Positions 1-64,000 of a stretch of DNA of 64,000 nt are shown here, one piece after another. Below the pieces are notes generated by a model, which worked only from the letters and a program-made list of their open reading frames with translations, ran no database searches and was not told the origin of the DNA. Both the position numbers and the translations under genes were made by a program. The stretch's first letter is position 1. Every line of letters starts with the position of its first letter. The DNA is from Stegostoma tigrinum (taxonomy: Eukaryota), in NCBI RefSeq assembly GCF_030684315.1, contig NC_081362.1, positions 14,254,589 through 14,318,588 on the forward strand. The letters run 5' to 3'.

Positions 1-27
1 AATTTGCTAATGAGAGGTTAAAACCTT

Positions 28-178
28 AGAACTTCCTTCCTAATAGCATTAAAGGGGCTACCTGCACAAAATTTGCCTGCAGTGGTTCAAGAAGCCAATT
101 CGCCATCACCTTCTCGGGGGCTACTAGGGATGGGCACTAAATACTGGTCATTCACATCCCGTGAATGAATAAATAAAA
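28..178 (+). mobile_element. 3' end fragment of a CR1/L2-group LINE (family B)
   Basis: Ends in cacatcccgtgaatgaataaataaaa. The same 3' block recurs at 8495-8650 (+), inverted at the left ends of the minus-strand LINE fragments (about 25110 and 46460), and as the tail of the SINE at 39192-39545. Confidence 0.55.
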
Positions 179-2624
179 TCGTTAATCAATTTTTTAAAAA
201 TCTCCTATGCACCATATCAGCTGCATTATATTGTTTAGTGCTGTCTGTTACCTTACCTAAAACCTCCCAATTACTTAGACATGAGTGGCTTTAAGATATT
301 TGTGCTAACCTTCTTCAATTAATCTACAATTAGCCAAGCCCCACATTATCATTCCTAAAGACATCCCCACTGCAAAGGTTAATCTGACTGGCCTGCTGCT
401 GTTGGGTTTATCCTTGCATCACTTTTTTTTATGACCAGGGAGTAACACTTACAATTCTTTTGTGTTTTCGTACCATACCCAAATCTCATGAGGATTGGTG
501 AATTATGTCTGGTACCTTTATAATTTCCATTTCACACAAGCAACCAAAGAATCATGCATCTGCACGTGTGACTTTGCTATTTTACGTACAACCAAAGTTT
601 CCATTACATTCTCTTTATCAATTTTTAGTCCATCTTGTATCTAAATAACCTCATCTTTCACCATGACTTGGTCTGTATCATCTTCTTTGGTACACAACTA
701 GTTTCTCAGGAATGTCCTTTGCACAATATGTTTCTCTTTTTTTGGTTTCTAGTTAGTTTCAAATCTCTTCTTACTACTATTATTTACATATTTGTAAAAG
801 ACTTGGGTTCTCTTTTATGTTCACTGCTGGTTTATTCTCATGTTCTCTCATTGACCCCTCTTACTTCATTTTTCACTTGCCCTCTGAACCACTTATATTG
901 AGCCTTGTTGTTATTCATATTATCAACCTGACATTTATCATACACTGTCTTTTTCTGGTTTATTTCACTGTCTGTTTTCTTCAAAATCCAGAGAGCTTGA
1001 TCATGGTTGTCCTGACTTTCCTCCTCATGGGAATGTACCTTGATTCTCAACCCATTTCTTGAAAGACTCCACTCCAGGCTGAGACACTTCCCCGAGAATG
1101 CCGGGGCGGAAGGAAAGGAGCACGGAGAAAGGAAAGAAACGGACGGCAAGGACTAAATTTTACTCCCATCTAACAAACAGATTTTTGAGGAGGTATCTTC
1201 ATAAAGTCCTTGAGGCAGAAGGAAATAGACCTTACTGTCGATATCGGTGGATCATAAACACCAGTATAGTGGATGGTTAGCTGTGAAGCACCTGTTTTTA
1301 TTCCCAACTGACAGCTAAATTTTATTGTGGTCAAACTTTAGACAAACTACTCAAACCTCTGGAATACATTAAAACATTCTGTTTCCTTTTAATACTTTAA
1401 TATCGAGAGAAACTGAGTTGAATAGTCTAGTGCAACAGCTGTGTCTTGCTTGCGGTTAGTTAACCTTATAGACTGTTTCTCATTTTTGATCAAATTTGTA
1501 TCCTGCAAAATGAATGGGCTGACATTGTGCTTTTGATGAGTGGACCAAATTTTACTCCATCTGTCAAACAGATTCTTCATCAAACAATAGAGTGGCAAAA
1601 TGTATTTTTTAAAATTATTCTCTGATGTGGTGGATACGTTTGGGAATGTCTTTAGTTTTATCCTTTAGCCACCTTTTGGACCTCTGAGGGAAGGCTATCT
1701 CTAAGACATTTGTTGAGGATAATTTACATACTGCCATCAGACATTGTACTCTTGTGACAACTCAAGACAATAATTAAATACTGAGGTACTGCCAATTCCC
1801 ATTTTTCCAAAATTGTACTTGAATTCATAAAATCTGTAAAAGGACATTCCATAACAAATAAAATTGACATCGCAGAAAGTGCAATGCAATGAAGTTCTTT
1901 TCATACAACATGTAACATGCCAGGTGCCTCACTAAAATTGCAGTTGTAAGTGATGTTTACAGAGTACATTTTATGTCAATCAGAGCTGTCCCAGGGGTTC
2001 TCACGTATTTCGACCCCTCAGTATACAATTGCTGCTAAGCCTTTCCCCATTGAACATTGTGGTTGCATCCCCGAGTTTAGTATGCCATTTCTGGAACATC
2101 AAATGAGCAGGTCAACAACACTCAGTCCTGGCCACTTAATTGCACTAGAAGAGGAGCCCTATTCTGTTATGATCTATTTTGTTTGTAGGTGAAATAAACA
2201 AGGAAGGGTGTTAGATTACTCCCCTAGGAACTGACTCCCTCATTAACAATGCAAAGCGAAGTACAACAAATTCTATAGTGTATTTCACCACAATCTGTGC
2301 CAAATAAAGTCACATAGAAAATTCATTTGCAGTTGGTATTTATTTTGAAAGCACTGAATTGATGCAATTTGTAGTTGGAACAAAAGCTGAGTTGCCCAAC
2401 ATACCTTTTCCCAAATCAAGATTTTGGGTGTTTACTTTTGACGGAGTGGCCATTTGCTGAGATAAGAACTGATGAGTTGAACACCACCCTGAGCAAAGGT
2501 TAATGCTGGCCCAACTTTGGTTAGTTGATTGGTTTATTTGCAGCTCTTGGTACATGGAATTATGCAAATTACATTTTGAATCCTTTCAGATTGTATGAGA
2601 TGGTGGTTGTGCCTCTGTAATATC

Positions 2625-3190
2625 CATAAGATATAGGAGTAGAATTTGGCTATTTGGTGCATTGTGTCTGCTCCACCATTCAATCATGGCTGATATATTT
2701 CTCATTCCGTTCTCCTACCTTCTCCCTATAACCCATGATCTCTTTGCTATTCAAGAACCCATCTATCTCTGACTTAAATACACTCAATGATTTGGCCTCC
2801 ATAGCCTTCTACAGCAATGAATTCCACAGATTTACCACTCTATTACTGATGAAATTCCTCCCCAAAGGGTCATTCCTTCACTCTAAGACAGTGCCCTCAG
2901 GTACTAGTCTCTTCTAGTGGAAAGATCTCCATATCCACTCCTTCTAAACTACATTGAGTACAGACCCCAGAGTCCTGAACCACTCCTTCAGTCTTGGGAT
3001 CCTTTTTGTGAGCCTTCTTTGGACCCCCTCCAAGGCCAGCATATCCTTTCTGAGGTACTGGGCCAAAAACTGCTGTCAACATTTCAAATGCAGTCTAAAC
3101 AGAGCCTTCAACAGCCTCAGCAATACATCCCTGCTCTTGTATTCTAGCCCCCTCAAAATGAATATTATAATTGCATTTGCCTTCCTAAGT
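2625..3190 (-). mobile_element. CR1-clade LINE 3' fragment
   Basis: Minus-strand translation gives CR1 ORF2 C-terminal motifs (RKANAII..ILRGLEYKSRDVLLRLLKALFRLHLKC, compare ..LY..LVRPHLEYC). The ataagatataggagtagaa tail is shared with the copies at 47825 and 55110. Confidence 0.75.
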
Positions 3191-3599
3191 CGTATGTCAT
3201 ATTTCTCAGCAAAAACATTTTGCTGGTCTTTGAATTGCCATGCACAAACTAAGACTAATCGAAACATTGTAACATACTGCATCATTTGACATTGCTCACA
3301 AAATGCCATACAATTCTAAATCCAGTGCTCTCGTTCTTTGAAAAAAATCTGTAGGGCACATCCGTGGCTTTGTTCAAAATAGTGTGATAAATTGATTGTT
3401 GCCTGTGCAACTTCAATGTGAATGACACCTACCATAACGTTTTCATAATGAATCAGTGCTAGCATCACTATGTGCATATGGTGCACTTGGAGGAAGCAGA
3501 CTGTTGGAGTGCTTCAGGGGAGGTTAATGCACTAGAACAAGGGTGGCACTCTGAAACTTGTCATCAACATTTAGGCATCTAAATAGTCAATTCATAGTG

Positions 3600-4355
3600 A
3601 AGAACTTGACTATTGATGAAAAAGCTTTTCATCTTGCACTTGTCAGGACAATTCACAAGAATGCCAATTTAAGAGAAAATCAACATTTATACAACATGAG
3701 AGGGAACTGCTGAATGGTTGGCAAGCCGTAAATAATGCACACTTGATTGACAGCTAACATGTTTTAAATTTTAAATCAGCTGTTGCCCTGACAAATTAAC
3801 CAACAAATGGCTTCCGCTATTTTGTACGTTGAAACAGGCACAGTGCATGCGCATATTCTTCCTGCCTACAAAGAACAGGGCCCTATGTATTAATATACAT
3901 GGTGTGGTCTATTACTGCGTGTTGAAAACTGAGATACCAATTGACCACCCTGAATTGGTTGTCTGTATAATTCTTTACATGCTCCGGATTGTGGAGCAAA
4001 TGTTGTCCAGTTATGGAATCACATCTAATGTTAGATACTGTTGTGCAAGTTTTGCAACCACAATCTGATTGTATGTGGTCAGTATCTTGTTTGTTGCGAA
4101 CAGCCAAAGAGATGTGAAGTTTTGATATGATCCACCAGTCTTTCTGTTATGTGACCTATGCATCTAACATTGCATTGGCACTGAAAGTCATTACTACTTT
4201 GTGTGATTGACCAATTTTTTACTGGCTTGAACACAAAATCCTGTTAGTGTTAAACACCGTTCGTGTTGCTACTGCATAGTAGCAGCTTGAAACAGCTAAA
4301 TTCACCTGTTGCTCAAACCTTTGAGTTGCCTTCCCCTTCCAGGGTAATCAGTGGT
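3600..4355 (-). mobile_element. Old Penelope-like element (family D): GIY-YIG C-terminal region plus 3' end
   Basis: Degenerate minus-strand peptides LPWKGKATQRFEQQVNLAVSSCYYAVATRTVFNT..., FQCQC...IG... and CDSITGQHLLHNPE...NYTDNQFRVV resemble the PLE linker and GIY-YIG region. A decayed hammerhead-like motif CTGACAAGTGCAAGATGAAAAGCTT lies at 3646-3622. Confidence 0.65.
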
Positions 4356-4494
4356 GGATTAGGCACTTTACAGCCACATGAATAAATGCAGAAATTCCTA
4401 GACTTTGTAGGAACATGTGTATGCACTGCATTTCAGCAAAATCAGTGACAAATGCTGTGTTATAGGTTAATGATTCAGGCTGGAGAATGTGAAG

Positions 4495-5430
4495 TCAGAG
4501 GATAAGTAGTAATATGGATTGCTAGGTAGCTTCAAGACAAAGAGCAGACAGTGGTAGTAAAGAATAGTTATTCAGAGTGGCAGAATGTGAAAAGTCGTGT
4601 TCCACAATGACTGGGGCAGGGGTCACTGCTGTTCTCAAATTATGTTAACAAATGGCCATTCAAAGACATAATTTCTAAAGTTGCAGAAGACATGAAATTG
4701 AGGATATAGTCAATATTAAGGAAGGACTGCAGAAAATTACATTAATAAAACTGTAGAATGGGTCAGTGTTTGACGGATGAAGTTTCAACCTGAGGTAATA
4801 TATTTTGCTTTGAGAATTAGTGAGGTCACTTATTGCTTGGGAGTTGCAAATCTCTGTGAGGTGATGGAATAAAGGATCTTCGAGTACATATACAACATCC
4901 CTGCAGGTTGCACAAGTTATGAAGGTTTATTTTTTAAATAAAACAAACAAGCGTTACACCTTATTTTTAAAGAGTTGAATGAAAACTAGGGAAATTATGC
5001 TCATATATATCAAGTAATAACTGACAGCTTAGGTCTCTTTTCTTTTGAGGAAAGAACACCGAGGGGGTGACCTAATGAACAGAGGTATTTATAATTCTGA
5101 AAGGTTTTGATTGAGTGATGGAGAGAACGTTTCATCTTGCAGGGTAGAGCATATTCAGAGGCAATCAGTATGTGCTGATCACCAACAAACCCGATAGAAA
5201 GTTTCTCTACCTAAAGAACAGTGAGAAAATTGAACTCACAATGGTAGGGAGTGGTTTAAGCAAATTGGATAGAGACATTTAAAGGAAAGTAAGATGAGTG
5301 CAAATGGTGGAAGTCAATAAATAGTTACAAGAAGTACAAATTTCGATGAGAAAAAATATAATGTGGCTCATTTGAAACATAAGTGCTGTCATGAATAGGT
5401 TGAACTGAATGGCTTGTTTCTGTGCTGCAA
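4495..5430 (+). mobile_element. Highly degraded CR1 LINE (RT region and 3' end)
   Basis: Remnant motifs ISKVAEDMKL (compare ISKFADDTKL) and LGLFSFEE...RGDL. CR1-type tail tgaactgaatggcttgtttctgtgctg. Confidence 0.6.
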
Positions 5431-6409
5431 ATCCTATGGAATCAAGTTATGGCTATACATAAATGTGAAATTTACATTCATGTGTACTTGCAGTATAAAA
5501 AATAGGGTACTGTCTTTGGGGCTTCACAGTAAAAAGCTGGAACAGTTAAGAATTCAGCCGAAAATTATACAATATGTGGATATGTTTTTAAGAGAGGTAC
5601 ATCAGGGTGACAAAAGTTCTAAATTGGATGCCCCAAGTATTGATGTTCAAACCGGTACTATTATCAACTTTCAGTCAATAATTAGAATTGGACAAATGTG
5701 TTGATAAAATCTAGGAGACACTGTTGATTCTGAGATCAATGCTTATGAAATGACTGATTTAAAGTAGACAGAAGCGGTGCCACATAAAATTCAATTGGAA
5801 TAAGTTTGAAGATCTTTACATCAGAAGAAAGAGTAGCTATGCTCTGAAAATGATACAGTAATGATTCAGGACAAACCTGTAAAGAATAGGTAGCCATAGA
5901 AGTCTTCAGGTTAACAATATCCAATCAACATCAAATAATGATCAACAATTCAGGTAGAATGATGAGCTACACCGTGAAAGTGGTCCAATACAAGTGGAGA
6001 AAATCTTTTTTTACATTAAAATGCTGTGGTCAGACCATAAGTGGTAATGTGCCTTAGGCACAGAAATGTAAGGGAGACGTTAAGGCACAGGAACCAATTC
6101 AAGATAAAAACCACAAAGCCAAAAAGGAAAAATCTCATCAATAGAGTTGGGGAGAACAGCTGCAGACCCTAATATTACTTCAGGAACAACTGTGGAGTTG
6201 TAGCTGGCATATTTATTGCATAGATAAACTGACAATCTTGTACTGTCCGCTTGCACAATCACATTTACAATATTTTTAATTCCAGACTTGTTTATTTGTA
6301 GTGGCAGGATTTGAGCTTATGTCACCATCCCTTATTTGTGGAACTAATGTATTTTTGTTTAATTCACTAACTGGTGTAATGCTGACTTTACAGTTCTGAT
6401 GAAAGACTA

Positions 6410-6960
6410 TAAGCTATAGTTTTAGAATGAGACCATTGGGCCCATTGACAGTTCCACCGTTCAGTTATGGCTGACATGGTTCTCAACCTCATTCTCCTGC
6501 CTTCTCAGATTAAATGAGATTAAATTTATTTTTGTTGCATGCAGCGAGATACATTGAAAAGGATTGTTTTGCATGCCGTGCAGGCAAATCACACCATACA
6601 GAATGTAGTATACAGTGTTGCAGCCACAGAGAAGGTACAGAGGAAGAGAGATCAACATTAACGCTTGAGAAATCCATTCAAAAGTCTCATAACAGTGGGA
6701 AGAAGCTGTTCTTAAATATATTTGTACATGTATTACATCTTCTGACTGATGGAAGAGCATATAACTGGGGTGGGAAGTGTCTTTCATTATGTTCGTTGCT
6801 TTTCTGAGGAAGTGGGAAATATAGATGGATTCAATGAATGGAAGGCTAATCTCCCCCTAACCCTTGATCCCCTTAACAATCAAGAACGTAGCTATCTCTG
6901 TCTTAAATATACTCAATGACTTGGTTTCCAAAGCCCTCTGGATCACTGAGTTCCATTAGA
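6410..6960 (-). mobile_element. CR1 3' tail fragment interrupted by a Rex1/Babar-like LINE 3' fragment (about 6506-6850)
   Basis: Flanks match the CR1 tail at 2625-2830 and rejoin across the insert (cctgccttctc | cccctaacccttgatcccc). The insert's minus-strand peptide MKDTSHPSYMLF... resembles the Rex1 C-terminus DPSHPGH.LF.LLPSGRR. Confidence 0.55.
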
Positions 6961-7259
6961 TAAAAAAGGTGATCAACCTGATTAATTAAGTCTGTTCCTG
7001 TTAACTTCAGCATTTTGTATTTTCACTTGAGATTTCCAACATCCACTAACTCTCACTTTTATTTTGGAGAAAGAATATCGTCCAAGTTTTTGATTCCTGC
7101 CCTTAACTTAGAGAATGGAGAGGTGGCTATTATACAAGGAAAGAATCTGTCACATGATCAAATGAGTTAGTACTAGAAGGCTGTGACAGTATCTATATAG
7201 TAAGATAAGCAATGGTCAGAACTTCCATAAGAGGCGTTTGTAAAATTAACAGAAAATTA

Positions 7260-7743
7260 AAAACAAAAGAACTGCAGATGCTATAAATCATGAACAAAAA
7301 CAGAAGTTGCTGGAAAAGCTCAGCAGGTTTGCCAGCATCTGAGAAGGAGAAAACAGAGTTAATGTTTCGGGTCCAGTGACCCTACGAATGCCTGTTAGAA
7401 GCTTAATTGTCATGCGAAACTATTCAAACTCTAAACTAGAGGTATTTTTAAGAACCGTTAGTGTAGATTATTAGCAATCCTGTATAATACACACATACTT
7501 TATATAAAGTACCATATGATTGCATCCAATTACATAATGATATATTCACAACAGTTTGTATAATTGACTATGTTATCCCCAAGCTTTACATATGTACGCT
7601 TAAAATTTCATGAAGCAAGCTCATTTGATTTGTTGTAAAAAGTTCTGAGGAAGGGCCACCGGACCCAAAATGTTAACTCTGTTTTCTCCTTCGCAGATGC
7701 TGCCAGACCTGCTGAGCTTTTCCAGCAACTTCTGTTTCTGTTT
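7260..7743. mobile_element. PLE family B tail-out inverted pair of 3' termini enclosing 261 bp of copied local DNA; 11-bp TSD
   Basis: Arms at 7260-7383 (-) and 7641-7743 (+) are inverted copies (cagatgctgccagacctgctgagcttttccagcaacttctg). TSD acagaaaatta at 7249-7259 and 7744-7754. Confidence 0.85.
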
Positions 7744-8020
7744 ACAGAAAATTATCCTGACATGAACTTCTGTGATTTTCGAACTCATTACCTGATTACA
7801 ATTCTAAACCATTATTACGTTGGCACAAAGTTAGAAATTATTTGCAGCACAGAAGCATGATCTTTGCCTCATTCTGGTACCTATGCTCAAAGTAAGTGTG
7901 GCACTTAAACTGTAGAATACTGTTTATTGCCCACAGTTTTTGTTTAGAAATAAAAGAAAATGTATTTTTACAATAGCAGCTGCTTAATAAATGCAGAACT
8001 CGGTCACATAAACCTTTAGA

Positions 8021-8281
8021 TACGAGCACTTTTTAAAAGCTTAATTGTTATGCGAGACTTTTCAAACTCTAAACTAGAGGTATTTTTAAGAGCCATTAGA
8101 GCAGATTATTAGTAATCCTTTATAATACACTCATACTTTTTATAAAGTGACATATAATTACATCTAATTACATAATGATATATTCACTACAATTTGTATA
8201 ATTCACTATATTGTCTCCAAGCGTTGCAAATGTACGCTCCAAATTTTATGAAGCAAACTCATTTGATTTGTTGTAAAAAGT
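8021..8281 (+). repeat. Donor copy of the 261-bp segment duplicated at 7383-7643
   Basis: Colinear with and the same length as 7383-7643. Long identical tracts include ttcaaactctaaactagaggtatttttaaga and ctcatttgatttgttgtaaaaagt. Confidence 0.9.
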
Positions 8282-9689
8282 ACCTTTAAATGGACATGAT
8301 TTGCATGTGCAAAATCAGTCTGCAAATCACTAATCGATGATGTCATCCCCAGTGATGTGATTTCTAAAGACAAAATTAACGGGGTTAAAATGTAATGAAA
8401 CAATTTGTATGTGATTAAGGACTCAATCAATTTGTACCATGTTATCCAACTGATCATAATGTATATTGTGAAACATGTTATGGTTCAAAATCCGGGAATT
8501 CCCTCCCAAACAGCAATGTGGGACTACCTGTACCAAATGGACTGCCAGGGATCAAAAAGGTAGCTCACTACCACCTTGTCCAGGGCAACTACAGATGTGC
8601 AATAAAAACTGGCTGGACCATCATGTCCACATTACGTGAATGATCTTTTAAAAATGTATTGACTAGTTAGCAATTGAGTGTCTGACTTAGCACACTGCCC
8701 TTTCACCTGGGATTTTGGATGAGTTTCAAGCCACCTGAGCCTTTCAAATTGATTAATGGTGGGCATAATAAATAGTAAAAGTGACAATGGTAATCAAATA
8801 AAAATGAATTTCAAACAAGTGAATATGGAGTTTTATATCTGGGGTTTGATGAAGCTCTGGCAGAGTTTTATGCTAGGAGTATCCCGTTATGAAGTTGAAG
8901 TATAGTATTTAAAATAAAAAGTGTTTCATTCCTCAATGCTCATTTTACTGATTTTGTGAAACAGGTAAATAAATCACTATAAAGGCAGATAAATTCCTGG
9001 GACCTGATCACATGTACCCTTGAACTTTGTGGGAAGCTAGGGAAGCGATTGCTGAGCCCCTTGTTGAGACATTTGTATCATCAATAACTGCAGGTGAGGT
9101 GCCAGAAGACTTGGAGGCTGGCTAATGTGGTGCCTTTATTTAATAAAGGTGATGAGGAAAAGCCAGAGAACTATAGACCGGTGAGCATGACTTCAGTGGT
9201 GGGCAAGTCGTTGGAGAGGATCCTGAGAGATGGGATTTACATGTATTTGGAAAGGCAAGTGTTGATTAGGGATAGTTAACATGGCTTTGTGCATGTAAAA
9301 TCGTGTCTCACTGACTTGATTGAGTTTTTTGAAGAAGTAACGAAAAGGATTGATGAAGGTAGAGCAGTGAATGTGATCAGTATGGACTTCAGTAAGGTGT
9401 TCAACAAGGTTGTGCAGGTTAGACTGGTGAGCAAGGTTAGATCACATGGAATACAGGGAGAACGAGCCTTTGGATACAGAACTGGCTCAAAGGTAGGAAA
9501 TAGAGGATGGTGGTGGGGTGTTGTTTTTCAGACCAGAAGCCTGTGACCAGCAGTATGCCACAAGGATCAGTGCTGCGTCTACTGCTTTTTGTCAGTTATA
9601 TAAGTTTGGATGTGAACATAGGAGGTATGATTAGTAAGATTGCAGATGACACCAAAATTGGAGGTGTAGCAGGCAGCCAAAAAAAGTTA

Positions 9690-11785
9690 ATAAAATGTGA
9701 GGCTGGATGAACACAGCAGGCCAAGCAGCATCTCAGGAGCACAAAAGCTGACGTTTCGGGCCGAGACCCTTCATCAGAGAGGGGGATGGGGTGAGGGTTC
9801 TGGAATAAATAGGGAGAGAGGGGGAGGCGGACCGAAGATGGAGAGAAAAGAAGATAGGTGGAGAGAGTATAGGTGGGGAGGTAGGGAGGGGATAGGTCAG
9901 TCCAGGGAAGACGGACAGGTCAAGGAGGTGGGATGAGGTTAGTAGGTAGATGGGGGTGCGGCTTGGGGTGGGAGGAAGGGATGGGTGAGAGGAAGAACCG
10001 GTTAGGGAGGCAGAGACAGGTTGGACTGGTTTTGGGATGCAGTGGGTGGAGGGGAAGAGCTGAGCTGGTTGTGTGGTGCAGTGGGGGGAGGGGACGAACT
10101 GGGCTGGTTTAGGGATGCAGTTGGGGAAGGGGAGATTTTGAAGCTGGTGAAGTCCACATTGGTACCATTGGGCTGCAGTGTTCCCAGGCGGAATATGAGT
10201 TGCTGTTCCTGCAACCTACGGGTGGCATCATTGTGGCACTGCAGGAGGCCCATGATGGACATGTCATCGAAAGAATGAGAGGGGGAGTGGAAATGGTTTG
10301 TGACTGGGAGATGCAGTTGTTTAATGCGAACTGAGCGGAGGTGTTCCACAAAGCGGTCTCCAAGCCTCCGCTTGGTTTCCCCAATGTAGAGGAAGCCACA
10401 CCGGGTACAGTGGATGCAGTATACCACATTGGCAGATGTGCAGGTGAACCTCTGCTTAATGTGGAATGTCATCTTGGGGCCTGGGATAGGGGTGAGGGAG
10501 GAGGTGTGGGGGCAAGTGTAGCATTTCCTGCGGTTGCAGGGGAAGATGCCGGGTGTGGTGGGGTTGGAGGGCAGTGTGGAGCGAACAAGGGAGTCACGGA
10601 GAGAGTGGTCTCTCCGGAAAGCAGACAGGGATGGGGATGGAAAAATGTCTTGGGTGGTGGGGTCGGATTGTAGATGGCGGAAGTGTCGGAGGATGATGCG
10701 TTGTATCCGGAGGTTGGTAGGGTGGTGTGTGAGAACGAGGGGGATCCTCTTTGGGCGGTTGTGGTGGGGGCGGGGTGTGAGGGATGTGTTGCGGGAAATG
10801 CGGGAGACGCGGTCAAGTGCGTTCTCGATCACTGTGGGGGGAAAGTTGCGGTCCTTGAAGAACTTGGACATCTGGGATGTGCGGGAGTGGAATGTCTTAT
10901 CGTGGGAGCAGATGCGGCGGAGGCGGAGGAATTGGGAATAGGGGATGGAATTTTTGCAGGAGGGTGGGTGGGAGGAGGTGTATTTTAGGTAGCTGTGGGA
11001 GTCGGTGGGCTTGAAATGGACATCAGTTACAAGCTGGTTGCCTGAGATGGAGACTGAGAGGTCCAGGAAGGTGAGGGATGTGCTGGAGATGGCCCAGGTG
11101 AACTGAAGGTTGGGGTGGAAGGTGTTGGTGAAGTGGATGAACTGTTCGAGCTCCTCTGGGGATGACATGTCCATCGTGGGCCTCCTGCAGTGCCACAATG
11201 ATGCCACCCGTAGGTTGCAGGAACAGCAACTCATATTCCGCCTGGGAACCCTGCAGCCTAATGGTATCAATGTGGACTTCACCAGTTTCAAAATCTCCCC
11301 TTCCCCAGCTGCATCCCTAAACCAGCCCAGTTCGTCCCCTCCCCCCACTGCACCACACAACCAGCCCAGCTCTTCCCCCCCCCCCACCCACTGCATCCCA
11401 AAACCAGTCCAACCTGTCTCTGCCTCCCTAACCTGTTCTTCCTCTCACCCATCCCTTCCTCCCACCCCAAGCCGCACCCCCATCTACTTATTAACCTCAT
11501 CCCACCTCCTTGACCTGTCCGTCTTCCCTGGACTGACCTGTCCCCTCCCTACCTCCCCACCTATACTCTCTCCACCTATCTTCTTTTCTCTCCATCTTCG
11601 GTCCGCCTCCCCCTCTCTCCCTATTTATTCCAGAACCCTCACCCCATCCCCCTCTCTGATGAAGGGTCTAGGCCCGAAACGTCAGCTTTTGTGCTCCTGA
11701 GATGCTGCTTGGCCTGCTGTGTTCATCTAGCCTCACATTTTATTATCTTGGATTCTCCAGCATCTGCAGTTCCCATTATCTCTGA
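9690..11785. mobile_element. Penelope-like retroelement (family A), tail-out inverted pair: minus arm 9690-11160, plus arm 11161-11785
   Basis: The minus-strand ORF encodes the RT thumb (LTFLDL, FKPTDSHSYL), the CNRRKCYTC linker and a GIY-YIG endonuclease (VVYCIHCTRCGFLYIGETKRRL). TSD agccaaaaaa(a)gtta at 9675-9689 and 11786-11799. 'ga' microhomology at the arm junction. Confidence 0.95.
11656..11683 (+). ncRNA. Minimal hammerhead-ribozyme-like motif in the PLE 3' terminal repeat
   Basis: CTGATGA-A-GGGT-CTAG-GCCC-GAAACGTC contains the core boxes CUGAUGA and GAAA, a stem II, and the palindrome ACGU in place of helix III. PLE-associated minimal hammerheads are an established class. Confidence 0.65.
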
Positions 11786-12050
11786 AGCCAAAAAAGTTAC
11801 CTCAGATTACAGTGAGACCTTGATCAGATGGATGGGTGGACCAAGGAGTGGCAGATAGAGTTTAATTTCGATAAATGTGAGGTGTTGTATTTTGGAAAGG
11901 CAAATCAGGGCCGGACTTACACACTTAATGGTAAGGTCCTGGGAAGCGTTGCTGAATCAGGAGACCTTGGAGTACAGGTTCATAGTTCCTTGAAAGTGGA
12001 GTTGCAGGTGGACAGAATAGTGAAGAAGGCATTTGATATACTTGAGAAGT

Positions 12051-12246
12051 ATAATGGGAACTGCAGATGCTGGAGAATCCGAGATAACAAAGTGTGGAGC
12101 TGGATGAACACAGCAGGCCACGCAGTGTCTTAGGAGCACAAAAGCTGATGTTTCTCTAGACCCTTCTCTAGGCCCGAAACGTAAGCTTTTGTGCTCCTAA
12201 GATGCTGCTTGGCCAGCTGTGTTCATCCAGCTCCACACTTTGTTAT
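12051..12246. mobile_element. Short PLE family A tail-out inverted pair inside CR1
   Basis: Two inverted 3' termini meet within the hammerhead stem (tctagacccttc | tctaggcccgaaacg). Degenerate TSD atttgatatactt / atttggtatgcct. Confidence 0.85.
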
Positions 12247-15200
12247 TTGGTATGCCTACCTTTTTTGGTCAGTGCATTGAGCAGAGGAGTTGAGAGGTCA
12301 TGTTGCAGCTGTACAGGTCATTGGTTCGGCCACTTTTGAAATACTACTTTCAATTCTGGTCTCCCTGCTATAGGAACGAAGATGTGAAACTTGAAAGGGT
12401 TCGGAAAAGATTGACAAGGATGTTTCCAGGGTTGGAGGGTTTGCGCTATAGGGAGAGGCTGAATAGGCTATGGCTATTTTCCCTAGAGTGTTGGAGGATG
12501 AAGGGTGACCTCATAGAAGTTAATAAAATCACGAGGGACATGGACAGGGTGAATAGCCAAGGCCTTTTCCCCAGGGCAACAGAGCCCAAAACTAGAAGGA
12601 TATAGGTTTAAGGTGAGAGGGGAAAGATTTAAATGGAACCTAAGGGGCAACATTTTCATGTAGAGAATGGTGCGTGTATGGAATGAACTGCCAGAGGAAG
12701 TGGTGGAAGCCAGTACAGTTACGGCTTTTAAAAGGCACTTGGATGGGTATATGAATAGGACAGATTTAGAGGGATAAGGGCCAAATGCTAGCAAACTGGA
12801 CTAGATTAATTTAGGATATCTGTTCGGCATGGATGAGTTGGACCAAAGGGTCTGTTTCCATGCTTACGGCTCTGTGACAACTTTATGAACAGGCATCTCA
12901 AGAAATAGCCTAAATTGAGACGTAAGTTAAATATGAGAGGTATGAAGGTATTTTCTGTGCCAGGATGGCAACTACACACCATAGGTTTTGGAAAGAAACA
13001 GACCTTTGCTTGTCAAGTACAAGTGGTCATGTCTTTTAAATATTGTTAATTAACATTCTTTTCTACAAAAGTCACACAGGTCCTGCCAAGTTGGGTTCTT
13101 TGGATACTTCTATTGTTCCTATTCAGTTGTCAAAATGTGCAGTCAGATTTCCTGACAAGACCAGAACTGAGTTCCACAACTCAGTTACAGGAAACGAACC
13201 AGGAATATGTGTATTCCATTAAGATGCATGCTGCAACATGAAAGCAATAGTGGGAATAAAGAAGCTATAATTATCTCTCATATCTTCAGGAAGCAGTGAA
13301 GCATTTTGAAGTGTAATTAGCTGCTGTCTGCAGGCAGGCGTGGAAGTCCATTTACATAGAGAAAGTACCTGAAACTAGTAAGCATGAAAATGACCAAATG
13401 CACTGTCTTGTTTGTTTTAGTTGGTTTGTAGCCTTCAGGTTGTAGCTCTACTGAAAACGGCTGCTGACGTGGCTTAAAATCAGTGGCAGAATGTAACAAT
13501 TGGTTCAGATAAAATCCTTTGTTCATTTAATAGTTAATATTATTGTGGAAACTGTTTTTCTTCAAATTGTCACTTTATCGAAACATGACTAGTCTTAAAA
13601 AATAAAGTTTCAGATAGACTTGGGATACTTCACTACTGAGTGGTTCATGCTTAAATCTGGTACAGTAGAGGAAATTAACAATCTCTGGTGTTAAATTCCT
13701 ATTCAAGAGGTCATGCAGAACATGTTGGAGATTTTCAAATGAAAGCAAATTAGGTTAAGTGGGACAAATAAATGTCAACTTGCAGTCACATTTCTTTATA
13801 GAAAGCAACTGGCCTCCAGAGTGCAATCTGTTGAGAGGGGTTTATGGGTTTGTTTTGATCCTGAATACCTTTTGTTTGTATCTGGTGTTGCTAAGGCAAA
13901 GACAAAAAAACTGAAGCTTTGCTTTTGTACAGACTGTTATTTCAAAGAAATTGCAATGTACAATATGTATTATGCAAAAACAAAGCATCCTTCAGTAGAG
14001 GATCTGAAAAATCTCAGATCTCAAAATTGTCATTTTATGCGCAACCTGTGCTGTTGCTTATCTTGTGGAGAAGCTGATTTAATCTGTCATATTGCTCTGC
14101 ATCTGTTCAATGTAAGGTGACTCTGCTGCTCAAAGAGATCAGCATGCCCTGACCCATTTAACTTTGTCAATTTAAAAGTCTGTTAATCCCAGGATCAGTT
14201 TGCATTGCTATCTATTATTGAATAGATAGTTGTGTTTAAGTTGCCTTTAGAATCCTTTACCACAGTTGCAAATCATAGTGCAACATAATAAACATAACTC
14301 AAATATAACCCAATGGAATGTTGATGGGATGGAATTGGTCATACATTTTAGATCCTGCCTGAATTTGTTTGCGTTAACATCAGTTTCTACAAGATAGGTT
14401 AGGATAAAATGACCACCGTTGGAGTACATCCACTCTAGAATACAAAATCTTAGAAATAAAAACAGCTATTGCATCTGTTTAGAGTTTTAAAACTTTTAGT
14501 TGATTAACATTTCAACCACAAAAATATAACTTTGTTTTCTGCAAACCACAACATGCCTATAATCTATCTGGCTAATAGTTAGAACAGAATTGACCAATTT
14601 AAAATTACCAACTCGTCTGTCAGTGATTTTTTTCCAAGTCTAGCCTGTTCCAGATACGGCATCAGAGGAAACCTGGAAGAAAGTCACTCCTTTCAAGGGT
14701 AAAGTTACAGACCAAGACACACCTCTTTTTCACGGCAGGACTGCCAAATCCCAAAGACACATCATCGGTGACTGAAAAAGGGTAATTGTGTAAGTCGGGG
14801 AAGGGTTGGTATGCTCGGTGGGTAGGTAAGGGGTATGTCAGGTGGTTGCTTCGGGTGTCAAAGGTTCAGGTCAGTTTGAAGGTGTGCTGATTACGGCAGG
14901 GCAAGGACTTTAGGGTTAACAGTTGCAGGAGGGTTGAATTGGTGGTGAGTTCGGGATTTAGTTTAGTGATGACCTCAGAATTGGTAGGTTTTAATGCTGT
15001 AACTTTCCCTGGGTAGTTATTGAGCTTAAATGAGTTGGAATTCTCCAAGTTCTCCAAACTTAATGGACTCTTTTGGAGAATTCCAGGGGATTGCCCATTG
15101 GAAAATTCAGTTTCCCAAGGAATTCACGAAGAGTCAGCTGCATCGTTAATTCCATATCGTCTTGATATGCAACTCCAGTCTGCAATGCTCCGTTGATTCT

Positions 15201-15404
15201 CTGACAGTTGGAATATCTGGACCATATGTCAGCCAGTGAACCATTGTGGGAGAACTAAAGAGATGGTGTATTTTACTTTCAGTAGTCATTGCAGCTAATA
15301 ATTCCCACCCATTCCTCCCTTACCTGTGTGCAGATTCTAGAGATGCATTAGAACAGGCTTGCATTGATGTAGCACCTGTCACTTCTCTGGATTTCCAAAA
15401 GCAT

Positions 15405-15720
15405 TTAATTAGCATTGAATTACTTTTTAAAAGTATAATCATTGTCATTGCATGGGCAAATGTAGCAACCAAATTTCACACAGCAAGTGAGAAGATGAAA
15501 GGCTCATTAATGTGCTTGAATGGTATTGACGGAAGATAATTGTTTAGAAGAACTTCCATGCTGGACCTCATACAGTATTATTGGATAATTTGTCTATTTG
15601 AACAGACAGATGCTGCCTTAGTTTGGAGTTTAACTGAAAAACAGTGCCTCACAACCTCAGACCAGTACAGGGGTGCCAACTTAGAATGTGCAGTCAAGTT
15701 CTGCAGTGGGGCTTGAGTCC
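15405..15720 (-). mobile_element. Ancient DeuSINE (SacSINE/AmnSINE-like) remnant
   Basis: Inverted, decayed Deu-domain-like sequence (gcaaatgtagcaaccaaatttcacacagcaag). Similar to 18720-19050 and 48580-48712. Confidence 0.45.
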
Positions 15721-16139
15721 AAAGAGTTAGTAATGGTTCTTCTAAGCAATTCTGCATTTTATTTGTCCCATTATGAGTCTACTGCTGCAGTATGACTATG
15801 ATGGATGGAATGTGGGGATAAGGTGTCCTCCCTTACCAAGATGAGTTTGGTCTGAACAATTAGGTTCATCCAAAGAGTAATATTTAGAGTTGTTAAAGTA
15901 AAAGTTTTATACTTGTTTAAAATGTGTGTTTTTGTGCTGGAATTTCTGTTCTCTTCAGTTTGATGGCTCAGTGCTTAGAAACATTAATACTGGGCACTTC
16001 AAACACTGCTATTTCCAACAATCTGATGGAGTATTTGAGCTTTGAACAATATAGTTTCATTGAGTTATTTTAGATTTAAAAGTAACAGCTTTGATTTGTC
16101 TGGGAAAATGCATTTAAAAATATTGTTTGTCTACATTCC

Positions 16140-16495
16140 CACAGCATGTTGGCTCGGTGGGTAGCATTGTTGCCACACAGCAACAAGGACTCAGGTTTGA
16201 TTCCACCCTTGGGTGACTGTCTGTGTGGAATTTGCACATTCCTCCTTGTCTCTGTGTGGGTTTCCTCTGGGTGCTCTGATTTCCTTCCAAGATCTCTCAA
16301 TGTGCAGGAAAGGTGGATTGGCCATTCTAAATTGTCATGTAGTGTCCTGCGATGTGTAGGTTAGGTGGATTAGCCATGATAAAGGCAGGGTTGTGAGGAT
16401 GGCATGGGGCGCTGCGTCTGGATGGGATGCTGTTTGTGGGTTGGTCCAGCCTTGATGAGCTGAACAGCCTCTTTCCAAATTGTAGTCATTCTATA
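16140..16495 (+). mobile_element. HE1-type tRNA-derived SINE
   Basis: A and B boxes (tggctcggtgg; ggtttgattcc), V-domain-like core gtggaatttgcacattc...gtgggtttcctc, and a CR1-type tail. Confidence 0.8.
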
Positions 16496-16553
16496 ATTAA
16501 CAGGTTGTATTATCAGGTCGTATTACTGTGTAATAATGCACCTATTCAGTAAT

Positions 16554-16804
16554 TTTATTCCAAACCTCCCTGTGGGATGTTGATGGGATGAAATCAATCA
16601 CACATTTTAGACCCTGCCTGAATTTGTTTGCATTAACTTCAGTTTCTACAAGGTAGGTTAAGATAAAATGACAACCATTACACCTTAGAATACAAAATCT
16701 TAGAAATAAAAATAGCCATTGTATCTGTTAAATGTTTTACAACTTTTAGTTTGTTAACATTTCTACCACCAAAAATAACTTTGTTTTCTGCAAACCAGAA
16801 CATG
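16554..16804 (+). repeat. About 250-bp dispersed duplication of about 14300-14560, flanked by a 13-bp direct repeat
   Basis: Colinear with 14314-14560 (for example tagaatacaaaatcttagaaataaaaa and ataactttgttttctgcaaacca). cctattcagtaat at 16541-16553 and 16805-16817. Confidence 0.85.
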
Positions 16805-17853
16805 CCTATTCAGTAATAATCTATCTGACATTGCTACTTGTGCATAGGTGGAGGGAAAAATTAACAGCCATGTTTTCTGTTTGTAAACTATTTGAAATGA
16901 TGCAGTAATTACATAGAACCATTTTAAAATATTCCACATTCTGAAACACTTCTGTTAAAATTACTGTCATCACCTGGTTTAAGCTTTCCTCCTCAAGGGA
17001 ATAAGCGCTTTAGCTTCATTTAGCTCTCAGGTAGAATTTTGCCTCTTCATTTAACGGCTCTGAGCTCAACACGGAAGAGTCTGTGGCCTAGACTGAAGCT
17101 GGAGAATTATGATGCAATCCCTGTGACTGCAAGCTACGGAAAAATCTTTTTTTAAAACTTTGCTGCGCTGATTCTTTCTTCTCCCAACCCAGCCATTCCC
17201 TTTTTTTGGGAGGTAACTGCTACAGAAATCTCCACAGTTAATTAACTTGCTCTGACGTATTTAGGTTGAACTGTGAAGGATATTTCTTAACTCAGCGGCA
17301 TGACCCCGTAAGAGTTATTTCAACTTTAAAATATTCTTAAATAATTGTTCATTTATAACCTCCTCAGGAAAGGTTACTGAAACCACTAAAAAAGCTATTC
17401 AATCTGTCTGGACTCATAGTGCCAGGCAGTGGTGGAATCGAACCCAGCACTTTGAAGCATATTAGAGCTACATCATTGTCTGTGTTGTCCTATCAACACT
17501 AATTTCACACAAGAAAATAGTACTTACTGTTAAAATGCTGAGTTTCATTAGGTACAACCAGATAGTGGTTCCTTCATATACTCTTGTAAATTGGTGATAA
17601 ACTTTTCTGCCGTTATGTTATTGATATTTAATATAGACATAAAACAGCCTTTTAAATATATTGTCATTTTTCCGCTTCTGGAAATGGTGATTCATCTCAT
17701 TCAAGTTATCTTTCATCTTATAAAAATCTGGACATTTTATAGTTCACTAGCCTAACAAAACAGCTAACAGCAGCTGAGCTCAAATGTGCCTTCACCTGAC
17801 TTCCAAGTGAACCATTCCAGCAGTCATCAGGACTAGAAACCACTTATAGCCTG

Positions 17854-17903
17854 CTTAGTATTAGTGACTGACAGTCACTAATACTAAGTGTATTAGTACA
17901 CTT
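17854..17903. repeat. Perfect 17-bp-arm palindrome with an overlapping 7-bp-arm hairpin
   Basis: cttagtattagtgactg-a-cagtcactaatactaag, followed by aagtgta-ttag-tacactt. Confidence 0.9.
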
Positions 17904-18719
17904 GTGTGCTCAAACCAGAAACCTGTCCGTACTCTAGCTCAATATCACACCAACTGGTGCATTTATGCACTACACAATCAGAGAAGCCACAGTTAATTTT
18001 ACTCATTTTGTATTCCTGTTTTTCAATGAACTTAAGTGATTTTTAACCTAGCTTTCTTTAAAAAATTAACAACTGTGTATTGCAATTTGTCATATATACG
18101 CAAGCATGATGTCTGAGGAAATCTAGTCTACAATGCAAGTTTGATCATCAAAAAAGCTTTAACATTCAGTCAATCTTTTGAATGTATTAGATGAAGGTGG
18201 GATAATGGCATCTCTCCAAAGATGAAAAATTGTTGCGAAGAGATACACAGATTATAATGTGATTCAGACCATTAGCACATGGATTATGGTAGAGTTTATA
18301 TTGCCATTTGCAAGCAGGATACTGAATCTATATGGAACAATTCGGACTGCTGTGTAGATTCCTACTAACCAGCAGATAGGATGTCTGAAGAACCTACTTC
18401 AGTCTGATTCAGTAGCCACCTTGGAAAACCTGTTTAGTGGAATAAATGCATCACACTGCATTGATATTTTCAGTATACTAAACAATTGTTGAACTTTTAA
18501 TGGTGATAGAATTGTCTATAACTGCTCATTATTATGTCATCACTTGATTTTGGGCAGGCAGCCTCAGTCAGTGGCCATATTCCTACTCACTTTCAGCCTA
18601 ACCCAAATTTCCCAAGCATCACATGATACATTAGTGATTTTTTTTTGACTTGCTATTGCACTAATTACTGAGTTGATTTGAAGTGAATGTGTATTCTCTG
18701 TATTAAAATGCATCAAGGG

Positions 18720-19050
18720 AAAGAACTTATATTTATGTATTGCACGTTTCCAGAACCTTAGGATACCCCAGAGTGTTGCACCCCAATTGGAATATTTTTG
18801 ATGTGTTGCCACTGTTATTATGTAAAACTGTGCCACTTTGTGCAAGCAAAGTCACTCAAACAAATAAAATAAAATAAAATAAAATAAAATAAAATAAAAT
18901 AAATAGCCAGATGTTACGTTTTTATTGATAGTTGAGGGGTAACGTTTGGCTATGACAGAGAACTACTCTTGCTTCTTCAAGCAGTACTGAAAGCACAGAC
19001 TGGATCTCAATTTAATATCTCACCTGAAACACCAATGGTTTCACGTCCAG
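18720..19050 (-). mobile_element. Ancient DeuSINE remnant containing a (TAAAA)n microsatellite at about 18863-18905
   Basis: Inverted tail aaagaacttatatttatgtattgcac and Deu-like gccactgttattatgtaaaactgtgccactttgtgcaagcaaag. Confidence 0.5.
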
Positions 19051-20581
19051 CATTATTTTCATTATTAAATCAACAACATGTTATTATTTGACCATTGAGC
19101 TGTGAAAGAACTAAACCCTTTTGCTAATAATTTCAGATTTTAAAAGTATGTTTGTTTAAAGCTGGCCTTATATTTAGCTGGTATTGTTTAATTTTAATTT
19201 GTACTTTTCCTCAAATGATATCTGATGAAAGTTTGAGGTATTATAATTATAATCATTAGAAGAAAAACCTACATCTTATCAGTTTTGTATCTATTACAAT
19301 TGATGCAAATTTAAAGAAACTTACACTTTACTGGTTGTTCGTGATGTAGGGTTAATCCTACATCATGGTTCATTACTTTTCAATTCATCTTAACCACAAT
19401 AGCAGCTTGTTGTTCAAGTTTTGTTTTTGCAATCATTTGTGCTTCATCCATAATTTATGTATGAAAGCTGTAGCTAGCAGAAAACAAAGCCAATCCGTTT
19501 TCAGATGCTCTGGTGCTACCAACGTTGCTTTACCAAAAACAAGATGATTCAAAACTATATTTTATGTAGCAAAAAGCATAAAGAGCAAAGAAAAACAGTC
19601 CTCTGTTGATTAAAATGTCTAATTACTATTGTTGTTATGAAGTTTTAACAGCACACAGTAAAAATCATTATACTCTGGCATTACAAAAGCCTTCTTCACA
19701 ATTGCTCAGATTGGAGAGTGCTGAAATTACACAGCAGTGTCCCACTGCTGTTCCCAAGAGGGAAGATGGCTTGCAACTGACAAGTATTATTAATTATCAC
19801 TTTCTTTTCATAACACAGTACCCTGTTTAATTGTTTATCTAAAAGTCGCGTGTATTATTTTCATATGCTTTCAAATGTGACAGGTTTTCTAAAACTCTCA
19901 TCAGAGCTATCTCTCTGTAGCAAGTTAGAAATTTTAGGATAGTTTGCCTTTCAAAAGTTCAGACAATGCTCTTAGACATGTAACTGTGCATATGTTGATG
20001 TGAGTCACCTAACTTTGGAGCAGCTGCAAATTATATAAAGCTGATTTTATGCTTTTCGAAGCCATGGCCCAAGATAGCAAGTATTTTTGTGCTTTTAGAT
20101 TGCTAATCATCTTTTTCAGAAAATACTTAACAGGAAATTAATATTATGCAGATAATGAGTAAAGTCTATCCTTTTATATCATATAAAGTTGATACTATCA
20201 GTTTATATGTGCATTAAATAATTTTAATTGATCTGCTTTGTTCTGAGTTAATCTTCTGTAAAAAGAGTGGCATCTCTCATGAATGAGAGTATGTGGCAGG
20301 AATTTTAAAATCCAAATTATTTAGTTACATCCAACTATAAAAACATCTATAAATGCATTGCAACTTTAATTATGAACTTATGTGAAGATATACATTAGAA
20401 ATTGAATTCTTTATGAAAATTTCTGCTAAATGTTAATAACTCCTCAATTTTAAATCAATTTTTTTCCGTTCCTAAACCACCCAGTCTAAATCCTGAAATT
20501 TTCTGTAGTGTTTTTGATCAAATCTGTTATGTTTGTATTCCCTTAATTTTGTGTTTTGTTTCTTTCTTTCTCTTCCTTCAG

Positions 20582-20621
20582 ATTTAAATATTTGAAGTTC
20601 TGATTACAGTTGTTGTTTAAG
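20582..20621 (+). other. Candidate 40-nt non-coding (UTR or lncRNA) exon
   Basis: A long polypyrimidine tract ends in ttccttcag, and the donor is AAG|GTAAGG. All three frames contain stops. The site lies in a transposon-poor region. Confidence 0.4.
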
Positions 20622-21016
20622 GTAAGGCTGTCGCTACATTTTCACAAAGACTCATCTCACCAGTTTGTTCACTGCACTTTATAAATAAAGCTTGCCCTTT
20701 ATGTTGCTAGAAAAAGTAGCTTTGCTTCTCCTTATTGCCACTCTTAATTAGAAGTGATGCACTTTAAAACAAGTGATGCTGGGATTTAACACCTGACTAG
20801 GTAGCTGCACTAACAATACTGCTGTACTAATGGTACTTCCCTGTTTCTGCATGTCTGAGCTTTAACTGAAAGCTAATACTTTTGCCTCTGTGCCTGAGGC
20901 TGAATCTGACACAAACACCTGCCATATTGGAGAATGTCTTTGTCAAACATGCTTTTGTTTGAATTGCTTCAGGGAACCAATGAGAGCTAAGTCCATTTAT
21001 GTTTTGTTTTTTAAGC

Positions 21017-21260
21017 ACCACACAATTGGATTTTGAAACAGGATAGATAAGAAGTGGCACGTGCTGAGTCGGTCTTTTGAGCCAGCTTGGCGTAATAAGT
21101 AGTTTCAGGAGGGCAGATTGCTGAGCCTGGCTTTCTGAATGGAACAGCTGGGGGAGGAAGGAAACACAAAAGACAAGTAGACAGAGTGGCATAAACCTGC
21201 AGAATTGTGGGTGGGGCTTTGGACACAGGGAGCAGGCCGACCACACGCCAGGTGTGACCT
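21017..21260. promoter_or_regulatory. Candidate enhancer or promoter motif cluster
   Basis: RUNX ACCACA (21017), AGATAA (21045), E-box CACGTG (21058) overlapping TGCTGAGTCG (NF-E2/MARE-like), GGGTGGGG (21209) and CCACACGCC (21241). The region is locally GC- and CpG-richer. Confidence 0.35.
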
Positions 21261-22369
21261 TTTCTAGCTCGTTGGTTCTGCTTGTTTGTCTGGGCAATTT
21301 AAAACTCACTGATAGAAATGAGGAATCTGACAGGCTGCTTGCTGCAGCCAGAAGTAGGAGGAGTCTGGTTGAAGCTGATGGACGACTTTGATTAACCCTC
21401 TAAGGACTGTATTAGCATATTTGCACCTTATCTAGGGGCAGGTGTAGGAGTTTTCAACGATGATAATGTGTTTCATGCTATGTTGATGTTTTCTGCAATA
21501 TTCATCATGCTTAATTTAGTTGCTAAAACCATATAGCAGATGTCACTGGGTGAAAAAGACTCCGAATAACAAAGACAATAAGTTTATAAGAAATATAAAG
21601 CAGTATTTGGAATAAGAATTGATAACAACTGCATTCACATCATCATTATAGAGCTTGGTTTTGTGATCAGTGCAATAAAGTCCACTTAATCAGACTGGGC
21701 AAGAAGAGAGCTGCAGCTGTTAAGTGCTATTTGTCACCAACAGCACTATTTGACTCTATTCATATAAGGATATTTTTATAAATGTAAGTTTTCTCGGATA
21801 TATCTTTTGGTGGTGTGCCATTTTATACCCATTGATATTGAGCATTCATACTCGTTGTTCCAATTGTTCTTTGAAAAAATCATTTTGATTTACAGAGGTC
21901 CGAATTGGTTTGGAAAGATAATGGAGCAGATTATATTTTGCCATTGCCAGGCCTTTTCACCTAAACAGGGATGCAGGATAAGAGGAAAATCCTTTTTTGA
22001 ATAGCAGTTCCTCAGGTGATGTTTTGAGAAACAAACATGACAAAAGGAGATACTTCACGCAGCTTCATTGCATTTCAAGCTGTAAGTTAATTTAAAAAGT
22101 CTAACGAGCCACCATGTGCAGTGTCATATAGCCATAGCTCATAAACCTAATCTATCACACAGCAGAATTTTCAATTTTAGACCTGGCTTTATGTGGAGAA
22201 GGCAAACAGGGGTCCTACTGAGGGAAGAGAAGGACTTTGATTTCTCTGATAACACTCCTGCGAAGCTTCTTTGGATGCTTTACTTTGTTAAAGACACTAT
22301 GTAATTGCATGTCGATTTGTCTTGGGGGGCCTATTTCATACAACCAGCAGATTTTGAGAACCGGGCCTC

Positions 22370-22693
22370 AAGCGACACAGTGGCTCAGTGATTAGCACTT
22401 CTGCCTCACCGCGCCAGGGCCCTGGGTTTGATTCCACCCTTGGGCGACTGCCTCTGTGGAAATTGCACATTCTCCCTGTGTCTGCGTGGGTTTCCTCCCG
22501 CTGCTCTGATTTCCTCCCGCAGTCCAAAGATGTGCAGGCTAGGTGGATTAGTCATGCTAAATTTCCCACAATGTTCAGGTACGTGTAGATTAGGTGGGTT
22601 ATAGGAGGATGGGTCTGGGTGGGATGCTCTGAGGAGTGGTTGGACTTGTTGGGCTGAAGGGCCTGTTTCCACACTGTAGGATTCTGTCATCTA
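22370..22693 (+). mobile_element. HE1-type tRNA-derived SINE
   Basis: Head gcgacacagtggctcagtgattagcac...gggtttgattcc, V-core, and tail gggctgaagggcctgtttccacactgtagg. Confidence 0.9.
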
Positions 22694-22925
22694 TGAACTG
22701 AATGCTACTGGTCAGTTGTTCACTGTATCGTGATGACAGAGGAAGCTGGAAGCACTTGTGGACATATTGACCTTCTAATTACAACATGCTTTTTAAAAAA
22801 GAAATGACACACGGCCAAAAGGTGATTGTAGATTTAAATTCAGTGGCCGTCTGGTGATAGAGAAACCCTGGAATGTCGTACCTGATTCAGATGCCAAGGA
22901 ACCTTCAAAGGAGAGATGATAATGT

Positions 22926-23460
22926 CATAGTAATCTCACTGGACGAGTAATACAGAACACCAGATTTAAGTTCTGGTGAGAGAGATAATGGGAACTGCAG
23001 ATGCTGGAGAATTCCAAGATAATAAAATGTGAGGCTGGATGAACACAGCAGGCCAAGCAGCATCTCAGGAGCACAAAAGCTGACGTTTCGGGCCTAGACC
23101 CTTCATCAGAGAGGGGGATGGGGAGAGGGAACTGGAATACATCGGGAGAGAGGGGGAGGCGGACCGAAGATGGAGAGTAAAGAAGTTCTGGTGACATTGG
23201 TTCAGATCTCACCATAGTAGATGATGAGATTTTGAGTGCAGTAAACAGCTGAAATGAGAAACCTAGCCTAATGGCAACCATGTAATAATCACTGTTGATC
23301 ATTTAAAAAGCTATCTGGTTCACTAATTTCCTTCTTTTAAGGAAGGAAATCCTCGCCTGGTTTGGCCCAGATCCACAGCAATTTGGTTGATTCTTCACAG
23401 CTCTCTGTTACATTCTGGCCTTGGCAATGACATTCACATTCCATAAACAAATAAAAATTT
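22926..23460 (+). mobile_element. Second tRNA-derived SINE family (family B LINE tail), interrupted by a PLE terminus
   Basis: Homologous to 39192-39545 (ctggttcactaat..cctt..ggaaggaaa...cacagcaat..ggttga.tctta). Ends in cattcacattccataaacaaataaaaa. Confidence 0.6.
22980..23182 (-). mobile_element. Solo 5'-truncated PLE family A 3' terminus with a 12-bp TSD
   Basis: Matches 11590-11785 inverted. TSD aagttctggtga at 22968-22979 and 23183-23194. Hammerhead-like motif is intact. Confidence 0.92.
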
Positions 23461-25109
23461 AAAAGAAAGAAATGCTGTGTGAGCTGAACTGTAGTTCATG
23501 AGAGTTATCTCAGACTGTGAACATGATGGACAAAAGAGAGCAGTCAAGGTGTATTCCCCTTTCAAGAATACACAAGAAAAGGGAATGGAAGCCAGTTGAT
23601 CCCCGGTCTGTCTGTGACTAATGGTAGATGATGTATGAGTGAGTTGAGCAGTTGATGTGTACCTCTGGACTGAGATATTTGTGCGTACAAGACTGAATAT
23701 CAGTTTTTGTGCTGTGAAGCTCGAAACGCAAAAACAATTACCTAGTTACCCCTGAGTGCCAAGTAAATGTTTCACTTTGTCTGACTCCTAAAAGCGGCAT
23801 GTCAGTCAAACGGAAATGGGGCAAAAGAAGAGCCCCACACTTGCGAATGATGCCAGTCAGCCACTGTCAAAAGAAATTAGGACAAAAGTATTTGAACTGA
23901 CCTGCAAAGCCAAGCAATTAATCAACTGCTTAATGATCAATGTGTCACTTTCTACTGTGCATGAGCAACCCAAAGACTGACCCATAAAGCTTTTAATTTT
24001 TATCTTTTTTGGATTCATTCTTCATTTCTAATTTGTGCATGTGCATTGTGTTATTATGTACACATTTTGTAAGTAATAAACTTAGTCTTTAACTCAAGGC
24101 CTGGTTAAATTGGCTGCTTTTAAGCATTAATTTGGCCGAAGAAAAGGGCATCCACAAGGGAAGTGATCCTTTTAAAACTAACCTTGTGACCTACCAAGGG
24201 GATGGTTGAATAAAAAAGGGGAGCCAGTTCATTCCTCCTTGCCTAAAAATTCAACAGTTTTGGGTATCCCAATTCAAACCATAATAACTTGGGGAACCTC
24301 ATTCATGGTCTAGTCATAAAAAATGATATGGATAGCAAGAGACAGCTGTTCAGCTAGTTGATGACCAAGTGACTGGTTACTAACATTCAGGAAAGACTAT
24401 TGGCAATAAAGTAAACAACAGACCTGGATTGTTCCAAGAGTCTTGCAGCTAGGTTTGAAGGAGATAATCAGCACAATGAAGAGCCAGGCACAAGCGTTCC
24501 GCCTCCTTCACTGACTTTTGGTGTTTTTATTTTAAACGAGTTTTATGACAGCTTTGCCTGGTGTCATAAACACATGAGTTCTTCACTTAGGACTTGGAGA
24601 AAATGCTGTCAGAGCCACATGTACGTCAATGTGACCCAGAGTTAGATTTATTGTGAAGGCACCTGCATTGACCTCATCGTTTTCAGTGCAGCCTTTTTTT
24701 CTGCTCAACCAGGCAAGTTAAAATTCTGCTTAGGACTTGACAGCAGTGCAATTGCACATCTCTGGTAACCAACCTAAAGGCTGGCTTAGAAATAGATCTA
24801 AGAGCTCAACCCTTCAGCTGCAAATGGAATATCTTCCAGAAAGGAATTAAAATGACAGGGGAAAGAAATGGTGTCAGAGTTGGGCAAATTAAACAGCAAT
24901 ATATCTAGAATAATTACTGACGATATCTTACTTATTTTACTTCTTCTTGCATGTATAAACAATTGTTATTAACTATTTGTCAGCAAAGTATTCTCTTATC
25001 TTAAAAAATGTTCCAAATCAGTCAAATAACCATGAAAAATCTTTGAGTTTAACTTGTTCACTGAATCATAACAGAATTCTTTGTTGCCAGTGATTTTTTA
25101 AAAAATTCA

Positions 25110-26045
25110 TTCCTGGGATGTGAGCTTCACTGGCCAGTGTTTACTGCCCATTCCATTTAGCTTCCATCTTGCACAGCTTAAGTTTATTTAATATGTCTAC
25201 ATTTGCAATACTATTAGCGAGGAAGCTCCAGGAAGTTGACTGAATAATACTAAATTACAGTAAAATACTTGATTCAGACGTTAATGAGTGGCATAGAAGA
25301 GTTTACTGCATGTGTAGCTCTTGTCCTTCTAGATGATATATGTTGTGGGTTTGGAAGGTGCTGTCAAAGGAACCTTAATGAATTTCTGTACTGTAACTGC
25401 CACTGTATGTCAGTGGTGGAAGGAGTGAATCTCCACGGTTATGGTGGTAATCAAGCAAGCTGTTTGGTCATAGATGATGTCAGGTTTCTTGGCATGGTGT
25501 TGAAACTGCACGCATCCAGGAAAGATGACAGGATTCCATTATACTCCTGACTTGTACCTTGTGGGTAATAGACATGTTTTGGGACTCAGAAGATGAGTTA
25601 CTTGCTGCAGGATTCCTAATTTCTGATTCAGTCTTGTGTCTGCAGTATTTACAGGACCAATTCAGTTTAGTGTGTGTGTGTGTGCGCGCGCGCGCGCAGA
25701 ATTCAGCAGTGGTAATACCATTGAATGTCAAGGAGCAATGGTTAGATTCAGTCATGTTGGAAATGGTCGTTGCCTGGTACTTATGTGGTACCATTATTAC
25801 TTGACAGTCTCAGTCTGGATATTGACATATTGCATTTGAGCATTGCAAATTATGTTACTATCATACAGTCATCAGCAAACATCCTGATTTCTGACCTTAT
25901 GGTGAATGAAAATTCATTGATGATACAGTTGAAGATGGTTGGGCCTAGGCCACAACCCTGAAGAACTCCTGCAGGGAAATCCTGGAACTCAGAAGACAGA
26001 CTTCCAACAATTACAACCATCTTGCTTTTGCTAATTATGACCACT
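25110..26045 (-). mobile_element. CR1/L2-group LINE family B, RT to 3' fragment
   Basis: Minus-strand peptide AGVLQGCGLGPTIFNCIINEFSFTIRSEIRMFADDC contains the PQG and FADD RT motifs. Confidence 0.8.
25670..25698. repeat. (TG)n(CG)n alternating purine-pyrimidine microsatellite
   Basis: gtgtgtgtgtgtgtgcgcgcgcgcgcgca. Confidence 0.9.
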
Positions 26046-26837
26046 AGAGAGTTGCTGGTGGTAGAGCTTGGTGATACAGGTGTCCACTCTCAAAACCAGC
26101 TGCCTTGAAACTAAGGCCAAGCAGATTTTGAACTTCTTTGGATTTGGATTGACCACTTTAGATAGTCAACAGTTTGGACCAACCCAGGACAGGTGAGTTC
26201 AAAAACCATTTTGAATGCAAAGATAGACCACCACCCAAACATGAAATGATTAAGGGCAAACAATATAGCACATAACTGAGGTGTTCAAGTAAGTTAATTT
26301 TAATTGTGTAAAATCTTTTTTAAAAGGTGCATGGCACATTCTAAAAATTTCCTGATAAACTCAGATTTGAGGGCGTGTACCTGCATTATTATTTTGCCAC
26401 CTGCCATCCACACATCAACTGCTCAACCCACTCATACATGACCTACCATTAGCCACAGACAGACTGGGGATCAACTGGTTTCCATTCCCTGTTCTTGCAT
26501 AGGTTGGGTTTGCAAAAATGCCACTTTAAAGTACATTATCTTCCAACTCAGTACTGTTGATGTTATCTCTGCCAGGGGCACTAGTTACAAGTGAATGGAC
26601 TTAAAGGCTGCAGCTTTTCTGGCGTGCATGATCTTCTACCTACTAGGTCCACAGGGTGTTGACAAAAAGCAGATGCAGTCAGTGTAATCTTTGCTACTCC
26701 AATAACCCATTAAGAGCACAGAGGAAAAGAATGAGACCAGGACTGGATCAAGTCATTAATGCCCTACTCATTGGAAATTCAGTTCTATAGTAATGAGAAA
26801 TATTTTGAGTGCAGTAAATTATTAGCCCAAAGAACAG

Positions 26838-27158
26838 CCGGCACGGTTGCTCAGTGATTAGCACTAAAGCTTCACAGCACCAGGAACCCAGGGTTCGATT
26901 CCAGCCTCAGGCAACTGTTTGTTGTGTGGAGTTTGCACATTCTCCCCGTGTCTGTGTGGGTTTCCTCCGGGTGCTGCGGTTTCCTCCCACAGTCCAAAGA
27001 TATGCAGGCTGGGTGGATTGGCCATGGGAAAAATTGCCCATAGTGTTCAGGAGTGTGGGGTTATAGGGGGATGGGTCTGGGTGGGATGCTTCAAGGGGTA
27101 GTGTGGACTTGTTGAGCCGAAGGGCCTGTTTCCACACTGTAGGGAATCTAATCTAATC
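26838..27158 (+). mobile_element. HE1-type tRNA-derived SINE (young)
   Basis: Head ggcacggttgctcagtgattagcac...gggttcgattcc, V-core, and tail ...ccacactgtagggaatctaatctaatc. Confidence 0.92.
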
Positions 27159-28122
27159 CAGAACAAGTTGAATGATACACTTGATTAATAGCTAGAGTAA
27201 GTATAGTTTGCAGTTTTGGTATTAGGCTCGGATAATGTCAGCTATTCATCCATGAACAAAAGCTGCTGAACTATTAAATGCATTCTGAGTTGTACTGCTA
27301 CTTGTGTTGATTAAATTTTTGTTCATTACCAACTCTGCCAACATAAGGAGATCCCAATATCAGCTGTAGTATCAGAGAAAAACAGCTGAATAGATATCAT
27401 ATACTTCCTCGAAGGAAGTAAACATGGGGAAAAAAATGTATAATGTTGGCAACATTCCTTCATTTCCTAGTAACCAGTAATAGAACAACCCTTAAAACCC
27501 AAGAGAATATTATGGAGCAGAGGAATGGTTGAACTTTGTCAGTAATAATGAGACAAAGGAACAAGAATTTCAGCCCTGACCAGGAACGGATGCGGAAAGG
27601 TGCAAAAATGGCACTATCAACCTATGTTCCCTTTTCTTCCTCCCTGTCTTGCCCCCAGGCCATTTTCTCAGAAGTGGGATGACGGTCCAGTGGGCAGCCA
27701 ATTAACCAGAGGCCAACTGGGATTTCTAGCAAGTTAGCAGAAGCCAGATCAGCCTGCATGTGGAGATTGTTGGGGGAGGCCAAGAGTATGCTCTGTGCAG
27801 GCTTAAAAGCGCTCTCTGCCTGGGCAGTAACAGCCACAGCCTGACTCTGTAGAGGAGTTCCTTGCCCCTCTCCATTTCGTCACAGTGGTGGTCTGTCTGC
27901 AAAAGCCATTTTTTAATTCCAAATTTTAAAAAGTTCAAAAGAAGCAGCCTACCTTTGAAGTAATGATTCATTTAATTTTCTTCACAGCCTGCTATTATTT
28001 ACAAATTGAGAGGTCTATGATTCACTCTCCAGTTTTGAAATTTTACCACTCTATCTTTTGGCCATTATATGGCTGATCAATATTAGGTACCAAGATGAAA
28101 AAGAATCCATTGATCAATAGAG

Positions 28123-28318
28123 ATAACAAGGTGTAGAGCTAGATGAACACAGCAGGCCAAGCAGCATCTTAGGAGCAGGAACGCTGATTTTTCAGGCGTA
28201 GACCAAAGAGTCTAGGCCCGAAACATTAGCTTTCCTGCTCCTAAGATGCTGCTTGGCCTGCTGTGTTCATCCAGATCTACATCATGTTGTCTCGGATTCT
28301 CCAGCATCTGCAGGCCCT
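28123..28318. mobile_element. Short PLE family A-related tail-out inverted pair
   Basis: Inverted arms meet at the hammerhead stem. TSD attgatcaat(a/g)gag at 28109-28122 and 28319-28332. Confidence 0.88.
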
Positions 28319-28719
28319 ATTGATCAATGGAGAAAGACAATATGTGGCTTTTGAAAATTTGAACAACTAAAAAGCAATCTAATTAAAGGCAGTATTGTAT
28401 TAGGTATAAGAAATTCTGCAGTGAGAGCACGTCTGCTGAGAGAAGATAAATCTATTATCAAGAAAACAATTGATGGGCAGGTGTGCTGAGGTTGTCAGTT
28501 AGCAGGTCGAGCATATTCATAGCAGGATTGAGCAGGTCTTCTACTATTTTGATATGACTCCAGGCCCAAAGAGCAGCGCAATCACAGACAAAGGGCAGGA
28601 TGCAAATACTGTGGAAGATATCATGCAAAAATGAAGTGCAGCATTTTTAATACAGAAATCTGAATCATTTTGTGCACAAGGCTATAACCAGGAGGAAGCA
28701 CAACAAGCGAATACGGATT

Positions 28720-28915
28720 CAAACCCAGAAGATGCTGTTGAAACTCAGCAGGTCTGACAGCATCTGTGGAGAGAGAAACAGGGTTAACATTTCAAGGCTA
28801 ATGTGACTGTTCTTCAGAATTCTGTTTCTGTTTCCACAGATGTTACAGACCTGCTAAGTATTTCCAGAGTTTTCTATGTTCCACACTTCCAGCATCCACA
28901 ATATTTTGATTTTAA
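28720..28915. mobile_element. Older PLE-terminus (family C) tail-out inverted pair
   Basis: ctcagcaggtctgacagcatctgtggaga is inverted relative to tccacagatgttacagacctgctaag. The minus strand carries decayed CTGAAGA...TGAAATGTT. TSD not resolved. Confidence 0.65.
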
Positions 28916-29359
28916 ATAAGTAGGTACATTCTGATGAATCACTCCACACCATACAACAGGTTGGTTCAATAAGGCCAAAAAGGTGTTGAATGGTTTGTGA
29001 CTTTTGGAACGAGGACTGCAGAAGGAGAACATCAAGTCAACATATAGTGTCAGATAGACACTAGCGCAACAGGTGACATCTTTCACAAATCAGTGTATAG
29101 TGCCTCAGCATGACACTCCAAAAGTGATGCCCTTGAAAGGATGTCACTACACTCTCATCAAGAGAACAAAACACTCTGCAAGCCCACTATCATAATCTAA
29201 ACAAAGATCTCCAGCTCCAGATCATAGATGGCAAGAAAAAAAGTTGTATTAGCCACAGCAAACATAAAAGTTGAACTGGTAGTGCTAAATGTGCCAAAAG
29301 AGATTTGCAGTATGTTGCAGCACACTAAACTGTTGGCCACGGAATGAGTAAATTGTTGG

Positions 29360-30883
29360 AAGGGATTCTGAGGGACAGAATTTACATGCATTTGGAAAGG
29401 TAAGGACTAATTAGGAATAGTCAACAAGCTTTGTGCGTGGGGAATCGTGCCTCACTAACTTGATTGGGTTTTTTGATAAGGTGGCAAAGAAGATTGATGA
29501 GGGCAGAGTGGTAAACGTTGTCCATGACTTCACCAAAATGTTCAATAAGGTTCTGTGTGGTAGACTGGTAGGAAGGTTAGATCACGTGGGATCCAATTGG
29601 ATAGGAAATTGTTTTGAAGATAGGAAACGGAGGGCGCTGGTAAAGGGTTGCTTTTCAGAGTGGAGGCTAGTGACCAGCAGTGTGCCGTAAGAGTCGGTAC
29701 AAGGCCCACTGCTTTTTGTCATTTATATAAATGATTTGGATGTAAATATAGGTCATATGGTTAGTAAGTTTGCAGATGACAGTAGGTGGTGTGGTCGACA
29801 GTGAAGAAGATTATCTCAAAGTACAACGGGACCTTGATAAGGTGGGCCGAGGAGTGGCAGCTGGACTTAAATTTAGACAAATGTGCGGTGTTGCATTTTG
29901 GTAAAGCAAACTAGGGCAAGACTAATACAGATGATGGTAGGACCAAGAGGAGTGTTGCTGACCTAAGAGACCTACGGGTGCAGGTGCATAGTCCCTTGAA
30001 AGTGGCAGGTAGACAGGGTAGCTCGTTTGCATTAGTTGGTCAGAACATTGAACATAGAAGTTAGATGCCATGTTGCGGCTGTAGAGGACATTGATGAGGC
30101 CACTTTTAGAAAACTGTGTGCAATTCTGGTTGCCCTTCTACAGGAAGGATGTTGTTAAACTCGAGAGGGTGCAGAAAAGATTTACAAGAACGTTGCCGGG
30201 ACTGGAGAGGTTGAGTTATAGGGAGAGGCTGAATAGGCTGGGGCTTTTTTCCCTGGAGTATTGGAGGATGACAGGTGATGTTCCTAGATGTTTATTAAAT
30301 CGTGAGGGGCATGGTAAGGGTGAACAGCCAAGGCCTTGTCCCCAGTGTGGCAGAGTCTAAAACTAGAGAGTATAGGTTTATGGTGAAAGGGAAAAGGGAC
30401 CTGAACGGTAATATTTTCTTGCAGAGGACTTTGTATGAAACGAGCTGACAGAGGAAGTGGTGGAGGCGGGTACAATTACAACATTTTGAAAGGCACCTGG
30501 CTGTGCACATGAATAGGAAGGGTTTAGAGGGATATAGGCCAAATGCTGGCAAATGGCACTGAGTCAGATTGGAAACAAAAACAGAAATTGCTGGACAGGC
30601 TCAGCAGGTCTCACAGCATCTGTCGAGAGCAATCAGAGTTAACATTTTGCATCCAGTGAGCCTTCCTCAGAGCTGGAAGGGTCACTGGATCTAAAACATT
30701 AGCTCTGAAGGCTTTCCACAGATGCTGGTAGGCCTCCAGAGCTTGTCCAGCAGTTTCTGTTTTTGCTTCTGGTTTATTGCACCTGCAGTTCTTTCGGTTT
30801 TTATCTAGGTCAGATTGGGATGTCTGGGCAGCACGGATGAGTTGGACCAAAGGGTCTTTTTCTGTGTTGTATGACTCTGACTA
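29360..30883 (+). mobile_element. CR1 (HER1-like) LINE RT to 3' fragment
   Basis: Peptides RGESCLTNLIGFFDKV, VSKFADD and RPLLENCVQFWLPFYRKDV. Tail gaccaaagggtctttttctgtgttgtatgactct. Confidence 0.9.
30573..30808. mobile_element. PLE family B tail-out inverted pair inside the CR1 3' UTR
   Basis: Arms are homologous to those at 7260-7743. TSD gtcagattgg at 30563-30572 and 30809-30818. Confidence 0.85.
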
Positions 30884-31651
30884 CAAATCTGTGTTTAAAG
30901 AGTTGAGATGAACAAAAAAAACACCTTGAAGTAGATAGAATGCAAAACCACTTGGGATTTGCCAGAGAAGATTGCACCTGCCCTAAAAGCCAGTTTGAAA
31001 GACAATAGAAAGGAGCCAAAGAAGTAATCAAGAAAGTGACAATCACTGTAGAATAGATTAGCAGCATGATAACAGTGGAAAAAAACCTGGTGAGCTGAGG
31101 AAATGCATCAAACCAAGGATCTAAATAAAGCTCTGAAGAGGTCTTATTACCTCCATGCCAACCTTCAAGGAATTTTCACAACTTGGACCACAAAAATTTT
31201 CACTACCATTGATGCGAAAAATAATTATTGGCGAGTAAAGTTGGAGAAAGCAGCAGCTTTCTAACTACATTCTGGACACTCTCTGGGAGTTACAGATGGT
31301 TCTGCATGTCACTTGGCATACTCATAGCCCCAGAGGAATATCAGCATACAACATGAACTAATTAGTGATCTTCTCAGAATGGGGGCTGGAGTGGATACAT
31401 GCAGAAACACATGACAGAAGCCGTTGCTGATCACTCTTGAAATTGATTGTAACTTTGAGGTAGAGCTCGCCAGGTCAATCTGAAGCTGAACAATGCAAAG
31501 TACAATTAAGAGATGCCTGAAGTCAAGTATCTAAGCCCTGTACTGACAGGAAACGTTCTTTGCCTGGATCTCAGAAAGGTGAGAGCTTTAGCAATAATGC
31601 AGCAACTACCATGTGAAAGCAGTGCAGTGATTTGCCAAATCTATTAACTGG

Positions 31652-31990
31652 GGCAACACAGTGGCTCAGTGGTTAATGTTGCTGCCTCAACGCAAGGGAC
31701 CTAAGCTCGATTCTACCCTTGGGCAAGGGTGTCTCTGTGGAGTTTGCATATACTTCCCATGTCTGTGTGGGTTTCCTCCTACAGTCCAAAGGTGTGCACG
31801 TTAGGTGGATTGGCCATGCTGAATTGCCCCATAATGTCCACAGATGTGTAGGCTAGATGGATGAGCCATGGGAAATGTGGGGTTATTGGGATAGAGTAGC
31901 AAGGGTAGATCTGGGTGGAATGCTCTTCAGAGAGCCAGTGTGGGCTTGATGAGCTGAATGGCCTGCTTCCACACTGTAGGGATTCTGTCG
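31652..31990 (+). mobile_element. HE1-type SINE
   Basis: Head ggcaacacagtggctcagtggtta, V-core, and tail gcctgcttccacactgtagggattct. Confidence 0.85.
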
Positions 31991-32481
31991 TTCTTAACTA
32001 AAAAGTAGATTGGACAAGGATTTTGCCATTTGAGAATAAACAATTAAGCTAACTCTCAGCCTGGATATAAATGTTCAACACTATCAGTGAGTGGAAATGA
32101 ATAAGCTGATATACCTTTACAACTACATGAACATATACAGAACTGGAGAAGGTGATCAGGAAGCTGTGATCTGATTACCTGCACAATCCACAAGTCATAG
32201 CAGCCCAAAAACAGAAATGGGACAACCATGGCAAGGAAAAAATGGACACGAGAATGAACCAGCCATGTGAACAGCCGACAACAACAAGTGCATGTACCAT
32301 TAAGCAATCAAGATGATGTAAAGATTGTGTACAATGCATATGCAGAACGGATGACAATAACAGACTTATAATGCATGACAATAGTTGCATGCATATTTGA
32401 GTAATAATATGAGGAATTCAGTTACAAACAGTTCATGCAAGTTTTTTTGCTTGCCGTAGAAAGGGTAAATGTTTGAATGCG

Positions 32482-32797
32482 TAGAATCCTTACAGTGTGG
32501 AAACGGGCCCTTTGGCCCAACAAGTCCACACCGAACCTCAAAGCATCCCACCCAGGCCCACTTTTGTGAGAACCCACCTCATCCACGCATCCCTGAACAC
32601 TATGGGCAATTTAGCATGGCCAATCCACCTAGTATGCAAATCTTTGGACTGTGGGAGGAAACCGGAGCACCCGAAGGAAATCCACACAGACACAGGGAGA
32701 ATGTGCAATCTCCACAAAGGCAGTCACCCTAGGGGGGAATCGAACCCAGGTCCCTGGCGCAGTGAAGCAGCAGTGCTAACTACTGAGCCACCGTGCC
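32482..32797 (-). mobile_element. HE1-type SINE
   Basis: The reverse complement begins ggcacggtggctcagtagttagcactgctgc and ends in the CR1-type tail. Confidence 0.9.
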
Positions 32798-33289
32798 AAT
32801 ATAATTATGCGAGAATGTCCTTCTTGGTCTGTTGTCGTCATGTAACCTCTATCATGATGCAAACATACTGGAACCAATAATTTTACAGACTTCAGTGTAG
32901 ATACTGTTTAGATAAGGCTGCTGAGTAGTGAGCACTGAACACTGGCATTGATGTTCAGAAAGCCTGCAGGCTATTCCCAAAATTGCTTGTTTTATTTCTC
33001 CTTTTTACAAGCTGTACAAATTGCATTGATTGTTCACTATACCTTTTTGGCATTACTGGTCTGAAAGGCCAAATACTGTGATTGTGCCTCATTTCAGACA
33101 ATCTGTTGAATAACCAAATACCTGTTAGTTATTGCAAACAAATGAGTGGTTTGATTAAGGGGCAGTCTGATCAAAGTCTTTGTGATCTCAACAAGGAAAT
33201 ACAGGGTAAATAGGGATTGACTATTTCCACTAACTGGGGGATTCTGGAACTGGGGGGCATTGTCTAAAAGTTCGGGCCAATCCATTCAA

Positions 33290-35296
33290 GAGAGATGTTA
33301 GAGAGAGGTGGTGGTGTGGCACTGTTAGTCAAGGACAGTATTATGGTGGCAGAAAGGACATTTGATGAGGACTCAATTACTGAGGTAGTGTGGGCTGAGG
33401 TTAGAAACAGGAAAGGTGAGGTCACTCTGTTGGGAGCTTTCTATAGGCCTCCAAAAGGTTCCAGAGATGTTGAGGAAACGATTGCACAGATGATTCTAGG
33501 TAGGAGCAAAAGTAACAGGGTAGTTGTTATGGGGACTTTAACTTTCCAAATATTGACTGGAAACACCATAGTTTCAGTACTTTAGATGGGTCAGTTTTTG
33601 TCCAATGTGTGCAGGAGGGTTTCCTGACATAGTATGTAGATAAGCCAACAAGAGGCGAGGCCACTACTGGGTAATGAACCAGGCCAGGTGTTAGATTTGG
33701 AGGTAGGTGAGCACTTTGGTGATAGTGACCACAAGTCGGTGACGTTTACTTTAACAATGGAAAGGGATAGGTGTCTACTGTAGCGCAAGAGTTATAGCTG
33801 GGGGAAAGGCAGTTATGAGGCGATTGGGCAAGATTTAGGATGCACTGGATGGGGAAGGAAGCTGCAGGGGCTGGGCACAATTGAAATGTGGAGCTTGTTC
33901 AAGGAACAGCTACTGTGTGTCCTTTATAAGTATGTACCTGTCAGGCAGGGAGGAAGTGGTTGAGCAAGAGAACCGTGGTTTAGATTAGATTAGATTAGAT
34001 TCCCTACAGTATGGAAACAGGCCCTTCGGCCCAACAACTAAAGAAGTTGAATCTCTTGTCAAGAGGAAGAAGGAGGCTGATGGAAAGATTAGGCATGAAG
34101 GCTCAGTTAGGGCACTTGAGAGTTCCAAGTTAGCCAGGAAGGATCTAAAGATAAAGCTAAGAAGAGCCAGGAGGGGACATGAGAAGTCTTTGGCGGGTAG
34201 GATCAAGGAAAACGCTAAAGCTTTCTATTGGTATGTCAGGAATAAAAGAATGACTAAACTAAGATTAGGGCCAGTCGTGGACAGTAGTGGGAAGTTGTGC
34301 ATGGAGTCCGAAGAGAGAGAGGCGCTACATGAATACTTTTCGTCAGTATTCACACTGGAAAAAGAGAATTTTGTCAAGAAGAATACTGAGATACAGGCTA
34401 TTGGACTAGACGGGATTGAGAGGGTTCATAAAGAGGAGGTGTTAGCAATTCTGGAAAGTGTGAAAATAACAAGTTCCCTGGGCCAGATGGGATTTATCCT
34501 AGGATTCTCTGGGAAGCTAGGGAGGAGATTGCAGAGCCTTTGGCTTTGATCTTTATGTTGCCATTGTCTACAAGAATAGTGCCAGAAGACTAGAGGATAG
34601 CAAATATTGTCCCCTTGTTCAAGAAGGGGAGTAGAGACAACCCTGGTAATTATAGACCAGTGAGCCTTACTGCTGTTATGGGTAAAATGTTGGAGAGAAC
34701 TACAAGAGATAGGATTTATAATCATCTAGAAAGGAATAATTTGATTAGGGATTGTCAACACAGTTTTGTGAAGGGTAGGTCGTGTCTCTCAAACCTTATT
34801 GAGATCTTTGAGAAGGAGACCAAACAGGTGGATGAGGGTAAAGCGGTTGATGTGGTGTATTTGGATTTCAGGGAGGGCATGTCTTATGAGGAAAGGCTGA
34901 GGGACTTGAGGCTGTTTTCGTTCGAGAGAAGAAGGTTAAGAGGTGACTTAATAGAGACATATAAGATGATCAGAGGATTAGATAGGGTGGACATTGAGAG
35001 CCTTTTTCCTAGGATGGTGACGGTGAGCACGAGGGGACATAGCGTTAAATTAAGGGATGATAGATATAGGACAGATGTCAGAAGTAGGTTCTTCACTCAG
35101 AGTCATAAGGGCATGGAATGCCTTGCCTGCAACAGGAATAGACTTGCCAACTTTAAGGGCATTTAAACAGTCATTGGATAAACATAGGGATGATAATGAA
35201 ATAGTGTAGGTTCGATGGGCTTCAGATTGGTTTCACAGGTCAGTGCAACATCGAGGGCCAAAGGGCCTGTCCTGCGCTGTTGTGTTCTGTGTTCTA
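33290..35296 (+). mobile_element. CR1 LINE ORF2 fragment (APE endonuclease to 3' tail) with most of the RT core deleted
   Basis: Endonuclease peptides RGGGVALLVKDS, GAFYRPP and FGDSDH, then KENAKAFY and PGNYRPVSLT. YLDF is joined directly to EGMSYEERLRDL at about 34870. A 55-bp inverted HE1/HER1 tail is inserted at 33982-34036. Confidence 0.92.
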
Positions 35297-35354
35297 CACA
35301 TTCAAGGTGTTAGCGATTTGGAACAGTCTTCCACAGACAGCAGTTGATGCTACA

Positions 35355-35558
35355 TCGTAGGATACCTGCAGTATGGAAGCTGGCCAATTGGCCTATTGAA
35401 CATACTCTAGCCCCCAAAGTGCATCCCACCCAGACCCAAACCACACCCCTCCCATATCCCTGTAACCCTGCATTTCCCTTGACTAATCCACCAGACCTGC
35501 ACATCGCTGACACTAAGTGCAATTTAGCATGGCAAATCCACTTAACATGCACATCTTT
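35355..35558 (-). mobile_element. HE1-type SINE 3' portion
   Basis: catcccacccagaccc...taatccaccagacctgcacatc...caatttagcatggcaaatccac. Confidence 0.75.
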
Positions 35559-36151
35559 CGATCAGTTGTTTGATTTTATATCTGAGAAGGAGATATTTTT
35601 GTTAAGCAAAGGCATTAAGGGTTATAGACCAAAGGCAAGTAAATGGACTTAGGCCACAGATCAGCTATAATCTCATTGAATGGTAGAAGAAGCTCAAGGG
35701 GTTGAATGGTCTTTTCCTGTTTCAATGCTGTATATATTTTCTCACAGTATACTGCATACTGTTGCACCCTATACTCAGTGGAATTTCTCTGTTTCCAAAC
35801 CTAACATGCCCTAGAGCCTTTCTCTTGGTTTGCCAAATTCCAAAGCCCTTTCCTATCCAACGTGCACTTGTCCCAGTCTGTGCTGCTGAATCCTTCTCTT
35901 CCCCAAGGGTTCCATATTCTAGGATTAGTGCTTCTTGCTACCAATCTGAAGTATCCCATATAATTCATCTAGGTTTGAAGGCTCCTCTCTGCTGGCACTG
36001 CAGCACACCAAGGAGTGGCAGCAGAGAAGAATGAAGTTACTGAATGACGTAATATTATAAATTATTTACATGTCAGAATCAGCCAATCAACACAAGTTAT
36101 GCATGATGCTGTTTCTGCTTAATTAAACCACCTTTGGCCTCTTTCTTTTAA

Positions 36152-36324
36152 CCTATAACACGATAATCACATTCTTGTGTGACCTCACACTATAGAAAAT
36201 CATCTTTTCAAATCGCTATACCTATACAAATGAAAGTTCATGTTATCCAAATAGCATCCACTTTTCATCAGTCACGTTACAGCCAATTCATGTTAATGCA
36301 ACACATGGTAAAGCAGAACTATCT
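36152..36324 (-). mobile_element. Tc1/mariner (Tigger-like) MITE, one end truncated, abutting (TA)n at 36324-36344
   Basis: Inverted homolog of 37023-37223 along its length. Ends aagcagaactatcta followed by TA repeats. Confidence 0.7.
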
Positions 36325-37022
36325 ATATATATATATATATATATAAACAACATATAATTAATAATCTTGATCATCCTCTAATTTTTGCCAGTATTCTGAA
36401 TACATTATATGACTAACTGCATATTGATACCACCAGTAGCCCATTGTGAAAAAAATAATATCACAATCTGAGATTTCTTCCTATGCAGCACATTCTAATG
36501 TATTAAATACTGATGCAAGTAAAGTAAATTAAACATAAATAAACAATTAAACCTAAAGTTAGTGATAATAAGTAAAATATTGTTGAGGAGCCCTAACAAA
36601 CTAGTCTTAACTTCAAATGCTCCATTCTGAAATATTAAACATTGGTTCAAGTTCAAAACTACTTTATCAGTTGTTGATCGTGTGCCTGAAACTAGCCCTT
36701 TTGTTTCTATGGATATCGTTTTTGCATAATGCCCTTCAGTCTGAGCCTCACTTCAATTTAATTGATTCAGTGTAGGCTCAATGCAAAGATTGCACTTTCA
36801 TGCCCATCACTGCCCATCTTTTTGGACTTGTGTTTTCTTCCCTCTTCTAGCCCATTTTTCTAAACAGTGGTGCTTTATACTCGATTGTAGATTCACTTTG
36901 TGAGAATCCAGTAAATGAATGTGCTGAGGCTTTTGGACAATGGAAACGTGACATCTGTGAATCATCCTGGCCCACTTCTTCATCCAGTTTAAAGCTAAAG
37001 CAAAAAATAGCACTTAGGAGAT

Positions 37023-37223
37023 ACCGGGAGTTCTGCTATAACTCTTGTCTTGTTAACACAAATTGGTTGTAATGCGTTTGATGAATAGTGGACACTATAC
37101 GGATAACACAAACTTTCTGCTCTACAGGTATAGCAATTTCCCTATAACGCGATTTTAAAAGGCGATTTTCTACAGCACGAGGTCACACAGAATGCAACTA
37201 TCGTGTTATAGTAGAACTACCTG
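37023..37223 (+). mobile_element. Tc1/mariner (Tigger-like) MITE of about 200 bp
   Basis: Terminal inverted repeats ccgggagttctgctataac and gttatagtagaactacctg, with TA at the left end. Confidence 0.7.
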
Positions 37224-38769
37224 TTATTTAATAAATTTGAAATCCTGAAAAAATATGTTTTAAATTTGGCCAAACTACAAAAAGGAAATAAGAATATGGG
37301 AGAGGATATTTAATACAGAGAAGTCTGAACAAAATTGGGAAAGGCAGTAGAAATAAATGATAGAGTTTTACCTCACCTCAATCTTTGTCTCTCTCTACAC
37401 TTATCTCCCCTGTCCATCCAACACTTCATTGCCCTACTTGATATCGTATCCACTATTTGGCTGCTCCCATTTACAATAGACAATAAATAAACTGTCTTTG
37501 TACTAACAGTATTAAGATAGTCAGGGTAATTGTAAATGGACAGCAAATATTTTGCTTGAAAATAGGATATTATCGCCACTCATTAGGGTAGCATGCCAAA
37601 AATCAAGCCCCGCTATTCCAGGTGTCATCACAAAAAGAATAAAACTCGCCAATTTACCTGCTTTCCAGACGTAGGTTGATATAAAGCATAGGCGAGGTTT
37701 CTCTACTTAACAAGAACTACTGTTTGTTACAAGTAATTTGACTCTTATTACAGGTAAACAGTTATAAACTTTGACATTTAACACTATTAATTAACCACAT
37801 ATTCTTACACAAGTAGATTAGAAAATAAAATATGGATAAAGTGAAAATGGGACAAGCCACTTTTTTTGTTTAGAAGATCTGTTGAGTTGATTCTTGCTGA
37901 TCAGAAGGTTTCTTCTCAGTTTTTCGTTTCCAACTGCTTCCACTAGGTTATAAAAGGCACAGGGTAGCTAGTTCATTTGTAAAAGATATCAATTAAATCA
38001 TAGCTTACAGTGATAGCTGAAAGAAACATAAGGTGGTTTTCCTTTAGGTTTAAAGTGGCTTAATGCAGAGAACAGGAACAGCTCACAAACTGAAGAAGAT
38101 CTGGACACTTCTCTGTATCTTGTTCCCAGCCCCAAGCTGTTGACAAACATGTAAACATACAAGCAGGCAAAAAGTTTTGTTATCAATACCTGGCCACTAG
38201 TCCATAGACCCACCAACTACTTGTTGCCACCCAAAGCTCCATCTGAATTCAGAACACCTTTTCCCAGCTTGTCTGCGCATAAACTTCAATTCCTACTTGT
38301 TCAAACATCTGTATGAACTATGCTTGACATAAATTACTTGCCTTTTAAAAAAAAATGCAGCAATCTTTGCAAAATTTTGTTTTTAAAAATTGTCCTTCCA
38401 CACTTCAGTCCACAGATTTAAATGCACACAAATTAAAAGACACAGATTACCATATTGAAATGGTAAAACTATCATACTTTTGATTTGATTTATTACAGTC
38501 ACATGTACCTAAGTACAGTGAAATGTTTCATTTTGCAAGCAGTACTGGCAGATCATAGCAAACAAGAACATACAGCTCATGGATGCTTAAACAGAGCAAG
38601 GCATACAAGGAATTTAGGTTTAAAAATACAGAATGGTTATAAGAAACATGACAATAACATCTGTTGCAGAAAGCTTGCAAAGAGTCACCCACTGTGTGCA
38701 CCATCTTGAGTACATGTAACAACGGAACAAGAATTGGAAGTTATACAGATTTCCAAATGGTGCATTTTT

Positions 38770-40600
38770 ATTTTTTGATATGTTCATCATGTGGTGTAAG
38801 CTTCACTGGTGAGGTCAACACTTATAGTCCATCCTGGAAGAATGCTGACTGTCTTCTTGAATCACTGTAGGGACACCTTCTGTGCTGTCAGGAAATGAAT
38901 TTCAGGATTCTACCCAACGACAAAGAAGGAAAAATAGTATAGTTCCAAGTCAGGATGTTGTGTGGCTTGGAGGAGAACTTGAAGTTTGTGGTGTTCCCAT
39001 GTTTCTGCTGTCTGTATCCTACTTAGTGGTAAATATTATAAGTTTGAAGTTGCTGATGAAGGATCTTGGTGAGTTATTGAAGTGCATCTTGTAGATGGTG
39101 TACGTTGCTCCATAGTACATAGGGGTTGAAGGAGAGAGTATGTTGAAAGTAGTGATTGGGTGACAATCAAATGGCTTGCTTTGTCCTAGATTGGAGGCGA
39201 TGGGCTAGTGGTATTATTGCTGTACTGTTAAGCCAGAGACCCAGACAACATTCTGGGGACCTGGGTTCGAATCCCACAGATGGCATATGGTGGAATTTGA
39301 ATTCAATAAAATATCTGTAATTAAGAATCTAATGATGACCATGAATCCATTGTCGATTGTCAGAAATACCCATCTGGTTCACCAATGTCCTTTAGAGAAG
39401 GAAACTACCATCCTTACCTGGTCTGGGCCTACATGTGACTCGAGACCCACAGCAATGCGGTTGACTCTTAACTGCCCTCTGGGCAATTAGAGATTGGCAA
39501 TGAATGCTGCCTAGCCAGCAACGCCCTCATCCCATGAATGAATAGAAGTGTCAAGCTTCCTGTGTTGTTGGAGCTGCACACATCCAGAAAAGGGGAGAAC
39601 AGTCCGTCACACTCCTGACTTGCACCTTGTAGATGGTGAACAGGTGTTGTAGATTTGGGAGGTGAATCGCTCACTGCAGAATTTCCAGCTTCAAGCTGCT
39701 GTTGGAGCCACAGTATTTACATGTTTCGTCCAATTCAGTTTCTGATCCACGGTAACCCTCAGTATGGTGCTCATGGAGAGATCAGTTCCAGTAATGACAT
39801 TGACTGTCAAGGGACAATGCTTAGATTCTCTTATTGAAAGCAGTCATTGCTTGGCCTTTGAGTGGTGTGAATGTTACGTGCTATGTGTCAGCCCAGGTTT
39901 GGATTTTACTAACGTCATGCTGCATATGGACTTGGGTTACTTTAGCATTTGAAAAGTCATGAATGGTGCTGAAAATTGTCCAATCATCGGCAGTTGAAAA
40001 TGGTTGGACTGAGGACACTACCCTCAGGAATTCCTGTGTAGGGATAGCCTTAGAGTAAGGTGGTTGAGCTCCAACACAACCACACCCCAACTTTCTTTGA
40101 GCTAGGTATGACTCCAACAAGTGCAAAGTTTTCGTCTAACTTCCTTTGATTACAGTTTTGCTAGGGCTTCTCAATGCTTTGGTCAAATGCTGCTACTGTC
40201 ACCATACTTCTGGAGTTCACTTCTTTTTTCCATGTTTTCATGAAGATTGTAATGAAGTCAGGAACTAAGTGGCCCTGGTGGAACCCCGGTATCAATGTGC
40301 AGTTCATTTCTTTTGCAAGTGCTACTTGGTAGCACTATAGGTGATCCCTCTTTCAATTGTTAGCTGATCTGGATAGAGTGATCATTGATCAGGTTGGATT
40401 TGACATTCTTTTTGCGGACAGCGTATATCTGGACAATTTCCTACAATGTCAGTTCAATGCTAGTGTTGTGGCTATACTTGAATAGCTTGAAAGCAGGGTG
40501 TATGGGGGTATTTCTGGAGCACAGGTCACCCATTCCGTTAGAATATTGTCAGGACCTGTAACTTCTACAGTATCCGATCCCATCAGCCATTTCATGGTGT
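38770..40600 (-). mobile_element. CR1/L2-group LINE family B fragment interrupted by a SINE
   Basis: Colinear with 25110-26045 and 52060-52750. Minus-strand peptide LESYLAQRK...ADDWTIFSTIHD...MQHDVSKIQTWAD. Confidence 0.75.
39192..39545 (+). mobile_element. tRNA-derived SINE sharing its 3' tail with LINE family B
   Basis: A box tgggctagtgg and B box ggttcgaatcc. Tail gccctcatcccatgaatgaataga. An older copy lies at about 47185-47480. Confidence 0.8.
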
Positions 40601-40791
40601 TGAAGAAGTAACATATAATAAATAAATGAAATTATAAGAAAGTGGAATTGAGGAAAATGTGACCAAATAGATAGATTTTCAGAGGCCATATATCAAAGAT
40701 ATTTCTGAGACTTGGAAGATGTCTGTTATTCCACAATGGTTTATGCTTGAATTACCATTTTAATGAATTGGGAAAGAAAGGAAGTAATTTT

Positions 40792-41252
40792 CAGGCTTGG
40801 GATCCGTTATCCCTAAGCCCAAAACAACCTAAAACAGTTACAGAGATAGTAGGAACTGCCGATGCTGGAGAATCTGAGACAAGAAGGTGTAGAGCTGACT
40901 GAACACAGCATCTAGGCCAAGCAGCATCAGAAGAGCAAGAAAGCTGATGTTTTGGGTCTAGACCCTTCTTCAGAACAAACAAACAAAATCAGTGAGAATT
41001 CTGGCCTCTGACCTTTTGGGGGGGAGAAAAGTTACACTTGGCCGAAATGGACCTGAAAGTAACTTTACATTCCCCAAAGGGCTGAACCCACCATGTCTAC
41101 TAGCTCATTTGGGTCCTTTGAAGAAACAACTTTTTTGGGTCAGTTCAGTTTAAGTGCATTTTTCTCCCAAAAGGATGCAAGTGGATCTGAAAATATCTTC
41201 TATCCAAAAACCAGTTAGCCCCAAGGTTTTTGGATAAAGGATACCCAACTTG
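40792..41252. mobile_element. Tigger/pogo-like non-autonomous DNA transposon interrupted by a solo PLE terminus (about 40841-40975, minus)
   Basis: TIRs caggcttgggatccgttatcc and ggataaaggatacccaacttg followed by TA resemble the Tigger4/MER46-type terminus CAGGTTGAGTATCCCTTATCC. The insert matches the family A terminus. Confidence 0.65.
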
Positions 41253-41689
41253 TAATGGAAGTGGAAATAGATGGGTATAATGATGATCAGGATGTAGAAA
41301 GTATTTTCTCCAAGCTGCACAGCATGCTGATGCATTGACTTCTGGGTTCACAAGTTGATGCCATATACAGACCTTGAAGTTCCACTCACTGAGGAAAGGA
41401 TAGAGTATTGGGCTGAGTCAGAAACTTGGCACAGGACAAATGCACAGCAAGATTGTGAACAATTTGCTTCAACTTCACAAATATCAGAGACATAAAATCA
41501 GTCATTAGACAACCACGTTAAAGGCCAGGAGCAAGGACAAGGGCTCCACATTTCCCAATATTTGTTCAAAAGAAACAACTACTACTCCAGTAGTAGATGT
41601 CAGGCAGTCAGTCTGATAATTGACTTACATCACAGGAGCTGAGTGATGCAGTAAAAATGTATATTGTCACTGTATAAGTGCAGTAAATG

Positions 41690-42240
41690 TGTTTCAGATG
41701 AGGCCACAAAGGCGCAAGTGAGAAGCCTTTGAGCCTTGAAGAGAAGCCAATACAGAATAAATAAAAATGAAACCAACTGAGCGCAGTCCCACACAGCTTG
41801 AGGAGAACCACCGGAGGAGGTGGTCAATCTTGTCAAAACAAACTGGTTTTCCTACAGTCATGGTCACATGAAATGTCACTTGTGACTACGATGAGCATTT
41901 TGGTGTTGAGACGGGGACAGAAACCTACTTGCAGAGATAAAATATAAAGTTCTGGGAAAGATGGGCATTTGGAAGTATTGACATATTCAAGGAAGGGAAT
42001 TTGGTTAAGACAGTAGCATTTGGGTCTCAGAGAAAATGAACCTGGATGGAGAGCACATCAGAAAAGAAACTGAAAATGTTTGGGGTTAAGGCAGACAGGT
42101 GCCTTAGGGGAATTGTGGCTTGGTGGGATAGAGGAAAGATGGTCTTGACTTTAATGACAAGCAAGTTCATCAGCTGTTTACAATTACTGTTAGAGTTGCA
42201 AAGGAGAGGTGCTAAAGAAGATCATTTGCAGTGAAGAAAG
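41690..42240 (-). mobile_element. Degraded L2-clade LINE RT fragment
   Basis: Minus-strand FDKIDHLL...LCGTALSWFHFYL matches the L2 RT motif AFDTIDH.ILL..L...GTALSWF.SYL. Confidence 0.6.
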
Positions 42241-45200
42241 TGGTGCATTAGCTGTCATCCAATGGGAGTGCTGGCAGATTTTTGCAACAATCAAGTCTTC
42301 AGACCTAGGTAGATCATAACAAAGTCAATTTCTTCAGGCTTCTGTCACATACATGTGGGAGAGGTCTCTGTCTAGTTCAGATGCTGCCATTTACAGCTCA
42401 AAATAACATGTTTATACTTTCTTTGCATTACAATGCATAATTTATACCAGTCATCTTTTTGTCATTTCCTAATTGCAGTTTTCACACTTCCACCAGACCC
42501 TCTGTCTCCCTTACAAGGCTACTCTGCTTTTATCAACTGTTTTCACCACCTGTCCTCTGCATCCTACATTCCTACACATAGCTGACTGCATTGTGCAGTG
42601 TTCATGACCTGTGGTCCAGAGGATATGTACAATGGTCATCTTGCCCAACACAAATACCAGCTCTTTGATCAATTAACTGCTGATTGTTCCCTTTCTTGGT
42701 TTCTGGTTTAAATTGCCCACGCTACACTAACTTTCCTTCTCTGGATGTTTTTAATTCTGAACTGTACTCCATACTACTTGTCCAAGCTTAGTTACTACTG
42801 TGTACTATGTTTCACAGTATTTTGTTCCTTTCCTTGTATTTTTCCTTTTTATGCTCGCCTATCCTCCTTAACTTTCTGAGAAGCCCTTAATCATATTCTA
42901 AATTGTATTCAACACATAGATTTAATATCATAGATGCCAAATTCTAATTTTTAATGTGCATTTTTTAAAATGTTTTCAGATTACATTCTGTCTTTACTTG
43001 CACCATTGACTTCAGGTTATTGAATAAATCAACTTTGGTTTTTACTAAGTACAATAATTAGGTATTCCAGGATTCATTTGATGTTTTATAGAACATTTTT
43101 TTGCTGTGTACCGGTTCATTTTGGATCCATTATCAATGCACCCATTAGTTTTAAATATACCAAACTTAACAGGTCTCACACAATAACATAGCCGTAATGT
43201 GCCCATGGTTTGACCTTTGCACTAACTTAAGATGTTGCAAATGCTCTTATTACTGAAAATTTTCATTGCAAGCTCCATGACTTGTTCAGTAAAAGCATTT
43301 AATCACATCTGATGAACTGAAACTAAAGCATCTTTGCAGCATGTGCGAACTGAAAATATATTCTCTGATGAGATCTTGAGACACATGTGAGGCAAAAAAT
43401 ATGTGGAGGTAAACCAGCAAAGATAGCAAACCCAGTCAAATTTTAAGAAATACAGTAAGTTAATTGGCACGCTTTTGATGGTGATTCTCACTTGAAACTA
43501 TTTTTTCCTACTGATGGTGATCAACTTGCTGTGTACTTGCAGTACTTTCTGTGGATAGAATAAAATATCACGATTCTACAGTTTATTGTAATTTTATGAC
43601 ATGTTAGTTTCTGTTCAATTTTTTGAAAGGTTTTACCTCTTACTATTTTACAAATAACAGTCCGGATGTTTAATATAAGTATATACACAGGTTTATTCAA
43701 CTTAAGGTAAGGATAATAAAAAATATATTTATCTAACCCCCACCACCTAATGTGGTGTAACAAAGCGGCTGAGTAATTAGAGTTTGTACAAGGCAGGCTG
43801 CAGGTGGAATTATGATATCTTATGAAAGGAAGCATTTATCAGTTTGTGGTTATCATTTGTCTATTGTGCAGCTGTTGCCCTAACAGTCACTCATTTTTTT
43901 GGATCACAGAGTGTTTCAAGGTTGATTGCATGGCATGAGTAGCCAGAAGGGAAGTTTGACTGTTGGAATGTGCAAATATAAAAGGCTGATGGAATGTTGT
44001 GGGCGGTTAGAACTAACTAGGTGTGGCTGTACTACATACGCTTGCTTGTATGTGCCACATGCTTCGAAGTGCAATCAGTCTCTTTTTTTGTGAAGGATCT
44101 TGCATAGAAGTTGCTTGTGCTTGCCTGGTGGGGGTGAATCTGTGTTCTTCACACCATCTGCCAATCTATTAATGGCAGGACCTAACAGGCCAAAAACAGC
44201 AGAGTGAAGTTGGTCAGTGCTTTTGCACTGAATAACAAATAGATGCTCAGTGTAATGGATCAAAAGAAAATCGTAAAACTTTGAACCCTAATCTTTAGGA
44301 TATGGATTAGTGCAGTCAAGAGTTTGTAGTCTGCACTGTGGGTTGTACTTCAGTGAGCATGCACAGTAAATAGCATTAATGAAGCTTTGTTCTCTTGATT
44401 CCTCTGTAGTGATTAAGGTGCACTGCATCCGAGCTGTGTTTTAATTTTTCTTATGAATTATATTGCAAGGTGTGACAATTATTATTCATTAATTTAACCT
44501 CAGATTCAATGAACACCTCTGGAACTTTGTGACAAATTTGAACAATACGACAAATCTATGGATTACAATTCAGGTGTTTGCTGGATGGCACAAACAGCAA
44601 GATAATAGAGATCTTTATGTCACTGCAGCACCTGGTAATCTTCCAGTTTAGAGCTTGTGTGCAAAAATTGATATGAAAATGCATGTTCCATGTTTTCTCA
44701 TTCACAAACAGTTCTGTCAAAATCACTTTTCCAAAAAATAGTACTAATTATTGAATATATTTGCATGGAAATATAAACATATTCATTCTGTGCTGTATTC
44801 TCCATCAGAGAGTTTCAAAGGTTATCAATTACATAGGACTTTTTAACACCAAACAATAATGGTTGAGGAATGTTGACCGGAAATAAGGCAAAGACATAGT
44901 TTTTTGACAAGATTTCTGAAGGAATGGAGAGAAATTGCCACAGAAAAGCACAGACTTACTGACCTGTGGACAAAGTAGGCTGAAGACTGTGCATTTGAAA
45001 CAGGAATAAAAAGAAATGTGCTTACAGGCAGGTATGGTTTGGAGTTGAACAGTATTACAGAAGTGCAGAGGTGTGAGACAAAGGTAAGAATTGGAATTTG
45101 ATACAAAGTAGATACGATGTCATTGATGGTGAACAATCTGTAGATGAATTTTGGATTGGAACAAAATTATCTTGGGAGAGATAATGAAGATTTACAAAAT

Positions 45201-45829
45201 TTAAGGATAGGAGTCAGCTTAAAAGTTAATTTTGATCATTGAGGTGGAGAAATCTGAGAGTCATTCACATTTGGTGTTTCAGACTGAGTGAAAGATGTTG
45301 GAGGAAGACTTTATTGTTAGGAATAGAAACCTGGGATTATCATTGCCTACCTCCTGCTCCACCTGTTCCAAGAATAGTTTATAAATCTTCATGAGGAAAG
45401 CTAAGCAGCACATTTCTTTAGACAATTGACACATGTAGTCAACTGTGAGTCAAATGCTCTTAAATATACAGCCATCCACTACAATGTAGAGAAGCCAGAA
45501 ATGTTCTGAGGAAAATTTTGGGGATTGGAGATCTTGAGAGGCCTGGAAAGAAAGGACAATGAAGTATTAACCTTCTGAGTGCAGTAGATTTTCAGAATAC
45601 CAGAAGAAGGGAATTTGGGAGCTTGAAAGGATATTAATTACCGCATTCATTCTTTGCAAGACCAAAAGCTGATTTGAAATATGTGATAAAGAATAAATAG
45701 CTCATGTACTCTGAGAGGCACAGCATAGAGCACAGAGATTATAGAGGTATTTCCCAAAGCAAGTAAACTATCTTTGGCAGCAAAATTGTCCAGAACACTG
45801 TTCGAGAAAGCCCATACTGGTGCAGACAT

Positions 45830-46400
45830 TTCTGCCCTTTGTGCCTGCTCTGCTGTTTGATTAAATCATGTTGATCTGATTGAGGCCCAACTCCAGTTCC
45901 AACCTACCCTGTTAAACTGTGACTCGCTTGTGCTTCAAGAATGCTGCTGCCTTAATATTCAATGTCTGTGCCTCCATCACTCCCTGGGAAAGAGTTCCAA
46001 AGATCCACCATACTCTGAGAAAAAAATTATTCATTTCATTTCCATCTTAAATGGATGACCTGTTATTTTTAAACTGTATCCCTGACTCCAGTCATTGGCA
46101 CAAAAATCACAGGATATATCTACCCTGTCAAGCCCTGTTAGAATCTTCAGTTTCGATTAGATCAATTCTCATTTTTCCAAACTTCAGTGGATTTAGGCCC
46201 ACTAGTTCTGCCTATCCTGATAAGACTTGTGTAATGCTCTCTAATTCTAGGACCATTATTTAACTGCATCTAGTATATTTATATATTTTCTTAAATAGGA
46301 GACCAAAACTGTGCACAGCACTCTAGATGTCTCACAAATGTCCTGCACAACTTTAGCAAAACATTCCTACTTTTATAGTTCATTCTGTTTGAAATAAATA
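45830..46400 (-). mobile_element. Old CR1 3' fragment
   Basis: Homologous to 2625-3190 and 55110-55680 (gagttccaaagatccacc; gagaccaaaactgtgcacagcactctag). Confidence 0.6.
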
Positions 46401-46459
46401 ACAGGTGAATAGAGCTCAATCATTGTAAATATCTAGAAAGCAGGACATTATCTTTTTCA

Positions 46460-46930
46460 TTTATTCTTTCATCATTGGCAAGATCAACATTTATTGCCCA
46501 TCCCTAACTGTCTTTGAGAGGCTGTTGGGGAGCTCCCACCTTGAACCGCTAAGTGTAGATACGCCCATTCTACTGTCAGTATGCCTACAGTGCTGTTGGG
46601 AAGGGAGTGTCAGGATTTTTGAACCAGCAAGAGTAAAAAACCAGCAATCTAGTTCCAAGTGAAAACGGTGCATGGTTTGAAGGAATCTTGATGCCAGTGG
46701 TGGTGGTCCTACACAACTTCTGTCTTTTTCATCCGAGTTGCCAGAGATTGTTGAAAGAGCCTTGTTGACTTGCTGGAGTGCATGTTGTAGATGGTGTACA
46801 CTTCTGCCACTGTATGTTGGTGAGGAGTGAATGTTGAAGTGTGAATTAAATGAGTTCCTTTGTCCTAAAATGGTGTCAAACCTTTTTGAGTGTTGTTGGA
46901 ACTGAACTGATTGAGCCATGTGGAGAGTGT
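46460..46930 (-). mobile_element. LINE family B 3' fragment
   Basis: tttattgcccatccctaactg...ccttgaaccgc is the inverted 3' end seen at 28-178. Confidence 0.65.
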
Positions 46931-47824
46931 TCAAACTGTGTCAGGTGAGAGATAACTAGATGCAACCATCATTTAATCAACTGCAGGTCTATCACCCTGT
47001 ATGATTGTCCTTTATCTACATCTGTTCAGTCAAAATGATTCAGTCAGCCTCCAGTGTGTTGTCAAATGTGTACTTTTCATTAGTAGAAATTGATGTAAAA
47101 TTGTTGTACCTATTGACCAAAATAAGCAGAGCACAACAAAGTTTTATGTTATGCAGTTATAGCCACAATTAAAGGTGGTGTGAGAGATATGGTGGTGTAG
47201 ATGTTATATGACTAGACTAGTAATCCAGCATTGTTGATTATTAATTTAAAGAGAGGAAGTTCAATTCAAACTTTAGTTTGAGAATTTTGGATCACTTTTC
47301 TTGAAATATTTAGAAATGAAATGCAGCAATATAACAAGATGATGTTGAATTATTATCAAAACACAACTGGAGCCATTAATACCCTTCCAGAAAGGAAACC
47401 TGCTGATCTGGCCCATATCTGACACTAAACCACAAGCATTACCCAAAGGATGGGTTACAATTTTTCCATTTAGTAGGTCTGCAACCATAAGAATGACATA
47501 AAGTTACCTGCAACTGCAGCAATGGTTAAGCAGGTTTATGCAGTCTGTCCCATTTGAGACCTGATGTATGATTTCAGTTTGGCAGCAGTGGGGCTACTCA
47601 AGGCTCATGATTTATGTTCTGATTATCCTCACAGATGATAATACTCGACAAATCAGATCTCAGAGTGAAACTTGGTTTGATAGGTCATAGGTTTTTGCTG
47701 TGTCACTCATGCTGGTTAGTCATATTCACATGAGACTACAAATGTTCGTTTTCAAAAGATACAAATTATGACATGAAAAGAGAAGACAAACAAAGCCACC
47801 TATGTCAATCAGACAATTTAAAAA

Positions 47825-48075
47825 GGCCATAAGATATATGAACAGAATTAGGCTGGTTGTTCCATCACATTTGCTCTGCCATTTAACCATAGTTAATACG
47901 TTTTTCCCCCATTCTCCTGCCTCCTGCCAGTAACCCTTGATGCACTTTGATCCCCTTACTCATCAAGAATTATCTATCTCTGTCTTAAGTGTATTCAATG
48001 ACTTTGACTTCATAGTCCTCTGTGTCAGTGAGTTCCACTGATTAACTACCCTCTAGCTGAAGACATTCCCCCTCA
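47825..48075 (-). mobile_element. CR1 3' tail fragment
   Basis: Matches 2625-2860 (cataagatata...ccccttactcatcaagaa...gagttccac). Confidence 0.65.
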
Positions 48076-48579
48076 GACCCAGGATCGTCCTTGTGTAGCA
48101 GAGTTAGAGATTTGCAGAGATTAAGATCCACAGCAACAAAGGTACATCCTAAGTCCCAGGACAATGGGACTTCTCACAGACAGGAAGTTCCGACTTTTAA
48201 TTAAGCACAATAAACTGTAAATTAACAGCAGGTGCATTCCCAAATACTTGCATCTGAAACAAGTTTCTGAGTTGAAGTTAACTTAAAACCTTCTATGTAT
48301 CTTTGGTGGAACTTCTAACTTGAAAGTTTTGAAAATCTCAATGATTAGTGTCTGGAGACATCACGTGATTGCCACTGCCTGATGTCAACAGATATTCCGA
48401 GCTGCTCATCTGTACATGTTCACATTCTTACTGACACCACTATGCTATAGAAGGCTGTTTTCTTATGATATCATGGATTGAAAAAAATCGCACATGTGAA
48501 GTACAAGGCATCTGCAGTGTACACATGCACAGGAGAAACTTCTGATTGACTTCAGGAATGAGTGTTTTCTCATTTCTTA

Positions 48580-48712
48580 TTGTGGGAGTTTACTGTGCAC
48601 AAACTGGCTGCCACATTTCCTACTTTGCAATAATAACATTTCTCAAGTATTTAAATAACCATGAAACTCTGAGATATGCATTAGTCATGAAAAGCAAAAC
48701 ATAAATGCAGAA
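48580..48712 (+). mobile_element. DeuSINE (SacSINE/AmnSINE-like) remnant
   Basis: gtgggagtttactgtgcacaaactggctgccacatttcctac resembles the Deu-domain GTGGGATCTTGCTGTGCGCAAATTGGCTGCCGCGTTTCCTAC (recalled consensus). Tail ataaatgcag. Confidence 0.55.
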
Positions 48713-51042
48713 TTCATTTTGTTGAAAGGTACAGCAGTGGTTTGGATCTGAACCAAGTGTGTTTAAGACTGCCATCTGGCCAGCCACAAACTTCTGAGTC
48801 TGGGGCTGGCTGGCTGTCTGAAAGCCAGGGCCTGGGGCATGGCTGGCTGGAAATTGGAGTGCAGTGCCAGGTTGGATGAGTGAACAGCTGGTAAAGGGGC
48901 TTGGTCCACTCTAGTGGGGTCCTGGGACCTGACCAATTTGAAATTGGTCCAGGGGCAAACCTCCAATTCCCTCCAACCAAGTTATATGAGTGTGAATTGG
49001 AATGTGAGAATCGTTCTCAAATTACTGCAACAAAATTGTAAGGAGACTTGTTGTATGATACACCCTGACAGTTTCAGACCTCAGGAGTCAATATACTTCC
49101 TTCACTCAAGGCTGCCTCCATAATTGCTTGCCACTGATTTGTTTGTATTGCTCTTAAGTTAGACATGCATTGACATTACTGTCAACGAGAAGAATTTTTG
49201 TAGCATTAGCCACAATATTGTTTTGTTGCATTTGCTTTGCATATTACCTCTCACTGCTATGCAGAGATAACACAAGTTTCTACATATATAACTTTTATTT
49301 ACAGTGCTTTCAAATGTCTGTTCCATATTGACTGTTGCAGTTTTTAGCACCTTTACAGTTTACTTGTCCTGTTGAGCATGAATCATATAGCACACCTTTC
49401 CAAACTTTCAACCATAGATACCAAACCATGCAGAGGAGCATAGAAACAGGAGTAAGCCATTTCGCCCTTCGATATACTAGCTGATCGTCTACCTCAACAC
49501 TTATATCCCACACAAAGAAGTTTACTTGAGTCCGTACCCAGATTTAACTAAACAATCACAATGACAAGGAAAATTGAACAACATTCAGTGAAAACACAAT
49601 GTAATCAAGTAGCAAAGTGCTACTTGGAGGCACACAGACAGGGCTATGAAGTGCAGAAGAAACCTTTTCTTTATTGCAGCATGCAATAGTTAAATGTACA
49701 TTTATTTATTTATTTTAGCCTGCTTTAAATGAGAGAAAGATAAGAATGCTACTTTTTGAGGCAACCTGGAATTCAGTTGAGTTAAAAAGGAGTGTTTTGC
49801 GTAACAATAAGCTAAAGGTTTATACAAATGTGTGCAGTCTTATAAGAGAGCTGGATCATTAATCTGACTAGATGACTTTCCAGCTGTATTTTTCCAGTAG
49901 TATTTTTCCATGGTGGATATCATCTGGCACATTATTTCTGCACTGAGAATTCTGTGTTAGTTATCACTAACTGCAGGCTACACTGCTGTATCATAGTGAA
50001 ACAAACTTTTAGTTTAGAAATTATTTCTTTGGGTTTTTATGAACAAACCACAAAATAGTAATTTAGGCACAATTATAGATACAAATGAATAATAGGCAAT
50101 TCTTGTAGTGTCCAAGACTGAAGATGGATATGAAAGTTTTATTTTTCTGTTTACCTCCTAGGCATCAGTTCTTGGCTCAGTACAAATTCATGTCCACATT
50201 TATTTAATCACCATTTCAATTGAGATTCATCCCCTACCTGCATTTTTAGCAGCTTTCAAACTTTCTTCCCAAGTTGAAATCCCAAGACAGTCATCTTATC
50301 ACAGTCTAAAGTATCTTTTAAGGCGATTGTCAAGTCTGGCCAGACAGCTTTTGTGTTTTCCGAAAGAATTCCCATCCTAATCTGAGGAACAGACAGTAGC
50401 TGGGATTCTTGTACCAAAACCAAGTAGATCACCTTTATAAATAAACCTAGCAGGATTGTTATGAGCCTCTCACAGCTCAGAGAACATCATATCCAAACTT
50501 GAGATTGGACTTTTTTGTTTCATACTATGATGGACAGCACCTGTATGTAGTTGGTAATCGTGGGCCATGTGCAGGCAGGTGAAACTAGTTTATTTTGGGA
50601 TTACAGTTGGCATGGACTGGTTGGACTAAAGGATCTGTTTCCATGCTGTATGACTCTGTGACAGAAAACTTTTTGTTGGAGTCATCATAACCCAGCAGTT
50701 CCAGTAACTCTGAAAACCAAAGTCATCACGAAAAGAGAAGCTTTGAATTAAAAGCTCTTCTTTCTTTCTAAAATGTCAAATATTTAATTCACCTAACTAG
50801 TTTTTTTTTGTCTTGCATAGTATGTTCTGTTAAATGCAGGTATTTCAGAGTAGTATTATCAAACGAAGTCTGGAACAAAGCCACAAAGGAGATATTAATA
50901 CATTACCAAAAGTTTGGACAGAGAGGATGGTTTTAAACAATTTCTTAAAGCATGAGAGAGGGTAGATGGCTTGCAGAAAGGAGTTCAAGATTTTCAGGGC
51001 CCTTGCAATTTCAGGCATGATGACCAGTGATGGAACAATTCA

Positions 51043-51174
51043 GAGATAATGGGAACTGCAGATGCTGGAGAATTCCAAGATAATAAAATGTGAGGCTGGA
51101 TGACCACAGCAGGCCAAGCAGCATCTCAGGAGCACAAAAGCTGACGTTTCGGGCCTAGACCCTTCATCAGAGAG
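51043..51174 (-). mobile_element. Solo 132-bp PLE family A terminus with a 12-bp TSD
   Basis: Near-identical to 11652-11783 inverted. TSD tggaacaattca at 51031-51042 and 51175-51186. Confidence 0.93.
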
Positions 51175-52059
51175 TGGAACAATTCAAATTGGGGATGCTC
51201 AAGGAACCAGAAATAGAGGAGCACAGAAATTGAATGTAGGACTAATGGGGTTTATTGTAAAATAATGAATAATGCATTGGTTTATTGGGTTTCCTTAGCC
51301 AAAGTCTTTCAACCAAAAGTTACAAATTCTATAAATTCTGGCAAATTTCAAAGTCCGGTTTTCTGCAGCAACAGAAATAAATGCAATGCCATATCAACAA
51401 TTGTAATTATATTCCCACAAAACTAAATTAGAGATTTTATGTAATCTTTATAAATCAAAGTTCAAAAAGGAAAGCTTTAATTTTAAATATGTATATGTCG
51501 GTGTCCTCTTCAGTTTATATGTTTTTACTGTTGCTGCCAAATTCAATCTGAAAATCCACCCTGCAGTGTTAGCAAGGCACTTTCACCAGCAGGCTGTCAT
51601 GCCTCTTAAGTACTCAGAGTAGAATTTCAGTCGTTAGCCTGAGCATAAACAAGATAGAAAATCATTGCCCAGTTAGTGTGTAACTCTGATACCTGAAAAC
51701 AGCTTATGTTACCTTTATGTAAAACTGTTCCTTTGATTATTCTGTTTAGACTTTGAGTGCCGATAAGAAATACATTTTTCGCATCATATGAAAAGTTGCA
51801 TCGGTATCTTATTTAAAGAATAAGGTGAAGACACAGATGTTCAGCTGAGCTGTTGTTTTGTATCATTGGGTTGCTAACTAGTACGATTGCTAAAAGCTAT
51901 TAACACTGCTTGGGTCAGATCTTGCGCCTACTTTCCATAATGTGTGTTCACTCAATTGTGCTATGTTAATAGTAGCTCTCTAAAATTGGTATGCTCCATA
52001 CTGAGCAGGCTCCTGTCAGGTAATAAAAGTTTAAATCTGTTCATCTATCAGTCATGTGG

Positions 52060-53880
52060 AATACTTCATCCTGGATGGTGTCAACCTTCTTGAGTGTTGT
52101 CAGAGATACACTGATATTGCAAAGTGCAAAGTAATCCATTACACTCCTAAATTCTGTCTTGTAAGTGGTGGCCATACTCAGAGGACGTAGGTAGGTTACC
52201 CACTGCAGAATTCCCAGCCTCTAACCAGCTCTTGTAGGCACAGTATTTTTACATGCTAGTCCCATTCAGTTACTGGTTTATGGATGTTGTTAGTGCAGAT
52301 TTCTGTGATGGTAATACCATTGTCAAGGGAGCAGTGGAGATTGTCATTACTTGCCACTTGTGTGGCATGAATGCCACATATCAGCCTGAGCTGAATTTAC
52401 CTCGAGCTTGCAGCATTTGAATATGGACTATTTTAGTATGTCAATTCCTGTGGGTTGTGCTGAGCATTCTTCAATCATTGGCAAACATCGTGCTTCTGAC
52501 CTTATGGTGAAGGGAAGGCCATTGATGAAGCAGCTGAAGATAGTTGGGCTTAGGATGCTACTCTGAGAAACTCCTGTTGAAATGTCCTGTTCTAAGACAG
52601 TTGACCTCTAACAACCACAATTGTATGCCTCTGTGCTGGACACGACTCCAGCCAGCCAAGAGATTTCCCCAAATCCAATTAACTCCAGTTTTGCTGGGCA
52701 TCCTTGATGTCACATTCGATCAAAATCTGCCTTGATATCATGTACAGTCACTCACATTTTTCCCTTTCAGTTCAGCTCTTCTGCCCAATTTTGGAACAAG
52801 ACTGGGGTCAGGAGCTGTAGCCCTGCTGGAACTCAAGTTGACCATCAGTATTCAGGTTACTGTTGAGTAAGTGCTACTTGATAGCACTATCAAAAACGCC
52901 ATCTATCACTTTGTTGATAATTGAGAGTAGACTGATAGAACAGTAGTTAGCTGGGTTTGATCTGTCTTTCTTTTTATAGACAGGACACACCTGAGGAATT
53001 TTCTGCGTTGCACAGTCGATGTTTGTATTGTAACTACTGGAACAGTTTGGCTAGGAACGCAGCTAATTCGAAAGCACAAATCTTCAGTACTAGTGACAAA
53101 ATGTTGTCAGGGCCCATAGACTTTGCATTGTCCTGTGAATGCAACCGTTGTTTTTAGCACATGGTGTGAGTCAAATTGGTTGAACGCTAGTAACTGTGAT
53201 GCTGAGGCTTTCAGGAGAAAGCCAAGATGAATCATCCACTCGGCACTTCTGGCTGAATATGCTTACAAATGCTGCAGCCTTATCTTTTATGTTGGGCAAC
53301 CCCTTCACTGAGGATGGAGATATTTGTAGAGCTTTCTCCAGTGAGTCCATTGTCCACTACCAGTGACGGCAGTATTAGATGTGGCAGTACTGCAGAGCTT
53401 AGATCTGATCTGTTGGTTTTGAGAATCACCTAATTATGCACTTCACATGCTGCTTGGAAATCAAATAATCCTGTGTTGCAGCTTCATCAGATTGCCACCT
53501 CATTTTTAGGTATAGTTGGTGCTGTTCCTGGAGTGGACTCCTTGAACAAGGGTTCATCCCGGACTTATTAGAGTGAGAAGTATGCCAGGCCGTGAAGTTA
53601 CAGATAATTGGTGGCCCAGAGCACCTCATGGTTGCCCAGTGTTGAGCTGCTAGATCTGATCAAAATCTGTCTGATTGTGCCATGCAACATGATAGTGGTT
53701 ATTCTCAGTGTGAAGGAAGGACTTCATCTCCATAAGGATTATGTGATGCTGGGGACTTCAAGAGGAAGCCAAGATGAATAATCCACTCGGCACTTCTGGC
53801 TGAAGGTGCTTACAGAAGTTTCAGCCTTACCTTTTATGTTGGGCAACCCCATCACTGAGAATCACTCTACCAATACCAGT
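52060..53880 (-). mobile_element. CR1/L2-group LINE family B, longer decayed ORF2 fragment
   Basis: Colinear with the other family B copies (ttctgaccttatggtgaagggaaggccattgatgaagcagctgaagat). Minus-strand DIKADFDRM and LIVLSST occur upstream. Confidence 0.75.
53742..53859 (+). repeat. 118-bp local direct duplication of 53195-53312
   Basis: Shared tracts aagccaagatgaa..atccactcggcacttctggctgaa and cttttatgttgggcaacccc.tcactgag. Confidence 0.85.
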
Positions 53881-55109
53881 CTATCAAAAGAAGTAAACAA
53901 ATTAGTTTCACCAGTTAGAAAGTAGTTGTACCTGGGCAGTCAACAGGAATAGTCAGAGCAATTTGTGTTTTTGTACTGTTTTTCAAATTATCAATGTTGT
54001 ATTCTTCTGTGAAACTGCACCCAAAGCATGCAAGAATGGAATGTGATATCAATAAGAAATTACAAGCTGTTACTGTAAACAACTAAATGAAGAAGTGTCT
54101 CTTTATCATTTGTGTAAGTCCTTGATATTTTTCCCTCTTCGTTTCGGTAGATTATATGTAACTGATAAGCACCAGATTTCTGAAACTCTTTCAATAGACT
54201 TTCTAAAGACTGATTATGTGATAACTCTGCAAACAGTCAGGTAGCAAAGATTTCTAGAAGACCCCAAAGCTGGGTTTTCCTTCCGTATGGATTTTGTCTT
54301 TCTTTTCATGAACATCTCCTGCCCACCACATCCATCTCAGAAGTTAATCATAACTTAACATGACAGCTGTAAAGGACTGGCACTGGAGAAAACCATGGTT
54401 AGACTTTAAACAGAAACAAGTATTATTGTAATAATCTTTGCAATTCTCAAAAAACAAGTCTAGCAAATAATTGCTTCCCTCTGAAGTTGTAGAGGTAGGG
54501 GCCTCCCACCTATATGAAAACAAAATTGAATATTACGCAGTTACAAGGTATACAACACTTATTCATGTTAAGTTGATGTCTACAGCCAATAAAATCTTCT
54601 AATGTGCACAATGTTGACTTGACATCTTGATCGTTCTAATTCATGCCTTTCATCAGGAAATGATACAGGATGACAAAGACTCCTCTTAAACAGAATTCAC
54701 TTAGAATAACAGAGTGGACTTTGACATAATTTTCTTTTAATCTTTGCAGTAATCTAAAGAACAGTCCAGTAAATTATTTCTACTCCAATTTAAAATGTAG
54801 ATAATGCATTCAAAGTATTGAATAAAACCAGTGTCTCCAGAGGCTTAGAATAAGCTGTTGCATTGTCACAGACATTTGCAGTTTCCTGGAAAAAGACTTT
54901 CCTGCCAAGGAGATCAATTGGGCACCAATTACCCTGTATCTGTCAGTGTCACTGCTGACCTCACCTTCTTTGCTACTGACCTGTGTCATATCTCAAAATG
55001 TGCCAATAATTGCATCAGACAGGTGACTGATACCATGATTGCCAGGATGATTTTTTTTCACTTTGGTAGTGTATCCAAGGAGTGTATGACCTCATTGGAG
55101 GAGTGTTTT

Positions 55110-55680
55110 TAGACCATAAGACGTAGCAGTGGAAGTAAGGTCATTCGGCCCATCAAATCTACTCCGCCATTTAAATCATGACTGATGGGCATTTTAACTC
55201 CACTTCCCTGCACTCTCCCCACAGCCCTTGATTCCTTGTGAGATCAAGAATTTGTCGATCTCTGCCTTGAAGGCATCTAACATCCCGGCCTCCACTGCAA
55301 TCCATGGCAATGAATTCCACAAGTCCACCATCTCTGGCTGAAGAAATGTCATCTCATTTCCATTTTAAATTTACCCCCTCTAATTTTAAGGCTGTGCCCA
55401 TGGGTCCTAGTCTCCCTGCCTAACGGAAAAACTTCCCAGTGTCCACCCCTTCTAAGTCATTCATTATCTTCTAAGTTTCTATTAGATCTCCCCTCAACCT
55501 TCTAAACTCTAAGTGAGCACAATCCCAGGATCCTTATCTGTTCATCATTCGTTAAACCTACCATTCCAGGGATCATTCATGTGAATCTCCGCTGGACACG
55601 CTCCAGGGCTAGTATGTCCTTCCTGAGGTATGGGGCCCAAAATTGGACACAGTATTTTAAATGGGGCCTAACTAGAGCTT
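55110..55680 (-). mobile_element. CR1-clade LINE 3' fragment
   Basis: Minus-strand [34 protein letters not shown] plus the CR1 3' UTR. Confidence 0.9.
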
Positions 55681-55800
55681 TGGGGTATTGCAAAGATGAT
55701 TACAGTAATACTTGTTTCTGTTTAAAGTCTAACCATGGTTTTCTCCAGTGCCAGCCCTTTGCAACTGTCATGGAAACCTCTAGTTTATTACTTCTCCTAG

Positions 55801-55986
55801 GTGTGTGTTCTCTTCCTTTTATGTGGAAAAGAAGACACCTATGATGGGAAATTGGGTGGACATCTGTTGAGGGTTGCTACGTCGGGCATGTTTGACACTG
55901 GATAAAGTTATGAATGAGTATCCACTGTTGAATCCACGATGGGAACGTGAGGAAGTACATCGGAAGACAATGGATGCACCTGCAAG
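55801..55986 (+). other. Candidate spliced exon of an unidentified gene
   Basis: Acceptor ttacttctcctag and consensus donor AAG|GTAAGT. All frames are closed from the acceptor, but an ATG at 55910 opens MNEYPLLNPRWEREEVHRKTMDAPA through the donor. Confidence 0.4.
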
Positions 55987-56094
55987 GTAAGTTAGATCGA
56001 GGAGTGCTATGCTGGTTCAACTTGGAATTGCAAAAGGAAGAGGGAGTTGTGCTAATACATACTGCAGGATATACTTGATTGTGCCATGACTGCC

Positions 56095-56310
56095 ACCTTG
56101 CCTGACCTGGTTAGGTCATTAAACTCTTCTGGCATCATTTCTTGCGAAGTGTGGCACTACCTTCCTGTTGTTAATCTGGCCTGCAGTCTCCAGCCAAGCT
56201 TCCTTGCGCTGAGAGTCAGGCAGGTTTCTCTCAACAGCAGTGAAGAAAATCTCTAACGTTTACAGCACCACGTCAGGTCTATGGAGACATCTGTGAAGAG
56301 CACTCATGTG
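56095..56310 (-). mobile_element. Possible PIF/Harbinger Myb/SANT-domain remnant
   Basis: Decayed minus-strand RKEAWLETA...RTSQ..CQK.FNDLTR resembles the Myb/SANT helix motif (W..IA.....R...QCRK.FNDL). Confidence 0.4.
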
Positions 56311-57581
56311 AGAATCTGTGTTCTGACACGAAGACGGTCTTTCAGCTATCATCTTTGCAGTGTTTCTGTAAATAATTCAACTCAGCTTAATTGTCATTAT
56401 GCTTGTTTATTTGAAGTGTTGGGAAAGGCAGAAATTAGATTGTAATGCAATTCTGTGCTACAAAGCAAAATGACAAATGCATTGCTGAAATTTGGGGAAG
56501 AATTTCATCAACTCCTGGTGACACTGCTGAGGTCCGGCAACTTCCAGCCAATCTGAGATGGGACTTCCTGCCCTACCCGGATCTGGGCAGAAATCTGTCT
56601 TGCAGCCAATGAACACCCCTCAGAGCGTGGTCTCTCCTGGACTGGGGCAAGTTTTAGGGGAAGGTGATATCCTGCGTTTTTGGGTTTCCCCACATGTGAC
56701 CAAACCCTCCGCTGCTGAGAACAATTCAAAATGTTACAATTTCTCCCTATGATGCTGGAAAGCCTGTACTGTTTACTTTAAAAGTGCCAAAATGTTAATA
56801 CAACTTTTGTCTTGCGACATCATTCCTAAGCAAACATTCAAACTTGTTTAGCTCTACTGCCACACCGCTAAAGATGTAACATCTCAAAAGAGGCTGTCAC
56901 CCCATTGTTTTGGCCAGTGAAGAGAGGACACCTTTAAGAAGAAAAGGAAACAGCAAAGCAGTTGTGAAAAAATAAACAGCAATAGTACATTCATTGTTCA
57001 AAAACAAATATAAACCAAAACCTAAGGAAACTTCTATGTTAGGCAATCAGGATGGCGGTCAAGTAGGGCTCATCCTCTCCAACTACTTTTATTTTTATCT
57101 AACTTTTGTCTTGAGCACAGACGGCATCAATGGCAGTAAGAAACCCCAGTACAAACTCAAGTGGGCCCAGCACAGACCCTGAGGCAGCAGCGAGTGAGCC
57201 TGAGACCTGGCATCAGAATGCCCATCTCCTGCTACCGGTGCACAACACAGCACCTACATTTATGTTACAACTGCTCTCAGCAACAGATCTTATTCACATT
57301 TAACTTGTACTATTACATATAGTCAAATAGGTAATCATTATACATCACATGATATTTGCCAAAGTCGCAGAAAATTGATCTTTCTACCTGTTATGATTAA
57401 TGATAAGCTCTTTATATGATTCACATTCTTTAACCAACTTTACTATTTATTTTGCTGATTTGTTACATAATGTAATTTGCATGTGAAGACCAAAGTGTTT
57501 CATCATGCATATTGGATTCAGGTAACAGGCTGTTGAAAGAACCATGTGAAGATCTGCAGAAAGGCAATCCAAACGAACCAT

Positions 57582-60374
57582 GATAATAAAGTGTGGAGCT
57601 GGATGAACACAGCAGGCCAAGCAGCATCTCAGGAGCACAAAAGCTGACGTTTCAGGCCTAGACCCTTCATCAGAAAGGGGGATGGGGTGAGGGTTCTGGA
57701 ATAAATAGGGAGAGAGGGGGAGGCGGACCGAAGATGGAGAGAAAAGAAGATAGGTGGAGAGGAGAGTATAGGTGGGGAGGTAGGGAGGGGATAGGTCAGT
57801 CCAGGGAAGACGGACAGGTCAAGGAGGTGGGATGAGGTTAGTAGGTAGGAGATGGAGGTGCGGCTTGGGGTGGGAGGAAGGGATGGGTGAGAGGAAGAAC
57901 AGGTTAGGAAGGCAGAGACAGGCTGGGCTGGTTTTGGGATGCAGTGGGTGGAGGGGAAGAGCTGGGCTGGTTGTGTGGTGCAGTGGGGTGAAGGGACAAA
58001 CTGGGCTGGTTTTGGGATGCGGTGGGGGAAGGGGAGATTTTGAAGCTGGTGAAGTCCACATTGATACCATTAGGCTGCAGAGTTCCCAAGCGGAATATGA
58101 GTTGCTGTTCCTGCAAGCTTCGGGTGGCATCATTGTGGCACTGCAGGAGGCCCATGATGGACATGTCATCTAAAGAATGGGAGGGGGAGTTGAAATGGTT
58201 CGCGACTGGGAGGTGCAGTTGTTTATTGCGAACCGAGTGAAGGTGTTCTGCAAAGCAGTCCCCAAGCCTCTGCTTGATTTCCCCAATGTAGAGGAAGCCA
58301 CACCGGGTACAATGGATACAGTATACCACATTGGCAGATGTGCAGGTGAACCTCTGCTCAATATGGAAAGTCATCTTGGGGCCTGGGATAGGGGTGAGGG
58401 AGGAGGTGTGGGGGCAAGTGTAGCACTTCCTGCGGTTGCAGGGGAAGGTGCCAGGTGTGGTGGGGTTGGAGGGCAGTGTGGAGCGAACAAGGGAGTCACG
58501 GAGAGAGTGGTCTCTCCGGAAAGCAGTCAAGGGTGGGAATGGAAAAATGTCTTGGGTGGTGGGGTCGGATTGTAGATGGCGGAAGTGTCGGAGGATGATG
58601 CGTTGTATCCGGAGGTTGGTGGGGTGGTGTGTGAGAACGAGGGGGATCCTCTTTGGGCGGTTGTGGTGGGGGCGGGGTGTGAGGGATGTGTTGCGGGAAA
58701 TGCGGGAGACGCAGTCAAGGGCGTTCTCGACCACTGTGGGGGGAAAGTTGAGGTCCTTGAAGAACTTGGACATCTGGGATGTGCAGGTGTGGAATGCCTC
58801 ATCCTGGGAGCAGATGCGGCGGAGGCAGAGGAATTGGGAATAGGAGATGGAATTTTTGCAGGAGGGTGGGTGGGAGGAGGTGTATTCTAGGTAGCTGTGG
58901 GAGTCGGTGGGCTTGAAATGGACATCAGTTACAAGCTGGTTGCCTGAGATGGAGACTGAGAGGTCCAGGAAGGTGAGGGATGTGCTGGAGATGGCCCAGG
59001 TGAACTGAAGGTTGGGGTGGAAGGTGTTGGTGAAGTGGATGAACTGTTCGAGCTCCTCTGGGGAGCAAGAGGCAGTGCCAATACAGTCATCAATGTAACG
59101 GAGGAAGAGGTGGGGTTTGGGGCCTGTGTATGTGCGGAAGAGGGACTGTTCCACGTAACCTACAAAGAGGCAGGCCCTTGATTGCGTCTCCCGCATTTCC
59201 CGCTAATGCCCTTGACTGCGTCTCCCGCATTTCCCGCTACACATCCCTCACACCCTGCCCCCGCCACAACCGCCCAAAGAGGATCCCCCTTGTTCTCACA
59301 CACCACCCCACCAACCTCCAGATACAATGCATCATCCTCCGACACTTCCGCCATCTACAATCCGACCCCACCACCCAAGACATTTTCCATCCCCACCCTT
59401 GTCTGCTTTCCGGAGAGACCACTCTCTCCGTGACTCCCTTGTTCGCTCCACACTGCCCTTCAACCCGACCACACCTGGCACCTTCCCCTGCAACCGCAGG
59501 AAATGCTACACTTGCCCCCAACACCACCTCCCTCACCCCTATCCCAGGCCCCAAGATGACTTTCCACATTAAGCAGAGGTTCACCTGCACATCTGCCAAT
59601 GTGGTAAACTGTATCCATTGTACCCGGTGTGGCTACCTCTACATTGGGGAAATCAAGCAGAGACTTGGGGACCACTTTGCAGAACACCTCCACTCGGTTC
59701 GCAATAAACAACTGCACCTCCCAGTCGCGAACCATTTCAACTCCCCCTCCCATTCTTTAGATGACATGTCCATCATGGGCCTCCTGCAGTGCCACAATGA
59801 TGCCACCCGAAGCTTGCAGGAACAGCAACTCATATTCCGCTTGCGAACCCTGCAGCCCAATGGTATCAATATGGACTTCACCAGCTTCAAAATCTCCCCT
59901 TCCCCCACCGCATCCCAAAACCAGCCCAGTTCGTCCCCTCCCCCCACTGCACCACACAACCAGCCCAGCTCTTCCCCCTCCCCCCACTGCATCCCAAAAC
60001 CAGCCCAGTCTGTCTCTGCCTCCCTAACCTGTTCTTCCTCTCACCCATCCCTTCCTCCCACCCCAAGACGCACCTCCATCTCCTACCTACTAACCTCATC
60101 CCACCTCCTTGACTTGTCCATCGTCCCTGGACTGACCTATCCCCTCCCTACCTATACTCTACTCTCCACCTATCTTCTTTTCTCTCCATCTTCGGTCCGC
60201 CTCCCCCTCTCTCCCTATTTATTCCAGAACCCTCACCCCATCCCCCTCTCTGATGAAGGGTCTAGGCCCGAAACGTCAGCTTTTGTGCTCCTGAGATGCT
60301 GTTTGGCCTGCTGTGTTCATCCAGCTCCATACTTTATTATCTTGGATTCTCCAGCATCTGCAGTTCCCATTATC
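57582..60374. mobile_element. Penelope-like retroelement (family A), tail-out inverted pair: minus arm 57582-59175, plus arm 59174-60374
   Basis: The minus arm encodes the RT catalytic motif LFLRYIDDCIG, the thumb, the CNRRKCYTC linker and GIY-YIG (VVYCIHCTRCGFLYIGE). The plus arm repeats linker, GIY-YIG and 3' end with frameshifts. TSD ccaaac(g/a)aacca at 57569-57580 and 60376-60387. Confidence 0.95.
60250..60277 (+). ncRNA. Minimal hammerhead-ribozyme-like motif in the PLE 3' terminal repeat
   Basis: CTGATGAAGGGTCTAGGCCCGAAACGTC, identical to 11656-11683. Confidence 0.65.
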
Positions 60375-63300
60375 ACCAAACAAACCACAGCTGTTTTGGG
60401 ATTAGGAAAGTTCCCACAAGAACACATGGCCACCCTCTCATGAATGCAGAAGTCTATATTGAATACAGGCCATATTTTAGAAAGGCAGCCAAGGAGAAAG
60501 ATATATTATTGCAAAGCTGTGCATACCCTCCCACATCATGTGGCATATCCTGCAGACCAGGAAAATGCTAAACTCTATTCCTCATTTGTGCTGAGTTGGA
60601 GGTCTTTATGCATGGTTGTACTGAGTAAGTACTATTTGCTTGATATGAAGTGATGATAAATGGTGAAAGCCTCCAGCGTTCCCTTACCAGATTGCTGTTC
60701 ACTGAGATCCTTTGCAAATTTTAGATATGTAGCTACTCCATGAAGACAATTGGGTACTGCAGTACCCTCTCAGAAAAATTGTTTTGCCTGTTGTGCAAAT
60801 GCTGATGAAAATTGCCTTCTAATTCAATCCAACTGAGTAATAGTGTAGAACAATTAAGTATAGGATAAAGTATAGATATTTTCTAAACAAAAATGGCATG
60901 AGCAATAGTTAGAGATTGAGGCAAAGTATGATGACCCTGATATTAACTTCTTTTCCTGAAGATTCATCTTTGCAAATTAATTATTTGGAGTTTCTGGGTG
61001 TGCACAGAGTAATGATTAATAAATTAATTTACAGAGAAAAATGTTTGAACTCAAGTGAAAGGACCTTGACATATTTTAAGATGTTGAATATCGAAATTGT
61101 TACAATCTTAATGTGTTTTCATCCAGTTCTGAGATTGTAGCACAACACTTAGCTGAATTTCACATTGAAGCCTTTGCTTTCAGCACTTGAGTTTTAAATT
61201 GTTATGGAAAATGTTAGTTGAAAGAGATTTAATTGATAAATTCAGTAACTTAAAAGAAATGATTGAAAAGGAACCAGTTGAAAAGACATAACTGCATAAA
61301 GCAGATCTGCTCCAAAATAAATGTCTTTAGAAAGAAAACAAGCAAAACATTTGAGTCTTTACTGTTATCAATATGCTGGCTCATTTTAATTCACTGTTTT
61401 TTTCAACCTACCATCTCCATGGTATTATACAACGTGAGAAGATCATCATTTTGTCAACCTGTGCTCTAGCACCAAATTCTGTAACATTTTTCTCAAGAGT
61501 TTTGAGTTATTAGAACATCTGTTCAAATTATAACTTTTTTTTATTATTCACTTCTGTTTGAGATGTCTGCTCCCTGATGTAAACTATGTGTTCATTGTCT
61601 AGGTACTTTCAGCTGTAACATTACCCACTGAATTCAAAAACAGGAGGGAATCTCTAGTTTACAGCTAGATAATAGACTTAAAAGTCAATTGCCCAAGTGG
61701 AATCCACCTTCCTAGTGTAAATAAATGGAAACAATGCACAGTTGACAAATCATGTTTAAAATAAACCAACTTCATAGCATTTGGAATTTTTCCGAAATGT
61801 TATACTTGATTCTGCAACTCACTGCACACCTGTTGTAGAATATCTCAATCAATAAAATGAAGATTACTTCTCTTTAAATAGTTTTTAGAAACCTGAAGCT
61901 AAAGTTTTTAGTTTTTTTTCCTGGATGGCAGTGGCAATTTTGGGTTGAAAATTTGGGCACTGCAGCAGCAAGGTCTCTGATAGTGTTCTGCCTGGCATCC
62001 TATTAAGAAACTATCTCCAGGATCTCCATTCAGTTGGGGATGGCAATTGGGCACCTAACAGAGCATTCACCAAGAGGGGTTAAACAAGAGGGATATGAGA
62101 GCAGACCAAACAGCTGGTAGCCACCTCACTCAAGAACTGACCCTACAATGGCAAGTCTCCACCTGTAAATTACTTTGGGTTTGCTGATTTGAAATTTGAA
62201 TGGGATTTTATTTTTGTGCCTCTCCAATCTCCCACTATTTACTCGCCTCTTGAGAGTTGACATTTGGACAAACTTAGGTGGTGGACTGGAAGGAGATACC
62301 CATGCACCAGTGGGAAAATGATTTCCTTGGGCAAAATGGCTATTAATTGAGGCACTAACCAGCTCAAATGGCTTCCTGCTGGATACTGACCGCTCTTTCA
62401 AGTCATTGCTGGGAAGAGCAGAAGAAGGTGGGGACACATTGATGTTCCTATTTAGCACTTTTTTTCTCTCATATTCTCCATCCTCTGCTACCTAACTCCA
62501 CCTCTAATAAATGAAGAAAATTCTTCATTGGATTTGGTTTAATTTGTATAACTTTAATAATCCAGAAATTACTAAATCCATTCATATCATTGCTTGTAAA
62601 CACTAATTGCCATGACCAGCTCTCTGAAGACAGATTAAAATGTCATACAATTACAATACAAAAAGCACAAAACACATTTGAAATAAACAAATGAACAGGA
62701 GGACTTGCTTTTTTTAAACCTTTTTCTATTTCAAAGGAAACCTTATCAATGTTAATTCCAATCACTAATTCAAGTTAAGATGTATCTTTATGCTTATTAC
62801 AAATTGTATATTTCATGGGTTCTTCTGTGCTTAATAGGCTTAATGATAGAGATATCTCTTATAGCATTGCTGTTGTAGGTTGTTCTGCAAGAGCCTAGGA
62901 GTCAAATTTCTTCATTTGCTTCTATTAATACCATTATAATCGGAACAGAATCAGCTGAGCTGGTACAGAGTTCAGCGAATTACAGATATGAGAGTTAATT
63001 CCAAGGCTGCAATTTGGTCTTTTTTTTCCCTGTCGCCTTTTCTGCCAGGTCAAATTCATTTAACCCACATCAAGCCCACTCAGAACCGGCCTCATTCTCA
63101 GATCAAAACTACAATTCAGGAATGGTCTTCAAATCGTTCTTATTTTCTCAGGCATACAGACAGCAGTACACCTGTTTTCAATGATTAAGATCAAGAATAT
63201 TTAATTTACTAAGAATTAATTATGCACTCATGAAACTAATATTTTTAGTCTTTTTCAGCTATTTTAAATGAAATTATTCATGTGGAAAACTGGACATTCT

Positions 63301-63658
63301 TATTAGAATTGTTTGTTAATGGTGATCAGCCCATTTTTTAGACATATGAATAAAGCTCATCAGGTTAAATTTCTTAACAAATTAAAGAGATTACCACTCT
63401 CTACTACATTTATGAGCACTGTTTTTAAGAGCTGAAGGGATAAAACACAGTTGTTAAGGGTACACTGGCCAATTGTGGTGATTTGTGAAAGATTTTGCAT
63501 CTGTAACTTAATTTAATTTTGAACTTGAAGCCTTACCTAACCAATTCAAGTTCAACAACGCATTGTGCCCAAAACAGTAATTCTTCAACCTCAATATCTT
63601 TAGAATTTAGATTGATTTGAAACAGTGAATTAATTCACCTTTTTGTGTAATTTTTCAG

Positions 63659-63813
63659 GTTCTCTTAATGGAAATCAAAGCACTGAAATGCCCACTGCTG
63701 TGGGAACTGTCCTTACAGATCACACTTCCCCACCACTGCCACATGCCACAAAAACCAAGGTCTCTGGGAAACTTCGTCACTCTGCCAGTTCATTAAGCAG
63801 ATCTTCACAGTGA
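63659..63813 (+). other. Weak candidate exon
   Basis: Acceptor tgtaatttttcag|G. One frame is open to TGA at 63811 (SLNGNQSTEMPTAVGTVLTDHTSPPLPHATKTKVSGKLRHSASSLSRSSQ). Product not recognised. Confidence 0.25.
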
Positions 63814-64000
63814 AAAAAAACTTTGCAAAGACAAGTTGTGAGCTGAGGCTTGCTTTCTAGCCTCTTCAATTTTCTACTCACATTCTGCCCATAAAATAAT
63901 GTTAATTTTGAATGGAATTTGAACTCACTTTCTTTCTTTGATATCAGTTAAATTTCAGAGGCAAGGTGCAGAGAGGGAATGGTATAAACCTGAATCACAC

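Follow-up and report, generated by a model that had tools for sequence, protein, structure and literature searches.

Short units with inverted ends, a TSD and host cargo are known from MITEs and Pack-type DNA transposons. Among retroelements, Penelope-like elements (PLEs) are described with an inverted, 5'-truncated second copy, a tail of 30-40 bp on one end and a hammerhead in the pLTR (PMC8557442). In vitro, a PLE enzyme cuts and extends both strands, and two internal start sites explain the tail, while the sections of that study available to us leave the steps after priming unvalidated in vitro (PMC11167929). The accessible text of these two PLE studies describes no foreign DNA at the inner junction (PMC8557442, PMC11167929). 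Host DNA between pLTRs inside one TSD has been reported for the Penelopes of the rotifer Adineta vaga, together with inverted pLTRs and an optional tail on one end (PMC3846280). For L1 in human tumours, 22 templated insertions were counted among approximately 3,598; they are typically shorter than 250 bp, are templated within 15 bp and were ascribed to strand annealing (10.1101/2024.08.27.596794). In cell lines, three L1 insertions carried nearby templated genomic DNA and nine carried two RNAs (PMC11702581). L1 twin priming and R2-type template jumping are processes in which two cDNAs, primed at the two sides of the break, are joined by microhomology and the RT moves to a second template (PMC2912911). 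The initial annotation of the locus studied here regarded local capture of host DNA by a vertebrate PLE as possibly undescribed. In general terms the phenomenon was already on record, as host DNA between pLTRs in rotifers (PMC3846280) and as nearby templated insertions of L1; for vertebrate PLEs we found no paper on local host capture in a searched literature that covers few subscription journals, and nothing on capture in the available part of a 2026 retrozyme preprint.

A pair of Penelope-like ends encloses a copy of nearby host DNA

The window, i.e. the whole stretch of 64,000 nt from Stegostoma tigrinum that was analysed, contains at 7249-7754 a TSD-bounded, outward-facing pair of Penelope-like ends that enclose a 261-bp copy of nearby host DNA (Table 1). 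The exact TSD, ACAGAAAATTA, was read directly from the sequence; it occurs twice in the whole window, as the two TSD copies, and six times in 1.89 Mb. The left arm is the reverse complement of the end of element family F1 including its tail, and is 90% identical to a natural long F1 copy over reference positions 109-233. The 5' start of the right arm sits just before a decayed minimal hammerhead motif, and a genome search with this arm returned 1571 first-look candidates, the best of them at 96%. The two arms overlap over 91 nt at 90% identity, and at about 124 bp on the left and 103 bp on the right they are of unequal length, which corrects the description of the unit as having TIRs of about 100 bp.

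The captured piece and its donor align over their full length without gaps and with 35 mismatches (23 transitions, 12 transversions; BLAST E 2e-87). The exact TSD, the two outward PLE ends and the colinear spacer of the initial annotation were thus confirmed by repeat search, BLAST and ungapped comparison, as was the AGT common to donor and element at the right junction, to which the left junction adds a single shared T. The donor has the same orientation as the copy, as originally stated, and the distance of roughly 270 bp given for it can be put exactly at 266 bases from the right TSD. We also looked for signs that the spacer is a repeat or a part of the PLE. A genome search that skips very common words found two candidates, which are the spacer itself and its donor; the spacer is not covered by the PLE library, and the composite of arms and spacer is single copy in the genome. 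The proposed distinction from 3' transduction holds, because the cargo lies at the inner junction and no other F1 copy is present within 8 kb of the donor. No sign of function was found for this copy of the insertion.

Table 1. Features of the 7249-7754 insertion and of its donor, in window coordinates.
Feature	Position	Strand	Remark
Left TSD copy, 11 bp	7249..7259	+	exact match to 7744-7754
Left PLE end, family F1, long form with ~30-nt tail	7260..7383	-	cut short inside hammerhead stem II
Captured host DNA	7383..7643	+	257 nt unique, plus 1-nt T and 3-nt AGT common to the arms
Right PLE end, family F1, short tail-less form	7641..7743	+	starts at the family's commonest 5' stop
Right TSD copy	7744..7754	+	junction also in organism B
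Uncopied flank from insertion to donor, 266 bp	7755..8020	+	single copy in window
Donor of captured piece	8021..8281	+	same orientation, on the side of the tail-less arm; unique DNA continues on both sides

The element family and its ordinary two-ended insertions

A GIY-YIG endonuclease upstream of the pLTR, which is a feature of EN+ PLEs, was recognised by way of another family, F2. In one of the longer natural copies of F1, a 122-aa stretch directly upstream of the arm is 51% identical (E 7e-33) to an F2 ORF in the window, and this ORF has a weak GIY-YIG match (E 0.0068, below cut-off). The 122-aa stretch alone gave no Pfam match, and the F1 copies in the fetched DNA are too short to reach the RT. 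In broken F1 frames, Cys-rich stretches precede the endonuclease motif (cf. the CX2-5CxxC linker of Neptune and Nematis). A hammerhead core, CTGAnGA-stem-GAAAC-GTH, is visible at the inner arm end in both families and is decayed in the present copy; an Rfam search gave no hammerhead match, and folding z-scores were unremarkable.

Two-ended insertions were collected from 1.864 Mb in eight fetched blocks, plus 30 kb and 36 search loci; pairs with long spacers were counted within the fetched blocks. PLE ends are dense, with 525 arm matches and 148 tail-out pairs in the 1.864 Mb of blocks, and of 149 neighbouring same-family matches separated by less than 300 nt, 128 are inverted with their tails outward. 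Mixed-family pairs were left out, as was the repeated stretch (from position 118,000) of a segmental duplication within a block on contig C10, after which 164 pairs remained. An exact TSD of at least 8 nt at both outer ends was present in 84 of these, and when the right end was moved by 500 nt as a chance control a match of at least 8 nt was present in 3 of the 164. TSD lengths across the family range from 8 to 18 nt. Every one of the 84 TSD-confirmed pairs consists of one long (tailed) and one short (tail-less) end, in 43 and 41 pairs respectively for the two arrangements by side. This is the inverted, truncated copy with one tail that is typical of EN+ PLEs (PMC8557442). One long plus one short end is the mark of one two-ended insertion, and the constancy of the pattern suggests that each strand regularly takes one particular start site.

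The non-PLE centre measures less than 10 nt in 78 pairs, 12-24 nt in three and more than 200 nt in three, and foreign pieces of 40-199 nt are absent (0/84). Since 78 of the 84 pairs have less than 10 nt of foreign sequence, the two-ended insertion is the normal product and a long foreign bridge a minority outcome.

Several further observations were made on these families. Inner (5') arm ends cluster immediately before the hammerhead core, both in F1 (79/171 arms, starting at reference positions 95-103) and in F2 (136/270 arms). This clustering, which does not coincide with the predicted hammerhead cleavage site, may represent a transcription start or an RT stop. Long, young inverted F2 pairs with PLE-internal centres lie at window positions 9684-11786 and 57578-60374, the former with a 480-codon open frame that has a weak GIY-YIG match, and short same-family palindromes at 12051-12250, 28121-28321, 28720-28913 and 30574-30803. 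The segmental duplication mentioned above, in the block C10:30,000,001-30,200,000, is recent, spans about 90-96 kb and was seen as repeated PLE pairs. The short fillers at L006:1388-1410 (23 nt) and L029:1918-1934 (17 nt) repeat junction-proximal sequence, like the scars of theta-mediated end joining.

Other captures and their frequency

The search for further inverted pairs with non-PLE spacers, which the initial annotation had called for genome-wide, was made in the fetched blocks. Traceable host cargo of 210-261 nt is present in 3 of the 84 TSD-confirmed pairs (approximately 1.9 Mb), the 7249 insertion being one of them, and one of the three donors is not local. The second capture, at C4:70,097,442-70,097,855 (L213:1424-1837; the C4 case), belongs to family F2 and has a 13-bp TSD and a 230-nt centre. 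Its cargo aligns gap-free and at 92% identity with a single place on contig C10 (donor L214:1500-1729); of the eight matches to the cargo in the genome, the remaining six are at 74-94% over at most 92 nt. Capture is therefore not restricted to the target locus, as had been supposed. Both arms of the C4 case end elsewhere than at the usual stop, and the microhomology amounts to 1 nt at either junction. The donor ends at the border of a different repeat, 16 kb away from the third capture. Transduction of a source flank was considered for the C4 case and rejected: the PLE copy about 1 kb from the donor is shorter than 200 bp and is no closer to the C4 arms than are 33 of 257 other arms.

The third capture, at C10:46,650,732-46,651,173 (L226:6732-7173; the C10 case), is a young F2 insertion with arms 98% identical to the reference and a TSD of at least 12 bp. 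Some 1 kb downstream, in the same orientation (L226:8189-8398), lies DNA that agrees with its cargo at 209 of 210 positions, and other matches in the genome reach at most 83%. The geometry repeats that of the 7249 insertion, with the long arm on the left sharing 1 nt and the short arm on the right sharing three, and the short arm starts at the usual 5' stop of its family. The insertion is a candidate for a polymorphic insertion. The single difference between cargo and donor is an A to G on the plus strand; as one site it carries no weight for RNA editing. Since this region was fetched for another reason, the C10 case was not ascertained by its structure. Without the ascertained 7249 insertion, the capture rate is 2 of 83 pairs (95% interval 0.3-8.4%). 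The finding of two further inserts of the same build makes it likely that these elements, in the course of insertion, close the gap between their two ends with copied host sequence.

An old F2 pair at C17:30,165,504-30,165,782 has a 64-nt centre with a 58-nt inverted match of 78% located 263 bp downstream (E 2e-7). This pair has no clear TSD, its genome search found only itself, and it was left out of the 84. Three single-arm candidates, for which the TSD calls may be due to chance, were rejected: a 432-nt piece matched only itself and had no donor, a 149-nt piece is an old repeat (best other match 80%), and a 273-nt piece is a high-copy repeat.

Age of the arms and of the cargo

In the 7249 insertion the arms differ from each other at 9/91 positions (9.9%), and the cargo differs from its donor at 35/261 (13.4%). 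These values, whose comparison had been suggested as a check on a single event, agree with each other (Fisher p 0.46). The differences of the left and right arms from the column-wise majority of 73 arms, 9/125 (7.2%) and 5/102 (4.9%), likewise sum to about the divergence of the duplication. The corresponding values are 4/72 (5.6%) and 19/230 (8.3%) for the C4 case, and 1/95 (1.1%) and 1/210 (0.5%) for the C10 case. Arm and cargo divergence thus agree in all three cases, which favours capture during insertion.

Contigs of a related shark, organism B, were compared with the locus. Organism B differs from S. tigrinum by about 6% in the flank, and over 7744-8020 there are 17 listed substitutions and one 1-base gap. 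A 384-nt contig starts within the right arm and extends across TSD and flank into the donor, and a 107-nt contig joins the left arm to the spacer at the same base, so that the left-arm/spacer and right-arm/TSD/flank junctions are both present. An assembly artefact is thereby ruled out. A 240-nt contig covers 8069-8281 and continues with 27 letters unlike the flank of the donor; this would be expected of a contig that runs 30 letters into a repeat of which the shared AGT is the start. The flank downstream of the donor is present in one run. Organism B has the letter of the spacer at 11 of the 35 sites that differ between spacer and donor. A relative with the duplication and no arms had been named as a finding that would refute the single event; organism B has both together, and insertion and duplication therefore both predate the split. 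An empty site with a single copy of the TSD, which had also been sought, was not seen in the organism B contigs. Within organism B, spacer and donor seem to be about threefold less diverged than in S. tigrinum, with some 10 listed differences, a part of which may be allelic; a slower rate or gene conversion in organism B could account for this. The contigs of a further organism, C, do not cover the donor region; one of them, which we guess to be RNA, covers 6971-7238 at depth 7; it is unstranded and was set aside. No RNA record was listed over the locus, which carries no information about expression.

Host context and template strand

The encoded proteins agree with a shark as the host. The 7249 locus lies approximately 42 kb downstream of the last coding exon that was found of the plus-strand gene RALGAPA2 (L069:5358-5534, +), and the insertion site may lie beyond the 3' end of this gene. 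At this locus, a T-over-A skew of 0.03-0.04 extends to about window position 24000. About 77 kb downstream, on the minus strand, there is a SNAG-like zinc-finger gene, which we take to be INSM1-like, with CFAP61 exons beyond it (mapped matches L035:512-742, -, and L038:8573-8776, -). The donor of the C4 case has a CpG island on one side and, on the other, the first coding exon of the minus-strand gene ODR4. Exon scans of the C10 case and of the C17 block found no gene, and at the C10 case the skews disagree, T-A being positive and G-C negative. A head-to-head TPR gene over the C10 case, expected from mammalian synteny, was discarded as TPR maps 1.9 Mb away.

Copying from the short arm would need a plus-strand template at the 7249 locus and the C10 case and a minus-strand template for the C4 cargo. 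Such agreement as there is between these strands and the apparent direction of host transcription is no more than a hint: the rule was chosen post hoc, three matches would arise by chance with a probability of 1 in 4, and at two of the three sites the strand call is weak. None of the three cargoes contains a splice junction or poly(A).

How the bridge may have been made

Capture is real and recurrent, and in all probability it takes place during PLE integration. We consider it very probable that each unit arose in one integration event with a copied bridge, whatever the template, because the TSD encloses arms and cargo, the ends are of the long and short forms, the divergences agree, and organism B has both arms and duplication. 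The single event with cDNAs bridged by a copied host template that the initial annotation proposed is thereby upheld: the spacer is no repeat, arms and duplication occur together in the relative, their ages agree, and the young C10 case replicates the structure.

For the 7249 insertion the following course of events can be envisaged. The PLE protein would cut both strands 11 nt apart, as seen from the TSD; cutting and extension of both strands have been demonstrated in vitro for another PLE (PMC11167929). Both 3' ends would then be extended, the outer start site giving an end with a tail and the inner one an end without; the anatomy is that of all 84 pairs, and the priming is deduced from it. 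The left-arm cDNA would be the top strand and the right-arm cDNA the bottom strand. Usually, the two cDNA tips would be joined almost directly, as the 78 pairs with short centres indicate. Here, the bottom-strand cDNA would have reached the usual 5' stop, its last three bases would have paired with the AGT at 8279-8281 of a plus-strand template, and this template would have been copied back to 8021; the junction itself is observed, the direction of copying and the RNA nature of the template are presumed. Finally, a single base in common would have served to join the new end to the top-strand cDNA, and the gaps would have been filled.

In this sequence of steps the RT of the tail-less end, within one event, leaves its own RNA at the 5' end and jumps onto host RNA. 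We put this at slightly below even and prefer it, by a narrow margin, to a bridge copied from DNA. The donor of the C4 case on another contig argues weakly for the jump, as do ODR4 at this donor and the RALGAPA2 locus, which give the strand that a jump from the short arm needs, and the single shared base on which priming of the long arm on DNA would rest. By analogy, L1 makes two-RNA insertions (PMC11702581). Against the jump, the cargoes show no direct sign of RNA, the C4 case lacks the usual stop and the 3-nt junction, L1 templated insertions are ascribed to DNA annealing, and there are only three cases, one of which is the ascertained finding. The wider proposition that the PLE RT routinely jumps off the RNA 5' end onto available host RNA, mostly the nascent transcript of the cut locus, in a few percent of approximately 120,000 insertions, seems to us rather doubtful.

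The same single event could have used DNA for the bridge, by an SDSA-like process or by theta-mediated end joining, and this is a possibility of some weight that we would nonetheless not expect to be the right one. The top-strand cDNA (long arm) would anneal to the resected bottom strand at 8021, and either the PLE RT or a host polymerase would lengthen it by 261 nt before its release and its joining to the tip of the short arm over AGT; a sister chromatid or an ectopic locus could serve as template too. Both local donors are in direct orientation and 0.27-1.0 kb away, as annealing across a resected break predicts, and the inverted match 263 bp from the C17 pair, a weaker and old case, is what a same-side fold-back predicts. 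Iterative copying is seen in short centres (the 17-nt filler at L029), and L1 templated insertions are generally explained by a DNA template (10.1101/2024.08.27.596794). However, in each of the three cases priming would have begun on a single homologous nt, the L1 templates are typically within 15 bp of the site as opposed to 266 and about 1000 bp here, and a donor on another contig is not easily reached. A free single-stranded fragment (an Okazaki fragment, a flap or a separately copied RNA fragment) that is ligated or annealed between the cDNA tips would explain local and distant donors alike. Lagging-strand fragments are nucleosome-sized, and the cargoes of 210, 230 and 261 nt fall in a narrow range with no pair holding a piece of 40-199 nt. 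These are three cases only, though, both local donors have the same orientation and side, and microhomology at both ends fits copying better, so that we consider this origin very unlikely.

Two readings dispense with copying during integration. An ordinary PLE palindrome could have formed first and its centre broken later at a hairpin or cruciform, with repair by a templated patch that has nothing to do with retrotransposition. Palindromes are fragile, and PLE palindromes are abundant (128/149). But in none of the three cases, which span 0.5-13% divergence, is the cargo younger than the arms, the short arm is intact to the usual 5' stop in the 7249 insertion and the C10 case, and organism B has arms and duplication, all of which makes a two-step origin improbable. 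Least credible is a local duplication combined with two independent PLE insertions, or else source-flank transduction, a MITE or an assembly error. The density of PLE ends (525 in 1.864 Mb) and the same-family copy about 1 kb from the C4 donor would lend themselves to such an origin. Yet one TSD surrounds the whole unit, the ends show the long-short pairing, and loss of the 266-bp flank needs a further event; the copy next to the C4 donor is short and not specially close to the C4 arms (33/257); and the composite is not amplified, while its junctions recur in contigs of another organism.

The blocks hold 69 TSD-confirmed pairs in 1.812 Mb, a density of approximately 38 pairs per Mb. Roughly extrapolated from two families and non-random blocks, this corresponds to about 120,000 two-ended pairs per genome and, at the rate of 2/83, to about 3,000 captures (350-10,000). 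The genomes of these sharks are thus a very large natural record that makes the last step of PLE integration testable, and mapped donors could tell whether PLEs steadily give rise to short duplications, local as well as long-range, in cartilaginous fish. Should the jump onto host RNA be true, the captures would amount to thousands of dated, stranded samples of germline nuclear RNA. They would then also reveal how a PLE brings its integration to completion in nature, the tailed and the tail-less end each keeping to its own task.

Comparison with known systems

The likeness of the present unit to a MITE, put forward in the initial annotation, is superficial: unlike a MITE, it has unequal retroelement arms, a TSD length that varies from 8 to 18 nt in the family and a composite that remained single copy. 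In L1 twin priming, according to the accessible description, the second primer anneals inside the RNA, whereas both ends of the shark PLE start at the terminus of the element itself, which yields terminal inverted arms (PMC2912911). The available in vitro data on the PLE enzyme show no strand difference in the start site (PMC11167929), whereas each of the 84 TSD-confirmed pairs here combines exactly one long end with one short end. The worked case in A. vaga is a whole intron-containing gene between direct pLTRs, and non-coding cases are mentioned in the accessible text without the position of the donor (PMC3846280); in the shark, the donors were traced and dated, and two of three are local. 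As in the L1 templated insertions, a TSD-flanked insert carries a short copy of a genomic segment that is present elsewhere. Unlike these, the element is a PLE, the insertions are germline and fixed, and the cargo lies between two reverse-transcribed ends. The donors are located at 266 bp, at about 1000 bp or on another contig and not within 15 bp, the L1 figure being the one in the text, to which the supplements may add distances. The rate of capture also looks higher, with 2 of 83 pairs against 22 of approximately 3,598 insertions (10.1101/2024.08.27.596794). The shark insertions thus work like the L1 templated insertions and depart from that class in distance, and they extend to a vertebrate what was a one-sentence observation in the rotifer.
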